A stretch of 64,000 nt of DNA, from the NCBI RefSeq assembly GCF_025526975.1, contig NW_026515670.1, positions 186,001 through 250,000 on the forward strand, given 5' to 3'. Shown here one piece after another: positions 1 to 64,000 of this stretch; position 1 is the first letter of the stretch, and each line of letters opens with the position of its first letter. The notes beneath the pieces were generated by a model that saw only the letters and a list, made by a program, of their open reading frames with translations, was not told where the DNA came from and ran no database searches. The stretch is from Fimicolochytrium jonesii (lineage: Eukaryota). The position numbers and the translations under genes were made by a program.

Positions 1-290
1 CGAAATCTACCCTTTCAACTGGATCGGTAGGATCCCCTATGGATCTCTCCACACCAATTGAACAGTTTGTTACCGCCGAACCGATTACTCAAGTTCTTTC
101 CCCAAATCTGGATTCTGCAACACCAACACAGAGAGATATCTTCACCGATTCCCCAGCAGTGAGGGCTCCAGAAAATACACCCATTGCGCCAATAAGGAAA
201 AAGAACAGTACACGAACATCTTTACCTCCCGAGAGATTATCTTATGAACACGGCTGGGAACAATCTTCAAAACGGGCACGAAAAGTATAA
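1..290 (+). CDS. 3' end of a hypothetical viral protein (5'-truncated by window)
   Basis: The frame of ORF 39..290 stays open back to position 3 (KSTLSTGSVGSP-MDLS...). Basic C-terminus SSKRARKV. Confidence 0.5.
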   Translation, partial: KSTLSTGSVGSPMDLSTPIEQFVTAEPITQVLSPNLDSATPTQRDIFTDSPAVRAPENTPIAPIRKKNSTRTSLPPERLSYEHGWEQSSKRARKV

Positions 291-544
291 GATAAAAAGA
301 TCATAATTGTATAGAAGGTTATAATTGTAATATTTGAGAATCATAGAGGATTCTGAAATGTACAAAAGCGCATAAGTTTTAAACGATCTTCTTCCCGGCT
401 CGTCGAGCAAGGATAAATGGAAGCAATTGTGGAGGGATTACACCTTTTTTCGGTTTTCCAGATTTAGTTCTAGCAGGAATGCGAACTGGTTTCAAAACCT
501 TTTGTTTTCTCGGCATTGGTTTCTACTATATGATTAGAAGATTT

Positions 545-1768
545 TTATACAACATCGACGGTTGCTCCAATCAAGATGGTGCGTTGAGCATAGACGGTTG
601 TTTGCAATGAAACACTGGTACTCGGGGCCGGGAGATTGTGATTTGTGATTAGATGTACGTTTCCGGAGCCTCCGAGTAGGTTCAAAGCGCTACTGGAATC
701 TTCATCTGCGCTTTGCCACGAATAACGCATTACGAACTGTTTGTTGTAAAAGTTATCGAGGTCCAAGTCTTCAGAGGCGTATGATGTATTATCATTCATG
801 GAGAGGTTGCCTATCATAACCGTATCTTCTACCTGGAAATCTTCGGTTAAAGGTAATCTATATTGTCCTATCTGATACCTCCATGACTTCAAGTTGGCTG
901 TATCATAAATCAAACTTTTGTCCCCTGATGTAGTGGCGTATTTATTATCGTCTCTAAACCTATGTGTTAATCCGACAATCCGGCCGTTTGTGAGTGGGAG
1001 AATCCAGTTGTTTTGAGACGAACCACTACAGACATTTGAGAGTTGTTGAACACCTACTACATCCATTTCGAGATACTTCCCTGCCCGAATTCCGGACCAC
1101 AATGCGGACATATAAGCGGCACTCGGGACCACAAGTTGTGCTACATAACGAAGATTTGAAACTTCAAAGTATACTCCGGAACCAACATTGCTAAACGCTT
1201 GCTGCGGTGTGTTTAAAGTGAATGTCAATTCCACCAATTGATTCGGCAAAATCGCTAGTGGAATCGGGTTTCCGTTCAAATTTCTCATGGACCCTGCCAA
1301 CAAATGGTGTTTGAATGTGAAAGTTCCGTTGGGATTTTTGAACGCATCCGGGTTACCTGCTCCTTCGTTATATTTCAAATATTTTCGTTTCTCAGCCTCC
1401 ACAAACTGGAGAGTGTCCGCAACAAAACTTGGTACATCTTCAATTTCGTCAACAACTTTTCCGCCAAATCGCACGTTCATCGTTCGGAAGCAAGCCATTG
1501 CACCGATTTGAGAAATCTGCGCATCCGTGACGGGGCTTCCATCCGCATTTTTCACAGAGATGGTTCCCGATAGATACGAGCGTTGAGGTCTCAAAAAGGA
1601 ACTATTGGAATCAACTACGATTTTTATAGCATTTCCAGGTGATTTTGAACTAAACGTCTCCTTGATTGGGCGATAAATCGCAATATTTTCGCTGAGAGCG
1701 TCTGAATGCATCGAAAATTGTCTGCTACTATAGATCCAGTTTGAAGGAACAACGGGATTTGTTGACAT
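545..1768 (-). CDS. Major capsid protein, PLV-type (putative double jelly-roll)
   Basis: 407 aa, beta-strand rich. PLV-MCP-like patterns IKIVVD..FLRPQRSYLSGTISV, GAMACFRTMNVRFGGKVVDEI and PIPLAIL..VELTFTL. Clustered with a penton and an ATPase. Confidence 0.8.
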   Translation of the reverse strand: MSTNPVVPSNWIYSSRQFSMHSDALSENIAIYRPIKETFSSKSPGNAIKIVVDSNSSFLRPQRSYLSGTISVKNADGSPVTDAQISQIGAMACFRTMNVRFGGKVVDEIEDVPSFVADTLQFVEAEKRKYLKYNEGAGNPDAFKNPNGTFTFKHHLLAGSMRNLNGNPIPLAILPNQLVELTFTLNTPQQAFSNVGSGVYFEVSNLRYVAQLVVPSAAYMSALWSGIRAGKYLEMDVVGVQQLSNVCSGSSQNNWILPLTNGRIVGLTHRFRDDNKYATTSGDKSLIYDTANLKSWRYQIGQYRLPLTEDFQVEDTVMIGNLSMNDNTSYASEDLDLDNFYNKQFVMRYSWQSADEDSSSALNLLGGSGNVHLITNHNLPAPSTSVSLQTTVYAQRTILIGATVDVV

Positions 1769-1823
1769 TATTTTTAGTTATAATGGTTTAACATATCTCT
1801 AAGAAAAAAATAATCAACGTCCA

Positions 1824-2294
1824 TCAACGTCCGCCAAAGATTCCCATATACGGATCATCATCTGCTTCGGGAGGATCGAATTCTACAAACGTGTTTTCCT
1901 CCACAGAGTCGTCTTTGTACGCAGCAGGTTGAAGCGCTTTGGGCATTCGATTGATTTTTGCTATACGCTCTTGTCGCTTTTGTTCAGCAATTTTCTTTTT
2001 TTCCGCTTCATATTTCTCAATTATCTTTCTTGCTTCGTCTTTTTTAGATTCTTTTGCCCTTTTCTCTTGCTCCTTTTCCTGCTCTTTATCTACTTTCTCT
2101 TTGATTTCCTTCATCTTCTTCAAGTTCTCGGTACGTTTCTCTTGCGCTCGACGCATCGCTTCGATCTGTTTTTCAGATCGCGGTTTTTTGACCTTCACCT
2201 TTTCAATAACAGCCTCGGTGATCGGGTCGTCAACAATGGGTTTTTCTTCCTGAACAGAGGGGTTTTCAGTAGATGCGCTTTCGTTTTCTGACAT
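1824..2294 (-). CDS. Small K/E-rich coiled-coil viral protein (possible DNA-binding or core protein)
   Basis: First ATG at 2294 (MSENE). KKPRSEKQIEAMRRAQEKR segment. Lies between the capsid genes. Confidence 0.65.
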   Translation of the reverse strand: MSENESASTENPSVQEEKPIVDDPITEAVIEKVKVKKPRSEKQIEAMRRAQEKRTENLKKMKEIKEKVDKEQEKEQEKRAKESKKDEARKIIEKYEAEKKKIAEQKRQERIAKINRMPKALQPAAYKDDSVEENTFVEFDPPEADDDPYMGIFGGR

Positions 2295-2335
2295 TTTGTT
2301 CAATGTTTTACTGTACAGAAGAGAAAAAAAATTCG

Positions 2336-3085
2336 TTATACAACGAGATCACTAGGATCATCATAGATTCCCAAATGAATTGTTATTGGAGCGGATGTTC
2401 TCACAACTTGCAACGATGCGCTATCGACAATCTGGAAGTCAATTTGATTGATTGTTAGATCTTCGGCTCGATGAAAGTTGTCACTCGGGTTGACCCATGT
2501 CAAGATATCTCCATACGAATCAGGATTGATCGCCGCTAAACAATTGATGTCCGAGTCAATACCAGCCGGATAAAGAATCGCTCCATTTGTCTGTAGAGTC
2601 CTTGAAGTTATTAGAATTGGTTGTGACGCCGACAGATTGAGTGTGTTTGGAAATGTTATACTTGATCCGTATCCGGTTTCATTCACCTTATCGATCCCAA
2701 GTTGCAGAAAAGCGCTTGAACCACGGGATCCTCCAAGGATCTTGAACGTTTTACTTCCAGAGGTTGAAACAGTTAGTCGTCGAGTCACTCCATCGTAAGA
2801 AACACTGTACGGTTGTGAGCCCGCTGCAGTCATCGCGCTTCCAAGAGCACCCAAAACGTTTGTTGAGTCATAGGTCCCTTCGGGCAAAGTCGCTTTTCTT
2901 AAAGTCGTAGATCCCGACTCTGCAAAAACAACCGCGTTGTTAAAATCCGATGTCGCACGCCATGACTGCAGTAGAGATACCGAAATCAGTCTCCAGGCAT
3001 AGCACGGGACGGTATTTTGAAGACGAAATGTACAATTATTCATATCTGGTAACGTACCAGAATTGAGGATAATCTCTCGAAACAT
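2336..3085 (-). CDS. Minor capsid (penton) protein
   Basis: 249 aa. IILNS, LISVSL, NNAVVFAE, LPEGTYD, YSVSYDGVTRRLTV and C-terminal INQIDFQIVD match Polinton/PLV penton patterns. Confidence 0.75.
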   Translation of the reverse strand: MFREIILNSGTLPDMNNCTFRLQNTVPCYAWRLISVSLLQSWRATSDFNNAVVFAESGSTTLRKATLPEGTYDSTNVLGALGSAMTAAGSQPYSVSYDGVTRRLTVSTSGSKTFKILGGSRGSSAFLQLGIDKVNETGYGSSITFPNTLNLSASQPILITSRTLQTNGAILYPAGIDSDINCLAAINPDSYGDILTWVNPSDNFHRAEDLTINQIDFQIVDSASLQVVRTSAPITIHLGIYDDPSDLVV

Positions 3086-3140
3086 CGATTTCTTATCTTT
3101 TGTATAATGTAAAGAGATTAATTTTACGAGTGCGCTAAAT

Positions 3141-3875
3141 ATGAGAATTGCTAAACCAAAAATTCCTTATGAATATCAGATACACATAAAGGACAAGACG
3201 CCCGATGACTATCCGAAGAAATTCTTCACTTTGACTCTAGTCGGGAGTTCAAGAGCAGGGAAAACTACCTGTATTATCAATCTCATCCAGAATTGTGCAA
3301 AAGCGTATGAAAATGTTGTGGTTTTCTCTCCAAGCGCTGACTCGCCGGAATGGACCAGTTTGAAGAAATGCGATAATGTGTACATGTCCAGCATTGTGTC
3401 GAATCACATACTCAACAACCTTTTCGAGAAGCAGAAAAGTCTTTACAAACAAGATAAATGCAAAAATCATATGCTGTTAATTCTGGATGATTTTGGTATC
3501 CTTGCAAAAGAAAACGGCCCCGCAATTGGAAAGGAACCTAAAGAACCCGAACTCGTATCGAGCGGTATAAGACAGATGTTAGACTTATTGTACTCCAGGG
3601 CGAGACATAATGGGATGTCCGTTCTCTGTTCTCTTCATGATACGAAACAATTGACTCCGCTCCAACGAGTCAACAGCACTCATTGGATATTGTATCGACT
3701 TAATCAGAAACAGTACGAGAAGATTGCGGGTGAGTTTCGCTGTCATTTGTCCGAGTCGGAGTTTGTAGATTTAGCCGAGAGATATACTGTCAATCCTTAC
3801 CATGCGCTCTACGTCGATTTGAAAAGCCCGACAAACGAAGGGGTCTTTAAACAATTGCAACCAGAAACGCATTAA
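3141..3875 (+). CDS. A32/FtsK-HerA-type genome packaging ATPase
   Basis: Walker A LVGSSRAGKTT, Walker B LLILDD, and SRARH arginine-finger motif followed by a hydrophobic strand. Confidence 0.9.
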   Translation: MRIAKPKIPYEYQIHIKDKTPDDYPKKFFTLTLVGSSRAGKTTCIINLIQNCAKAYENVVVFSPSADSPEWTSLKKCDNVYMSSIVSNHILNNLFEKQKSLYKQDKCKNHMLLILDDFGILAKENGPAIGKEPKEPELVSSGIRQMLDLLYSRARHNGMSVLCSLHDTKQLTPLQRVNSTHWILYRLNQKQYEKIAGEFRCHLSESEFVDLAERYTVNPYHALYVDLKSPTNEGVFKQLQPETH

Positions 3876-3903
3876 AGAAAAAATTGTGGACTAAAAGTAT
3901 AAG

Positions 3904-4125
3904 ATGATTGATAACATTTTCTATTTGCCAAATTCGCTAACCAAAGAATCGTTCGACAAACTTATAGAAGACCTATCACAGGATAGGCTTTGGTTAGACA
4001 TGCGGGAGGACGTAAGGACGAGAACTTTACAGCAATGTAAGGAAGAAATAGTTGTGAATATCGTTCAGTCGCATTTGGACAAGCAAGTTCCAGTTAAAAC
4101 TCCAAGAAGAAAAAAGGCCGCTTGA
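3904..4125 (+). CDS. Hypothetical small viral protein
   Basis: 73-aa ATG ORF filling the intergenic gap. Basic NLS-like tail PRRKK. Confidence 0.45.
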   Translation: MIDNIFYLPNSLTKESFDKLIEDLSQDRLWLDMREDVRTRTLQQCKEEIVVNIVQSHLDKQVPVKTPRRKKAA

Positions 4126-4350
4126 AGATTTACGTCCCGAATATGACGTAAAACTATTCTACAAGTTGAGCAACAAAAGACTTCCGCGCGACCAAACTCC
4201 TGAACAAATAATGCCATTTACTATTTGGGTTGTGCTTTTTCAGGTTGATTCGGGCTTTACCTATACAGTTTGACTTCTTAATTGACTGCATCAAGCCCAA
4301 GAAACAGGCCCAGGTATTTTTCTCAATTTTTTACCGAACAATGACAAAAA

Positions 4351-4381
4351 AATTGACCACAACATTAATTTGTGGTCAATT
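4351..4381. repeat. Perfect 12-bp inverted repeat with 7-bp spacer
   Basis: AATTGACCACAA-CATTAAT-TTGTGGTCAATT, ending just upstream of the integrase ATG at 4395. Confidence 0.9.
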
Positions 4382-4394
4382 GGTAAAGAAACTA

Positions 4395-5717
4395 ATGGCT
4401 CCTCCTTTAACCGAAGAGCAATTGAGATTCATCAACGATCTTTACTACAAGAAACATAATATACAGGGTCGGGATAGACTGTTTTTTCTAACTCAAAAAC
4501 TCGGGTCGGACATCTCCAGACGCCAAATAATGGATTACCTGGATAAGCAAGAAATCCATCAGAAATTCACTCGTCCGCTCCGATTTACTGGCGTCAGAGC
4601 GATTGTCTCTACCAAGCATGGATCTTTCCAAGCGGATACTTTAGCAATGGAAAGTGAGAGTTATCGAGGTTTCACGGCAATCTTTTCAATGATAGATACT
4701 TTCAGTAGAAAGTTATACGCGAAGCCGATACGTACAAAATCCGCTGCCGAATGTACCCGAGTCCTCCGAGAGATTCTCGCACAAAATCCCAATATTGTCT
4801 TTAATCGATTGCAAACCGATAACGGAACCGAGCTCCAAAATGTTTTTCCAGAACTTCTTCGGGAGCAAGGAGTGCGACATGATGTCTCTCGTCCGGGTCA
4901 ACCGTTTTCTAACGGACTTATAGAAAGAAGCAATTTTGCGGTACGAAAAGCATGCGTAACTTATATGGAAACGACGGGGAAAAGAGATTGGCCAGACATG
5001 CTAGACAAACTGGTCGATAATTTGAACAATACATTCAACAGTACAACAAGAAAAAGTCCAAACGAACTGGAGGAAACCGCTGCAGATTCGGAAATTCATA
5101 AACAGGCTGGGGAGAACATTATAGACAGAGCAAATAGATCAGTACAAACTCGTGGAGCAACCTTGCTCCATGAGGGCGACAAAGTTCGTAGAGTACTCCA
5201 ATATTCTGGAAGCGGTATCAAGAAAGCGTCGCGGCTCGGATATTTCGACATAAACAATTTGTATGAAGTGACATCCGTTGTTCAAAGTCCTTACCCGAAC
5301 GCGTTACCGAGTTATAAACTTAAAGACGCAAACGGAACCATACTCAAAGGATTGTCGTCGCGAGCGCAACTTCTTAAAGTTCCGTTCAGTGATCATCGGA
5401 TCGATGGGAGACAAATGTTAAACGAAGACGACAACAGTCAACCTGGTGGAGCAGATGGTGGAGCAGATGCTCCGGCAAACATAGAAGAAGACGAGGAAGA
5501 ACAGCCTTCCAGACGTTCGGGACGAATCAATAGAGACAGAGAATACGAAGTGGAGTACATTATTGATAAAAGAAGAGTCAAAGTGGGAAGACGAACATTC
5601 ATTGAATATCTAGTAAAATACAAAGACTATCCTATCGATCAAAGTACTTGGGAACGTGTGAGCAACATAAATGCGCCAGATCTAATTCGAGAATTCGAGA
5701 ATCGTAATAGGCGCTAG
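4395..5717 (+). CDS. Retroviral-type (rve, DDE) integrase with C-terminal chromodomain
   Basis: FQADT, IDTFSRK, LQTDNGTE and NGLIERSN give the DDE core. EYEVEYIIDKR..EYLVKYKDY..STWE is a chromodomain. Likely start is ATG 4395 (MAPPLT). Confidence 0.92.
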   Translation: MAPPLTEEQLRFINDLYYKKHNIQGRDRLFFLTQKLGSDISRRQIMDYLDKQEIHQKFTRPLRFTGVRAIVSTKHGSFQADTLAMESESYRGFTAIFSMIDTFSRKLYAKPIRTKSAAECTRVLREILAQNPNIVFNRLQTDNGTELQNVFPELLREQGVRHDVSRPGQPFSNGLIERSNFAVRKACVTYMETTGKRDWPDMLDKLVDNLNNTFNSTTRKSPNELEETAADSEIHKQAGENIIDRANRSVQTRGATLLHEGDKVRRVLQYSGSGIKKASRLGYFDINNLYEVTSVVQSPYPNALPSYKLKDANGTILKGLSSRAQLLKVPFSDHRIDGRQMLNEDDNSQPGGADGGADAPANIEEDEEEQPSRRSGRINRDREYEVEYIIDKRRVKVGRRTFIEYLVKYKDYPIDQSTWERVSNINAPDLIREFENRNRR

Positions 5718-5723
5718 GTCAAA

Positions 5724-6716
5724 TCATTTCTTGTCAAAGATCAAAGACTTGTATCGATTATAGTATTGTTGATGAACCGAGTAAGTATGATCGAGTCTTT
5801 TCTCAATTTTCCTTTGATATTCCAAGTCGCCATTGTCCTTCTCGCTCAGATAAATACCGAGACTTTGACGAAATCTTGAAACAGTCAAACGGCGCTTTTT
5901 GAACATTTTCTCCATAACATCCGCGAATCTATTCAGAAACCATTCATCTGTTGGATCGCCTCCGTTCTGTTTGCAGAAAAGGTAGTTCTGACCGGCCTTT
6001 TGTCGAGCCTCCATGAGCAATTTCGCGTATTTTTTCCCATTACCTTTCAGATTGATTTCGTGGGAACGACCTGTTTTGTTTGCATCTTTGACGACTATTT
6101 TAGAACAGTCGCTCTCAATGTAAACATCCGCGTTTTGATCGAAACATGTGGTGGAGATATCCCCTCTCAACATTTTATCGCTTGACCAAAATATGATAAG
6201 GGCAACAAGCATTTGATTTTCGATAATATTCTCACTTGTAAGTGTGGAAAGGACTTCTTTGATTTTGCCGACTATTTCAAGAAACGGAACATAGTTTTCA
6301 AGATCCAGTTCGGTCATTTTTTGTTCATCGTTTTCCTTTTGGCGTTTCTCTTTTTCTTCGGGAGAAAGGGACATCTTGGTGAAGTGTTCGAGGATATCCT
6401 CATTGAATTGCTTATCGACCATCTCGTCGCTAAGATCTTTTTCATTATCAAAAAGAATCCGCTTTTCTTTAGCGCTCATATTTCTAAGGACTTTCGAGAG
6501 AAACTTCACTTTATTGGCGCGGGTATGCTTATTCGACCATTTTTTCTCGATTGACGAAAGTAGATCTTTAGGCTTTTTTACAAGATGAAGTTGATCGCTC
6601 AGTACGTTACAGGACGATACCATGGATCTGTGATCCTTATTGCTGTCCTTAATGCGATTGAGGACGCCTAGGCAGAATTTATGGTTGAAAGCGGAGTTTT
6701 GATTGTTGTCTGACAT
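5724..6716 (-). CDS. Tyrosine recombinase (viral type)
   Basis: Catalytic-like residues in the expected order: MLRGD (R), ANKT (K), SRFRQS (xxxR), LDHT (H), HQQYY (Y). Confidence 0.75.
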   Translation of the reverse strand: MSDNNQNSAFNHKFCLGVLNRIKDSNKDHRSMVSSCNVLSDQLHLVKKPKDLLSSIEKKWSNKHTRANKVKFLSKVLRNMSAKEKRILFDNEKDLSDEMVDKQFNEDILEHFTKMSLSPEEKEKRQKENDEQKMTELDLENYVPFLEIVGKIKEVLSTLTSENIIENQMLVALIIFWSSDKMLRGDISTTCFDQNADVYIESDCSKIVVKDANKTGRSHEINLKGNGKKYAKLLMEARQKAGQNYLFCKQNGGDPTDEWFLNRFADVMEKMFKKRRLTVSRFRQSLGIYLSEKDNGDLEYQRKIEKRLDHTYSVHQQYYNRYKSLIFDKK

Positions 6717-6872
6717 TATTCTCTATTATAAACGTGTATATGTTTATACCAGAAAATAGTTCTATGGCCGATATAAAAAATCGGCCTACTTATGCTTAAT
6801 TGGATGTCATCAAAATTACGATCCTATTACAATTAAATTCGGTAAGTTGATATGAATTAAGTCATGATGATG

Positions 6873-8527
6873 TCATGACACATCAAAGTCACCTTTTCCG
6901 TTTTTGGACAAGTCCTTCATTTTCCTCCCAGATAGCAAATCTGTGCGGCCATTCAATTTTGCGATGTAAGTCAATCGCTTCTCGCCCTCTCCCTCGATAA
7001 TGATCTTGACTATGTCGATCAAGAAGTAGATTCTCGAACGGGGCTTTGTGCAATAATGTGGATGCATTTGAGCCCATATAGGATGCGTTACATCTACCCA
7101 AGGGTGGAAATAATCGGCAAGATCCCGGATTTTAACTTGACCCGATTGAGATTCGGTAGTCACATTATCGAGGAACTCGAAAAACCAATCCGTGCGGAAT
7201 CCGTCGATTTCGGAGGGAATTCTTTTGATATTGCTCTCGCCAGACATCTTGTCGTTCAAGATGATAATGTTTTTGTTCATGTCGCCAATTGCATCCGTTA
7301 TGCCATTGAATCCCTTTTTCAATTCTTGCAGAAGCATTTCGGTCATACTCTCATCCCCCAAAACACTGGAATATCCAGTGCTTTTAACCATTGCGCTGCT
7401 AGATGACTCTCCACGATCCACTGGTAACGAGAAGAAGAAAATAACATTCTTGTCAATACAATTCGCGTGATGGAATAGATTGAGTAGGTACAACCTTTGG
7501 ATCGCTTCACGGCAGGAATGAATGTGGCAGGTTGTGCTGGTCGTTTACCCTCACGTCTATCGGCTGCGGCCTTTCTTTTTTGCTCCATTCTTTCCTGTTT
7601 CATCCGTTTTGCAGCAGCGCGATCTTGAGCCAGCCTTTCCCTTTTCTCTTCTTTTTTCTTCTGCTTTTCATGAATTCTTCGCATTTGTTCCTCCAGTGAC
7701 AATCCAGACCCATTCTCGTTGTCACTCAAATCTTCGTCGTCAATGTCATCTTTGCTATCATCATCACCATCATCTTCGGAATCGGAATCGGTGGGTGATC
7801 CACGAGATTGCCGCGAGGGGTACTTATTATCGCCAGAAGGTTCAATAGACACTTGACGTGAATTCTTTTTCACTGTTTGCTGCTTGGGAGGTGATAAATG
7901 ACGACTACTTTCTGGGTTTTCGTACTCCGGTCGGTTCATGCCAGTAGCATCGTTGTCCGAATTATCATCCGAAGTGCTCACATACGGTTTGCTGAACACG
8001 GATTTGCTTCCACGACGTTTACGAGGAGTTGACTGACCACTCCGTTGTTCCCCTTCACTGTTCCTTCTGGAAGATATCTTCTCCTTTTCAACTTTGTTTT
8101 CCAACTCTTTCATCTTCTCCTTCGCTTTCTGAATCTTTTCGAATGCTTTCCGTTCCCTGGCTGCGATTTGTTCTTGCATTTTCTTTAGTTGTTCGTCCGC
8201 AGTGCGCCTTTTCCTTTTGGCTTTGCCGGATTGATGGTTTGTATCTTCCGTACTCGCAATCTCAGCAGGTGCAGGTTCGGTTATTTTGACAGAATTGTTT
8301 GTCCCCGCAATCTCAGCAGGTGCAGGTTCGGTTATTTTGACAGAATTGTTTGTCCCTGTTAAAAGGACATTTTGCTCGGTATGAGATTCCGTGGAAAGCA
8401 GTTCATTTTTGTCGATTCCAATTGCTACAAACCGCAACAAAAAATCGTGAGTATAACCTGGGATCAAAGTATCTCGAAATTTGCGATTCTTACAATCTGT
8501 TTCGTCGTGTCCTTCTCTGAACGACAT
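6873..8527 (-). CDS. Two-exon viral protein (~526 aa): low-complexity/coiled-coil region plus C-terminal winged-helix-like domain; predicted intron 7421..7494
   Basis: ORFs 7343..8662 and 6873..7493 are joined in frame (KRSK-V-DRGESS) by a GT..AG segment with a TTGAC branch-like site and a pyrimidine tract. First in-frame ATG is at 8527. Confidence 0.65.
8255..8356. repeat. 51-bp tandem duplication inside a viral CDS
   Basis: Two adjacent copies encoding GTNNSVKITEPAPAEIA twice on the minus strand. Confidence 0.95.
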
Positions 8528-8793
8528 TGATAGAGTTACAGGTATTGATGTTTGTGGAATGTCCAGTTCGGTGTTTATTCCAGTCTCGTTTCTCAAATCC
8601 ACCCGGTGAATCTTCCAAGAAACTGAATGATTTCCGCAGCGACCTGGTATTACTTTAAACACGAAACGCGCTCTCTGTCCACATTACATTCGGACGGTGA
8701 ATGCGAGCGACACTAAGACGTACGCTTTTCCTTTCTCGAATCCACTTTCAAAGTTGGATATTGCACTTTCCGATAAGCATTACTGCATTCAAA

Positions 8794-9018
8794 ATGGATA
8801 ATATCCCTACATACAGTCCCAGCGTAAAAGCGCTCACAAACGATACCGAATCGCTTGCAGCAAATATCGGCGAACTTCTGGAATCCGACAATTTAAGTGA
8901 AGATGTTCGCTTTCATTTGGAATCCTTTCGAGTTCACTTAACGGAACACCTTGCAAAGGCCCAAGCCTTGTCGGTTTCTTGGGACAAGATCTTGGAACTT
9001 GCGTCCAAAAAATGGTAA
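8794..9018 (+). CDS. Hypothetical small helical viral protein
   Basis: ATG in an A-rich context (AAAATG), 74 aa, amphipathic. Confidence 0.5.
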   Translation: MDNIPTYSPSVKALTNDTESLAANIGELLESDNLSEDVRFHLESFRVHLTEHLAKAQALSVSWDKILELASKKW

Positions 9019-9077
9019 AATTGCGTTTGCTCATTATTTAAAGCAATCGACAGAGTAACTTATAACTTCTTTTTATT

Positions 9078-9281
9078 ATGCCCAGAGAAACGATCCGTGG
9101 ACGGCCTATGAAGCACCCGTCAAATGGAAGACCCCTCATTCCACCGAGAACACGAAAATGCAAGGAAGAAACTTGCAATGAAATTATTCCATTTCAACCC
9201 AGACGGATGTACTGTTTAACCCATTTCATGAAAAAAATTGAACTCCCAGTTGGGTTTCAACTTGAACCGGATAGCGATTGA
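9078..9281 (+). CDS. Small zinc-binding protein
   Basis: CKEETC...YCLTH (C-x4-C...C-x2-H) with a basic N-terminus. Confidence 0.5.
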   Translation: MPRETIRGRPMKHPSNGRPLIPPRTRKCKEETCNEIIPFQPRRMYCLTHFMKKIELPVGFQLEPDSD

Positions 9282-9286
9282 TGTTC

Positions 9287-9517
9287 TCACCCGTTGTCCA
9301 CCTTTTTCACCTTCCGAGTAATGGAGATGTTTCTTGCAGATCGGCATGTTGGTTTTCGAGCGATAATGTCCAGAACTGTACATTGGCACAGATTCAGTTT
9401 CTTTGCCAAGTCGCGAAGGCTCTTTCCATCGATTTGTTTAATTTCTCCGTCATAAAAGGATATGTCCGCTGTATATGTGAACGGACTAAGCATTTCCGAT
9501 GTTGCTTTATTAATCAA
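9287..9517 (-). CDS. Small helix-turn-helix (NUMOD1-like) DNA-binding protein
   Basis: KSLRDLAKKLNLCQCTVLDII HTH pattern. Divergent from the polymerase-helicase gene. Confidence 0.5.
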   Translation of the reverse strand: MINKATSEMLSPFTYTADISFYDGEIKQIDGKSLRDLAKKLNLCQCTVLDIIARKPTCRSARNISITRKVKKVDNG

Positions 9518-9585
9518 GATAAATATTATGAAATCACCTGCGTTTAAATGCCATTTAAAGTATTGATTGTATTAAGAATAAAGCA

Positions 9586-12405
9586 ATGAGTCAACACAAA
9601 CAAACTCTAACTGGGGAAAAACGCGCGGCAATGGACGCCGGGTTTGTCAAGTCTTCTAAACGCTTGCGTGTAAACGACCGAGTCCGACGTGACCGTGCAA
9701 TAAGCGCTGGGGATTATGATCTCGCAAGAAAGATCGAAGAAGAAGCAATTCCCTTTGCTGGGAGGGAATCGCATCTATCTATTGGAGACAATGGAAGCGA
9801 TATCATCAATACTAGTATCGTATGTAGTGAAAGCAGTGAAGAGGCTCATTCTTCGGAAAGGGACATGGAAAGCACCCATTTACCGAACATTCCAGGTGTA
9901 ACATACCGAGGTGAAGTTGATAATGACCAAGATGACCAAGATGACCACCTTTATCATGAAAAATTTGACCTTCCCCTCGTCAAGCACGAGTTCCAACACG
10001 ACGGTCGAGTTCAGAACTTGATTACAAGCAAATACGTGGACGCAAAGACTAAAAACGGGCTTCGATATATGAAAAGATTCAAAGTTGCACCAAATACGTA
10101 CAAAGTCGAATATAATCATGGAAAAGATGCTTTGGAAATTGCTAGCGGGCGACTTGTACCAAATCATTTCTCGTTGCAGCAAATGCCCGCACGCGAAACC
10201 CAGCATAGACAGTATCTGTCTTGCGGGCAATACGACGACGTCGATTTAGTAAACTGTCAGCCGACTATTGCCAATCAGTTTCTCCTTCAACGCAATCTAA
10301 TTGTTCCGCAAATGCAATACTATGTTGAAAATCGACAGGACTGTCTTAAAAAATGGAATATGGAGAAACATGATGTGATTGCGGTACTCAACACCGTTAA
10401 CGCGGTAAATTGGCACCCCGATCTCAAAGCCATTCACCGTGCCATTTATGAGAAACTCGTCCCCATTCTTAAAGGGGAAAACCCTGATATTTGGCAAAAA
10501 GTTTTGAAATCTCGAAAACCGAAAACAGTAAATAACCGCGAAGGATCATTTTTCTCGCAGGTGTGCCAAACGACCGAAAACACGATGCTACTTCTTATGC
10601 ACCACTACTTTCTTAATGCAAAGTTTCGTCCCGATGTTCTCATTTCTGATGGTTGCCAGATTCGTAAAGATCCCGAAAATCCTCTTACCCCTGACCACTT
10701 GCGAGCATGCGAGCAATACATCTTTGACAAAACTCAAATGCAGACGAGGATAGCCATTAAACCTATGGAAGTTCCCGCCTCCTACTATGAAAGATTTGGT
10801 TTAATTGCGGATAATGATCATCACCAATTATTTCCCATCCTGGATGAGAACACGGTATTTGCTGATTCAACCGAGGAGAAAGAGCCTTTATTTCTCGAAC
10901 CTTTGTACCCAGAAAATCCACGTCTTGACGAACTAGCGAAGAGCATGATCTGTGAAAAGTCTCACGCGGCATGTGCTCAATTCATCTCCGAATTATGGAG
11001 AAACGATTTCTTCTATGGAGATAATAGTTGGTGGCACTTTGAAAATCATTACTGGAAAGATTCACCTTATTCTATGACGCATAAAATAATGTTCGAGTTA
11101 TTCCCAATTCTTGACGAATTGACAAGTTGGCGCGACACAGGTGGTGATCTAGATGGACATATCTCGAATCTCAAGCGGAGTTTATCAGATTTACCCACAT
11201 CCAAGAATATCGCATCCGCGTGTATTGGTCATTTTCAGAAACTAGACTATCACGCATTTAAATGTAGTTTGAATCGAGACTTGGCGCTACTGTGCTTTAA
11301 AAATGGAGTCTACGATTTGAACGCCGGGCATCTTAGGGATGGCAAACCCCAAGACCGCATCTCTATACAGATTAATTACGACTTTGTTGATTTTTCGCTT
11401 CCGGAAAACGTGCATATTTTCAAGCGTCTTGGGACGATTCTCCAACAAATCCTTCCGGATCGTGACGAGCGGGAGTATGTTCTTGATATCCTGGCTTGTG
11501 CTCTTGGAGGAAAAAGGACCAATAAACTTGAAATCCTTCTCGGCGAGGGCGCAAATGGGAAATCGCTGCTGACTCAACTTATGGAGTTAGCATTAGGGCC
11601 ATATGCAACCTCTTGGAGCACCGCAATGCTGTGTACAGAATTCGACCCTACCGCACCAAACACCGAGTTGAACAGGGCCAGACACGTCCGATTCATCAAT
11701 ATCCAAGAAGGCAAGAAATCATCGCAGTTTAACATGGAAACATTTCGAAAGTACACGGGAGGAGATTCTTTCAATGGTATACGTGATCTGTTTGAGAAAG
11801 GAAGCGGGGTAACTTCATTCGTACTGCATGCTCAACTTTGGCTATCACTCAATACGCTTATGGCAATATCCGAGGCGAACCACGCGACTTGGAGACGGTT
11901 AGAGTTGCTTGAAATGCGGTCCAAATTTGTCGAGGATGAGTCTGAGGTAGATGTGAAAAACAATCGGTATCTCGCGGATGAGTGTTTGAAGAACGAACTG
12001 CACAGTCTTGCTCCGGCATTTATGTGGTTATTGGTGGAAAAACGCTACAGAGACATGCGAGATAAGAATGACTTTGTTTTATCTCCGCCCACCTCAGTTA
12101 TTGAAGCAACGGAGAGATATCGCAGTGAACAGAATGTTTATCAACTCTTCTTTGATGACATGTGTACCTTTGATTCTGAAGGTCGCATCTTCAATACGGA
12201 ACTATTTGAGAAATGTCAGCAGTGGGCAAAAATCAACCTTAAAGCGGTTACAAAGGCCGATATGAAAAAGTGGCTGTTGAACCAACCGGGCGTTCAATGG
12301 AAAGATTCGTTAAAGATCATGAAAAGCGTAGGCGACTTTGGTCAAAGAAGTGTAGAGAAAGTGTCACGAGGATATCTAGGAATCAAATTGAATAAGTATG
12401 AGTAG
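9586..12405 (+). CDS. TVpol (divergent family A polymerase/primase) fused to D5-like superfamily 3 helicase
   Basis: PolA-like motifs SGRL..SLQQMP, DVDLVNCQP, CQTTE and LISDG. D5_N LLCFKNGVYDL. SF3 Walker A GEGANGKS, Walker B FINIQE, motif C LSLN, WRRL. wHTH-like C-terminus. Confidence 0.85.
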   Translation: MSQHKQTLTGEKRAAMDAGFVKSSKRLRVNDRVRRDRAISAGDYDLARKIEEEAIPFAGRESHLSIGDNGSDIINTSIVCSESSEEAHSSERDMESTHLPNIPGVTYRGEVDNDQDDQDDHLYHEKFDLPLVKHEFQHDGRVQNLITSKYVDAKTKNGLRYMKRFKVAPNTYKVEYNHGKDALEIASGRLVPNHFSLQQMPARETQHRQYLSCGQYDDVDLVNCQPTIANQFLLQRNLIVPQMQYYVENRQDCLKKWNMEKHDVIAVLNTVNAVNWHPDLKAIHRAIYEKLVPILKGENPDIWQKVLKSRKPKTVNNREGSFFSQVCQTTENTMLLLMHHYFLNAKFRPDVLISDGCQIRKDPENPLTPDHLRACEQYIFDKTQMQTRIAIKPMEVPASYYERFGLIADNDHHQLFPILDENTVFADSTEEKEPLFLEPLYPENPRLDELAKSMICEKSHAACAQFISELWRNDFFYGDNSWWHFENHYWKDSPYSMTHKIMFELFPILDELTSWRDTGGDLDGHISNLKRSLSDLPTSKNIASACIGHFQKLDYHAFKCSLNRDLALLCFKNGVYDLNAGHLRDGKPQDRISIQINYDFVDFSLPENVHIFKRLGTILQQILPDRDEREYVLDILACALGGKRTNKLEILLGEGANGKSLLTQLMELALGPYATSWSTAMLCTEFDPTAPNTELNRARHVRFINIQEGKKSSQFNMETFRKYTGGDSFNGIRDLFEKGSGVTSFVLHAQLWLSLNTLMAISEANHATWRRLELLEMRSKFVEDESEVDVKNNRYLADECLKNELHSLAPAFMWLLVEKRYRDMRDKNDFVLSPPTSVIEATERYRSEQNVYQLFFDDMCTFDSEGRIFNTELFEKCQQWAKINLKAVTKADMKKWLLNQPGVQWKDSLKIMKSVGDFGQRSVEKVSRGYLGIKLNKYE

Positions 12406-12432
12406 GGAGGGGAAAAGTAGAAGCGGGGGTAG

Positions 12433-12847
12433 GTAGCCATTAAGAGCAATCCGTAGTCATTCAGGTAGCCATTTTTTCTGACTCGACAAGGAACTTTAGA
12501 TCGAGTGAAAGGTTGAATTTGATAAGAAGAATGAAGAGAATAATATGAAGAGAATAGAAAGTAGCCAAGTAGCCATTTATTTTGGAAAGGTGTTATAGTA
12601 TAAATTTTGATCAACAAGGTGGTGGTGGTGAATATGACCACCACCTTGAGGAGCACAGTTTTATATATACGGAGAGAATTCTGGCAGAAAATGGCTACTT
12701 GGCTACCATTTGAAACGCTCGACGAAACGGCTCGATAAAAATCAGTGAAAGACGCGTGTTCACTCGATAAAGAGGGAAAGTATGGAGAGGAGGGAAATGG
12801 CTACGAAACGGCCACGAAGTGGCTATGAAATGGCTAAAAATGGCTAC
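12433..12847. promoter_or_regulatory. Convergent iteron array around a hairpin; candidate replication origin
   Basis: GTAGCCA copies on the left (12433, 12465, 12561, 12569) and TGGCTAC-type copies on the right. 18-bp perfect IR 12561..12578/12689..12706. Central 12-bp IR 12615..12626/12637..12648. Five ~11-bp units at 12794..12847. Confidence 0.6.
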
Positions 12848-12989
12848 CACTCGATAACGTTGTTATTCGCGCAAAGTAACAGAACCAATCCGGAGACAAC
12901 GGAGAGGGTTGCGTGTAGTCCTGGCAAGAATTGGCTCGAAGTCGTTTAATAAACAAAGGCCCAGCGAGGTCACGTGACTGGAGTCGTGC

Positions 12990-13160
12990 CGATAGGCTGT
13001 TGAGATCTGTAGGATAGGCTGACGAGATCTGTGGCCCATAGACTCATATGCTGAGAATAGGCTGTTGAGGACTATGGGCCATTGACCCGTAGGCTGTTAA
13101 GAAGTATGACCTATAGACCCCGTAGGCTGTTGAGAAGTATGACCTATAGACCGATAGGCT
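12990..13160. repeat. Degenerate TAGGCTG-containing tandem repeats, including a 33-bp near-perfect duplication
   Basis: CCCGTAGGCTGTT(A/G)AGAAGTATGACCTATAGACC twice at ~13086..13152, plus several ATAGGCTG copies. Confidence 0.85.
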
Positions 13161-13162
13161 AC

Positions 13163-13210
13163 TGTCATAGGCCACCCATAGGCTGTACAGCCTATGGGTG
13201 GCCTATGACA
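13163..13210. repeat. Perfect 48-bp palindrome without loop
   Basis: TGTCATAGGCCACCCATAGGCTGT|ACAGCCTATGGGTGGCCTATGACA. Confidence 0.97.
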
Positions 13211-13503
13211 ACGGCCCATACCGAAAAGTGGATGCACCACCCCCCCCGGAGGAAGTCAACGGCAAACTCGAACACCGAGTTGAAGACACCCTCGACTCCA
13301 AGTGGGTATGCAACGCCGAGATGTTCCTGGTCAAATGGGCCGGCTACGACGTGTCCCAGAACACCTGGGACCCACTCCGACAGGTCTGTGACACCTCGGC
13401 CCACAAGCGATATGTCCGAAAGCAAGCCGCCAAGCGCCAGGAGACTCGGGAGACCAAGGCAAAGGAGAGAGCGGCAGTCTCTTGTCGCAGTAAACGTATC
13501 TGA
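13198..13503 (+). pseudogene. Degenerate chromodomain, resembling the C-terminus of Ty3/Gypsy chromovirus pol
   Basis: PPPPEEVNGKLEHRVEDTLDSK..FLVKWAGYDVSQNTWDP. No upstream integrase or RT. Confidence 0.7.
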
Positions 13504-13558
13504 ACCTTGTACATACAGAGTTTCTACTGTCCGAAATGATCATTACCATTACGGACTC

Positions 13559-13778
13559 ATGCGGGCGGGTACTAGTACCAAGGCCTGTGATGCGGGCGGG
13601 TACACAGTATCAGGGCCTATGATGCGGGCGGGTACGTAGTACCAGGGCCTATGATGCGGGCGGGTACGAGGTACCAGGGCCTATGCGAGCGAGCAAGCGA
13701 GGTGTCAGGGCTCATGCGGGCGGGTATGCAATACCAAGGCCTAGGATGCGAGCGGGTGCGAGGCACCAGGGCTCAGGA
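13559..13778. repeat. Minisatellite, ~7 copies of a ~30-32-bp unit
   Basis: ATGCGGGCGGGTAC..GTACCAGGGCCT units in tandem with no unique spacers. Confidence 0.9.
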
Positions 13779-13966
13779 CGATCAGTGAAGTACCAAAGGG
13801 AAACGCTCCGAAGAGATCAAATTCCACAAAATATATACAAGAAAGAAGAACGACGACGCCAGGCTAAATATCAGCCTGTTTGGCGAAAGACCATTGGCAA
13901 CGTGAGCCGTGGCAGGCGGTCCCCATGCCACAACGCAGCGGGACGAACTGCTGGACGTTCATCTGG

Positions 13967-14621
13967 CTAGAGGGAGCGCGTCACGTCAGTGGCGCAACCT
14001 GTCAAAAACTCACAACTGTTGTACTTACACGCGGACATGCCCCATAAACTGGATGTGGTCGCAGGGGAAGACCGCACGTCCTCGGCCAGACAATTGCAGT
14101 CGGGCCACACACAGGTGCAGGGTAGCGCCTGGCAGAAGAGCGGCACTTCACACTCCTCCCCGAAACCATCCATGTAGCCGCACGTGAACTCCTTGATGGG
14201 TGTGTCGGTCTGTTGGGAAGGAACGTGAGCTGTCAGTCACCCCACGGGAACCACCCATGACATGCGGTTCCTTAGGGTGTCATCACAGAGCAGGAGGATG
14301 CAAGGCCGGCATATAACGTGCTGGCACGCCGAGAGGAACATTTTGCGGGGGCGGTACGTGTTGCAGTTCCAACACGTAGGTCGGGCCGGTGGAGCCGGGG
14401 GCACCGGGGTACTGTCCGAGTGCACCTCGGGGGTGTCCTGAGATAGAATTGGTCAAACCACGTAAGTTCGGTCAATTGGGCAACCCCCGTGGACTCACCA
14501 CTCGCTGTCGCTTGAGAGCCTTCTTCAGGCTGTCCCCTGTGGTGGGGCCCTCGCCTACTTTCTTCTTGCCCGATGACGGGCCAGCGGCAGTGGGCTTGGC
14601 AGGAGGAGCTACGCTGGCCAT
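13967..14621 (-). CDS. Small multi-exon RING-finger / cysteine-rich protein (possibly degenerate)
   Basis: Exon MASVAPPAK..KRQRV, then a GTGAGT..CAG intron, then CWNC..CQHVICRPC (C3HC4-like). The downstream piece FTCGYMDGFGEEC has an unclear splice donor. Confidence 0.5.
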
Positions 14622-14725
14622 AGTGAAGAGGGGAACGGCGACGGTGAGAGGTTACGAGATTGGGAGCAAGAAATGTGTTATGGACGACGCGCCCATACCA
14701 TAAGCTTACCTACTGACAGCCGCCA

Positions 14726-14885
14726 ATGTCAACCGCCAAATGTCAAACGCCAATGTCAATGTCAATGTCAGTGTCAATGTCAGTGTCAATGTCAATGTCA
14801 ATGCCACTCCCCCTCTCTCCTCTCATTTCGCCAATCCTCTTGCAATATCGCCACTCCTCCTCTCTCCTCTCATTTCGCCAATCCC
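14726..14885. repeat. (TGTCAA)n microsatellite followed by a ~35-bp pyrimidine-rich duplication
   Basis: Repeated TGTCAA/TGTCAG, then CTCTCTCCTCTCATTTCGCCAATCC twice. Confidence 0.9.
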
Positions 14886-15215
14886 CCCTCGGCTTCTCCA
14901 CACCCCCCACTGCTTCCCCATAGCCAGCAGCTGTAGCAATGCTCTCTACGCTCGCCACGCACGCTCTAGGAGCATAGCTGGCGCCCCCCAGTCCCCTCTT
15001 GTTGTTGTTGTTCTCTGATCTGCTGGGTTGCCCATCTATAAATAGCCGGCCTCTCTTCGTCCATTCCCTTCCTCCCCAGCAGATCAACACCAGTTCTTCT
15101 CATCTCCTGTTCTAGTCCTTGTTTCTTGTTTCGCCAATACAATCTCTTGTCGCCTATCACACTCGCCCTGTCTTCTCTACTTCGCTTCCGCCCCCGTCGT
15201 CGAGATCATAACAAA

Positions 15216-16600
15216 ATGTAAGTCCGGGGACTGGCGGGAAGGTGCCAAGGGCGTACTGCCTTTTTTTTATATGCCACAGGGACAAGGACGATAGCGCCCC
15301 ACGACCAGCTGCGGCCGAATCATCTCTACCTCATATCGGCGTGGATCTGATTGCCATCGTGGTGACCACCGGTGACGCCAGCTGCTCCAGTAGAGCCATG
15401 CGCACTCCTCATGGCCGACACCTGTGTCAGCTCCACATCAAGTAACAGCGGGGAGCGACTGACAGGTGCGGTCGGTGTCGGAGTGACACTTGGCTCTAAG
15501 GGGGGTGTAATGAGGTGCTGCAGGTGTCACCTTAGTGCGGGGAAGCGCGTAGGGCATGAGATCACGTGGAGCATATATTATATTGGAGTTCTACGCTCTG
15601 GGGTGACTCCCAAAGGGAAGAAAAGCCTTCGGGCGGCGCCCCGGGAGGTAGAAACTCTAGATTTCTTCCAATACATCGAGCAGAGACAGAGCTAGCCCCT
15701 GGCAACGGGCCTAGCATTATTACAGACTGGGAGGGCGAGATGGTCTATGCGGGGTTTGGGGAGAGGCCGGCAAAGGCGAGGGGCCTGGATGGGCTTGAGC
15801 GAATTGAACCCCGGGCAGGGGCCGACATCTACATCCGCGACGAGCACGGCGCCCTTGTGGCCACAATCTCGTACATTACCGCGGGTCGTTGCGAACACGA
15901 CCTACGGCTGGGGCTCATCGTCGAGTCCTGTGGATCCCGGCCGGCTGTGGTTCGATGGAAGGCCTCAAGGGGCACAATGCATGCCGCGGGGCTTTGTCGT
16001 GGCCACAAGAACTCGGGATATGCCAGGGGGACATCGCACTATGCAATGAAAGGAGGGGAAAAGAAGTTTCTCGTTGCCACGGAAAAGGCCTTCACCAAGC
16101 GACTGCTGCAGGAGCTCGCCAAACGCAACCCCACCGTGGAGGCCTACCTGATGATGGCCATGCCAGAGGTGTACAGGCCAAATTCCGATGAGTTCCCCCC
16201 GCGGTTCGCCACCACCAACTATCAAGTGGTCGTTCACTGCGACCCGTCGGACGACGGCGTAGCCGGCGAGCTGAACCCGCACACAGGACGCACCATATGG
16301 AAGCCGACCCCGAAGGAGGAGCTTCTGGAGGAGCTTCAAGCCCGCAAGCTATGCGCATGGGCGGCAGGCTATGCCGCCGCTCCGCCAACCGTCGTCGGCG
16401 AGTGGGTATTTGTGCTGCCAGAGCAAGGCTTCTAGTTGGTGCTGCAGCCCAACTGCATGTGGACGTGGATGCCTGACAAGCTCCACGGAACGGCGGTGCT
16501 TGACACGTCCGGCGGCAGTCGCCACACAGCTGTTGTGACGCTGCCCCTGGCGACGGCCGCGGCCATCCGGAAATACGGCCTCCCTGATGAAGATGAATAA
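15216..16600 (+). pseudogene. TET/JBP-like 2OG-Fe(II) dioxygenase, disrupted
   Basis: GTMHAAG and NYQVVVHCDPSD (HxD). Reading past TAG 16433..16435 gives LVLQPNCMWTWMPDKLHGT..SRHTAV (distal H and R) up to TAA at 16600. Probable frameshift near 15690. Possible AT|G start split by intron 15218..15279. Confidence 0.6.
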
Positions 16601-16872
16601 CCCGGCAGTCATCCGTTCGGACCTTTTAGGTCGCCGGTCTAATATATAGCAACCCTCTGCTCTCTAACTCATCATCCGCTTGGGCCTTTTTGGGCGTCGG
16701 CTGTTAGTGTAGAAATGAATGCAATGTACACAAGTCGCTACCCACGATGGTCTTCTGAAAAGCCTTCCTGAATCACACACAGCGTTCGAAAACTGTTAGA
16801 AACGGTCGAAGCGATTTGGATGAGGGCAGGATCGATTTGGATGAGGGCAGGACATCGGGGCCTCAAGTTGGT

Positions 16873-17095
16873 TTCCCGGTTTGACGTGCGGGGGACAAAT
16901 TTCTCCCCCAAATCCATTGAGGGCTGATTAGTACAGCGTGGGGCGAAAATCGTTCCCCCGACGGCGTCGCGGAGAGCACTGTCCCCGGGCACTTCCCGGT
17001 TTGACGTGCGGGGGACGAATTTCTCCCCAAAATCCATTGAGGGCTGATTAGTACAGCGTGGGGCGAAAATCGTTCCCCCGACGGCGTCGCGGAGA
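16873..17095. repeat. 103-bp direct repeat, period 120 bp
   Basis: 16873..16975 versus 16993..17095, nearly identical. Confidence 0.95.
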
Positions 17096-17323
17096 ATAGA
17101 CGGAGGTCACCAGTATCCCTCATATCGCCGCCATCTTTGGGTCGGATCGCGCACGGGGCTCTCGCTCTCGCGCATGAGCCCCTCATATCATCTCCCATAT
17201 CATCAAATGCATCTCATTTACTATTTCGCCGAAGTCGGGTCTCGCCGTGCGCGATCCGGCGTCGTTGGGTCCAAAGATGTGCTGGATCATATGTATTTAT
17301 TTATCGTTTATAATATACGTGTA

Positions 17324-17355
17324 CGCGGTTTCGCCCGCGAAGGTCGCTCGCTAGT
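17324..17355 (+). mobile_element. Helitron-like 3' terminus
   Basis: GC hairpin CGCGG-TTTCGC-CCGCG, 11-nt spacer, then CTAG followed by T, after an AT-rich tract. Confidence 0.45.
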
Positions 17356-17704
17356 AGCTTTATCAACCCTATCCCCAACCTCACAACCCTAACCCGGTAA
17401 TAACCAACGCTGCTCGACCTCGGAGTCTGAAGGCTCGGACATACTGTGCAGTACGTATAAATAGCTGCACGTCGTCGGGCGGAACACCTTTTTCCTCCTC
17501 AGCATTTCAAGACCAAGATCAAGACCAAGATTCCGTGGCCCAGTCCCCAGGTTCCGTTGCCCATTCCCCAGTACACCTAGAAAAAGTTATGACCACTGCC
17601 GGCACGGCCAGGCGTGATTGTTAACTCTACTTCTGTGTTGGAGGTGCTGTGTTCTGCGCTTGGGTCCGTCTGTGCATTTTGAGCTGTGCTATTCGGCTAT
17701 TCGG

Positions 17705-18070
17705 TCATGGACTTCGGTGTATGGACGAGTGTATGGACCACTGTTGGCCGTTAAAAACCTCTCCCAGGTGTAAAAACCTCCATGAGGAAAAAAAAAAGAT
17801 CCTGGGAGTAGGAAAAGAGCGCATCGTCGTATCAGGAAACATCGGCTGTTCGGCGCAATCCCAGAGCGTGAACAAACTTCCAGTGTTTGTTTTCATCGAG
17901 TGACTTGGTAAATATATTCGCAACGTTGTCGTGCGTATTGATCTGAGTGACGTTAATTGTTTTCGCATTCTCTTGACGGATATAGGCATGTCGGGAATGC
18001 GGCATCTGGTCGATATGTGGCCTGCGGTTCCGCAGCGGAAACAGGTACGGTCGTCCTTACTTTCATCCAT
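17705..18070 (-). pseudogene. Retrotransposon gag-like remnant with CCHC zinc knuckle
   Basis: CFRCGTAGHISTRC (C-x2-C-x4-H-x4-C). The remainder is degenerate. Confidence 0.55.
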
Positions 18071-19211
18071 TCTTGACTATGTTACTTTACTTCATCCCAC
18101 TCTTGTCTTGTTCCTCTTTATAAAATTATATTGGCAGGGCTGCTCGTATGGATGGCGCCATTGAAGTCGCAATTATGAAGGGCCAAAGTTCTCAACGCTC
18201 TTCTTCCTCCCCTGTTTGGGCAATGTGCTACGGATTCCATGTATGTAGGATAACCTTATTACGCGTTGGAGGGGACAACGCGTTTTATATAAGCCTCTTC
18301 GAACCCGCTGTCCCGCTGTTTCCGCTGTCCCGTTAACCCTTCAACCTCAAGCGCCGGAGACGCGCTTTTTGCTTACCCAAGCTTGCGGAGTTGCACAAAC
18401 CCCCTCCGCGCCATCTCAAAGCATGGCTTACCTTCCATATGGAAAAGGCCGATAATATACTGTATGTCTGCTGAACAAGGACGTAAAGCTCCATGGTCCC
18501 TAGAATCAGCACATGTCTCAGAAAAAGGTGGCCCTGACCCAGCGTCCCCTTTGTTACCCCGTGCCGGGCCCCAGCATCCTCCTTCTTTTTGCCGGAACTG
18601 GGCAATTCGATTGAAACCGCTTGCACGATGCACAACACGGCAGGCTTACGCGTTTCCTGCCACGCGAGACGAATTTGCAACTCCTTTCGCTCTCCTGTTC
18701 GCTGTATGCTATTTCTGCCCCGCTGATCCCGAACCGAGTCCCAGCTGTCAAACTGCTCGTCTCCGGTTGGAGAACGCTAGTCCTACATTACAGCGCGGTG
18801 AGGAAGGTGTGCAATTTAATTGCGCACACGTTTTGGTTTCCCCAAGATTATTGGGCAAAAGGGGAAACATGTAACTTCCGCTCATCTCGCATCTCGCACG
18901 CGAGATGGAGGGGGAAGTTATGAACAGTTACGATCGGACGGGACCTCGCATACAACCATATCACCATTGCTCCTCACACCCAGAATCAGTGATTCCCCAC
19001 CACTCCTGTACACTCCCATCGCAACCTATTGCTATCCTACATATCCCCTGACATGTGAGCCAAAAAAAAAGCAAATCTGCCCTACACAACCTATCATACC
19101 CCACGATCTTCCTACTCCGTGTGTGCGATCCCCGTGGTTGCAGCTAACCCAGAACGCCATGCATGCATTTCGTAGTGTGTGTGAAATCTCCGACCTGGGA
19201 GGTTCCCCCGG

Positions 19212-21218
19212 TCACTCAACAACAGGCAAACTCGCGAAATGCGCCTTGATCCTCGCAACACGCCTCGGGAGGATGTTGTGGATCGGGTGTGTCGATTGCT
19301 AGCCAAAACAAAAAGAGAATCAATCACCTATCTGCCCCATTCCACATCTCCCATCTCCCCCCCCCCCCCCCCCCCCCGAAAGAACATTACCAGAAGGTTT
19401 TCCTTCACCCCCACAACCACATTCGCCCCCTGCACGACAATATCGTCCTCCTTCTCGTCCCACGCGTAACTGTGTTGCGCGAGAGAGAGGCCGGAGAGGA
19501 CGTAGCACGTGTGGTAGTAGTCGGGGTACCTAAGAAAGGGAAAATGTTATGAGCTCCGAGGGGGTGATGGGGAATGTGGGTATGTGGGTAAGCTTACTTT
19601 TCGGGCTTATCGCGTAACCCGCCCTTTCGGTTCTGGCAGCAGGCGAGGATATATTCCTGCAATCGTTCTTTTCCTCCCATCAATCAGTAAAACCGCAACT
19701 CCCCACGCTCTCGCCCCCCAAAAGTCACTCACAACACAAACCTCGATTGAAAATATCAACCCTCGCCCCACCACGTTTCTCTGATCGCCTCGCCAACGCA
19801 GTCTCCAAGATCGGAAACGCCCCGCCCTGCCAGAACGAATAACAGCCGTCGACGAGCTTGTTGGTCCGGCCTTGGAAGCCGCCTTCGAGGGGGAGTTGGC
19901 GGGACACTAGCCAATGCTATCAAAAAAAATTATAAATCATAAGCAGAGACGCATTTGAGGAAAAAAAGGAGAGAAGGGTGTCTCACGTACGGTTAATAAA
20001 TCGAGATCGAGGATTTCTAACTGGTCGATGAGTTCGAGAGCCGCGACGGCGCAGAACGTGTACCCGCCGTGTGCTTCGTAGCCCGGTGCGCCGCCTATGC
20101 CGCCTTCGTAGGTCTGGCATCTATTATCGGTATCAGAATCACCACCCCATCATAACCAGCCCCCGTGAGAGAAGCACACGTCCTCACCGATGGATAAACG
20201 CCGCGGACCCTTCGTAAAGCTCTGACGTGAGTATGCCGACCAGTTTGGCGGTTGCGAGCGCGCAGTAGATTCCTCTGTGGGAAATATGGTTCATTTCAGT
20301 ACATTGGGTAATGTAACGCGTTATGGATCTTTTTGACGTTACCTGACGTCGACTTCACCGCCCTCGTGCATTGTGTAGGAACCATCTTTATGTTTGAGGC
20401 GGAGGAGGAAGGCGAGGAGGGCTTGTCTGTCATGTACCCATTTCATCAGTGACTGTGATGGTGAGTTCCCTCTGCGACCCGCCAACTCACCGATCAACAA
20501 GATCATAAGCCTCCTCCGTCCCCACAATCGCCAACGCATTCACCCCCGCATACGTCGTCGCCACATGCGGGATCTGCCCTACCCCGCCCCCAAACCCGCC
20601 ATCACTCCAACACCCCTTCAAAACGCGCACGGCACGCCGCCCGACCTCCTCGGGGATCTCGACTCCCAGAAGGGAGAGGGAGTGCAGAAGCCAGTAGACG
20701 ATCCAGGGCTTGGAGGCGTCGAGGGAGACGAACCACCGGGGGAGGGAGGGAAGGGAGGCGAGGAGGTAGGATTTGTGTTGCGGGCGGAGGAGTTTTGTGC
20801 TGTTTTTTGGGGGGGAATCGAGACAATGGCCGGTGGGGTGAGAAAGGGGGGAACGGGTTAACGACGACATCGACTGGATTCATGGAGAAGCCGCGGTTGA
20901 GGGTGTTCGTGCCATCCACCGCCCCGCTCGTCTTATACACCGCAGTGTCCTGCCCATTCCCTCGTACCCCATCTCCGGACCCAAATCGCAAATGCAATCC
21001 ACACAACCCCTTCCGCATATCAAAACCCACCTCTCAAACCCCTCCATTAAACTCTCATACATCTCCCTCACTCCTTCCTCGACATCCCGCTGCAGGTCCG
21101 AGGTTTCGGTCGGGTGGCCGTCGTCGTTGTTGTCTTTATCGTGGGTCGGGGAGGGGATGGTGACGTACTCATCGGAGTCTGAGGGGCGTGGGGAGGAGGG
21201 GGTTTCGAGGATGCGCAT
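19212..21218 (-). CDS. RAM1: Protein farnesyltransferase beta subunit (multi-exon)
   Basis: SKPWIVYWLLHSL, GGFGGGVGQIPHVATTY, GGEVDVR, GGFQGRTNKLVDGCYSFWQ, YHTCYVLSGLS, THPIHNI, separated by GT-AG introns. Confidence 0.93.
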
Positions 21219-21562
21219 GATTCGGGATCAGGGTGGGGTTGGCTGGGCTTTTGAGTCTGAAGGCCGCTCAATTTGAGGTCTCGCTGGACGTCGCCGAGGG
21301 GACGCGTGAAGAAGGGGAATTGCGCAAGATGACGACCACTTCAACGCTCCGGAAACGGTGTTCACAACGCTGTCCGACGGACAAGGGAGCGAGCGATACT
21401 TTGAGGATGGCCAGGGGTCGATCTCAGCGGCGGGCTGGAAGGAGCAATAACTGGGACACTGGGACTCTGTGAAGGAGCAATAATCTCGAGCACGCGTATT
21501 ATTACGGCTAGCGACTTGGGCATTCAGCATCGGAACCCACATCCCCCTCCCCAACGCAAAGC

Positions 21563-22768
21563 ATGCCCAACATGCCCACCCCACCAACCCCCACCAAACC
21601 CTCCAGCGACACAGACTACAACCCCACCCCGCGCCGCAGCACCCGCAAACGCCCCACCTCACCACCGCCGCCCCCAATCTCATCAACAACCCCCACCCGC
21701 CGCCCCAAACGCGCCAGAATCCAAATCGACTCGAATACCTCCATCGAGACGCTGCTGACGAGCAAGAAGAGCAGGTTGGGGAGTGAGGGGTGCGATTTGA
21801 TGGTAAGGGTTGGGGGGTGGGGGCGTGGGGCGGTGTGCTCTGTGTGCACACGATGCTGATGCGATGGGAAACGAATCACGTTGTAGAAATGCTTCACCTA
21901 CGACATCTTCCAAATGTTCACGCCCGCCGAGCAATCCTCCCTCGCGTCCCTCGTCCCGTCCATCGACCTCGCCCAATCACCCCCATCGTCATTATCAACA
22001 ACCCTCCCCGAACGCTTCTTCAACCACAATCGCCACCTCCGCGAAAGCGTGCATGAATTCCAGGCCAACCTCGGGAACGGGTTCTACGAACCGCAGGAGT
22101 GGGAGGCGATGGTGAGGGGGAGGGAAGGGAGCAGGCGGGAGTTTGATGAGTGGAAGGAGCAGCACTATGAGGAGGTGTGGGGCGAGCAGCTGGATCAGGA
22201 TGAGGCTGGGGATGAGGTTGCGAGGTGAGTCTCCAGGTCTTGGTCGCCTTTCACAACGAGAAGAAACACCAAACCGGAACGATGTGTTGCTAACCCATCA
22301 TCTTTTCTACCAATTCTAGCCTCGCAAAAACAATAACCCTAAAAGACATGTGCAAAGCCGGCGTCATCCGCAAAGCCGACCGTCTCCTCTACAAAAAGAA
22401 TTTCGGAGGGAGTCTGAACATCTCCGTCGAGAAAACCGTCACCGTAAGACTCCCTGCCCCCTCTTCCTGGCCCCCTCCCCCTCCCACCCTAACAGCCCCG
22501 TTCCCCTCCCCTTACTCAGATAACGTCAATCCACCCTACAACCCAAACCCTAACCATCCGCTCCGCGCGACTGACCTGGGCAGACATCACCAACCCGACG
22601 CGGTTAGAAACATACATCCTCGACCAGGACGGACGGGTGGCGAAAAGCCGGCGGCCGAACGGGAACGCGTGGAAGAGCATGGTGCTGGTCAGGGGCGCGA
22701 GGGAGGTGGGGAGGTTGGCGGAGTTGAGGGAGGCGGTTGCGAGGGGCCGGCTTCGCGTGCGAGAATAA
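21563..22768 (+). CDS. ASX-homology (DEUBAD) domain protein with C-terminal RAMA-like domain (multi-exon)
   Basis: LLTSKKSRL, EQSSLASLVP, FQANLGNG, FDEWKEQHYEEVWGE, then TLKDMCKAGVI..NPTRLETYIL..NAWKSM. Confidence 0.7.
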
Positions 22769-23296
22769 CGATGCGTTTGGAAGTGACGGTTTCCGCCAAG
22801 ATGCAGATGACGCACCCATACCCCGCCCCATTATCGCAGCCCACGGAACGCGTTACGGCGTTCCGGAGATAGCGGTCGCGCGCTCACTCTCAACGGCGTA
22901 TCACAGAGTCGCTATCTGTCTGTCCGGCGCCATCCCGGTTCCTGTTCACATTAGGTATGGTCCCCCCCGCTTACGGTGAAGAACGCTGACAGGTGCCAGG
23001 TGACACTCCCATGTGCCCAGAGCAACTTACGGTAGATGGGTCCGCATATATGTGGGGGGAGAACATACACGAATGGCGATAGAGCGAACGTAGTCTATGA
23101 GCGAATTTTTATTTCTGTATTTTGGCCGTTCATGCATACAGGAGTAAGGGAAAGCGGAAAAAAAGTTCCAATCGTTTGCATTGCCCAGGAAAGTCTATAA
23201 AATGCGAAATGGTGTGGGTGGTATGCGAGGGGTGGGAATAACAAGAGAATGTTGCATCTAGATGAGTCTTCGGGGGGAGGCGGGGGGGAGGGGACC

Positions 23297-25126
23297 TCAC
23301 AAAAGACAGAAAGCGGACCCAACAACCGTCAGCGCAACGGTCAAGAACGCCGACACACCCATCCGGCCCCCACTGTTGCCCTGACCACCGTTGCCCACGC
23401 CATTCGTGCCACCCGCACCCGTCGTCTTCCAGTTCGTCACGGTGCCCGTCAGGGTCGCGCCGTTCAGTGCACAATCGCCGGTGTACACATCCGGCACAAC
23501 CTCCGCAGTTCCCATCAGCGGGTTGGCAGCGTTATCGCACTGGGCGTTGCTGATACCAACCGGGTTCTCGGTGGCGACGTTGCGGAAGTAGTTGCGGACG
23601 TAGTTGGGGAGGAGGGCGGGTTGGACGATGGAGGCCAGGTCGGCGAGGACGAGGTGGTGGTACGGGACGGCGCTCGAGAACCAGGCGATTCCGCTGCCCT
23701 CGGGGGAGATCTTCTTGTCGGCGGACCAGGCCTCCTTTGTCTGGGTGATGTTGTATTTTGCAACGTCCGCGGCGGCGATGTTGAGGGAGGCGAGGAGGGC
23801 CGCGTTGTCCTTGACGAAGCCGGAGGTGATGAAGATCTCGGAGTTGGCGATCAGGTTCTTGACCGCCTCCGAGGTGGTCGGGGTGGTGGTCAGAGAACTC
23901 TCGGTGACCTTGTCCGCGGTCGTGCCGGTGTTGCCCGCGCCGGCTTTGGCGAACACGGCGCCGGCGTCTTGCAGGTATTGGTACTTGTACGGGGCGCCGA
24001 GGTTGAATTGGGTGACGCCCTTGGTGGGGTCCGGGGTATAAAAGTCGGCCCAGGACGCGTCGGGGGAGCCGTAGGTTTCTGCGGCCTTCTTGGCGGCGGC
24101 GGAGACGCAGTCGTACTGGGTTTTGATCTTTTGGACGGCTTGGTTGGCGGTGTCTTCGGCGTTGAAGAAGGCCGAGAGGAAGAGCAGCCACTCGGACCGG
24201 CCGTACCGGGTCTGGTCGGACACCGCGGGAAAGACGAGGGTCTTGTTGGCGCTCGGGGCTGGGAGGTCACCCCCGGAAATGGTAGCATTGACATTGTTGT
24301 AGGCGGCAATGAAAGCAGCACCTTCCGCGGCGGTCTGGTTGTAGGGATTGATGCTCGTCAAATCTAAAGTGGTGAAGAACGAGTGACCGTGAGTTGGGGA
24401 GATGGGATATGGTCAACGGAGACTCAGACACTGTACATACTGGCACGGTGGATGCATGGGGACGTGATGAGAGACTGGTCGGTGGTGTACTTGATAACGT
24501 TACGGGCACCAAGGATCTCAAGGTAAGCAAGCTCCGTCGTGGAGGTGGTCGCCACGCTCTCAAGGGGGATGGAGAAAACGGTAGCGCCGGGGTAGTTGGC
24601 CAAGAACTCGGGAGTAGGCTTGGCAGTTCCACACTGGTAAAGCACGTAAGTGTGCGGCTTGGTGTACGGGAGCTTGCCGTTGTCGGTAACAATCTTTATG
24701 TTTCCCTGGTACGCGACCGTGAACACATCGTTTGTGCCCTAAGAATGATTTACAGGAAAAAGAGCGTTAGAATTGTGTCTGAGAAACCACACCTCCATTT
24801 CACACTCCACATTTCACGAGTGAAACGACGGTCGGTTGCATGGGTTGATGGATGAAAACAACATCCCTCGCGACGAAGAGGTTGGGTTGCGGTGGGCGGA
24901 CGGTGCTCGCTTTGCTCGCAAAAGGTCTAACGTTCGCTCGGTTACCTACATTCTTAAAAGTCTTCTGCGGGAAATAATCCGTCCCCACGACGGGGTTCGC
25001 AACACATCCCTTCGTGTTTGTCGTGCTCCCCGCAGTCCACTGGGACGTTGCTGGAGCAGTGATAAGTTGGGCGGTCGTGGATGAGACGAGGGCCGCGAGG
25101 GCTAGGAGGGTCGTCGGGGTGTGCAT
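23297..25126 (-). CDS. Secreted/membrane-anchored periplasmic-binding-protein-like protein, CBA1 (cobalamin acquisition) family
   Basis: Signal peptide MHTPTTLLALAALVSSTTA. Motifs DYFPQK, YVLYQCGT, RSEWLLFLSAFFNAE..AN..YDC, WFSSAV..VLADL, YFRNVA. Hydrophobic C-terminal tail. At least 3 exons. Confidence 0.7.
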
Positions 25127-25617
25127 TTTCTGCTCTGAGTCTGTTTTTGAGAGTTGTGATAGGGGGAGGGGAGGGAGATGAGTTTCGTGGGAGTGGGGAG
25201 CGAAGAGGTTGAGACTGAGACGGCGGGAGGTGGGAGGAAGGGAGGCAGGAATACTCACTAGTGCAGTACGTTACTGAGAGGGACTGGGACGACGACGATG
25301 CAGATTGTGTGGGGGAGTGGCAGATTGTTTGTGGAAGAAAAGCAATCTGAGCTGAGTTCTGTCCCGTTTTTTTCCCACTGCCCAGCTGGGGGGGGGGCAG
25401 GCCCACGGAGGGCTTGTGATGGGTAGTTCTTGTGCGCTCTCGTTCCATCGTGTGATCGGAGTTCGAAAAGTTTGCCCTTTCGGGACGCGCCGCTTATTGT
25501 AATGCTAACCTTAATCATTACCAACGGGTTCCTGGTACCGTAGCATGCTGTTTGACGGGCTTTCGACAGGGGAATGAATCATCACATCTATTCCGGCTAA
25601 CAAAACAGAACAAGCCA

Positions 25618-28473
25618 TCAAATAGTGTTAACCAACCCCCTCGCAACAATCCTCAAAATCTCATCACTGCTCTTCCCCACGTTCGCCAGATCCTTCGCAA
25701 CAGCCTGCCATTTCTCCCCGTGCGCAGGTTCAGCGGCTATGCATGCTTTCACGACGTCCTTCTGGCGCTCGTTTTCCCCGGTCGTCGCACCATTCGCACC
25801 GTTCGGAGCAGCACCCGTTCCATTTGACCCCGCTCCGTTCGCACCACCGTGCTGCTGCTCGCCATGCTCCCCCTCAAATTTATACCACCAAGCCCACGAA
25901 TCCCCCAGATCCGGATCCGTCTTCACCGCCCTCCCAAACCAATTCCTCGCCTTGTCCACCTTCCTCTCCGCCCAGAACAGCCTCGCAACCGTAACAACCA
26001 CAACCGGATCGTTCTCACACTTCTTCAGCGCATCCGCACTCCGCGTCTTGCGCTGCGCCCGCGGCTCCATCAGGATCGCTTCCGCCCACAGCATCCCAGA
26101 CGTCGGACACTCCTGCAGCGCTTTGGCGAGCAACGCACGCGCCATCGGCGTGTTGCCCGCGCGCGTCTCGACGCGGACGGCTTCGCACCACAGTTGCGGG
26201 TTCTTGGGGTTCATGATCCGCGCTTTCTCCAGCGTGGCGCGCGCTTTGGTTTGTTGGTGCGTGGACTCTTCGAGACGGGAGAGGAGGAGCCACAGGGGTG
26301 TGGAGGACGGGATGGCGCGGATGGCTTTCGTGTAGGTTTCGCGCGCGGTGACGGGGTCGTTCTTTTCCGCGGATTCGATCTGGCCTTTGATCATGTACAG
26401 TTTGGGCGCGGTGGGGAATTTGGCGATTCCTGTTGCGAGGAGGGTGAGGGCCGCGTCGGGCTGGCCCAGCTGTCGTTCCAGCACCGCTGATTTCATCCAC
26501 ACGCGTTCGGTGTTTGCTTTTTCTCGGGCGGAGGCGAGGAGGATGCGTGCGCGGGCGTATTCTCCCGTCTCGACCTCCAGTTTGATCGCCGCAAGCCAGA
26601 TCTGTTCGCTGTTGGGGTTGGCCGCGAACGCCGCTTCGAGGATACCTTTCGCGGCGGGGATGTCGCCCGCGAGCCATTTCTCCTTCGCGCCCATGAGCCA
26701 GAGGACCTCGGCTTGCGGGCAGTATCGCACGGCTCGTTGCAGGATCTCCTCGAGGGAGTCACGGGTGCCATGGGATTTCTCGAGGAATGCCGCACGACGC
26801 CAGATGGATTTCTTGTGCGGGAACACTTTAAGCGCGTGTGCGTAGATGGCGCGGGCGGTGATATAACTCCCATGCGCGATACACGATTCGGCGTCCTCCA
26901 TCCAAGTAGATTTCCGGTCCTCGTCCTCAACGCCCATCCCGATCGTTTCCGCGATGATAGCCTGGCACGTCGCGACATACCCCTCCTTTTCAGCCGTCTC
27001 GGCTTCCTGGATCCAGTTATCGCGGTTGAGTGTTGACCCCTTTTCCGCGAGGGCTTTGACGGCACGGGAGAGCATGACGTCGACCATTTTGGTGTTACCG
27101 TTCGTTTCGACGAGTTTCGCGCCCGCGAGCCAGATCTCGTGTGATGTGGGGTTCTTGGCACGCGCTTTGTTGATGACTTTCACGGCGTTCTCGTAGGATT
27201 CAAGCCGGGCGAGTGCGAGCCACAATTCGATGGCGAGCGGGATGCATTCGACGGCGCGGGAGAGGAGGATCCGCGCGTCGTCCGGATCCTCTTCCATCGA
27301 CACGGCTGCTTTCCAGAGTTTGACCGAGTTGGGGATGAATTCGAGGGCGCGGCGGAGGACGCGTTTCTTGCCTTTGGGGTCGGACTCGAGGTCGCAGGCT
27401 TTGGACCAGATCTTGACCGACTGGGGGACGTGCCGGATGGCTTGGGCTAGGATGACCTTTGCGTTGTCGGTTGTGTTTAGCCGGGCGGATTCGAGCCAGA
27501 CGTCTTCGCTTGTGGGGCATTCTTCACACCCTTTTGCGATGATTTCCCGTGCTGCGCCTTGTTTGCCTGCGACTTCCTCCAACCGCGCGGCCGCGATCCA
27601 CCCGGGGGCGTGCTTGGGGTTGGTGGCGGTGACGGATCTGAGCAGCGAGCGGGCCTTTTTAATATCACTGATCTCGGCATCGCTCTGAACGACGATGCTG
27701 CTCAGGTCGGTGAGGTAGCCCTTCGGGTCGACAATACTCTGCCCCGCAACCGAGTCAGAGATCTGGTCCAGTTTCAGTCCCAGCACTTTATCACGGGCCT
27801 GCCCAAACTGCGAGAAATCCGTCATGGTCCCGTCCATCGCGCCCGCCGGTGTCGCAAACCCACCCAACAACTGCTGTTTCGCATCCAACGTATTCGTCAG
27901 CGCCGACTGGCTGGACGCTCCAAGCAGCACCGAATCCGGCACCGGCACGTATTTATCTGCAAACTTCTTCTGCCGCTTCCCCTTCCTCACCAGATCCCCA
28001 ACGTCCGGTATACTCGCCCATTCATCTTCACTCACAGCCGCCAACCCCCGTTTAAGATCCGCAAACTGCTGCTGGATCTTCGGCCGTTCCTTCCGGTACT
28101 TCTCCAACTCCTCCCGCTCCCTCGCTTCCCTCCTCGCCCGTCGCCGCTCATCCATCTTCGCATCGACCTCCTCATAGATCCGATCGGCCTCCTCGTCATC
28201 AGCCTCATAGGGCGCCGCATTGAAAAGCCCGGTCTCATTGTCCGGGTCTTGGAACCGCTCATCGTCGTCATCGTCGCCGCCGTTGGAGGGGCCCTTGCCT
28301 TCGGCGGCGGCTTTGGCTTTTTCGAGCGCGGCTTCGGTGGGGCCTTCGCGGGCGGGACCGATGTCGGAGCGGGTGGTGAAGCCGGTTGCGCCGCGGCCGA
28401 GACCGGCGATGTAGTTTGGAGGGGCTTTTTTGTTGAGGAAGTCTGGGACGACTAGTTGTTTGAATTGGTACAT
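25618..28473 (-). CDS. PRP6: Pre-mRNA splicing factor Prp6 (HAT repeats)
   Basis: PPNYIAGLGRGATGFTTRSDIGPAR, ERPKIQQQFADLKR, DPKGYLTDL and HAT repeats. 951 aa, no introns. Confidence 0.97.
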   Translation of the reverse strand: MYQFKQLVVPDFLNKKAPPNYIAGLGRGATGFTTRSDIGPAREGPTEAALEKAKAAAEGKGPSNGGDDDDDERFQDPDNETGLFNAAPYEADDEEADRIYEEVDAKMDERRRARREAREREELEKYRKERPKIQQQFADLKRGLAAVSEDEWASIPDVGDLVRKGKRQKKFADKYVPVPDSVLLGASSQSALTNTLDAKQQLLGGFATPAGAMDGTMTDFSQFGQARDKVLGLKLDQISDSVAGQSIVDPKGYLTDLSSIVVQSDAEISDIKKARSLLRSVTATNPKHAPGWIAAARLEEVAGKQGAAREIIAKGCEECPTSEDVWLESARLNTTDNAKVILAQAIRHVPQSVKIWSKACDLESDPKGKKRVLRRALEFIPNSVKLWKAAVSMEEDPDDARILLSRAVECIPLAIELWLALARLESYENAVKVINKARAKNPTSHEIWLAGAKLVETNGNTKMVDVMLSRAVKALAEKGSTLNRDNWIQEAETAEKEGYVATCQAIIAETIGMGVEDEDRKSTWMEDAESCIAHGSYITARAIYAHALKVFPHKKSIWRRAAFLEKSHGTRDSLEEILQRAVRYCPQAEVLWLMGAKEKWLAGDIPAAKGILEAAFAANPNSEQIWLAAIKLEVETGEYARARILLASAREKANTERVWMKSAVLERQLGQPDAALTLLATGIAKFPTAPKLYMIKGQIESAEKNDPVTARETYTKAIRAIPSSTPLWLLLSRLEESTHQQTKARATLEKARIMNPKNPQLWCEAVRVETRAGNTPMARALLAKALQECPTSGMLWAEAILMEPRAQRKTRSADALKKCENDPVVVVTVARLFWAERKVDKARNWFGRAVKTDPDLGDSWAWWYKFEGEHGEQQHGGANGAGSNGTGAAPNGANGATTGENERQKDVVKACIAAEPAHGEKWQAVAKDLANVGKSSDEILRIVARGLVNTI

Positions 28474-28564
28474 TTTTGCTGTTGGCTCAAACTCCGATTT
28501 GTGCTAGAAGCTGTGGAGTGGGATCAAGTGTGGGTATATATATACGACTTTTCCAATGCAAAAG

Positions 28565-28630
28565 TCCATCATCTTCATCCGCACCTACAACGCCAAAAAC
28601 CAGGAAATCAGCGGTTACATCGACTACGCA
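28565..28630 (+). pseudogene. Isolated exon-like fragment resembling flagellar protein CFAP299
   Basis: SIIFIRTYNAKNQEISGYIDYA resembles the IIFIR..N..GQEISGYIDYA segment recalled for CFAP299. Preceded by an AG and truncated at an inverted repeat. Confidence 0.4.
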
Positions 28631-28734
28631 AAACTCTGTGCCCCCCCTCTAATTGAAATCAATATTGGTCACTCACGTGAATTTGGCGTCGCGACAGTCG
28701 CTGATTTATTTCCGGGGGGGTACAGAGTTTTGCG
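28627..28734. repeat. 21-bp inverted repeat (1 mismatch), MITE-like
   Basis: CGCAAAACTCTGTGCCCCCCC (28627..28647) and GGGGGGGTACAGAGTTTTGCG (28714..28734). No clear target-site duplication. Confidence 0.8.
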
Positions 28735-29329
28735 AGGTGACTGTACATATATTACCCAGATAATACTCGCTGTTCATCGACCTATCAGGCTAAACCGCTG
28801 CGATACACCTATCCCGAATGAGTGTTTGACTTTTGTCGGGTTTACGAGTTAGCAGGTTGGAAAACGGGGGTCTGCAGGCAGATCCCCGCATATACCCCGC
28901 ATATACCCGCGCCTCAGCAGTTGTGCATTACCACTCCCCGTCAAGTACACCTCCCCTCATAGCCCTCCCCACATTTCTCATCTGAGAGCTTCACCGCCAG
29001 AACGCCCCAGTACGCGTACTTATGCTCACACATCTACAATGTCTTCGATTTCGACGATCCGGAATGCTGACCCGCTGGCATCGCGCCGCCAGATGCTTCG
29101 GTGATTGCCCATACGTTTCCGGCATTGCTTGACGCGCCGAGAAGCGGGCCACTGACCATCGGTATGTCTCGTAGCCGCTGTGTCCATATTGCCCGCCGTG
29201 TGCTCTTTCCGGCAACCTATAGGCCTCCGCTCCAGATTTTCATTTTCCCGAAGCCGCTCCAACCACCTCCTCCCCTTCCTCCCCCTTCCCCCGACCCCAT
29301 CGTCCCTGCTTTCGACCCAGCGAACTTCA

Positions 29330-29845
29330 TCACCCCCCATGCAGCGTCGAAATGAAAACAATCACATCCCCGTCTCTCAAGACATAATCCAACTCCCCCT
29401 CCAGTTCCCAGTCCGCATCATTTATCAACACCAAGATTCCCGGTCGTCTAAGAAAAGCAGTAACCGGTATATGAGTTTTTACCATCGGCCCCCAAGCATG
29501 ATAATGGGGGGTTTGTTTTTGGGGGGTACGTACACGGTATCACCCTGCATGAACAGCTCAGCCCGTTCGGTCAGCAGCGTGTCGCGGATGTAAGGGAGGA
29601 GATGGCGGAGTTCTGCTTCCGAGGTTGAAGTTGACTCTGACGGATTGGATTTGGCGTAGTGGGCAAGCAGGTCGGAGGGTGTGGTTTGGAGGGTGAGCTC
29701 TTTTTGATTGGAGAAGAGGAGTTCCATGCCTCCGCTGCGAAGGTGACAAAACGAGGTTAGGCGTGGAAGAGGTTTGACGAACAGGGCAAGCGATGGTATG
29801 GGGGCGAGGTCTGCACCTGAATTGGAGAGTGAGGTTTAGCGTCAT
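29330..29845 (-). CDS. URM1: Ubiquitin-related modifier 1 (3 exons)
   Basis: [43 protein letters not shown]. Confidence 0.95.
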
Positions 29846-30297
29846 TGTGGGTGGTGGGTTTTCTTGGGGATGTAAATAGATGATCCACTCGTCACCACTT
29901 TCCGAATTCTTCTACGTGATCGAAACCACGGGCCTCCAGCCGTAGAGCCGCAAGTGAGTGAGTGAGTGAGTGTCGTTGTTGCCTGGGGGATGCCTGTCCA
30001 CCGCAGCCTGTTCACGTCTTGCCAAACGGGCAGAGTCGACAGGAAGAGAGAGCGGTGAGACTTTGTTCCGGCGACGTTATTCCTCCTCAGACTGCTCCTC
30101 AGATAGAATTCAAGCATCTGGACAGGGCCGGCCAAGCGTACAGTACGCTCCACCCGTAGACCCTGAGCAGTAGTACACTACCGCACTTCCTCTTGGAAGA
30201 AGCATAGACCTGCCTCTTTCTCAGCCTCCGAAGCGCCCGCCGCAGGCATATTCCCGAAGCAACTTTTGGTCTTCACTCGACGTCAAAACGGTACACA

Positions 30298-31753
30298 ATG
30301 ACGCCAGACTCTCTCAAAGATCCCGCCCTCGACGCAACGATCTACCTCGTCCGCCACGGGGAACGCATAGACCAAGTCGACCCCAGCTGGGTTATCGATG
30401 CCAAAAACCCATACGATCCACCCCTCACAGATCAAGGCCTCAAACAAGCCCAACGCAGCGGCGAGTTCATCGCCTCAGATCTCGCCAGATCTCAACACTC
30501 AACCTCAAACACACACCGCAAAATCATCGTCCTCTCCTCCCCCTTCTACCGCACCCTCCAAACCGCCACCTCCATTATCAGCGGCCTCGGTAACTCAACC
30601 GCCGAGAAACCACTCCTCGAACTCTTCCCCCCGCTCAGCGAGTGGCTCGCATCAGCCTACTTCCCCACCGCCATTCCCCACGATCCCTTCACCTACGCCA
30701 ACCGCGCCGGCGAATTCGCGTTCCTCAACCCTTCAAAAACAGAGTTTCCGGCGCCGTTGCCACCTTATCCGGAAACGAAGGAGGAGATGCGAGCCCGGTT
30801 CCTCGCGGCGGTGCGATTGGCGGTTGGGGAACATTATACGCCCGGGTGTGTGCTGATCTTGGTCTCGCATGGGGCGGGATGTCAGGCGTTGCCGGAGGAG
30901 ATGGCGCGCGCAGGGGCGCTGCATCCAACCGACTTGTCATTACCGAGGACTGCGTACTGCTCTGTTACGAAGATGGTGAAACAGAAGGGCGAGCGGGTGT
31001 GGACGGCGCCGATTGTGGCGACTGTGGAGCATCTTGGGGAGCTTTTGGAGGATAGCGGGTTGGATTTTGTGGTGGGGTATAAGGATGCGAAGAACCCGGC
31101 GGCGGAGGCGCAGATCGCGAAGGAGACTGCCCAACGACAGCCATCACCCTCATCGGCCACGATCCCCGCAGCAGGCGGCGACACCACCGCCGCCCAAATA
31201 AAGAAATACGAATCCTTCGTCAACGACCGGCTTCGCGTCGACTTACAAAACACCCTAGACGCTCGAGATAAAGTATACGAGACCATTTCCGAGTAGTAAG
31301 TAGTGCGTTTTTGTACCCCATGTACTATACCCCTTGTTATAATGAACAATGAATACCTACCTTTTTCTGATCGATTACGTAGTCTGAAACTCCGCAACCA
31401 AATAGAACTCCTCCAAACCCAAAACCTCACCTCACTCAAAACAATGATGGACGTCGGATGCGAGTTCTTCATGCAGGCCACCATGTAAGTCGCCTTTCCC
31501 AACTCCTCTTCCATGACCCCAACACCTAACGTCCCCCCTCTCTCCCCATAGACCGCGCTTGGATCAGATTACGGTGAAAATAGGACTAGACGTCCACGTC
31601 GTCCTAACACTCCCCGAAGGACTCATGTTTATCGCAAGGAAGGAACAGGCGTTGGTGAAGGTTGCGGACAGATATACGAGCAGGGCGGCGGATTTGAAGG
31701 CGCAGATTAAGATGGTGTTGGGGGCGATTGAGGCGCTTTTGGAGGTTGGGTAA
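30298..31753 (+). CDS. Histidine phosphatase (PGM-like) fused to UXT/prefoldin-alpha-like domain (3 exons)
   Basis: LVRHGER, DPPLT, SSPFYRTLQTA and LVSHG, then YESFVNDRLRVDL..YLKLRNQI..MDVGCEFFMQA..VKIGL. Introns 31296..31382 and ~31485..31551. Confidence 0.8.
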
Positions 31754-32103
31754 GGGGGGACGGGGAGGGGGTTGGAGCGGGGTGTAGGGGAGTCGGATAG
31801 CCGTAATGTTAGGGGAGCGCGGGGCGGAGAGAAGGGGTGGGGATAGAAGGTATCGCATGATGGATAACTTATTTTCACAATTTTGTAGATATGCATGGTT
31901 ATCTAGATGGGGGATGTGGTCTTGCATGGCGGACACAAATCATAGGTAGTTGTTGCTAGTCGCTGTCCCGAAGGAGCTGTGCGAAGGGGAGACGCAACCC
32001 CCGCGCGTTTCTGTGAAGCGTCACTCTTGCGCCAACTGCTCACATCTACCCCCCAGCATCACCAAGGGAAGAAGACCATCCAGAAGCACACTCGCCAACA
32101 ACA

Positions 32104-34649
32104 ATGGCCTACTTCAACAACCCCTGGACCTACACCCACGAGCGCGAAGCAGGTCTCTACCGCTCCCTCCCTCCCGTCGCATTCGGTAAGTCCCTCCCTC
32201 GCCCCGCCCCATTCGTGGCTTACCCCATGATCTCACCCGCCATCTGACACCAGCAAAAGCGTCCCGCAACTCCACCCCGCTCCTCACCCATCTCACCCAA
32301 ACCCAAACCCTCCGCGCCCACCGCGGCTGCGTCAACGCCCTGTGCTGGAACGCCACGGGGGATCTATTGATCTCGGGGTCGGACGATAAACGGCTTTGCG
32401 TGTGGAAGTACGCCCCGGGGCCCGCTTTCCCCGCCTCTGATAGCGATGAGATCGACTACCCCACCAAGCTGCTGACAACCATCTCCACGGGCCACCGCGC
32501 CAACATCTTCTCCGTGAAGTTCCAGCCGCGGGATGATAGTGTCGTTTATTGTTGTGCGGGGGATGGGTATGTCAAAGTGGTGGATCTGGAGTTGACCGAG
32601 GGCAGGGAGGGGGGCAGGGTGAGGGAGACGTATGGGTGTCATTCGGATCGGGTGAAGCGGATTTGTGTGGATTGGAGGGATCCGAAGGTGTTTTTGAGTT
32701 GTAGTGAGGATGGTGGGTTGTGTCATATCTGCTAGAGCGGTGGTGCGGGGGGGGGGAGGGGGGTCATTTGCAAAGTGTATGGGGAAACTGATGATTGGTT
32801 TCATATGAGTGTAGGAACAGTCCGCCAATTCGACACCCGTGTCCCGCACACCTGCCGCACCCGCCAACGCACCCCAACCTGTTCCGCCCCGCTGATCAAC
32901 TACGCCCCCAACCGCATCTACCTCAACTCCCTCTCCCTCTCCCCCCTCGACTCACGCTACATCGCCGTCGGCGGGGACAATCCGTACGTGTACATCCACG
33001 ACCGGCGAAACGCGTCCAAGTGCGTCGCGAGGCTGATGCCGCCGCAGGCGATGGAGGAGAACAGAGGAGTGCAGGTGACGAGTGTGAAGTTTAGCGAAGA
33101 TGGGAGGGAGGTGTTGGGGAGTTGGACGGGGTACGGGGTGCAATGGTTTAGTATGGATGGGCTTACTGAGAAACCTCGGGAGAAGACGCACGCGCATGCG
33201 GCGCCGTCGAAGAAGAGGGCGCAGGAGGGTGACTCTCAGTATGCGGGTGTGGGGGACGCCCACCATGGGGATGGACACAGTCCCGTGAAGCGATCGAGGA
33301 GGAGGAGGAGTGGGGAGAGTCTGGCGGGTGGACCGATGGATGTTTCGGCGGCGTCGTCGGCGGAACCTACGACTCACGCGGCGGAACCGGAGAGCGCTTC
33401 TCGAACCACCCACACGCATACGACTGCCACTGCGGATCCACTCCTTGCAGCCATCGGTGATCCGACCACAGGCGAGCCGACCCTCGCGAATTTATTCAAT
33501 GGGACCTTTGACCCGAACTTGGACGTCGGTCCCGCGGACGAAGAGGACGAGGATGACGAAGTAGACGAAGAAGAAGACGAGGAACGCTACTGGCACTGGT
33601 CCACCGAAGACGAAGAAGAAGCCGCCAGCGACGACGAAGACGAAGATCAAGACGGGGGGTCCTACACCACCACCGAAAGCGAAGCCAACTCCACCCACTC
33701 CGACTTCCAAACCCTCCACGATCCACCGTCCACCGCTGAACCCACCACCACCACCACAACAACAACAACAACAACAACATCCCACCCAACCCGCCCCATC
33801 CCCAAACGAAACCGTACCCCGCACACCCACACCCCTGTCCTCCCCCCCCTCCAATCCTACACGACCCACACCAACATCCAAACCACAAAGGACACCAACT
33901 TCCTCGGCACCACCCACGTTGTCTCCGGGTCCGACGACGGCACGTTCCATATCTACGATAAGCTGTCCGGGGAGCTGTGCAATCTGTTGCAGGGGGACGG
34001 AAGTGTGGTGAATGTGGTGGAGATGCATCCCTGCGGGGGTGCGGTGGCCGTCAGCGGGATCGACGAGAGCGTGAAAATCTTCGAGGCGGTTTACCCGGAC
34101 CGGGCGCGGAGGGGGGTGGAGGAGGTTGGCGCCGGAGCCGGGCGGCAGGATGGGGAGCCGCAGGGTGCGGGGGGTCCTACATTGACGCAGGGTGCAGGTG
34201 GCGGGAGGGCGAGCCTGCGCCGCCAACCGTCCCTCGCGGAACAGTCGTTGAGCCAGACGGAGCGATACGTCGGCGTTCTGAGAGGCATGGCGGGGGAACC
34301 ACCGGTCCCACACGACACGGCATCGGCGTCCGCTTCTTCATCCGACCCCGACCCGATCCCCTCACCCACCCACCTCCTCGCCACACCGTTCACGTACCTC
34401 ACCACCACCACCACGGTGTCGTCGATCCCTTCCCACCCGTCGGCCCTCCCGCCGTCGTCCTCCCTCCTCCCCCACGCCCCCCGCGTGATCGCACTCGCAA
34501 GGGAACACGGCCGGAGAACGGCGGGCGGGTTTCCGTGGAGCGTGCTCAGGGCCCTGCTGAACCAGGGCATGGGCGGCGATGCTGACGGGGGCGGGGGCGA
34601 GGACGAGGACGGGATGGGCGGCGGGGAGGAGGGGTGTGTTGTTATGTAG
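32104..34649 (+). CDS. WD40 DDB1/CUL4-associated factor, DCAF6/DCAF8-like (multi-exon)
   Basis: HRGCVNAL..LISGSDD, TGHRANIFSVKF, HSDRVKRI, SCSEDGTVRQFD, HTNIQTTKD, VSGSDDG, SGIDESVKIF. Confidence 0.88.
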
Positions 34650-35448
34650 GTGGAAATGTCTGAATCGTAGTTTTTTGGTGAGAGCGGTCCGGGTTTGGGT
34701 GGGAGGAGATAGGGCATTCGGGGCCGGCTGTGCTATGCTATGGCATACACCTCACTCGATCACCACCCCGTTTTGAGCAGTGCTTTTGGTGCCGGCTGAG
34801 TAGTGGTTTTGTACATATGTGGCTGTCCCATATACCCTCTTTCTGGCCTCGTTTCTGGTGGGAACTACTGGGCCACAGCGAAACAGCTGTGGAGGCGTAA
34901 ACATCGGTCTTACAACCGTCTCTTTTATTTCGTGCATCGTTGCGGAGGAAGCCACCGCCAGCAAAAACGGACCCGTCCCCTGCTATGTGGACGGGCTGTA
35001 GCGTAGACTGGTGTCCCGGAAGTGCCGGGCTTTGATTGTCGGGCAAGCGGTCCCTGACGCGTCGTGTCATCGCCCCATTCAAAGTTCCGCCACTGCGGGC
35101 TTTCAGTTTTTTTTTTCCGCAACCGCTCTTGGAAGAGACGGGTGACCTAGCGTACAGTGCATAAAGGGGAGATCTAGACGCTTGTTCCGCAGGATATTTG
35201 CGGGGGGAGCAATTGGGGAGGACGGTCGTCTGGGTCCGAATGTTTGCAGCTGTTTTCATTGACGTGGATATCATTATGATAGCATAGCCCGGCCTCGATT
35301 GAGGATTCAAATTCGGAGGGGGGGGAGTCCAAAACGTGTTTTTGTAAATTGTCTTTGTCTACCACGTCCACCGCTAAATGTCATTCCAACAAAGCACGGG
35401 GGGAGGATTACAAATGTCGGTGTCCCCGCAGCGTCTACAAGACCCCCG

Positions 35449-36531
35449 TCAAACCTCCACCCTCGCGCTAAAGCTCTCCGGCACACCCTCCCTCAACAAC
35501 CCATCGACCTCCTCGGCGCCGCGCTCCGCCTCCGCGCCGACATAGCGCTTCACGCTCCGCTCGCAGGCCGCGCGGTCGTTGATCCACGGCCCGGAATCCC
35601 ACCCGGCGGTGTGGTCGATGAAGAGGCGCGCGAAGGTCGGGTGGATGGCGAGACAGCCGGTGAGGATGCAGTCGATGTAGGATTGCGGGATCGGTGTGCA
35701 CGGGGTCGGTGTGTGCGGGGCCGCCGGTCGCATGCACGCGCTTGTGCGGGACGACGGGGGCGGGAGCTCGTACACCCACACGACGACGGGCGCGGCCGGG
35801 GATGTGGATGTCGTTCCAAACGGGTGTGAGATGGTGGGTGGAGATGGCGGGGTGTTGAAGTGGAGGATCTCGATGTCCTCCACTCTGAGCGTTCCGCGGA
35901 CGTAGTCCTTCTCGCGCTCGTCGAGCATCCGGAGCTCGGTGTCGGGGTCGGACAGGGGGATCAGCACGCCGTTGCATCGGGCGGTGGGGGAGTCGGGGAT
36001 GCGGCGGACGCCGACGGCGGTGTAGGATTTGCGGGCGCATTTGTAGGACCAGGAGCGGTGCAGGCCGCGGACGACGGCGGGGATGGCGTGGGTGGGTGTG
36101 CGGACGGTGCGGAGGCGCGAGTGCGGGTTGATGAGGGAGCCGTAGCCGAAGAGGTAGTGTTGGGGTTTTTTGGGGGGTTGGACGAGAGGGAGGATGGGGA
36201 AGGGAGGGAGGGATGGCGGTGTGAAGGTCGCGAGGATCGAGAGGGGGTTGTGAGTGGCGAGGGAGGATTGGTGGTGGGTCTGGGTGTGGTGGGACCGGAT
36301 GTGTTGGCGGAGTGGGCGGGGTTTGATGATCTGGAACTGTAGGTGGTGGCGAGACATTGCCGACGAGGAGGACGATGCGACCATCGCGGTGGTAGAGACA
36401 TCAAGAGACTTTCCACCTCTCCGACCTTTCTCGACCACGCGCGAATGTCTCGTGGCGGTGCAGAGGACGGGGTATAAGAAGTCGAGCCACGGCTGTGCGG
36501 TTGTGGGGCGGATGTGCTGGACGGTCGCCAT
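35449..36531 (-). CDS. Gamma-glutamylcyclotransferase-like protein (start uncertain)
   Basis: YLFGYGSLIN, CNGVL, LDEREKDY, PIPQSYID. Confidence 0.8.
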   Translation of the reverse strand: MATVQHIRPTTAQPWLDFLYPVLCTATRHSRVVEKGRRGGKSLDVSTTAMVASSSSSAMSRHHLQFQIIKPRPLRQHIRSHHTQTHHQSSLATHNPLSILATFTPPSLPPFPILPLVQPPKKPQHYLFGYGSLINPHSRLRTVRTPTHAIPAVVRGLHRSWSYKCARKSYTAVGVRRIPDSPTARCNGVLIPLSDPDTELRMLDEREKDYVRGTLRVEDIEILHFNTPPSPPTISHPFGTTSTSPAAPVVVWVYELPPPSSRTSACMRPAAPHTPTPCTPIPQSYIDCILTGCLAIHPTFARLFIDHTAGWDSGPWINDRAACERSVKRYVGAEAERGAEEVDGLLREGVPESFSARVEV

Positions 36532-37245
36532 GCTGACTGTGGGGGTGGATTGACGACGACGGTGGTAGTGTCGATGCTGGCGGGCGGTCGAGGATTTGAC
36601 TTTTCGCGGGGTTGGGTATAGGTGACGCATTGGCGGAGAGAGCGCGAGAGAGAGAGCGAGTGAGAGAAATGCGAGCGAGCGTAATGGCACAGAGGTGACA
36701 GGTTGGAGTTGCGGTGTGTGTGCTCGAGATCCGGACGTCTACGGAAGGCGGGGAAGTGGCGAGGGGGGGGGGTATATATGAGAAAAGGGGGTTGTGTAGG
36801 AAGGAAGGAAGGAAGGAAGGAGGAGGGCTTCTAGAAACGACGGTCCGATATAAGTCCTGTGGAGGGAGTGCTACTAGTAAGATGGCGCACGCAATCCTCT
36901 CAGAAACCGTATGGGAGCTGTCAGTCACAGGCGCTTCATTGCCGTCACAGCGGCTGGATTGCGCCATTTCACGTCTTGTTGACTGTAGGCGGCGGCGGGT
37001 TTGCACGCACAGCGGGTCGGAGTGTGGATCCCTCTCTCTCTTATGACTATGCTCTCTCTTAGTACTTACTGCAAGGCGCCATGGCCAGCCAATCAGCGCG
37101 CGTCTGAGGTTATGACACACCCTCCAGAGGGACACAGTCCCCCCCATGTCGCGATCGGCGGCGCGCATGTCGTGCCCCAGCCAATCAATCCATCACATTC
37201 GACAGCGCGTTTTTGGCCACCAGGAGTTGCGCTGTTCCACAACAT

Positions 37246-37700
37246 CTACTTGAGAAAGATCGAGGCCGCCATCAAAGCTATGAGAACGTACGTAAGGTTG
37301 TTCCCCTCTATCGAACTACTAAACAACAGCGCCCCGAATGCAATCCCCTGCAAGACCGGGAACGCATACTCCCCCACGACCCGCCGATGCCGCACGACCA
37401 TCCAAACAGGCCCCGCAGCGATCCCTCCCACCAACGCCAGCCAAAACAGTCCCGTCCACACATGCTTCACCGCCGCCTCGTCCGTCACGACCGCCCATGG
37501 GGATCGGTACGGCAGCACCTCGCAGACTTGGATGCCGCGCAGCGGGAGGTGCTGGCAGAGGCGGTAGCCGAGCGCCCGCAGGCCGTAGAGGAGTTCCGTG
37601 GGGGTCGGAAACGCCAACAGGGTGGGGTCGATGGCGAGGGTGATTGGGAGCTTCTCGGGGCTCTTGCGGAAGGTGTTGGCTTGCACGCATGCGAACCCGA
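37246..37700 (-). CDS. Hypothetical membrane protein fragment
   Basis: Hydrophobic segments (WTGLFWLALVGG, LQGIAFGALLF, LTYVLIALMAASIF). Gene structure unresolved. Confidence 0.35.
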
Positions 37701-38146
37701 CGAGGGCGGCGACGAGGCAGGTGAGGGATCGCTTGTCGGTGTGAGGCTCTGAGGGTTCGGCAGGGCGATGCCCGCCGAGCGGCTGGCCTGCTCCTCGCGC
37801 TTGGTAGTAGGTGTTTCGAGACATTTGAAGCACTATCATGGAATTCGTGTCAGTTTCGGTTCGTTGCAAAGACGGGAAGCTTGATGTAATATGCCTTTTT
37901 CCGAAAGGACACGACTGTCTGGAACTTTATATGAGGTGCTTCGCAAGCTTCATGGTCAGTGGGCGTACATGCATGCGATATAATGTCGACCTCATGAAAG
38001 GAAAGTATGTCTTTCAGCGGGTTCCTCCAAACAAAGGTAAATACCGGACAGCCCTGTCAGCACAGTGCCACAATATGCAAGCCGGAAGGACACGAGGTGC
38101 CTGGCCTGGCACGGCACATCGCAGCAAAAGAACCACTATGCAGTAG

Positions 38147-41100
38147 ATGGATGTATCACTCTGGTAACTCTGATAAGTCAAGTAACTGTGCCTGGTTATC
38201 GGAGTGCATTCGCGCGTTTCCCCACAATGATGTCCGAACGGGAGAGAACACACACAATGGTTCTATTTACGTTCTCACGCAAAAAGAAGGCGGGCCTCCC
38301 AAGATCATCCTGTGCCAGCACAACGCTCTCCCAAAGACAAGCACACGCATACAACGAGCACTTGATCCACTAGTCGGCCCCTACCCATGTTTGCAGCACG
38401 CCGACAGCCCGAGCAGACCTCCAGGCCCAACATCCCAAAGCGGAAGCCGCGCGGAAAAGACGACGGGAGTCCCATTGTAAGTACATCCCTCAACGAGTCC
38501 CCCACCTCACACTCGACTCGCAGCCTTCTTATAACGGGTGTTCATGTTTGACAGCTGCAACTGGAACGAGTCCTTGGTCTAACAGCCAACAAACCCACCA
38601 GCCTCGCCCTCAACCCCCATCTCGAGTCCGACACGGTCGCCTATCCCGCGGGCGGGGTCGTCGTCCTCTACAACCACCGCCGCAACCGGCAGGTCGGCTT
38701 CCTGCACCACACACCCGAGGCCGAGAAGGGGGCTTCGACACGGCGGGTGGGGCAATCGGGCGCGAAGCTCGTGGCGTGCTTGACGTATAGCCCGGACGGG
38801 GAGATTCTGGCGGTTGGCGAGGTTGGTGCGTAACTGCTCACCCTTGAAGCGGATTTTGGGGCGGGGGATGAAAAAATCGAGCGAGCGGGGGGCGCTGATG
38901 GGGCGACTTTTGCTTGACTGTAGGCCGGACATAACCCGAAAGTGATACTGTGGAAAGGGCCGACGGTGGTTGCGGAATTGGTTGGGCATAAGTATGGGAT
39001 TGCGGCGTTGGCGTTCTCGCCGGACTCGAGGTTCCTCGTCTCGGTGGGATATCAGGTATGCGGCGGTGTTTCCCATGTGCAGCCACCACTCTCGCGATGC
39101 CCGTGTGACGTCTTACTCGGGGTATGGTTCGTAGCATGATGGCGCCGTGTACCTGTGGAACTGGCGGACCGGCCAACGACTCGGGTTCAACAGGATAACC
39201 ACGAAGGTAAATGGACATGTTCGGGGGGGTCGTGCCACGGGCCAAACCTTGCTGAACGCGTCTATCGGACCCGAAACAGGTGCATTCAGTGGCATTTGAT
39301 CCGCAAGGAGAGTTTTTCGTCACGGCGGGCGTCCGACATATGAAGTTTTGGAATTTGGACGTGGTCAAGCTGACACAGGCGCTCAAGGTGCGAAAAGGGG
39401 AGAGTCGCACGTGATGGCTTAGAGGGGCTGGCTACTGATGCTATCATGTTTCCACTGTGCCGACAGACACCAAAGCTCGTACCGATGGCATTAGAGGGCA
39501 CGTTCGTGTCGACGCCCGGGCATAAAGTCGGGGCCTTCACCGACGTTGCGTGTGTGACGGGGCCAGAGGGGCTGACGTACACATATGCCGTGACGGAGGA
39601 AGGGACGTTGATGTACTTCAATGCGGAAAAGCAGATGGAGAAGTGGGTGGATATGCGGGTATGTCATTCACACACACTAGGGATCATGTTAGGCGGCGCA
39701 TAGCTAAGGAAAGACTGGTCCAGGTCGCTCAAGGACGTGCACTGCACGTTACGGAGAAGTACATTGCATGTGGAGGCACGGATGGGATCATTCGGCTTTT
39801 CGACTCTACAAACCTGCAGTACATAACAACTCTCCCACGACCACACGCTCTTGACGTTGAGCTGCATACAAGTGCTCCATCCATGTAAGTCAGGAAAAGC
39901 AACGACGTATCTCACCCGCGAACTGGCTCACTCATCTACGCGTAGAGCCTCGTCTGGCTGGGCCGACGTCGTATCGCTGCAGCTTGATCCTTTAAGCCAG
40001 AAGCTAGCGTGTGTCTACAGCGACCGCAGCATGTACATCTGGGACATCACCGATACGAAGCAGATTGGGAAATACAGGAGCTTCTTGTGGCACAGTGATG
40101 CCATCTGGGGCGTCGAGGTATACTTACACATCGTGCGTCGATGTAACATTGGCGATCTGGGTAGGCTGACCCACCGTTGCATTCTAGATGGCACCGTCGT
40201 CGGATAGCACCTTGCATCTCCGAGGTTCCGCCCTGGGCCTACCGCCGCATACCTTCACAACATACTCATCCGACGGGACGGTACGCTTCTGGAACCTGGA
40301 CCTCGCCGCGCGCAATGGGGAAGCGGAGCCAACGACCGAAGATGCGACGGCTGTGCAGCGCTACTTTCGGGAGAATGTGTACTCGAGGGAGTTGATGCGG
40401 GTTTTGTATGTGGATAGAGCTGGCATTATGAAGTTGAAGGCGTCGACTATAGGTGCGTCATGAGGATCCTTGATGTCCAGGGAGCATGATGATTGGTGTT
40501 GGTGAATCTGATGTCAAAACTGTTACCGTTAGAACCGGATGTCTCGGCGCCAAAGACGGGGATAAGGTCGTTGCGGATAACGGCGGATGGGAAGTTTCTG
40601 GCTGCGGGGGATCGGTTGGGCAATGTCAGGTATGAATGGCGCCCTGTGTGGTTTCTACGAAGGATATGCAGACGCGAAGTTTTTCCCGAAACTCAACCAT
40701 CGTCGTCTTTTTAGAGTGTACGAGCTTACGACTTTCCAGGAAGTGAAGACACTGGAAGCCCACGATGCGGAAGTCATGGCGATCGATTTTTGCATCGAGC
40801 GGGAGTCTGGTAGATGTTCCAAACATCCATATTTGTATCACGGCCAATTCGGCGGTCTTCTAACGCCATTCTTCCCTTCAGGTTCCTTGCTGATGGCGAC
40901 GGCAAGCCGGGACCGGTTGCTTCACGTCTTTAGCGGCGATATGGATTTCGAGCTGATTCAGACGCTGGATGATCATACGTCTTCGATTACGTGTGTAAGG
41001 TTCGCGGATGGGGGGACTAAGTTGATTAGTGGGGGCGCGGATAAGTCTTTAGCGTTTCGGCAGATCGACGTAAGTTACATCAGATTGCAGTTTGATCCGA

Positions 41101-43561
41101 GAACATGGGAAAGCTCACTCTGACATCTCCAACATTGCTTCCGCTGATAGCCCGCGGCCGGCTTCCAAACCTACCACAACGCCTCGGGCCGTCTCTCCAT
41201 CTACGACCTCGAGATCGACCCCGACTCCAAATACGTCGCCGCCGTCTCGCAAGACCGCCGCGTGACCGTCTACTCCGTCGCCACCGGCAAGGTCGTGCGC
41301 GCCTACAAGCCCGAGCTGGACGACACGGGCCCGGAGGGCGGGTACAACAAGCTCTCGATCGACCCCTCGGGCCTCTACATCGTCACCTCGGCGCTGGACC
41401 GCGCGATCCGGATCGTTGATTTCTACTCGGGGATGTGTGTCGGGAAGGTCCCCACCGGCCACTCGGAGCTGGTGACGGATGTGAAGTTTACGATGGATTG
41501 CACGCGGGTGGTCTCGACGAGCTCGGATGGGTGCGTGTTTGTGTGGAGGGTGGCCAATCGGCTGGTGAATCAGATGCTGGCGAGGCTCGGACGCGCGCCG
41601 CCGTCGCTGGCCGGGAACACCGACGAAGGCGAGAGCAGCAGCGGAGGGACCTCGCCGCTGCGGAAGACGAGCGTGGGGCAGGATTCCGGCGAGGGAATGG
41701 AGCGGGAAACCTCCTCGTCCAGCTTGGCCGCGTCGTGGTATGAGGACTCGGAGTTGCCGGCGTGGGCGCGCTCGGGCAGGAGTCGGCAGTCATCCACCAC
41801 CACAACCACAACCACAACCGCATCGGAAGCCGGCCGGTTCGTGGCCCCCAAAGGCCGCTGGGCGCAACGCGTCGGCAACGAAGGCGTCACGCTCTTCTCG
41901 GAACTGGAGGACGACGACGTGTGTGTCGCCCGCCCGGATGATACCTCGGAGCGACGGTACACGTTTGATGTGCACGAGAGTCCGAACCGCGCGATCGAGA
42001 AGATCACGGATGCGCCGTTTGTGGCGAGACCGATCATAGAGGGTGATCAGGAGACGGTGCGACGCGCGGGGTCCGAGAAGGCGGATTTGGTGGTTGTGGA
42101 TTTGGAGAGTGACTTTATGAGTCGGATCACTTCGGGGCCCGCTTCTGAGGATGGGGATGGGGAGGATGGCGAGGACCCGTTTGCGGCAAGGTTCAAAGCC
42201 GCTGATGAACCTGACGAGCCCGAAGACGCGCCGATATACCTCCCTAAGAATGACGCGGATGACCAAGCGGGGACCGGTGACTCGCACGTGGTTCATATCT
42301 CCCCCGCTTTGCAGAAAGGGGACCCCTCGGAGCACGAGCCGAAAATGGAGCGGGAACCTGTTGACGAGGAGGACGAAGACGCAGACTCGGAACCGGTATC
42401 CATGACCGCGACGGAGCTCCACGAAGCCAGTCTCGAGCTGCAAGACCATCCAGCCGCGCGTACCTTATCCCCTCCCCCATCATCATCATCCTCCATTACC
42501 ACCACGCGCCAAAGCCTCTCAGCTCGACACATTGCCGCACGCTCCAACGACCCGGTTCTCGAACACGTGGCGGAGATTCCCCTCCCGAGCACGGCCGCCC
42601 CCTCGGAGACGGGGAGTACTGTCAGCACGCCGGCGTCGTTGAGGCAGCGCAAGGAGGCGACTGCACATGAGGTGGAGCGGATGAGGGTGAAGTTGGCCGC
42701 GATGGGGATTGTGTGGCGGAATTCGGAGGGGGATGGGTTGGAGGTCGATGGGGGTGGTGGTGGTGGGGTCAGCGAGGGTAAGGTGGAAGAGGCCTCTGTG
42801 ACGCCGCCAAGGGGGCATGCTGAGTCGGTGGCTGGGGAACCGCCGAACGTGCCCTTCGAGGGTGCGGAAACGAATGGCCAGGACTCCCGCCCCGACGTGG
42901 TGATCGCACCCACCGACGCGATCACCCCAGAACAATCGGACGCGGATACCAGCACGCCTGTGATCGAGAATCCCCTCCGGACCGCCACAGAAGCCGCCGA
43001 ACATGCAGCATCGCGGAACCGGTCCCGCGATCGGTCGCCGCACCGTTCGCGGCCGCGGAGTCCACCGCGGTCGGCTGCTGATCGGGACGTGATTCTGCCG
43101 ATGCTTGGGGGGACGGAGAGTAGTGGGATTCCGGCTGATGGTATGTATCTTTCGCGAAACCCTGTGTTTTCAAAACAAACTTTTGAACCTGGTCTCATTC
43201 TTTGGCTTCAGTGCATGCACCAACAGGAACGTCTCCCGTCCCATCATCGCCCCACCGCGACACCGACGACGACACTCCACCCCTAACAACCCCCGACCTT
43301 GCATTCTTCGAATCAATAGCCCACCGCGCCGTCAGATCGCTGGCCCAGCTCGCCCAGCATCCCACCGCCGACCCCGACATCGCATCCGCCACGGATATCG
43401 AGTCCGCGCTGAGACGTGTGCAGGGGGTTATTGAGTCGTATCTACAGCATGTGCGGGAGACGGGGCAGCGGCAGGGGGAGGGCGGAGGCGAACTGAGACG
43501 GGTGCTGGAGACGTATTCGGAGGTGCTTGTTGGGCTTGTGAGGGGGAAGTTGGGGGGATGA
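38147..43561 (+). CDS. MAPKBP1: WD40 protein of MAPKBP1/WDR62 family (many exons; start approximate)
   Basis: LERVLGLT, VAYPAGGVVVLYN, YSDRSMYIWD, HSDAIWGVE, LEAHDAEV, ASRDRLLHVF, LDDHTSSIT, GHSELVTDVKF, YSEVLVGLV. Confidence 0.85.
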
Positions 43562-44082
43562 CGGGGAGGGGTGCGGGGTAGGGAATGAAGGGGGGAAGGT
43601 GGGGTATACCCGGGGATGGTTCTGCAGAGAGGTGTGCGTATGTGATTGTTATGGTTTCGGGTGAGGGCATGATTTGGAGGGTGCCGTAATGATATTCTGG
43701 AGTGGTGTATTTACGACCTTGCTTTTTGACTACCCCCTGCCCTGTTTTTCTCATATCCCTCCACGAAAACTCAGAACCCTCAGAATGGGCAAGAGCTTAC
43801 AGATACGGTTTATATTGGTAACTTGGTTTTTCTGTTGCTTCCCAGTTCACATCCCTCGCCGACAACAGAACTCGTTGCAGAAACGCTTTTCATTGTATAC
43901 AAATCGCCCAACGGGCATATGACCCAAAGTCCAGAGGAGAATGCATTCCCTCGTCAAGCCTACGCTACGGCCGGCGCTGTCCGGGCATCCAAAAATGTAA
44001 AAATATGCTGCCTATGGCCCCTTTATGGAGCGGGGGTATACTACGAGCGGGGGGGTGGGTATGCGCTCGGGTATATGACTGT

Positions 44083-45103
44083 TCACCCGATGACATCGCA
44101 GGCGTTGCATGAGCTGCACAGGATCAGCAGGCCTGTTTCTTCGTGGAAGCTGAAGAGGGGGTGGCCTGGGCACGCTTGGCTAAATCCGCGGGGGGCGCAA
44201 GTCCAGTCAGAAAAGTGGGGTGATTGAAGAAAGGAGGATGCCAACACCACTCACGCATGATTCGACGCAAGCGTCTGCACCTGCGCGACCATCTCCTCCG
44301 CGCTCCGCATATGCGCCGCACACCCGATCCGCACATCGCAGCCCGAACACGCAATCGCGGTGCCATCGCTGCCCAGAGTGCCCTTCTGACACACAAAGCA
44401 CGTGGTATCCGCCCCGCCGCCGGCCGTGAGATACGTGGGGTTGACGTCCTCCTCGGTAAGGGACAGCTCGTACGCCCGCAGCAGCTCTTCGTCGTGGGAT
44501 GAGAGGGAGGAGGAGAGTTCGTGGAGGATCTCGTCTTCCAGGTCGGGGGTTAGGTCGCCGAGGGTCGCGGCGGCGCGACGGAAGTGGTCCCATTGGTTCG
44601 TTATGAAGGCTTTTGTTAACTGGAGGATACAGAGACGTTGGGTTAGCCACCTTTGTAAAGATGCGAGGGGATGAAATGATACCCTCGCTCGCGACAAGGA
44701 TGGTGGGCGAGGTGTGAATATAAACGATTGTTGGCTGTCGCGCACAGTTCAAGACAGAGGCTCGCTTGAAAAAGTACGATAGTTCGCTGCTCGCTCACAT
44801 TTATTGCTCGCCCCCGCGTGCGCCTACCTGCTGCTCAACGACATCACCAAACCTCCTCCTCTGCTCCTGCGCCTCCTCCGAGTCTCCCGCAAGTGGACTC
44901 GCGATATGGCCAAACCGCCGCCTCCTAATTTCCGCCTGCCTCGAGTTTCGTAGTGACGTGAGACACTGCTGCTTGAACTTATCCCTCCAAGCGAGCGTCG
45001 TAGGAGAAAACCCGTTTACCGGCGTTGGAGCCGGAGTGCTGAAGGAGTGGGAGGGAAAGGAGCGGACTTGCTTGACGGGAGTGCGGTGGGTGTGGGATGA
45101 CAT
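44083..45103 (-). CDS. RPAIN: RPA-interacting protein (multi-exon)
   Basis: WRDKFKQQCLTSLRNSR N-terminal motif, acidic middle, C-terminal CFVC..CSGC..H..C..CSSC zinc finger. Confidence 0.8.
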
Positions 45104-45377
45104 TGTTGCTTGGGGTGTTTACGCTGTGAAGGGGGTTTCGGAGGGAAAAAGGGGAGAAAAGAGGGAAACGCGTCCGAAAGCAAAACGCCCGTCGGACAAG
45201 CGACTCGCAGAGGGAGGTGTGACTTTTCCACAGAACGCTTCCGCACCCAACACAAAACTGGTCCAACAGCAACGGCAACCGGCTCCCCTTCATATGGACA
45301 ACGCTAGCTCTCGCTTATAAGCCCCTCAGCAACCTCAGCTTCTCCAACGTAAAAGTTCGACCAGAATACCAGAAAAC

Positions 45378-47280
45378 ATGGGGGGTAAGTCTCACCTTCA
45401 ACTCACGCCGTTCACATGTCACTCTTGCCGCTAACACAAAGCTTCCTCGCTCTCAACATATAGCCACCGCCACTTGCCGCTACTACTCCCTCGGGTCGTG
45501 CACGAAGCGGGATTGCACCTTCGCCCACGATCGCGACGGAGAGAAGCCTGTCTGTCGTTGTAAGTGCAAGCTCATGGTTTTTCTGTATGTTCTCAAAACG
45601 ACGCACGTTTGGTGTTTCTCGCACTGACGGTATAAACCCTGTGCAGATTATCAGCAAGGCGAATGCCGCTTTGGGAACTTTTGCGCTTTTCAGCATACCA
45701 AAGTGCGTCCACCGACAACAACAACGGCAACGGCAACGGCTGCGACGGGGGCGAAATTTGGTGTGGCTAGCGCACCTTGTGTCCCCTCCGCACAGGCTCC
45801 CACATCGCCCGCGACATCGACTCCAACGCCAGCAGCGCTGCGAACAGCGTCTTTCTCATCAGCACCATCACCATCAGCAGCAGCAGCAGGGCCTTCCTCG
45901 GCGGATAGACCTGTCAGACCGCCAGTGCCAATAAAGTTTGCAGCACCAGCAAGGACCACTGTCCCAGTAAAGACGGCCACACCACCGCCGACAACCTCAA
46001 TTCCAGCAAAGCGCGTCCTCTCAACCAGACCGCTCATCTCGTCCTCTGCAGGCCTATCCAGCGCGACCCAATTCCTCAGATCCGCCCAAAAAAGTCCCCA
46101 AAACACGGACATACAAACTGATCTAGCAGATCGCATGAACCGGGTAGGCATCTCCACCTCCACACCCCGTTATGAAGACGACGACGACGCAGAGCACTAT
46201 TTTCGCAACCCGGACGTCATCTACGGCGTCCACGACACTATCTCAACATCCGACCCCGAAAGCCCGCCCTCCTCCCCGGAACCCACCGATTTCTCATACT
46301 CCTCCATCGCACGGAGTAACGTCCTCATCCCCGACGGGGTAGAGGCGTTCTACCCATCCAAACACCACGAGGGCGATGCACAGCCTGAGGAACGCGAACC
46401 CCTGTGCCCGTTCGCGATGCAGGGCCGGTGTCGGTATGGCGAGCATTGTCGGTATAGACATGGGGACGCGTGTCCTGTTTGTGGGAAGATGTGTTTGGAT
46501 CCTTTGGATGGGGTGGAGGTTCATCAAGGTGGGTCAAATAAACCCGTCGTGCCCCTTGCGTACTTTGGGGTGGTCTTGTTGACTTTTGCATGTCCATCCG
46601 TGAACAGAACACATCAAGCAATGCGAACAGGAACAGCATAACCGGGTAGACCTCGCTGCCGCGGCCTCGGCGTCGGAGGAGATGGACTGTGTGGTGTGCA
46701 TGGAGACGGTGCTGCAGAAACCGGACCCGCGGTTTGGATTGCTGGGTATGGTCTTCGTCATCATTACAATTCTCAGTACTTTTTCATCGGTGTCTGACAT
46801 TGGGCGGTGAATTTTCGTAGATTGCGAGCACTGCGTCTGCCTAGACTGCATCCGAAAATGGCGTACAAACGAGCGTATGGACACCGCCAAGGTAAAACTC
46901 CCCCTCCCCTCCCTCTTCCCCACCCCCACAACTAACCAACCCCATCTCATTTATAGTCCTGTCCAATCTGCCGCACAACCACGCACGTCGTAACCCCCTC
47001 TACCACCTGGCCCCTCACCCCCCATCACAAACAATCCATCATACAAACCTACAAATCCCGCCTCAACACCATCGACTGCAAACACTACGCCCACGGAACC
47101 GGAACATGTCCATTCGGGACCAGTTGTTTGTACCGACATGTTGGGGTAGATGGGGTGGAGGAGAAGGTTAGGTTGAGGCGGGTTGTTGGGGCGGGAGGGG
47201 AAGAGCAGGGGGAGGAGGTGAGAATTTTGGGAGGGGTGATGTTGGTGGATTTTTTGGAGAGGTGGGAGGGGCGCAGGTAG
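45378..47280 (+). CDS. MKRN: Makorin-family CCCH/RING E3 ligase (multi-exon; start approximate)
   Basis: CPFAMQGRCRYGEHCRYRHG, CVVCMETV..RFGLL, CEHCVCLDCIRKWR, CPICR, CKHYAHGTGTCPFGTSCLYRH. Confidence 0.9.
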
Positions 47281-48797
47281 GGGTGTCAGGATTGTGGGTT
47301 TGGTTTTATATAGAATGCTTCTCTCTCTCTTTGATATCCTTAGGTTTGGTAAGATAGATGCGGGGTTTTTTTTAAGGGGGATACCATCATTTTTCACATA
47401 GATTTTTTTTTGTCATTTTCCATTTTTTTCATCCCTTCTCGTTATTAGTTGTTTGTCTTCAACACTGCTGAAAATGCTCAGGGGTCTGTTCGCTCTTACC
47501 CTCGCTTCGACGCGCGGCATTGCTCATGCTGGCCACCTGCTTCTATCGCCCCGCCGCTCTGCATGCTGTCCGCACATCCATTGTCAGCACCGATAAGGCG
47601 CGCTATTCCCGTCGCCAGCTGCGAGGGGCCCTTCCGCCACCCCCGGGCCCACTGGACATATGGCGGTCCGCTAATTAGAGGCGCAATCTAACGCGCCATC
47701 TCCCGCGCCCGGAGAGATTCCGCGTGAGGCATCCACATTCTCCTTCTCGTTCACCTTTACCCCCCATTCCTTCCTTCCATGTTAGCATTCTCCATAATCA
47801 CGCTCTCTGCAACCACCCTCATTCTTCTGGGTGTAGCAGCGGGTCGTGTAGGCGCAAGCCGTCAAGTTAGGAGCAAGGCCGTCAATCCGGCCCGAAGTAG
47901 CCCATCAGTTCCTCTCGGCGCATTGCTCTTAGCTAACGCGTTCCGATGGTATGGCAAATGGACATGATCTTTTCTTTGCTCAAGTTCTGCTCGAGAAGCT
48001 GCCAACTCTTACTCCTGCTCTCTTCCACCTCTTTGATCTTCTGGAAGTCGGCGCTCTATGATTGTTTGAGGGCGAATACATTGCTTCGTCATTTAGGCAC
48101 CAGCCACCGATCATTTTGCTACTGTGGGAGGAATAGGCATGGGTTTTGGCGAAGCGCTAGTCACAACCAAATTTCCGTCAGTGGAGCTTGGGCGAGACCA
48201 ACAGCCTCCGGGAATTCTTTAAGCAACGGTGAGAGAAAGGAAAATATAAGCATGAGGGAGCAAGGGGACTTTACAACAAGGGAAAAGAATGAAGGATGGA
48301 CACGCATTCAAGGAGGGAAGAGGGATTGTAAGTCTCCGTGGTAAGGAGGATGGAAGGGCTTAATTGTCCCTTGCAAGATTCAAAGGAGTGGTACAGGGGC
48401 CATCCCGTCGGAACCTGTCGAAAATGGATCACGTAACACGCGTATCGCTGGATTGCAGATGGTAGCGAAACAAGAGACGAAGTTGGGTCCGTTCTGCTCC
48501 GTACGCAGGACACCAACAGTGTCCCACACTCCCTGAGGTCGACATACCGTCATATCGGCATGCTTTTCAAGCACTATTTCAGAGCCCAGAAAAGGAATTC
48601 CTCCAATCTTCCCAGCCCACTCTCCAACACGTGAAGAAGGTAGGTAGTGCGGGTTTGATCGCAGGTTGAAAGGGGTTGGTATGCACATGTAGTTCTAGAT
48701 ACGCTTTGGTCCTAGTTCACAACACGAAAAGCTGTTCCGACAGTTGGCGTATGTTCTAGCGGATTGAGCATGTCATTTATGAAATATCCAGTTTAAT

Positions 48798-48902
48798 TTC
48801 TAAACTGAAATGAACCAGGTATATGAAACTCTGGATGCAAATGGATATCTTCTAAACTGAAGTGAACGAAGTATATGAAACCCCGGATGTAAATGGGTAT
48901 CT
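48798..48902. repeat. 52-bp imperfect tandem duplication
   Basis: TTCTAAACTGAA.TGAAC.A.GTATATGAAAC.C.GGATG.AAATGG.TATCT twice. Confidence 0.85.
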
Positions 48903-49025
48903 ACATAACACCTAACCCTACACATCCAGGCCTAGTCAAAGCTCCTATTCAAAAAACAAAAACAAACAGCTACCAAAGTCACCTGAAACATGGCAATATC
49001 GCATATGAATGTCAAACAAACCACT

Positions 49026-52000
49026 TCATCCGCCGGGATTGGCGGTACCGGGAGTGGTTGCCTCTTGCATCTCCCCACGCAGACTTCGCTTCTTCTTCAA
49101 AAACAGCCAGAGCGCCGCGGCAGACGCAAGCGATGCCCCGCCAGCGGCGCCGGCTATCGCGTATGTTGTGGTTTGCGTCATCGTTGTCGTCCCAGCTGTG
49201 CCGCCCACCTTTAGACTTGGGTCGTTGATGGCTGTGGCAGGGCTGGTGGACTCGCTGCTGGTGGACTTGCTGGTGGTGGACTTGCTGGTGGTAGCGGTGG
49301 CAGGTTCAGTGTTAGCGTCAGGACTACCGCTGGTTCTAGTGCCAGTGCCCACGCCCCCGGCTCCAGCATCGGTCATCGCCACCCCAGCGCTATATGTAGT
49401 GGTGCGTGCGGGACGGCTGGATGTGGTGCTAGGGGACTGAGCGCTAGGGGGCTGACCCACCGTGATACTGACGGTTTTCGAGGCAGTGCCGTCCGATACC
49501 TCCAACCTTACCGTCGCATCCCCACCCGCCGGCTGCGAATAATCCCAAACCACCTCCACATAGCCGCTGTCGATATCACTCTGCGTGAACGTGCCGCCCG
49601 CCTGCAGCTGCCTCCCAGCATCCAAAATCTTCACCCACGCGTCGAAGCCCACGATGGTGTAGACGATGGGTCCCACGGGTTCCCCGAGACTGGTGCATGA
49701 GAGCACGAAGGGGATCAAGGGGTAGTAAAGTTGGGAGCCCCATGGGGTTAGGGTTTGGGTGCCGACACAGGAAATGCCGCCGTGGATGTTGATTGGGAGC
49801 GTGGTGGTGAAGCTCGAATAGACGCCGTCGGATACCTGCAGCCTCAGGCTTGTGCTGCCGTATGAATGGTCGGTGGTTTCGATGAGGATGATCCCGTCGA
49901 GCAAGTCGTCGACGGTGATCTCGTCGCCTACCATCAAATTGGTCAAGATATGGGCGGAGGAGTCGACTGCGACGCCGGTGGAGGTGTTTAGTGCCGCTGT
50001 GATGGCTCGTCTGTGGACCGACAGGTTGAATTCCGGAAGTCTTTGAATCGTTATTTTTACACCGTAGTTGAGACTGCCAATGATGGTCGCACCGCCGTCG
50101 AAGGTCAAATTGAGGTGCGTGGGCAGCAGTGCCGAACTTCCAGGTGTCAGCATCGTCAGCGTGCCAGCCGACAGAGTGGGTGCCTGAACACCGTACACAA
50201 CGAGCGTCTTCTTTGCCACGATCGATCTCTGAGCGTACTCCGACAGGGTCTCCAACACCATCTCTTTCCGGCCTGGCGTAGCGACTATGCTAAGGATGTT
50301 ACCCGCCCATGCCTCGGTGCGTGTATAGGCGCGCGGTCCTGCAAGCGACGCAATCTGATAGTGCAAGGGGCCCTTCGCATTCAGGCCGAACACGGTGGCA
50401 TCTACTTCCGTCGCTGTCAGATCGGCCCCATCAATAACGAACGGGGCTTTGACAGCCACAGCAATCGGCGCATCACGGAGCCATACCAACGGAGCCTTGA
50501 CAACGAAGGTATATGACACCGGCACAGGGTCTGTTCCTCCGTCCGTCACCGACAGGGTCAAGACGCTCGATCCCCACGTTGGGTTTGAAGTCCCGACAGT
50601 CACGAGCAGGGTTGCTGTATCTGTTTCTGTAAAGTTGTCGCCCACGGTCAGTGGCGTACCCATGATGGTGCCGTTGGCGTTTTGTCGCTGGAAGGTGAGC
50701 GTCCCGGTTGTGTCTAGAGACGCGACCTGGAAGGACAAAGTTTTGTTCGCGTCGGGCTTGACGATCTGAAAGTCACGGGTGAACGACTCGCCGGGCAGAA
50801 GGACGGCCGCAGTGACTTTTGTCTATGCAGTGTAGGGGAAGAAGTTAGTCCCATGATTCCCCGATCGAATGGAATTGACAAGTCCCCTACATATGGAATC
50901 TTCCCGAACTCTAAGATGAGCAAGCCTTCCCCAGTGTGGTACCCGTCTGATATCTCGAAGTATACATAATAGTTCCAGGTTGCCTCCGGCGACGTCGGAA
51001 TATGTCTCACCTTTAGATTCCCGTCGTTGATGTCATCCTGTGTCCACACCGTGGACGCAAGCATAACGGAGGACCAAACCGTCGTCAATCCATCAGGCCC
51101 GATCCGTTGCAGCTCGAGCGCAAAGCCCAAATCATACGTTGGTAAATCGTATTTGAGACGGTACGTCACCGTCTGGCCCGTCAGTTCACCTTTCGGGACA
51201 TACGCGTACAGGGCCGCGGACGAGACGACGGCGCTTTTGTTGAAGGGCGTGACGATGTGAACTCCCGCAGGATCGATGTCGTTGCGAAATTGGTATTTCC
51301 CATACAACTGGATTCCAAAATGGAACGGACCGACGACGTTGTGCGCGTCGGACACCATGTAATCGAATCCATCGAGCCCGGACCCAACATCCACGGATCT
51401 GTACTGGACCTGGTTGGCCCTGTCAGACATCATCAGGTCCGCGACGGAGAATGTATATCGGCACGGCGACACTGGCGCGGTGCACGGCATGCTGAAGTTG
51501 CATGTGCAATACGTGGCGTTGTAAATCGGTGTCGACGTCCTGCCTTGCCATGAAAACATGGAGTATGCCAGGCTGCCGACTCTGGGACTCACCACGACGG
51601 TGATTAGGCTAAGCTGATTGTTGTCGGCGACATAAAGGTATTGGCTCGAAATTGGGGTCCATTGGTCGATTTGCCCCCAGTTGACAGCTAGGGTCTGGTT
51701 AACAGTTACTCGCGGCATATCGTCAATGTAGATCATAAACGGGGCCGCCGGGACGGTCCATATGCCGTCGGTGATCTGGTATGTGAAATTGAACGTGGGG
51801 GGTGTGGGCGAGGGGTATGTGGACGGCAATCGGACTCGAAGCCAGTTCCGTCCCACGTCGGCCATCGTCCAGTTCGTCGCCGTTACCCAGCTGCCCGTGG
51901 CATTGTCGTAAGACTCCACGACGCCCTCGGACGGCTGGCTGAGGAGCGTGAACGCCAACGTGTCTGTCGTGTTGTCCAGATCGAGCCACGAGAGCGCCGA

Positions 52001-55000
52001 GGTCGGTATCAAGCCTCCCTTGGCGGCGTAGCCGAATGTCACCTCGTTGTTTTGCACGTACGGGCGGGACTGATACTGGAAAACGTATGATATCCATTGC
52101 GACGGGTTCAAGTTGTCAGTGACTTCCAGCTGGAAGGTTTCTGTCTTGCCAGTAAGGCCCGCCTGGTATCTTTGCATAATCAGCCCGGCCGCAACCGAGT
52201 TTTGGGAATAACTGCCGCTCAACATGCTGTACGACGTGTCGAACCAGTACATCGTCCAGGAATATGGAGGCACCTTCCACGTGATGCTACCGGGCGGGAA
52301 CCAGGATACGGCCTTCGTATACTGTTTGTCGATAAAGCAGGAAAAAACGTTTATATCCTTCCTCGCGGTATCACAGAGGATGACTTTGGGGACCGTGGGG
52401 AGAATCAGAGGCGGTATGAACGTGATGTTAGAAAACCCGGGAACAGGCGCGTTCAGACCGTCCAACACCATGTATGTGAACGTCAGCGAGAGCGGCTGCA
52501 GAGACTGGGTGGCTAGACCAGAAGCCGCGAAGAGCGAGTTCATGTTGGTGTACGTCCATCCGTCTCCGGGCGTCAGCATCGTGCCGTTCAACGTGAGGTT
52601 GCCGCCGACGGGCACGCTCGTCAGCACGAACGAGAGATCCTGCGGCCCGTCGGGGTCGGACCAGGACAGCAGGTCGGCTGTGAGCTGGCGAGTTGGCGAG
52701 GTGGGGTACGACGCCAAAGTGCTGTTGTATAATTGCGACGGGGCCACGTTGTGGAAACTTATGGTGAAAGAGCCATTGATTGCCGTGCTGAGAGTGCGTC
52801 AGTTTCAGTTTCCGCCCAACATCTGCAACAAAGGATTGGTCACATACCCAACTCCATCGGAAAGCGTGAAGTTGAACGAATCTGTAACATTGATAGGCCG
52901 GTTGTCCCTGAGATGCGTATATCGCACCTGTCCCGCGTCCAACATCGCCTGCGTAAACACCTTAGCCGACAAATCTCCCCGTCCAGGTTTTGTCGTCACA
53001 TTGTACAGAAAAGCGGACCGATTGAATACAGATGTACTGGACACATTCAGGGACGAGTTCCTAATATCCGCGCCAGAGTACCAATTGACCACCAAAGGGA
53101 CGTTTGTCGTGATGGTTGGGAACAGGTGATAGCGCACCTTGAAACCGATCGTCGCTTGGCTGAGTGGACTAGCGGCGGTTAGGTTCCACACAAAGATGTC
53201 TTCGGCGGGTGCGGTTCGGGTCACCCGGACAAACTGCTGGTTGACTTCATCTTGCGTGAATATCCCGTTTACAGGAACTTGGATCCACAATCCCGCCCGG
53301 AAGACCTCGAAGAACAGCGAGCCGGGGGGAAGTGTCGTGCCGGTCACGGTGTAGGTGAGTGCAGCAGGACCCGTATCAGTGGACGACACCAGGAGGTTCG
53401 AGGATGAGAGAACAGATGTCTGCTTTCCGCCGGTCACGGCGCTTAGAACTACGTATTGATTCACAGGCACCACCGGCGCTGGGACGATCGTCATGTTCAG
53501 CGTGATCGGAACCGGGTGGGTGTCGATAAGGTCTTTGATGGTGAATTGGATGATCTCGGGTCCGAGGTAGGTGTTATTCGGCGCCGCGGTATACCTGAGT
53601 AAGGTGTGACCAAAGGAATAACACATGATATTGCTTGGGGACGCGGATACTTACCTGATATTCTTAGTATTCAGATCGCTCTGTGTCCAAGTGGTGACGC
53701 AGCCCCACCTTCCTGCAGTCCACTTCTCAATGCAGCCATGAAGCAGCGGCACTGCAGTCAATGCAAAGGTGATGTTGAACGGTGAACTATCCGGATCAAC
53801 GGTTTGCAACGCATCAAGAACCAGGAACGATCCACGGGCACAAGACAGTGTGCCCACGGGCGGAAGATACGGTACCGCATTAACGTGAATCGGATAGTCG
53901 ATGTGGGAAACCTGCACGCTGTCGGAAAGGTCGAGGCCAAGCGTGGTGCTCCCGTTATAGGACGCTGAAGTCGTGTACTGCAATCTTCCATTCTGGATAT
54001 CGTCCTGCTTGAACTGGGACGAAACCGCCAGAGAGACATTACCGTTTAACAGCGTTCCTGAAGCGGGGAGTTTGGTAACGGTGTAGACAAGACTAGCAGC
54101 CGCCGCATACGAGCTCGTGGCAGAGACGTAAGTAGGAGAGAGTGTCACCGACCCGTTGAATGAGATCGTCAATCCTGTTAAGGTCACTCTGGGGGCAGCC
54201 ACATGGTTGACAGGCAATCTGGCAATGACTGCGGGATTGACACCATCCGACACAAACATTTCAAAGTACCCATAGCCGGTCTGCGAACTATCGAAGACGA
54301 TGCCGATGTTGCCAGCGTTGAAATCCGCCTGACTGAATGTTATTCCCGTAAAGTACGCGCTTGCCCATTGGCCGTTCCTGAATATCTGCAGATTCATGCC
54401 TATAGCAGAGGAGTACGCATATGGCGACATCCGGATCGCAGCCGGATCCCAAGTCTCGACGTCCGACGCGAGAAAGTAGGTGCTGTTGACGATTATCCGG
54501 TTAGACACCTGCGGTGCAGTGATGGTCTTTAGGGTAATCGTGGGCGGACCATCGGAGACGATCTGAATGGTGCCGGATGTGGGATCACTGCCTGGTTGCG
54601 AGGTGCCGATGACGTTGTAAGTGAACGATGCGTTTCCAACAAAGCCGCTGGGAACACCAATCTGGATTTGACGGAAAGCGACCTTGCTGAACGCGAACTC
54701 GTCTCCGACGGCCAACGGCATCCATCCCGTGCTGGTGAGCACACTCAGGACCACCGAATCGAGTGCTTTGATCGTGCATTTGATCTCGGTGAGGTTCCCG
54801 CTGGGGTCAGGATTTGCCAAACTGGACAACCCGAGAATCTTCGGCGCTGTGCCTTTCGGCCAGACCCATCTGACCGGCTTGGAAGCCCAGTTGGGGGTTG
54901 CGATCACCCCTTGCAAGGTGACTGGGACAGGCTTGACACCGTCCGTGACCGATAACGCCAACGAGAAACTGCCAGTAAAGCTTGCCACGGGAACGAAGTA

Positions 55001-56352
55001 AATTTTCCCAGCGGACACATCGGTCTGTCGGAATGTCGCTCCGTCGCCTAGAATGACTGCGTTAGACGATAAGTCTGGCGGCAGGACAAAAATGCTCCCA
55101 GTTCGACGGAAAGACGAATCGGTTACTGCCCATAACAGGTTGTCGGAACTTTCTTCTTGATCGGTGGCCCGGAGGAAAGCAGTGTCCAGCAGCACGGGCT
55201 GGTTTTGAGCGGTAAGCAGTGCTGCCGGAGTTGCGACAGTCGGCGCCCAATTCAACTTGATGCTGATTGAAAGGTACGGAACATAGTATTGGCTCCCATC
55301 TCGTATCTGTCAAATCGCCAAGTCATGAGTTTGGGATCCTTCTTCCTCACAGGCCAATGCGCTCGGCTCTCACGTACCGAACCACCGAAATACTTGCTGG
55401 TGCTGACGGGCGTGTATATGTACGTCTGAACGGGACCATTCGGATACCTTGGATTGGGGCTATAGTACCCGCCGTCACCCGTTTGGCCGACCGCAACGAA
55501 CGTCAGGTTCCCGTTGTTGATATCTGCTTGTGTGCATGTAGACGCCATGACACCGTTCATCGCAAAGTACCCAAACTGACTCGCTGTTGTTGGATCTCCC
55601 CCGAGTGTCCATACTGTGCCGTTGTCGCCCACTCGCTTTGAGGTGTATTGAAATATCTTGGGAGTGATGGTTGTAGCACCGTAGGCGCGGACCAGAACGG
55701 GATTGGGGAAGGGGGTCCAAGCGTAGGGATCCGTGCACGAAACCGTAACTCCAGCGAGAAACGGGGATGTCGCAATCGCACTGATTGAATTGACATATTG
55801 TTGCGATGGTTGGGATGAGCAACTTGTCGTACGCCAGGATGGGTAGGTCTGGGTCGTATACGTTCTTTGGCTGTAATAGCCGCTTGCATCATATTGTGAC
55901 AACTGGAAGGACAAGACCTGATTGGCGCACGTAGCCTGCACGGTTTCTAGTCCAACCATCCAGTACTTCCCGGAGCCCTGCTCGTCCATGGACAGACTGA
56001 CATTTACTGCAGAAATACGCGGTTAGCGCCGCACGTTCGGACCCATCTGAACATAGATTTGCATGCGACCTGACGTACCAGGGATTGTAGCGCTGTAGTT
56101 TCCGTACGTAGTACCACCCGTACAGGACAATCCCAACAGAGTATAACCTCCATTTTGCACATAACCTTTGATTCCATTGATGAAATGGCCTAATGGTTCT
56201 CGCCGGGTTAGCATCTCCCTTCTACATATAGAACACCACACCGGGCCACCCGAACCTGTAGGGCAAGTGAAATTGAACCCGCCGCTGCACTCGGCGTACA
56301 CCGCAGCAATGCTGCCAAGAAGCGCAACCGCGAAGACCAACAGTCTGAGCAT
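49026..56352 (-). CDS. Large type-I membrane protein with CSPG/cadherin-like (FRAS1/NG2-type) repeats (multi-exon, >2000 aa)
   Basis: Signal peptide MLRLLVFAVALLGSIAAVYA. Recurring (F/W)TQ.D(I/V)..G motifs with ..VSDG strands. S/T-rich stalk. TM segment followed by KKKR. The ORF junctions checked are bridged by in-frame GT-AG introns. Confidence 0.8.
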
Positions 56353-57708
56353 GTTGAATATCTTGCAAGTTCGGAACATTGTCAACGAGAGGCGGCAAAC
56401 CTGAAGCGGAAACTGAAGTTCAAGTCGCTTACGTGATGCGATTGACGATGCTTGACAGCGCGTTTGGCGTCATGTTTCGCGAAATTGCTATGGCGCAGAA
56501 ATGTCCTTCCAAGTCCCGCCCACCTCCCGCTCCGCCATAGTATATAAAAGGCCCCACCTGGTCTCGTCCACTCTCAGGTTCCTTTCGCCTCAGGAGTTTG
56601 TCTCACACAACTCTCTTTCGGGAGGTCGCGTAATAACGCGTTGCCTACTTAGTGGAATCTGGATGTGCTTTAGGTGTGTAAGTACGTCTCGGAGTGACCT
56701 GAATTTTGGTCAGGTTATTCTTTTAAACACGGCAGGGTAAACACGGCAGGAAGGTAAAATGCGCGTAAGGCAGCAGCTCGGCAGGTAAGTTTGCGGTGGG
56801 TAGCTAGGAAGGACCTACTTTGTTTCGTACAGTCACCATCAACATCTCTGGGTCTGGGGTTGAACCACTTGCGGGTTTGGGGGCGAATTTGGGTTTGGCA
56901 GGTAGGTGTACGTCGCTATTATATTCAGGGTTCAGCCTGGCGGATAGATATCCCTGGAATCGCCTGGATAATGCGCGTACCGCAAGGTAAGGACCAACCC
57001 ACCCGTACGTGCAGAAGTGCATGCCGACATGGACACTGGAAGCAGGAGCCATGTGCGAATGAGCAGGCTTGGGGGGCCCTTGCGGCGCTGCAGCGGATGC
57101 TTGTATGGCGACACCTTCGGCTTCAGCAATTCCCTCACAGCTTCAGTAGGGCCAGAATAAGGAAGCATAACGTGTTTGTGAGGAACCCCTTGTAGAACAT
57201 TTTGGGCCGAAAGATCCGGAATGTAATCGTTGATCCTGGAGGTCCCTACGTTTCACCTTTGCCTTTACCTTTGCCTGACCTTGCCTTTCATGAACCGCCG
57301 CTCAAATACCGACTTCGGCTTGGATGACCAACGATACCTCCATCTGGACGCCGACGGCACGTGGAAGCAACGTTGTGGTTTACGCAGGGAGCACGGGACC
57401 TGCACCGACGTGTGCCTTTTTGAAAAAGAACATGATCGGAAACGGAAGGCTATCTTGGACTACGACTTGGTGTGGGCTCCTTACTTCTCCTCACTGAAAC
57501 ATGGGAATCCGCATCTGGATCTGCGTCAAGCAGGAGCGATCCCTTCCTGATACAAGGTCCAGATACCGCCGCGTCGCAAGAATTCGAAGCATCGCAGCGT
57601 TTCCTGAGTTTAGCCTCTAGTTTCGACAGGACCGCTGATGATACTTCAGGAGAGGATACGTCTGCCCCCGGCAGGAGAAAAAAAAAACAAAACGACAGCA
57701 CCAGAGTT

Positions 57709-57780
57709 TGCCCCCTGCGTGGATCGAACACGCGACCTTCTGCTTACGAGGCAGACGCTATGCCACTTAGCTAAAGGGGC
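57709..57780 (-). tRNA. tRNA-Thr(CGT)
   Basis: GCCCCTTTAGCTAAGTGGCATAGCGTCTGCCTCGTAAGCAGAAGGTCGCGTGTTCGATCCACGCAGGGGGCA folds as a cloverleaf with anticodon loop CT-CGT-AA and TTCGA T-loop. Downstream T-run on the minus strand. Confidence 0.95.
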
Positions 57781-57903
57781 TCGATTACGTAATCTGCATG
57801 TAGTTCTAACTTGATATATGCAGTATCACTAGCGCTGGACAGTCTTTATCCTTCCTGCAAGGCTTCCCAGCTGGCCAATATCTCCAAAAGATGCCCAATT
57901 TCA

Positions 57904-58739
57904 ATGACCACCTTATTCGATCGGTTTGCAGTGCGACAGCCCAACTCTCCTTTCCGCCCTCAGCGTCTCGCACATCTACCGCTTGTTGTCGCCCAGGGCC
58001 CTGGCGCTCAGGCTCGCTCGTCGTAGCGTCCCAGGCGTCGTGGAAGACCGCCTAGCCGGATTTCCAGACGACCATCTCCTCGCATTTCTAGGTGAGTACA
58101 TTCGAAGCAATCCGGAGTGGGACGACTACTTCCTCCTCACCTTGGGGTGCGCCATAGCCCGGCACGGACGTCTTGACGCGCTTCTTCGCATGGAGAGCCA
58201 TGGTCTCATCTTGGGGGTGGAGACTTCTATAAATAGCTATGGTATGTGCGACAGCGGCCGGCCACCTAGCAATCGTCAAACATCTGTTGAGTTTAGGACC
58301 TACGTCGAATGAGATTCAGGACAGATCCCGACAGGCTTTGAAACTAGGGAATGTGGATTTGGTGCGATTTTGCGCATAGAACGGAGCAGAACCCGATAAA
58401 AACTACCAAGAGGGGTACCTATGCCGCCTAGCCGCGCTAAAAGGAGCGCACTTGGACTTGGTTATGTACGTTTTCGATGGAGATACATCAGCGGTATTGG
58501 TGGTGGGTGTCGATCGAGAGGAGATCAAGGTCTCGCTCATAGAAGAGCTCATAGCCGCCGGAGCTGCCAGTCTGGATATCGCTCTCATGCATGTCGTGGT
58601 GCAAAACCAATTGGACGGCGCCATCGAGGCTCTCGTACGTGCAGGGGCGGATCCTAACTATGACATGGCTCGAGATCATTTGCCGAACGCGGAGGATGCT
58701 ACAAGAGCTCTGATTGGATCACTCATGGATGTCGCATAA
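57904..58739 (+). pseudogene. Degenerate ankyrin-like helical repeat protein
   Basis: Fragments AIARHGRLDAL, ELIAAGA and ALVRAGADPN in broken frames. Confidence 0.35.
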
Positions 58740-59987
58740 AAAGTCCAACATCGTGTAACGAAAACATGGCCGACGAACAGCTCCTCTCGCTGCTCAGGAG
58801 CACATCATCGAGATTGACACACGCCTCCCAGGCCCCGATATCTGCCTCGGCCGGGCTGAACGCTGAGATGTGTGTGGGCGGGGCTCCTGGCTACTGCCGG
58901 TCCAGGAAGTTGTAAATATGTGTGTGGGCGTCTGAAACAGGGAGGAAGAAATTAAAAAGTTGAAGGAAAACGGGAGAATATAGACAAAGATGGACAAACA
59001 AGGGTTGCTATACATAATTGTAGTAGTCTCATAGCGGTGGTCGTGATGCAATAGCAGTCGTAGTCTTCAGACGTTATTGAGAGGCTCGCCTCAGTTGCTG
59101 GATTCTGATGTCTGCTTTGAACAGCTACCATCGAACCGGATAGCATATACAAGAACATTTCTGTCCATGATCGTAAGAAGCTCCTTCGTGCCTCAGAAAC
59201 TCCATGCTCCATTGGGAAACGTTCCCTTTCTTGCCGCACGTTTCGCACGATATATTGACACAGGTTGGAGTACGCCCACAGTATTGAAGTTTTGGGATCG
59301 CGTCCTATTTTTCACAATCTCGTCCCTGCGCCGCATGCATGGACATAGACGGACGCGATCCCGACATTCGCTCTATTCCATCGGTCTTTATTTCGCTCGG
59401 CGACGTGTCTTCCTGTTCTTCCCTAAGGATTGGCCATTGCTAGCGGCCTGGAAACGCTTCGAGTGTGGCCATTGCTCGCGGCTCAGAACATGGACCATTG
59501 ACTAAAGGCGGTACTCCACCTGCCGACCCGGAGAATGTCTTCTTGGCCCCGCTCAGGGATTGCCTGCTCCGGCGGCACGTGCAACGGGTAGCCAATGACG
59601 CTGCCTAAGCTCACAAGGCGAGCCAGAGTCGGTCGATCTAAATAAAGTGCTTGTCCCTTGTCCTTAGTACAGAGCGTCACGCTTGCAAAGCTAGCACAGT
59701 TTCCGGATTTTACGGCAGGTTTCTCGCTCGATAATCCCCGGGTCGAGAGCCAGCGGACCCCACGTTCCAGGAGACTTATGGTTCCTCTCCAAGTTTCAAC
59801 GTTGGTTGCGCTGAGTAGGGAAGCTTCTGATGTTGATGAGCCCGATTTCAGCCTTCGAGAAACGGGGCAGAGCGGAGAGCGACTGTGACACACGCGTCAG
59901 ATCGAAACTAGGCCGCTTTCACACCCTGCCCAAAACCGCCCCGAAAAGTGGACCCCCTGCTATCCACACTCCCCCAGTGGCTGCATA

Positions 59988-61255
59988 ATGACCTTCATCC
60001 TCAAGAACTCCTGGGTCCAGCCCTGGGTCCCCACCCTCGTCAAAGAGTCCCTCGGCATCGGCCATCTCGACGGCCATCTCGACCGTTTCAACATCCCCTA
60101 CACAAAAGAAGAGGAAGCCTTCGAACGCCAGCCCTACTTCACGGGCGACAGGCACACCGACTTCAACGAGCACAAGATCTTCAGCGCGACATGGGATAGG
60201 AGCGATCGGACAGCGGTGGCTGATGTCATTCAGGTGCATGGGCTGCATGACCATGCGACGCGATGGGCGGCGACACCGTGGCCGAAGGCTATCCTGGACG
60301 CTGGGTTCCGAGTTACGAATATCGATTTGATAGGGCACGGACGGTCTTCCGGACTGCATGGAGCGTTCACGTCCATTGACGAGCAAGTAGACGCCGTGAA
60401 AACCGTGTTGCTAGAAGTAGTCAAAAAACTCCCACCCACCAAATCCAAAAAAGTGTTTCTGCTCGGCGGGTCGTTGGCGGGACTCATCCTGCTGACCTAC
60501 TCCGTGACGTACGGCAAAGACCCGAAAGCGAAACCGGACGGGATGGTCGTGCTCTGTCCGTTGGTTGACGCGGCGGCGGACTCGAGGCCGTCGTATGTGG
60601 TGGAATTGATTGCCAAGGGGTTGTCGTATTTCACACCTTTTTTGCCGCTTGCGGAGGCGAATCGGGGGAAGAATTCGACGGATCCGAGGATGGAAGAGCT
60701 TTTCTTTGAGGGTATGATGAGTGATCATTGTGGGATGGACTGGCTGATGATGGACCATGGGATGCTTACATCTTCCTTCCTCGATTCATCTGAAGATCCG
60801 TTAACGTATCACGGACGCCTGCGCATCGGCACCGCGTTGGCGCTGCTGAGAGGTTTTGAAAGGTAAGCCGGTTCGAAGAGGGTCGGGGCCACTGTGATCA
60901 ACCATTTACTGATCGCCATTTTCCCAATCAAAACCAGATTGCAAAAGAACCTAGAGAACGTCGAGACCCCATTCATCGTCATTCACGGAGACGCCGACCG
61001 TGCTACAAGGTAAGGCCTCATTCTCATATCGCAACTACATGAAAACGCCTCCGATTATCGCAAATTCCCCTTATAATCGATCCCTATTCTCTCCGCATAC
61101 ACAGTCCCGAAGGCTCAAAACTCCTCCATGCAAAATCCCGAGCAAAAGACAAAACGCTGCGCATCGTGCCTGGCCAACAACACGATCTGTGCCGCGAACC
61201 CAAGTCGAGGGAGATATTGGCGGACTCTATTGAGTGGTTGAAGAAGCGGGTGTAG
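59988..61255 (+). CDS. Alpha/beta hydrolase, monoacylglycerol lipase/lysophospholipase-like (multi-exon)
   Basis: VHGLHDH, DLIGHGRSSG, GGSLAG nucleophile elbow, PFIVIHGDADRAT, HDL. Confidence 0.88.
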
Positions 61256-62906
61256 GACAGGGGAAGGGATTATGGATGATGGGTTGGATTGGAGTGGGAT
61301 TATGCACATACATTACGTGCTTTTTTGAGTTATTAATGGATGGTTATTAATGGGTGTCTGCGATAATAAGTACATACATATCGGTTGGCCTATTCTGGAT
61401 CCTGGAGCTCCGGATTTAACTTGCAAAGTGTGGAAAGTCTCGGAGTGAGAAAGTGCTTGGGGTCGTCTATTGACGGCCCCGTCAAAGCCAATTTCAACAG
61501 GCACAAATGCCGTCAAGGGTTTTCGGTCCCCGTTTTGCTCCAGGAAAGACGCCCCCGCACTGCGTGGGATGCGGCGCCTGTGACGGGCTGCTCCATCATG
61601 TAGGCTATAAACGAGTGTCTATGCGCATCTCTCCGTCTCTGGTCATCGTGCATTCTGGTTTTACCACACGGGACAACATCTCAATTGGGAAAACCCTTGC
61701 GCTAATTTCATATTGGGAAGAAAAAATAGTCATATTATGCTAGCATAAGGCCCGCCTTTTTGAACTTCCACTTGGCAGCTCTGCTTCCCTTTTCACGGGC
61801 TAGCACCCACTGAAGAGCAGAAAAACAGGGATCTTTACAACGCTGCTCCACTGCAGCTCCAGAGCTTCCCACTCCCGCTCGAAAAGTCAAGGAGTGCAGC
61901 AAGCGTCCTCATCCTTCCTCCCTCCCAGACATTCCCTCTGGTCCAGCGAGGTCAACTGAACCAGCCGTCCCTTCATTCGCACCTCTCACCACCGCAAACC
62001 CCACTCGATATGCAACGAAGCCAGAGCTTCTCCCGCTGGGATACCGAGCCAAGGAAGGACGGAGCTGAAGCGTTCCGAGGCGGTCAGGTGTTCGAGGGTC
62101 AAGACCTGTTGGACGCTCAGAGTGGGACAGGTGCTGATGTGGGTGTTGGGTATGCTCAGGGGTCGTCGGTCAGGAATACCTCGGTTAGTACCAGGATTCA
62201 GTATCTGAACAAAACTTTCACATGCCACCTAACTACCACTCTAAACCCATCACACATATCCTATTCCCGCAGACAAGACCCACCCCTCGGCCGCAAGACC
62301 ACACCTCCGCACCCCTCTCTGCTGGTTCTACAACCGACAAGCAAACAGCCATCCATGAAGAAGCCCAACGCATCGCGCGACTTAACCCGGATGCGCCGGA
62401 GTTTGCGCCTGTTTGGGGTGCTGTTGGCGCGGGGACTAGATCTACGGATGAACGCGTGGCGAGGAAGGAGAGCGAGTGGGGTGGTGCGCCGGGTGTCCAG
62501 GGTGGGTGGGGGTGGCAGGCTGGGAATACCGTATGTGTCCTCTGTATTCGCTTCCGTACCTCAATATAGGACGCAGTCTGTTCATGTTTTCGTATTATCT
62601 TGTTTAGGCACCGATGACCACCACCACCGCACCCGAGACCCAACAGGGCCTCCCTGCGAAATCACTGAATTTGAGCTCGTACACTATCCCGTTGAAGTCG
62701 AGGCCGAGTGATGAACCGGGGTTGAGGAGGAGCCAGTCGGAGGGACATATGGCGCCGGCTGCTGAGGGGGGGTCTCAGATGGTAGGTGGGATGAATAGGA
62801 TGGCGTTGGTTTGAGTCGAGGGGGTGGGGTGTAGTAAGATTATTGAAGAAGGGTTCCGCTATGCATCATTTACCCGTCGTTCATTCTGAATGATTATCGC
62901 AACCAG

Positions 62907-64000
62907 ATGCTCGGCAACCAAAACGGCAACCCCCAACGGCAAGGCTACATCCCCACCTCCTCCCCCATCCACGACACGCTCGTCTCCCGCGTCAAACACC
63001 TCCTCGAGCACCAGATGCGCACTAACCTCGCCTTCGCCGAAGCCGTCGCCGCCGAGTACGGCCGCGAGCTCGCCATGCGCGCCGAATCCCAGCGTCGCGC
63101 GTTTACGAACGAACTCAACCGTCGCGCGCAGGTGTCGGATATCGTTGTGAGGAGACGGATTATGGAGGCGAAGGAGGCGATCACGAGGGAGTTTGAGGAT
63201 CGGCAGAATGCCGCGGAACGGAGGGGGAGTATGGGGGGTGTTGGGGTGTATGCGGAGGGGAACGTGAACCCGGTTGTGGTGAACACCCTCCAGATGCGGA
63301 ACGCGGATCTGGGTCGGGAGGTCCTTATCCTGCGCACCGAACTCGATGCGCAGCGACATGAGAGCCAGAGGTGGCAGAATGAGACGATGCGGCTGCAGGC
63401 GTTGCTGGAGAAGAGTGGGTCGAGGCAGGGATCGGTTACCCCGTCCCAGCATCAGCAGAAGGAGGCGCATGCGGAGTTGGTGGAGCTGTGGAGGGAGAAT
63501 GAGGGGTTGGGGAGGGCGAATAGAGCGCTTCTGGCGAGGAATGAGGCGTTGGAGGCGCTGGTTGGGGGGATGGGGAGCGAGTGGAGGGATGTGGCGGAGG
63601 TAAGGTTTTGTTGATTTAGACTTTCTTTCGTACATCGGGATGGTGTATTGACAGAATCTTCTTTGATCAGCTTCAATGCCCCCACCAGATGAGCGCCACA
63701 TCGGTCCAAGGCAACCCAAAAGGCAGGGACATCACGCGAAGCGAACAACATGAAGTATCGGAAGACCCGCAGTTGATCAACATCGAAATCGAGGATGAAA
63801 ACGACGAAGAACAAGCGCAGGCTGAACCCGAACCGGAATTGTTTACGGCTGATGACGGCTCTCACGCCGGCCAGTCGCAGATCCAGTGGAGGTCTTCGAG
63901 GGAGGCTGGAGATGGGTTGAAGGGTGATGGTGCTGGGAACGATACCCGCCAGGTACTACTCGCTGTTTTTTTTCACCATTGTAAGTCTTAATGGCTGATT
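62907..64000 (+). CDS. Coiled-coil protein of unknown function (partial, multi-exon; upstream exons likely from ~62.0 kb)
   Basis: 235-aa ORF with heptad pattern ending at a GTAAGG donor, followed by an acidic exon. Confidence 0.45.

What the first reader, a model, noticed from the sequence alone, without database searches (positions are those of the whole stretch)
1..12850. Apparently intact endogenous Polinton-like/virophage-like virus in a chytrid-like fungal genome, with an unusual module combination
Seen: uninterrupted MCP, penton, packaging ATPase, integrase, tyrosine recombinase and polymerase-helicase ORFs in an AT-richer block contiguous with intron-rich host DNA. Known: MCP + penton + A32 ATPase define the Polinton/PLV/virophage morphogenesis module. 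Inference: a recently integrated and possibly reactivatable dsDNA virus of an early-diverging fungus. The visible part has TVpol-SF3 rather than protein-primed PolB, two integration enzymes, an intron and an iteron origin. This is the best candidate for an undescribed system in the window.
Basis: partly seen in the sequence, partly recalled or inferred. Interest (0 to 1): 0.92.

Follow-up and report, generated by a model that had tools for sequence, protein, structure and literature searches.

The report
Hairpin-ended Polinton-like virus in chytrid fungus
A small capsid-encoding DNA virus with unbroken core genes sits inside a dead jumping gene of what is likely a soil chytrid fungus and ends in a perfect 48-base palindrome; such fungal viruses are already known, but this one likely copies itself as a hairpin-ended DNA using a two-enzyme toolkit described mostly in protist virophages.

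Summary
Observation largely confirmed; novelty overstated. ORF 545-1768 folds as a double jelly-roll capsid protein. An A32 ATPase, an RVE-chromodomain integrase and a D5/SF3 helicase are detected. Penton, tyrosine recombinase (YR), TVpol domain and intron are likely but less well supported. The element ends at 13210, not 12850: a perfect 48-bp palindrome ending in CA abuts a host retrotransposon chromodomain. A mirror-symmetric iteron origin follows the helicase gene. The left end lies outside the window, so intactness is unproven. All named MCP relatives in its clade come from Spizellomycetales chytrids. Chytrid Polinton-like viruses are published. RVE + YR + non-PolB replicase is known from mid-GC EMALE virophages; terminal palindromes and RVE + YR are known from Halocafeteria elements. 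That combination is reported as absent or rare in true PLVs, so this is a new variant of a known kind. Likely mechanism: RVE integrates a hairpin-ended genome into heterochromatin, TVpol-helicase replicates it from the internal origin, and YR resolves ends or targets giant viruses.

The parts
1..290 (+). 3' end of an ORF running in from outside the window; virus-like composition, function unknown
   Evidence: composition score 6.8, reached by 1 of 161 host windows; no homolog among longer proteins
379..516 (-). 45-aa basic ORF just downstream of MCP, possibly a DNA-binding core protein (inference)
   Evidence: no Pfam hit
545..1768 (-). Major capsid protein, double jelly-roll, 407 aa
   Evidence: homologs; keeps 16 of 20 columns conserved in 41 homologs
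1824..2294 (-). 156-aa charged protein between penton and MCP genes, conserved in position
   Evidence: 55% identical over 91 aa to the matching part of Geranomyces gene model P0004, which spans penton-this gene-MCP
2336..3085 (-). Likely minor capsid protein (penton), 249 aa
   Evidence: Atlas 0.98 to viral DUF5901-type clusters; synteny; resemblance by eye to a 'possible mCP' row in the PMC7805220 supplement
3141..3875 (+). A32-like packaging ATPase
   Evidence: Pox_A32 E 4.8e-8; Walker A and B present
3904..4125 (+). 73-aa ORF, unknown
4341..5717 (+). Stand-alone RVE integrase with C-terminal chromodomain (D99, D160, E195; start may be 4395)
   Evidence: HP1 chromodomain E 5e-8, foamy-virus integrase E 7e-6
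5724..6716 (-). Likely tyrosine recombinase, tail to tail with the integrase (R184, K214, SxxR283, H310, Y318/319)
   Evidence: Phage_integrase E 0.0015, below cut-off; motifs; no protelomerase match
6873..8527 (-). Two overlapping ORFs (7343-8527, 6873-7391), possibly one gene of about 526 aa with an intron at about 7494/7491-7421; contains a 51-bp tandem duplication at 8255-8356
   Evidence: no RNA data
8701..9493 (.). Three small ORFs (8701-9018 +, 9078-9281 +, 9287-9493 -, the last HTH-like)
   Evidence: weak HTH hits, E about 0.04
9586..12405 (+). 939-aa replicase: likely TVpol (PolA-like) domain fused to a D5/SF3 helicase
   Evidence: D5_N; P4-family primase C-terminal model E 3e-33, above cut-off; ASFV C962R E 4.5e-13
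12433..12847 (.). Predicted replication origin: 4+4 opposed iterons, mirror-symmetric about 12633, with AT-rich stretches and a 9-bp hairpin (12621-12645) at the centre
   Evidence: distances 61.5/69.5/165.5/197.5 left; 61.5/69.5/167.5/210.5 right
12991..13162 (.). Subterminal TAGGCTG repeats (22- and 33-bp units), likely part of the right terminal repeat
13163..13210 (.). Perfect 48-bp terminal palindrome ending in CA; right end of the element
   Evidence: next-longest perfect arm in 64 kb is 12 bp; 0 of 100 shuffles match the arm; fold z -7.5
13211..13503 (+). Host flank: chromodomain tail of a Gypsy-like (chromovirus) retrotransposon integrase, cut by the insertion
   Evidence: Pfam Chromo E 5.4e-7; frame; the chromovirus label rests on recalled motifs

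Best explanation
This is the right-hand 13.2 kb of a Polinton-like provirus, likely of a Spizellomycetales chytrid, inserted into a retrotransposon remnant, and it likely lives off the chromosome as a hairpin-ended linear DNA. Shown: capsid fold, ATPase, integrase and helicase domains, the iteron array, the palindrome at the junction. Inferred steps: (1) The chromodomain steers the RVE integrase to methylated (heterochromatic) nucleosomes, which fits insertion into a retrotransposon. (2) The integrase nicks the hairpin-ended genome after a CA 24 nt from the tip and joins it to host DNA; repair copies the opened hairpin and leaves the 48-bp palindrome at the junction. (3) The TVpol-SF3 protein loads on the opposed iterons just downstream of its own gene, melts the AT-rich core, primes and copies the genome, as SaPI replicases do. 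(4) The YR is not a second host integrase; it most likely resolves palindromic junctions (release of the provirus, resolution of dimers) back to hairpin ends. (5) MCP, penton and ATPase package the genome without a maturation protease, as in other PLVs. My odds: identity as a chytrid PLV provirus about 0.9; steps 1-3 about 0.6; step 4 about 0.3.
For: MCP fold. All 8 named rows of the 14-row MCP clade (SH 97) are Spizellomycetales (76 rows kept out of the hits by length and rank). DD35E triad and aromatic chromodomain cage present. The palindrome ends in CA and directly abuts a chromodomain coding stretch; its left arm resembles the subterminal viral repeat. The origin layout matches the SaPI rule in PMC9371898 (iterons right after rep, opposed around an AT-rich centre). 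Terminal palindromes go with non-pPolB replicases and particular RVE integrases in Halocafeteria elements. YR goes with PolA/AEP replicases. YR action on hairpin ends has been proposed for entomopox-associated PLVs. The replicase is on record from a 1.79-Mb contig.
Against: The left end, TIR and TSD are not visible, and neither genome nor reads were available. The YR shows no similarity to protelomerases and only a sub-threshold Pfam hit. TVpol is not confirmed (RxxxK missing). An internal iteron origin would make hairpin priming unnecessary and also fits a circular replicon. Cutting both palindromes would break the host chromosome. Imperfect pairing continues 9 bp beyond the palindrome, so the end could lie a few bases further right. 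Chytrid host identity rests on the hosts of viral relatives plus ordinary eukaryotic flank genes, not on a host marker. No relative with genomic context was retrieved.
Confidence: 0.6

Rival explanations
1. Virophage-like satellite of a fungal giant virus: RVE integrates into the fungal genome and YR into the giant-virus genome, and the provirus wakes on giant-virus infection. Compatible with steps 1-3 above; it differs in the role of YR.
For: This is the published reading of RVE + YR in mid-GC EMALEs and Halocafeteria virophages. Mycodnaviridae infect zoosporic fungi; giant-virus MCP remnants are reported in Gaertneriomyces semiglobifer and Fimicolochytrium jonesii, and five giant-virus contigs carry PLV-like integrases. 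The same genera carry relatives of this element.
Against: No giant virus is linked to this element here. A spliceosomal intron, if real, and a chromodomain point to a nuclear phase. A TATAA-like motif upstream of 7 of 13 ORFs was chosen after the fact and occurs in 26% of AT-rich windows.
Confidence: 0.3
2. A silent or truncated provirus: the visible genes are intact only because the insertion is young, and the left part is broken or holds a nested retroelement.
For: The left end is unseen. The peptide at 1-290 ends in an RxTRxxPPERL-like motif reminiscent (recalled) of retroelement integrase tails. Many MCP relatives are short or partial gene models, and the gene model of the 97%-identical replicase skips the motif-A region.
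Against: No stop or frameshift in any core ORF; 92% coding density over 1-12405; catalytic motifs kept; 1-290 is virus-like in composition.
Confidence: 0.25
3. Module in transition: the virus replicates as a YR-excised circle, and the RVE or the palindrome is a leftover or a repair scar.
For: YR usually pairs with PolA/AEP replicases and yields circles; DDE integrases usually pair with pPolB. An end-module turnover model exists. The Halocafeteria authors allow that palindromes may be annealing accidents.
Against: The RVE is full length with an intact triad, and the junction ends in CA, the RVE signature. Earlier unchecked notes report 44- and 50-bp terminal palindromes and the same RVE-YR pair in other chytrid elements.
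Confidence: 0.15
4. Assembly chimera joining a free virus contig to host DNA, with the palindrome as a fold-back artefact.
For: No reads could be checked. Several relatives lie on separate 8-25 kb contigs.
Against: The junction falls just before a retrotransposon chromodomain and ends in CA. Relatives also lie on 1-2 Mb chytrid contigs. A 52-nt terminal palindrome is described elsewhere.
Confidence: 0.05

Closest known systems
Chytrid Polinton-like viruses: S. punctatus group (Bellas and Sommaruga 2021, PMC7805220) and chytrid Aquintovirus ATPase clades (bioRxiv 10.64898/2026.06.19.733378)
   Same: Integrated in a Spizellomycetales genome; MCP + mCP + A32 ATPase; penton similar by eye.
   Different: The published S. 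punctatus element has pPolB and 154-bp TIRs, and a member of its MCP group is 554 aa with best hit SPPG_00925. This MCP is 407 aa and its S. punctatus relatives are other loci (SPPG_02195, 07203, 08453), so it is probably a second chytrid lineage. No chitinase in the visible part.
Powellomyces MELD viruses (Starrett et al. 2021, PMC8502044)
   Same: Spizellomycetales host; non-PolB replicases; the figure legend lists YRec, PolA and S3H among the genes shown.
   Different: Unknown. The gene maps are figures, the supplement search found nothing and BK012054 is not held. One of them could have this same gene set.
Mid-GC EMALEs, types 5-8 (Hackl et al. 2021, PMC8547959)
   Same: No pPolB, long primase-helicase, RVE plus YR.
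   Different: They are Mavirus-type virophages of a protist; no palindrome is mentioned in the main text.
Halocafeteria seosinensis virophages and PLV subtype 4 (bioRxiv 10.64898/2026.07.28.741278)
   Same: Terminal palindromes of about 52 nt next to the TSD, non-pPolB replicases, insertion into transposons.
   Different: There RVE + YR occurs in virophages 'but not PLVs'. In a cryptophyte set (n = 8300) it occurred in 11 PLVs and 1 virophage, always through nested retrotransposons. Here the RVE is a stand-alone viral gene in a PLV of a fungus.
SaPI / P4-type replicons (PMC9371898) and hairpin-ended prophage N15 (recalled)
   Same: Primase-SF3 helicase followed directly by opposed iterons around an AT-rich centre; N15 adds a terminal palindrome processed by a YR-like enzyme.
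   Different: Bacterial, without a jelly-roll capsid; this YR shows no detectable similarity to protelomerases.

Membership tests
Polinton-like virus (Aquintoviricetes umbrella) | Double jelly-roll MCP | tested here: met
Polinton-like virus (Aquintoviricetes umbrella) | A32-like packaging ATPase | tested here: met
Polinton-like virus (Aquintoviricetes umbrella) | Single jelly-roll minor capsid protein | tested here: inconclusive
   Atlas 0.98 to DUF5901-type viral clusters and synteny; not folded; no PDB hit
Polinton-like virus (Aquintoviricetes umbrella) | No maturation protease (PMC4642659) | tested here: inconclusive
   None in the visible 13.2 kb; left part unseen
Polinton-like virus (Aquintoviricetes umbrella) | About 14-40 kb with terminal repeats | not testable with these tools
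   Left end outside the window; no genome held
Polinton-like virus (Aquintoviricetes umbrella) | MCP groups with reference PLV clades | not testable with these tools
   The tree has no labelled PLV references; names were looked up for 20 of the 140 profile hits
Maverick/Polinton | Protein-primed PolB | tested here: not met
   No pPolB in the visible part; a helicase-type replicase is present instead
Maverick/Polinton | RVE integrase | tested here: met
Virophage | Virophage-type MCP | tested here: not met
   407 aa; Sputnik and Mavirus capsids rank 28 and 32 at 10-11% identity, below PBCV-1; no Pfam capsid family
Virophage | Cysteine maturation protease | tested here: inconclusive
   Absent from the visible part
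Virophage | Dependence on a giant virus | not testable with these tools
   Needs co-infection experiments
S. punctatus group PLV | MCP cluster PC_0050 (SPPG_00925-like) | tested here: inconclusive
   SPPG_00925 was not among the named hits; other S. punctatus loci were; weak hits of 516-610 aa may be that group
TVpol-SF3 replicase (PMC2579912) | Hairpin Arg, two palm Asp, RxxxK, fusion to a D5 helicase | tested here: inconclusive
   R189, D218/D220, D355 and the D5 fusion present; RxxxK not at the expected place; Atlas lead; fold failed
Protelomerase / telomere resolvase | Sequence similarity to TelN/TelK/ResT catalytic domains | tested here: not met
   No Pfam match at E<=1, no PDB match at E<=10, no phage match

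The most novel reading that the evidence does not exclude
A Spizellomycetales-wide lineage of inducible fungal dsDNA viruses that works like a eukaryotic phage N15: hairpin-telomere linear genome, SaPI-type internal origin, a tyrosine recombinase acting as telomere resolvase, and a chromodomain integrase that parks the genome in heterochromatin, possibly as a defence against fungal giant viruses.
Probability: 0.2. Interest if true: 0.8.

Novelty: new variant of a known kind. Interest (0 to 1): 0.5.

Why it matters
Small dsDNA viruses of fungi are known here only from genome sequence in the papers I read, and Halocafeteria authors state that how most PLVs replicate is unknown. This copy offers, in a likely culturable host group, unbroken core genes, a sharply defined end and a clearly laid-out origin. 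That makes three open questions directly testable: whether terminal palindromes are opened hairpin telomeres, what the second 'integrase' does, and whether chytrid PLVs respond to the recently described fungal giant viruses. Relatives sit unrecognised as 'hypothetical proteins' in at least seven chytrid genera.

Tried and rejected
No whole genome and no run list, so the left end, TSD, copy number, junction reads and expression are untested. Searches for relatives with genomic context returned no locus: IMG/VR with MCP, MCP alignment, replicase, integrase, YR, ATPase and P0031 (one match, no locus delivered); JGI metagenomes. Two alignments were too diverse to search with. The single-sequence fold of the TVpol region failed (pLDDT 36) and was not used for a fold search. 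No PDB sequence match for the TVpol region, YR or penton. No useful phage match for MCP, YR or TVpol region. The idea that ORF 6873-7391 is a copy of the helicase's winged-helix tail was not supported. No homolog for the ORF at 1-290. No Rfam hit in 1-20000. The first tree run timed out; FastTree was used on 76 rows: full-length hits up to P0100 plus four trimmed or short named ones. The 32-bp repeats at 13558-13772 were rejected as viral: they lie beyond the palindrome in host-like DNA. An upstream TATAA motif was set aside as post hoc and weak. No complex prediction was run.

Full report
Observation. The first 12.9 kb are 42% GC against 57% for the host part and 92% coding over 1-12405. ORF 545-1768, folded with a 13-row alignment (pLDDT 69), matches double jelly-roll capsid proteins: PBCV-1 at E 8.8e-12, TM 0.59, and viral capsid models in BFVD at no more than 14% identity among the 50 listed. 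Pfam finds Pox_A32, rve + chromo and D5_N, and catalytic motifs are present. Penton, YR and TVpol are likely but rest on weaker evidence; my fold of the TVpol region failed. The intron is a possible 71-74 nt in-frame join with a strong acceptor and weak donors.

Boundaries. The element does not stop at 12850. Subterminal repeats lead to a perfect 48-bp palindrome at 13163-13210; the next-longest perfect arm in the window is 12 bp. It ends in CA and is followed at once by the chromodomain tail of a retrotransposon integrase (Pfam E 5.4e-7). No matching repeat exists at the left and bases 1-290 look viral, so the element continues beyond the window. TIR, TSD and completeness are unknown; no genome or reads were available.

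Origin. Right after the helicase gene lie four GTAGCCA and four TGGCTAC copies, nearly mirror-symmetric about a small central hairpin with AT-rich stretches. This is the layout described for SaPI origins (PMC9371898, passages).

Relatives. A word search found 12 MCP relatives at 40-87% identity; all 7 named ones are Spizellomycetales. A profile search found 140 proteins; names were looked up for 20, giving S. punctatus (three loci), Thoreauomyces, Powellomyces, Geranomyces, Phlyctochytrium and, more distant, Rhizophlyctis. In a 76-row FastTree the window MCP sits in a 14-row clade (SH 97) whose 8 named rows are all Spizellomycetales. A Geranomyces gene model spans penton-156aa-MCP in the same order. 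The replicase is on record from a 1.79-Mb contig, and a Fimicolochytrium jonesii record is 97% identical over 863 ungapped residues. No relative with DNA context came from IMG/VR or JGI metagenomes. The chytrid host is inferred from these relatives; the flank holds ordinary eukaryotic genes such as a PRP6-type splicing factor.

Mechanism (inferred). The chromodomain integrase targets heterochromatin and inserts a hairpin-ended genome by nicking after CA; repair of the opened hairpin leaves the palindrome. The TVpol-helicase replicates from the internal origin. The YR most likely resolves palindromic junctions, or else integrates the element into a giant virus. Against this: no similarity to protelomerases, an internal origin also suits a circle, and release would break the chromosome.

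Literature. PMC7805220 (passages, section 7, supplement rows) describes an integrated S. punctatus PLV with pPolB and 154-bp TIRs. PMC8502044 (passages, section 3.4) reports six Powellomyces MELD viruses with varied replicases; its maps are figures and the supplement held is cut, so an identical gene set there is not excluded. bioRxiv 2026.06.19.733378 (passages, section 7) places chytrid ATPases in two Aquintovirus positions and calls replicase swaps common; bioRxiv supplements are closed and may list this lineage. PMC8547959 (passages): mid-GC EMALEs have RVE + YR and a long primase-helicase. bioRxiv 2026.07.28.741278 (passages, sections 6-7): terminal palindromes with a hairpin-priming model, and RVE + YR in virophages but not PLVs. 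PMC12220804 (passages, section 10): RVE + YR in 11 PLVs and 1 virophage of 8300, always from nested retrotransposons. bioRxiv 2026.10.13.758929 (passages, section 11): DDE pairs with pPolB, YR with PolA/AEP. bioRxiv 2023.10.16.562556 (passages) already suggests YR action on hairpin ends. PMC13533422 (passages, section 6): fungal giant viruses, with MCP remnants in two Spizellomycetales. PMC2579912 (parts 1-2 of 3): TVpol features. PMC4642659, PMC11296320 and PMC10120064 (passages); the last excluded fungi from its survey. Searches found no paper describing this chytrid lineage with this gene set; in one search none of the 20 listed papers contained 'protelomerase'. The library lacks most subscription journals. 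N15, chromovirus and retroviral-end motifs are recalled.

Verdict. A real endogenous PLV of a known broad kind, probably a chytrid lineage distinct from the S. punctatus group, carrying a replication and integration kit so far described mainly in virophages. New variant of a known kind; interest 0.5.

Noticed in passing
window 4351-4381: 31-bp inverted repeat (12-bp arms, 7-bp gap) between the two possible start codons of the integrase; second-longest palindrome in the window; could be an operator or RNA hairpin controlling integrase expression.
   Followed up: no
window 13558-13772: About six copies of a 32-bp GC-rich repeat after the host chromodomain fragment, probably in the retrotransposon's 3' region.
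   Followed up: partly
window 15560-16435: 231-291 aa ORF near the insertion with no family hit in Pfam, PHROGs or NCBIfam.
   Followed up: partly
window 16873-17095: Near-perfect tandem duplication of a 120-bp unit (98% matches).
   Followed up: no
window 49026-56022 (- strand): Very large multi-exon host gene with many Cadherin_3 repeats and a C-terminal membrane-like segment; possible giant surface adhesin.
   Followed up: partly
window 8255-8356: Exact 51-bp (17-codon) tandem duplication inside ORF 7343-8527.
   Followed up: no
proteins P0021, P0152, P0153 (S. punctatus SPPG_02195, SPPG_07203, SPPG_08453): Three MCP homologs at 90% or more identity to each other in S. punctatus, annotated as uncharacterised; one model is fused to an AP2-annotated domain.
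   Followed up: partly
protein P0026 (Powellomyces hirtus): 1243-aa gene model that joins an MCP to a long repetitive fibre-like protein, probably a mis-joined neighbouring viral fibre gene.
   Followed up: no
protein P0001: 87%-identical MCP on a 13,029-bp Logan contig, close to the length of the visible element; may be a near-complete relative.
   Followed up: no
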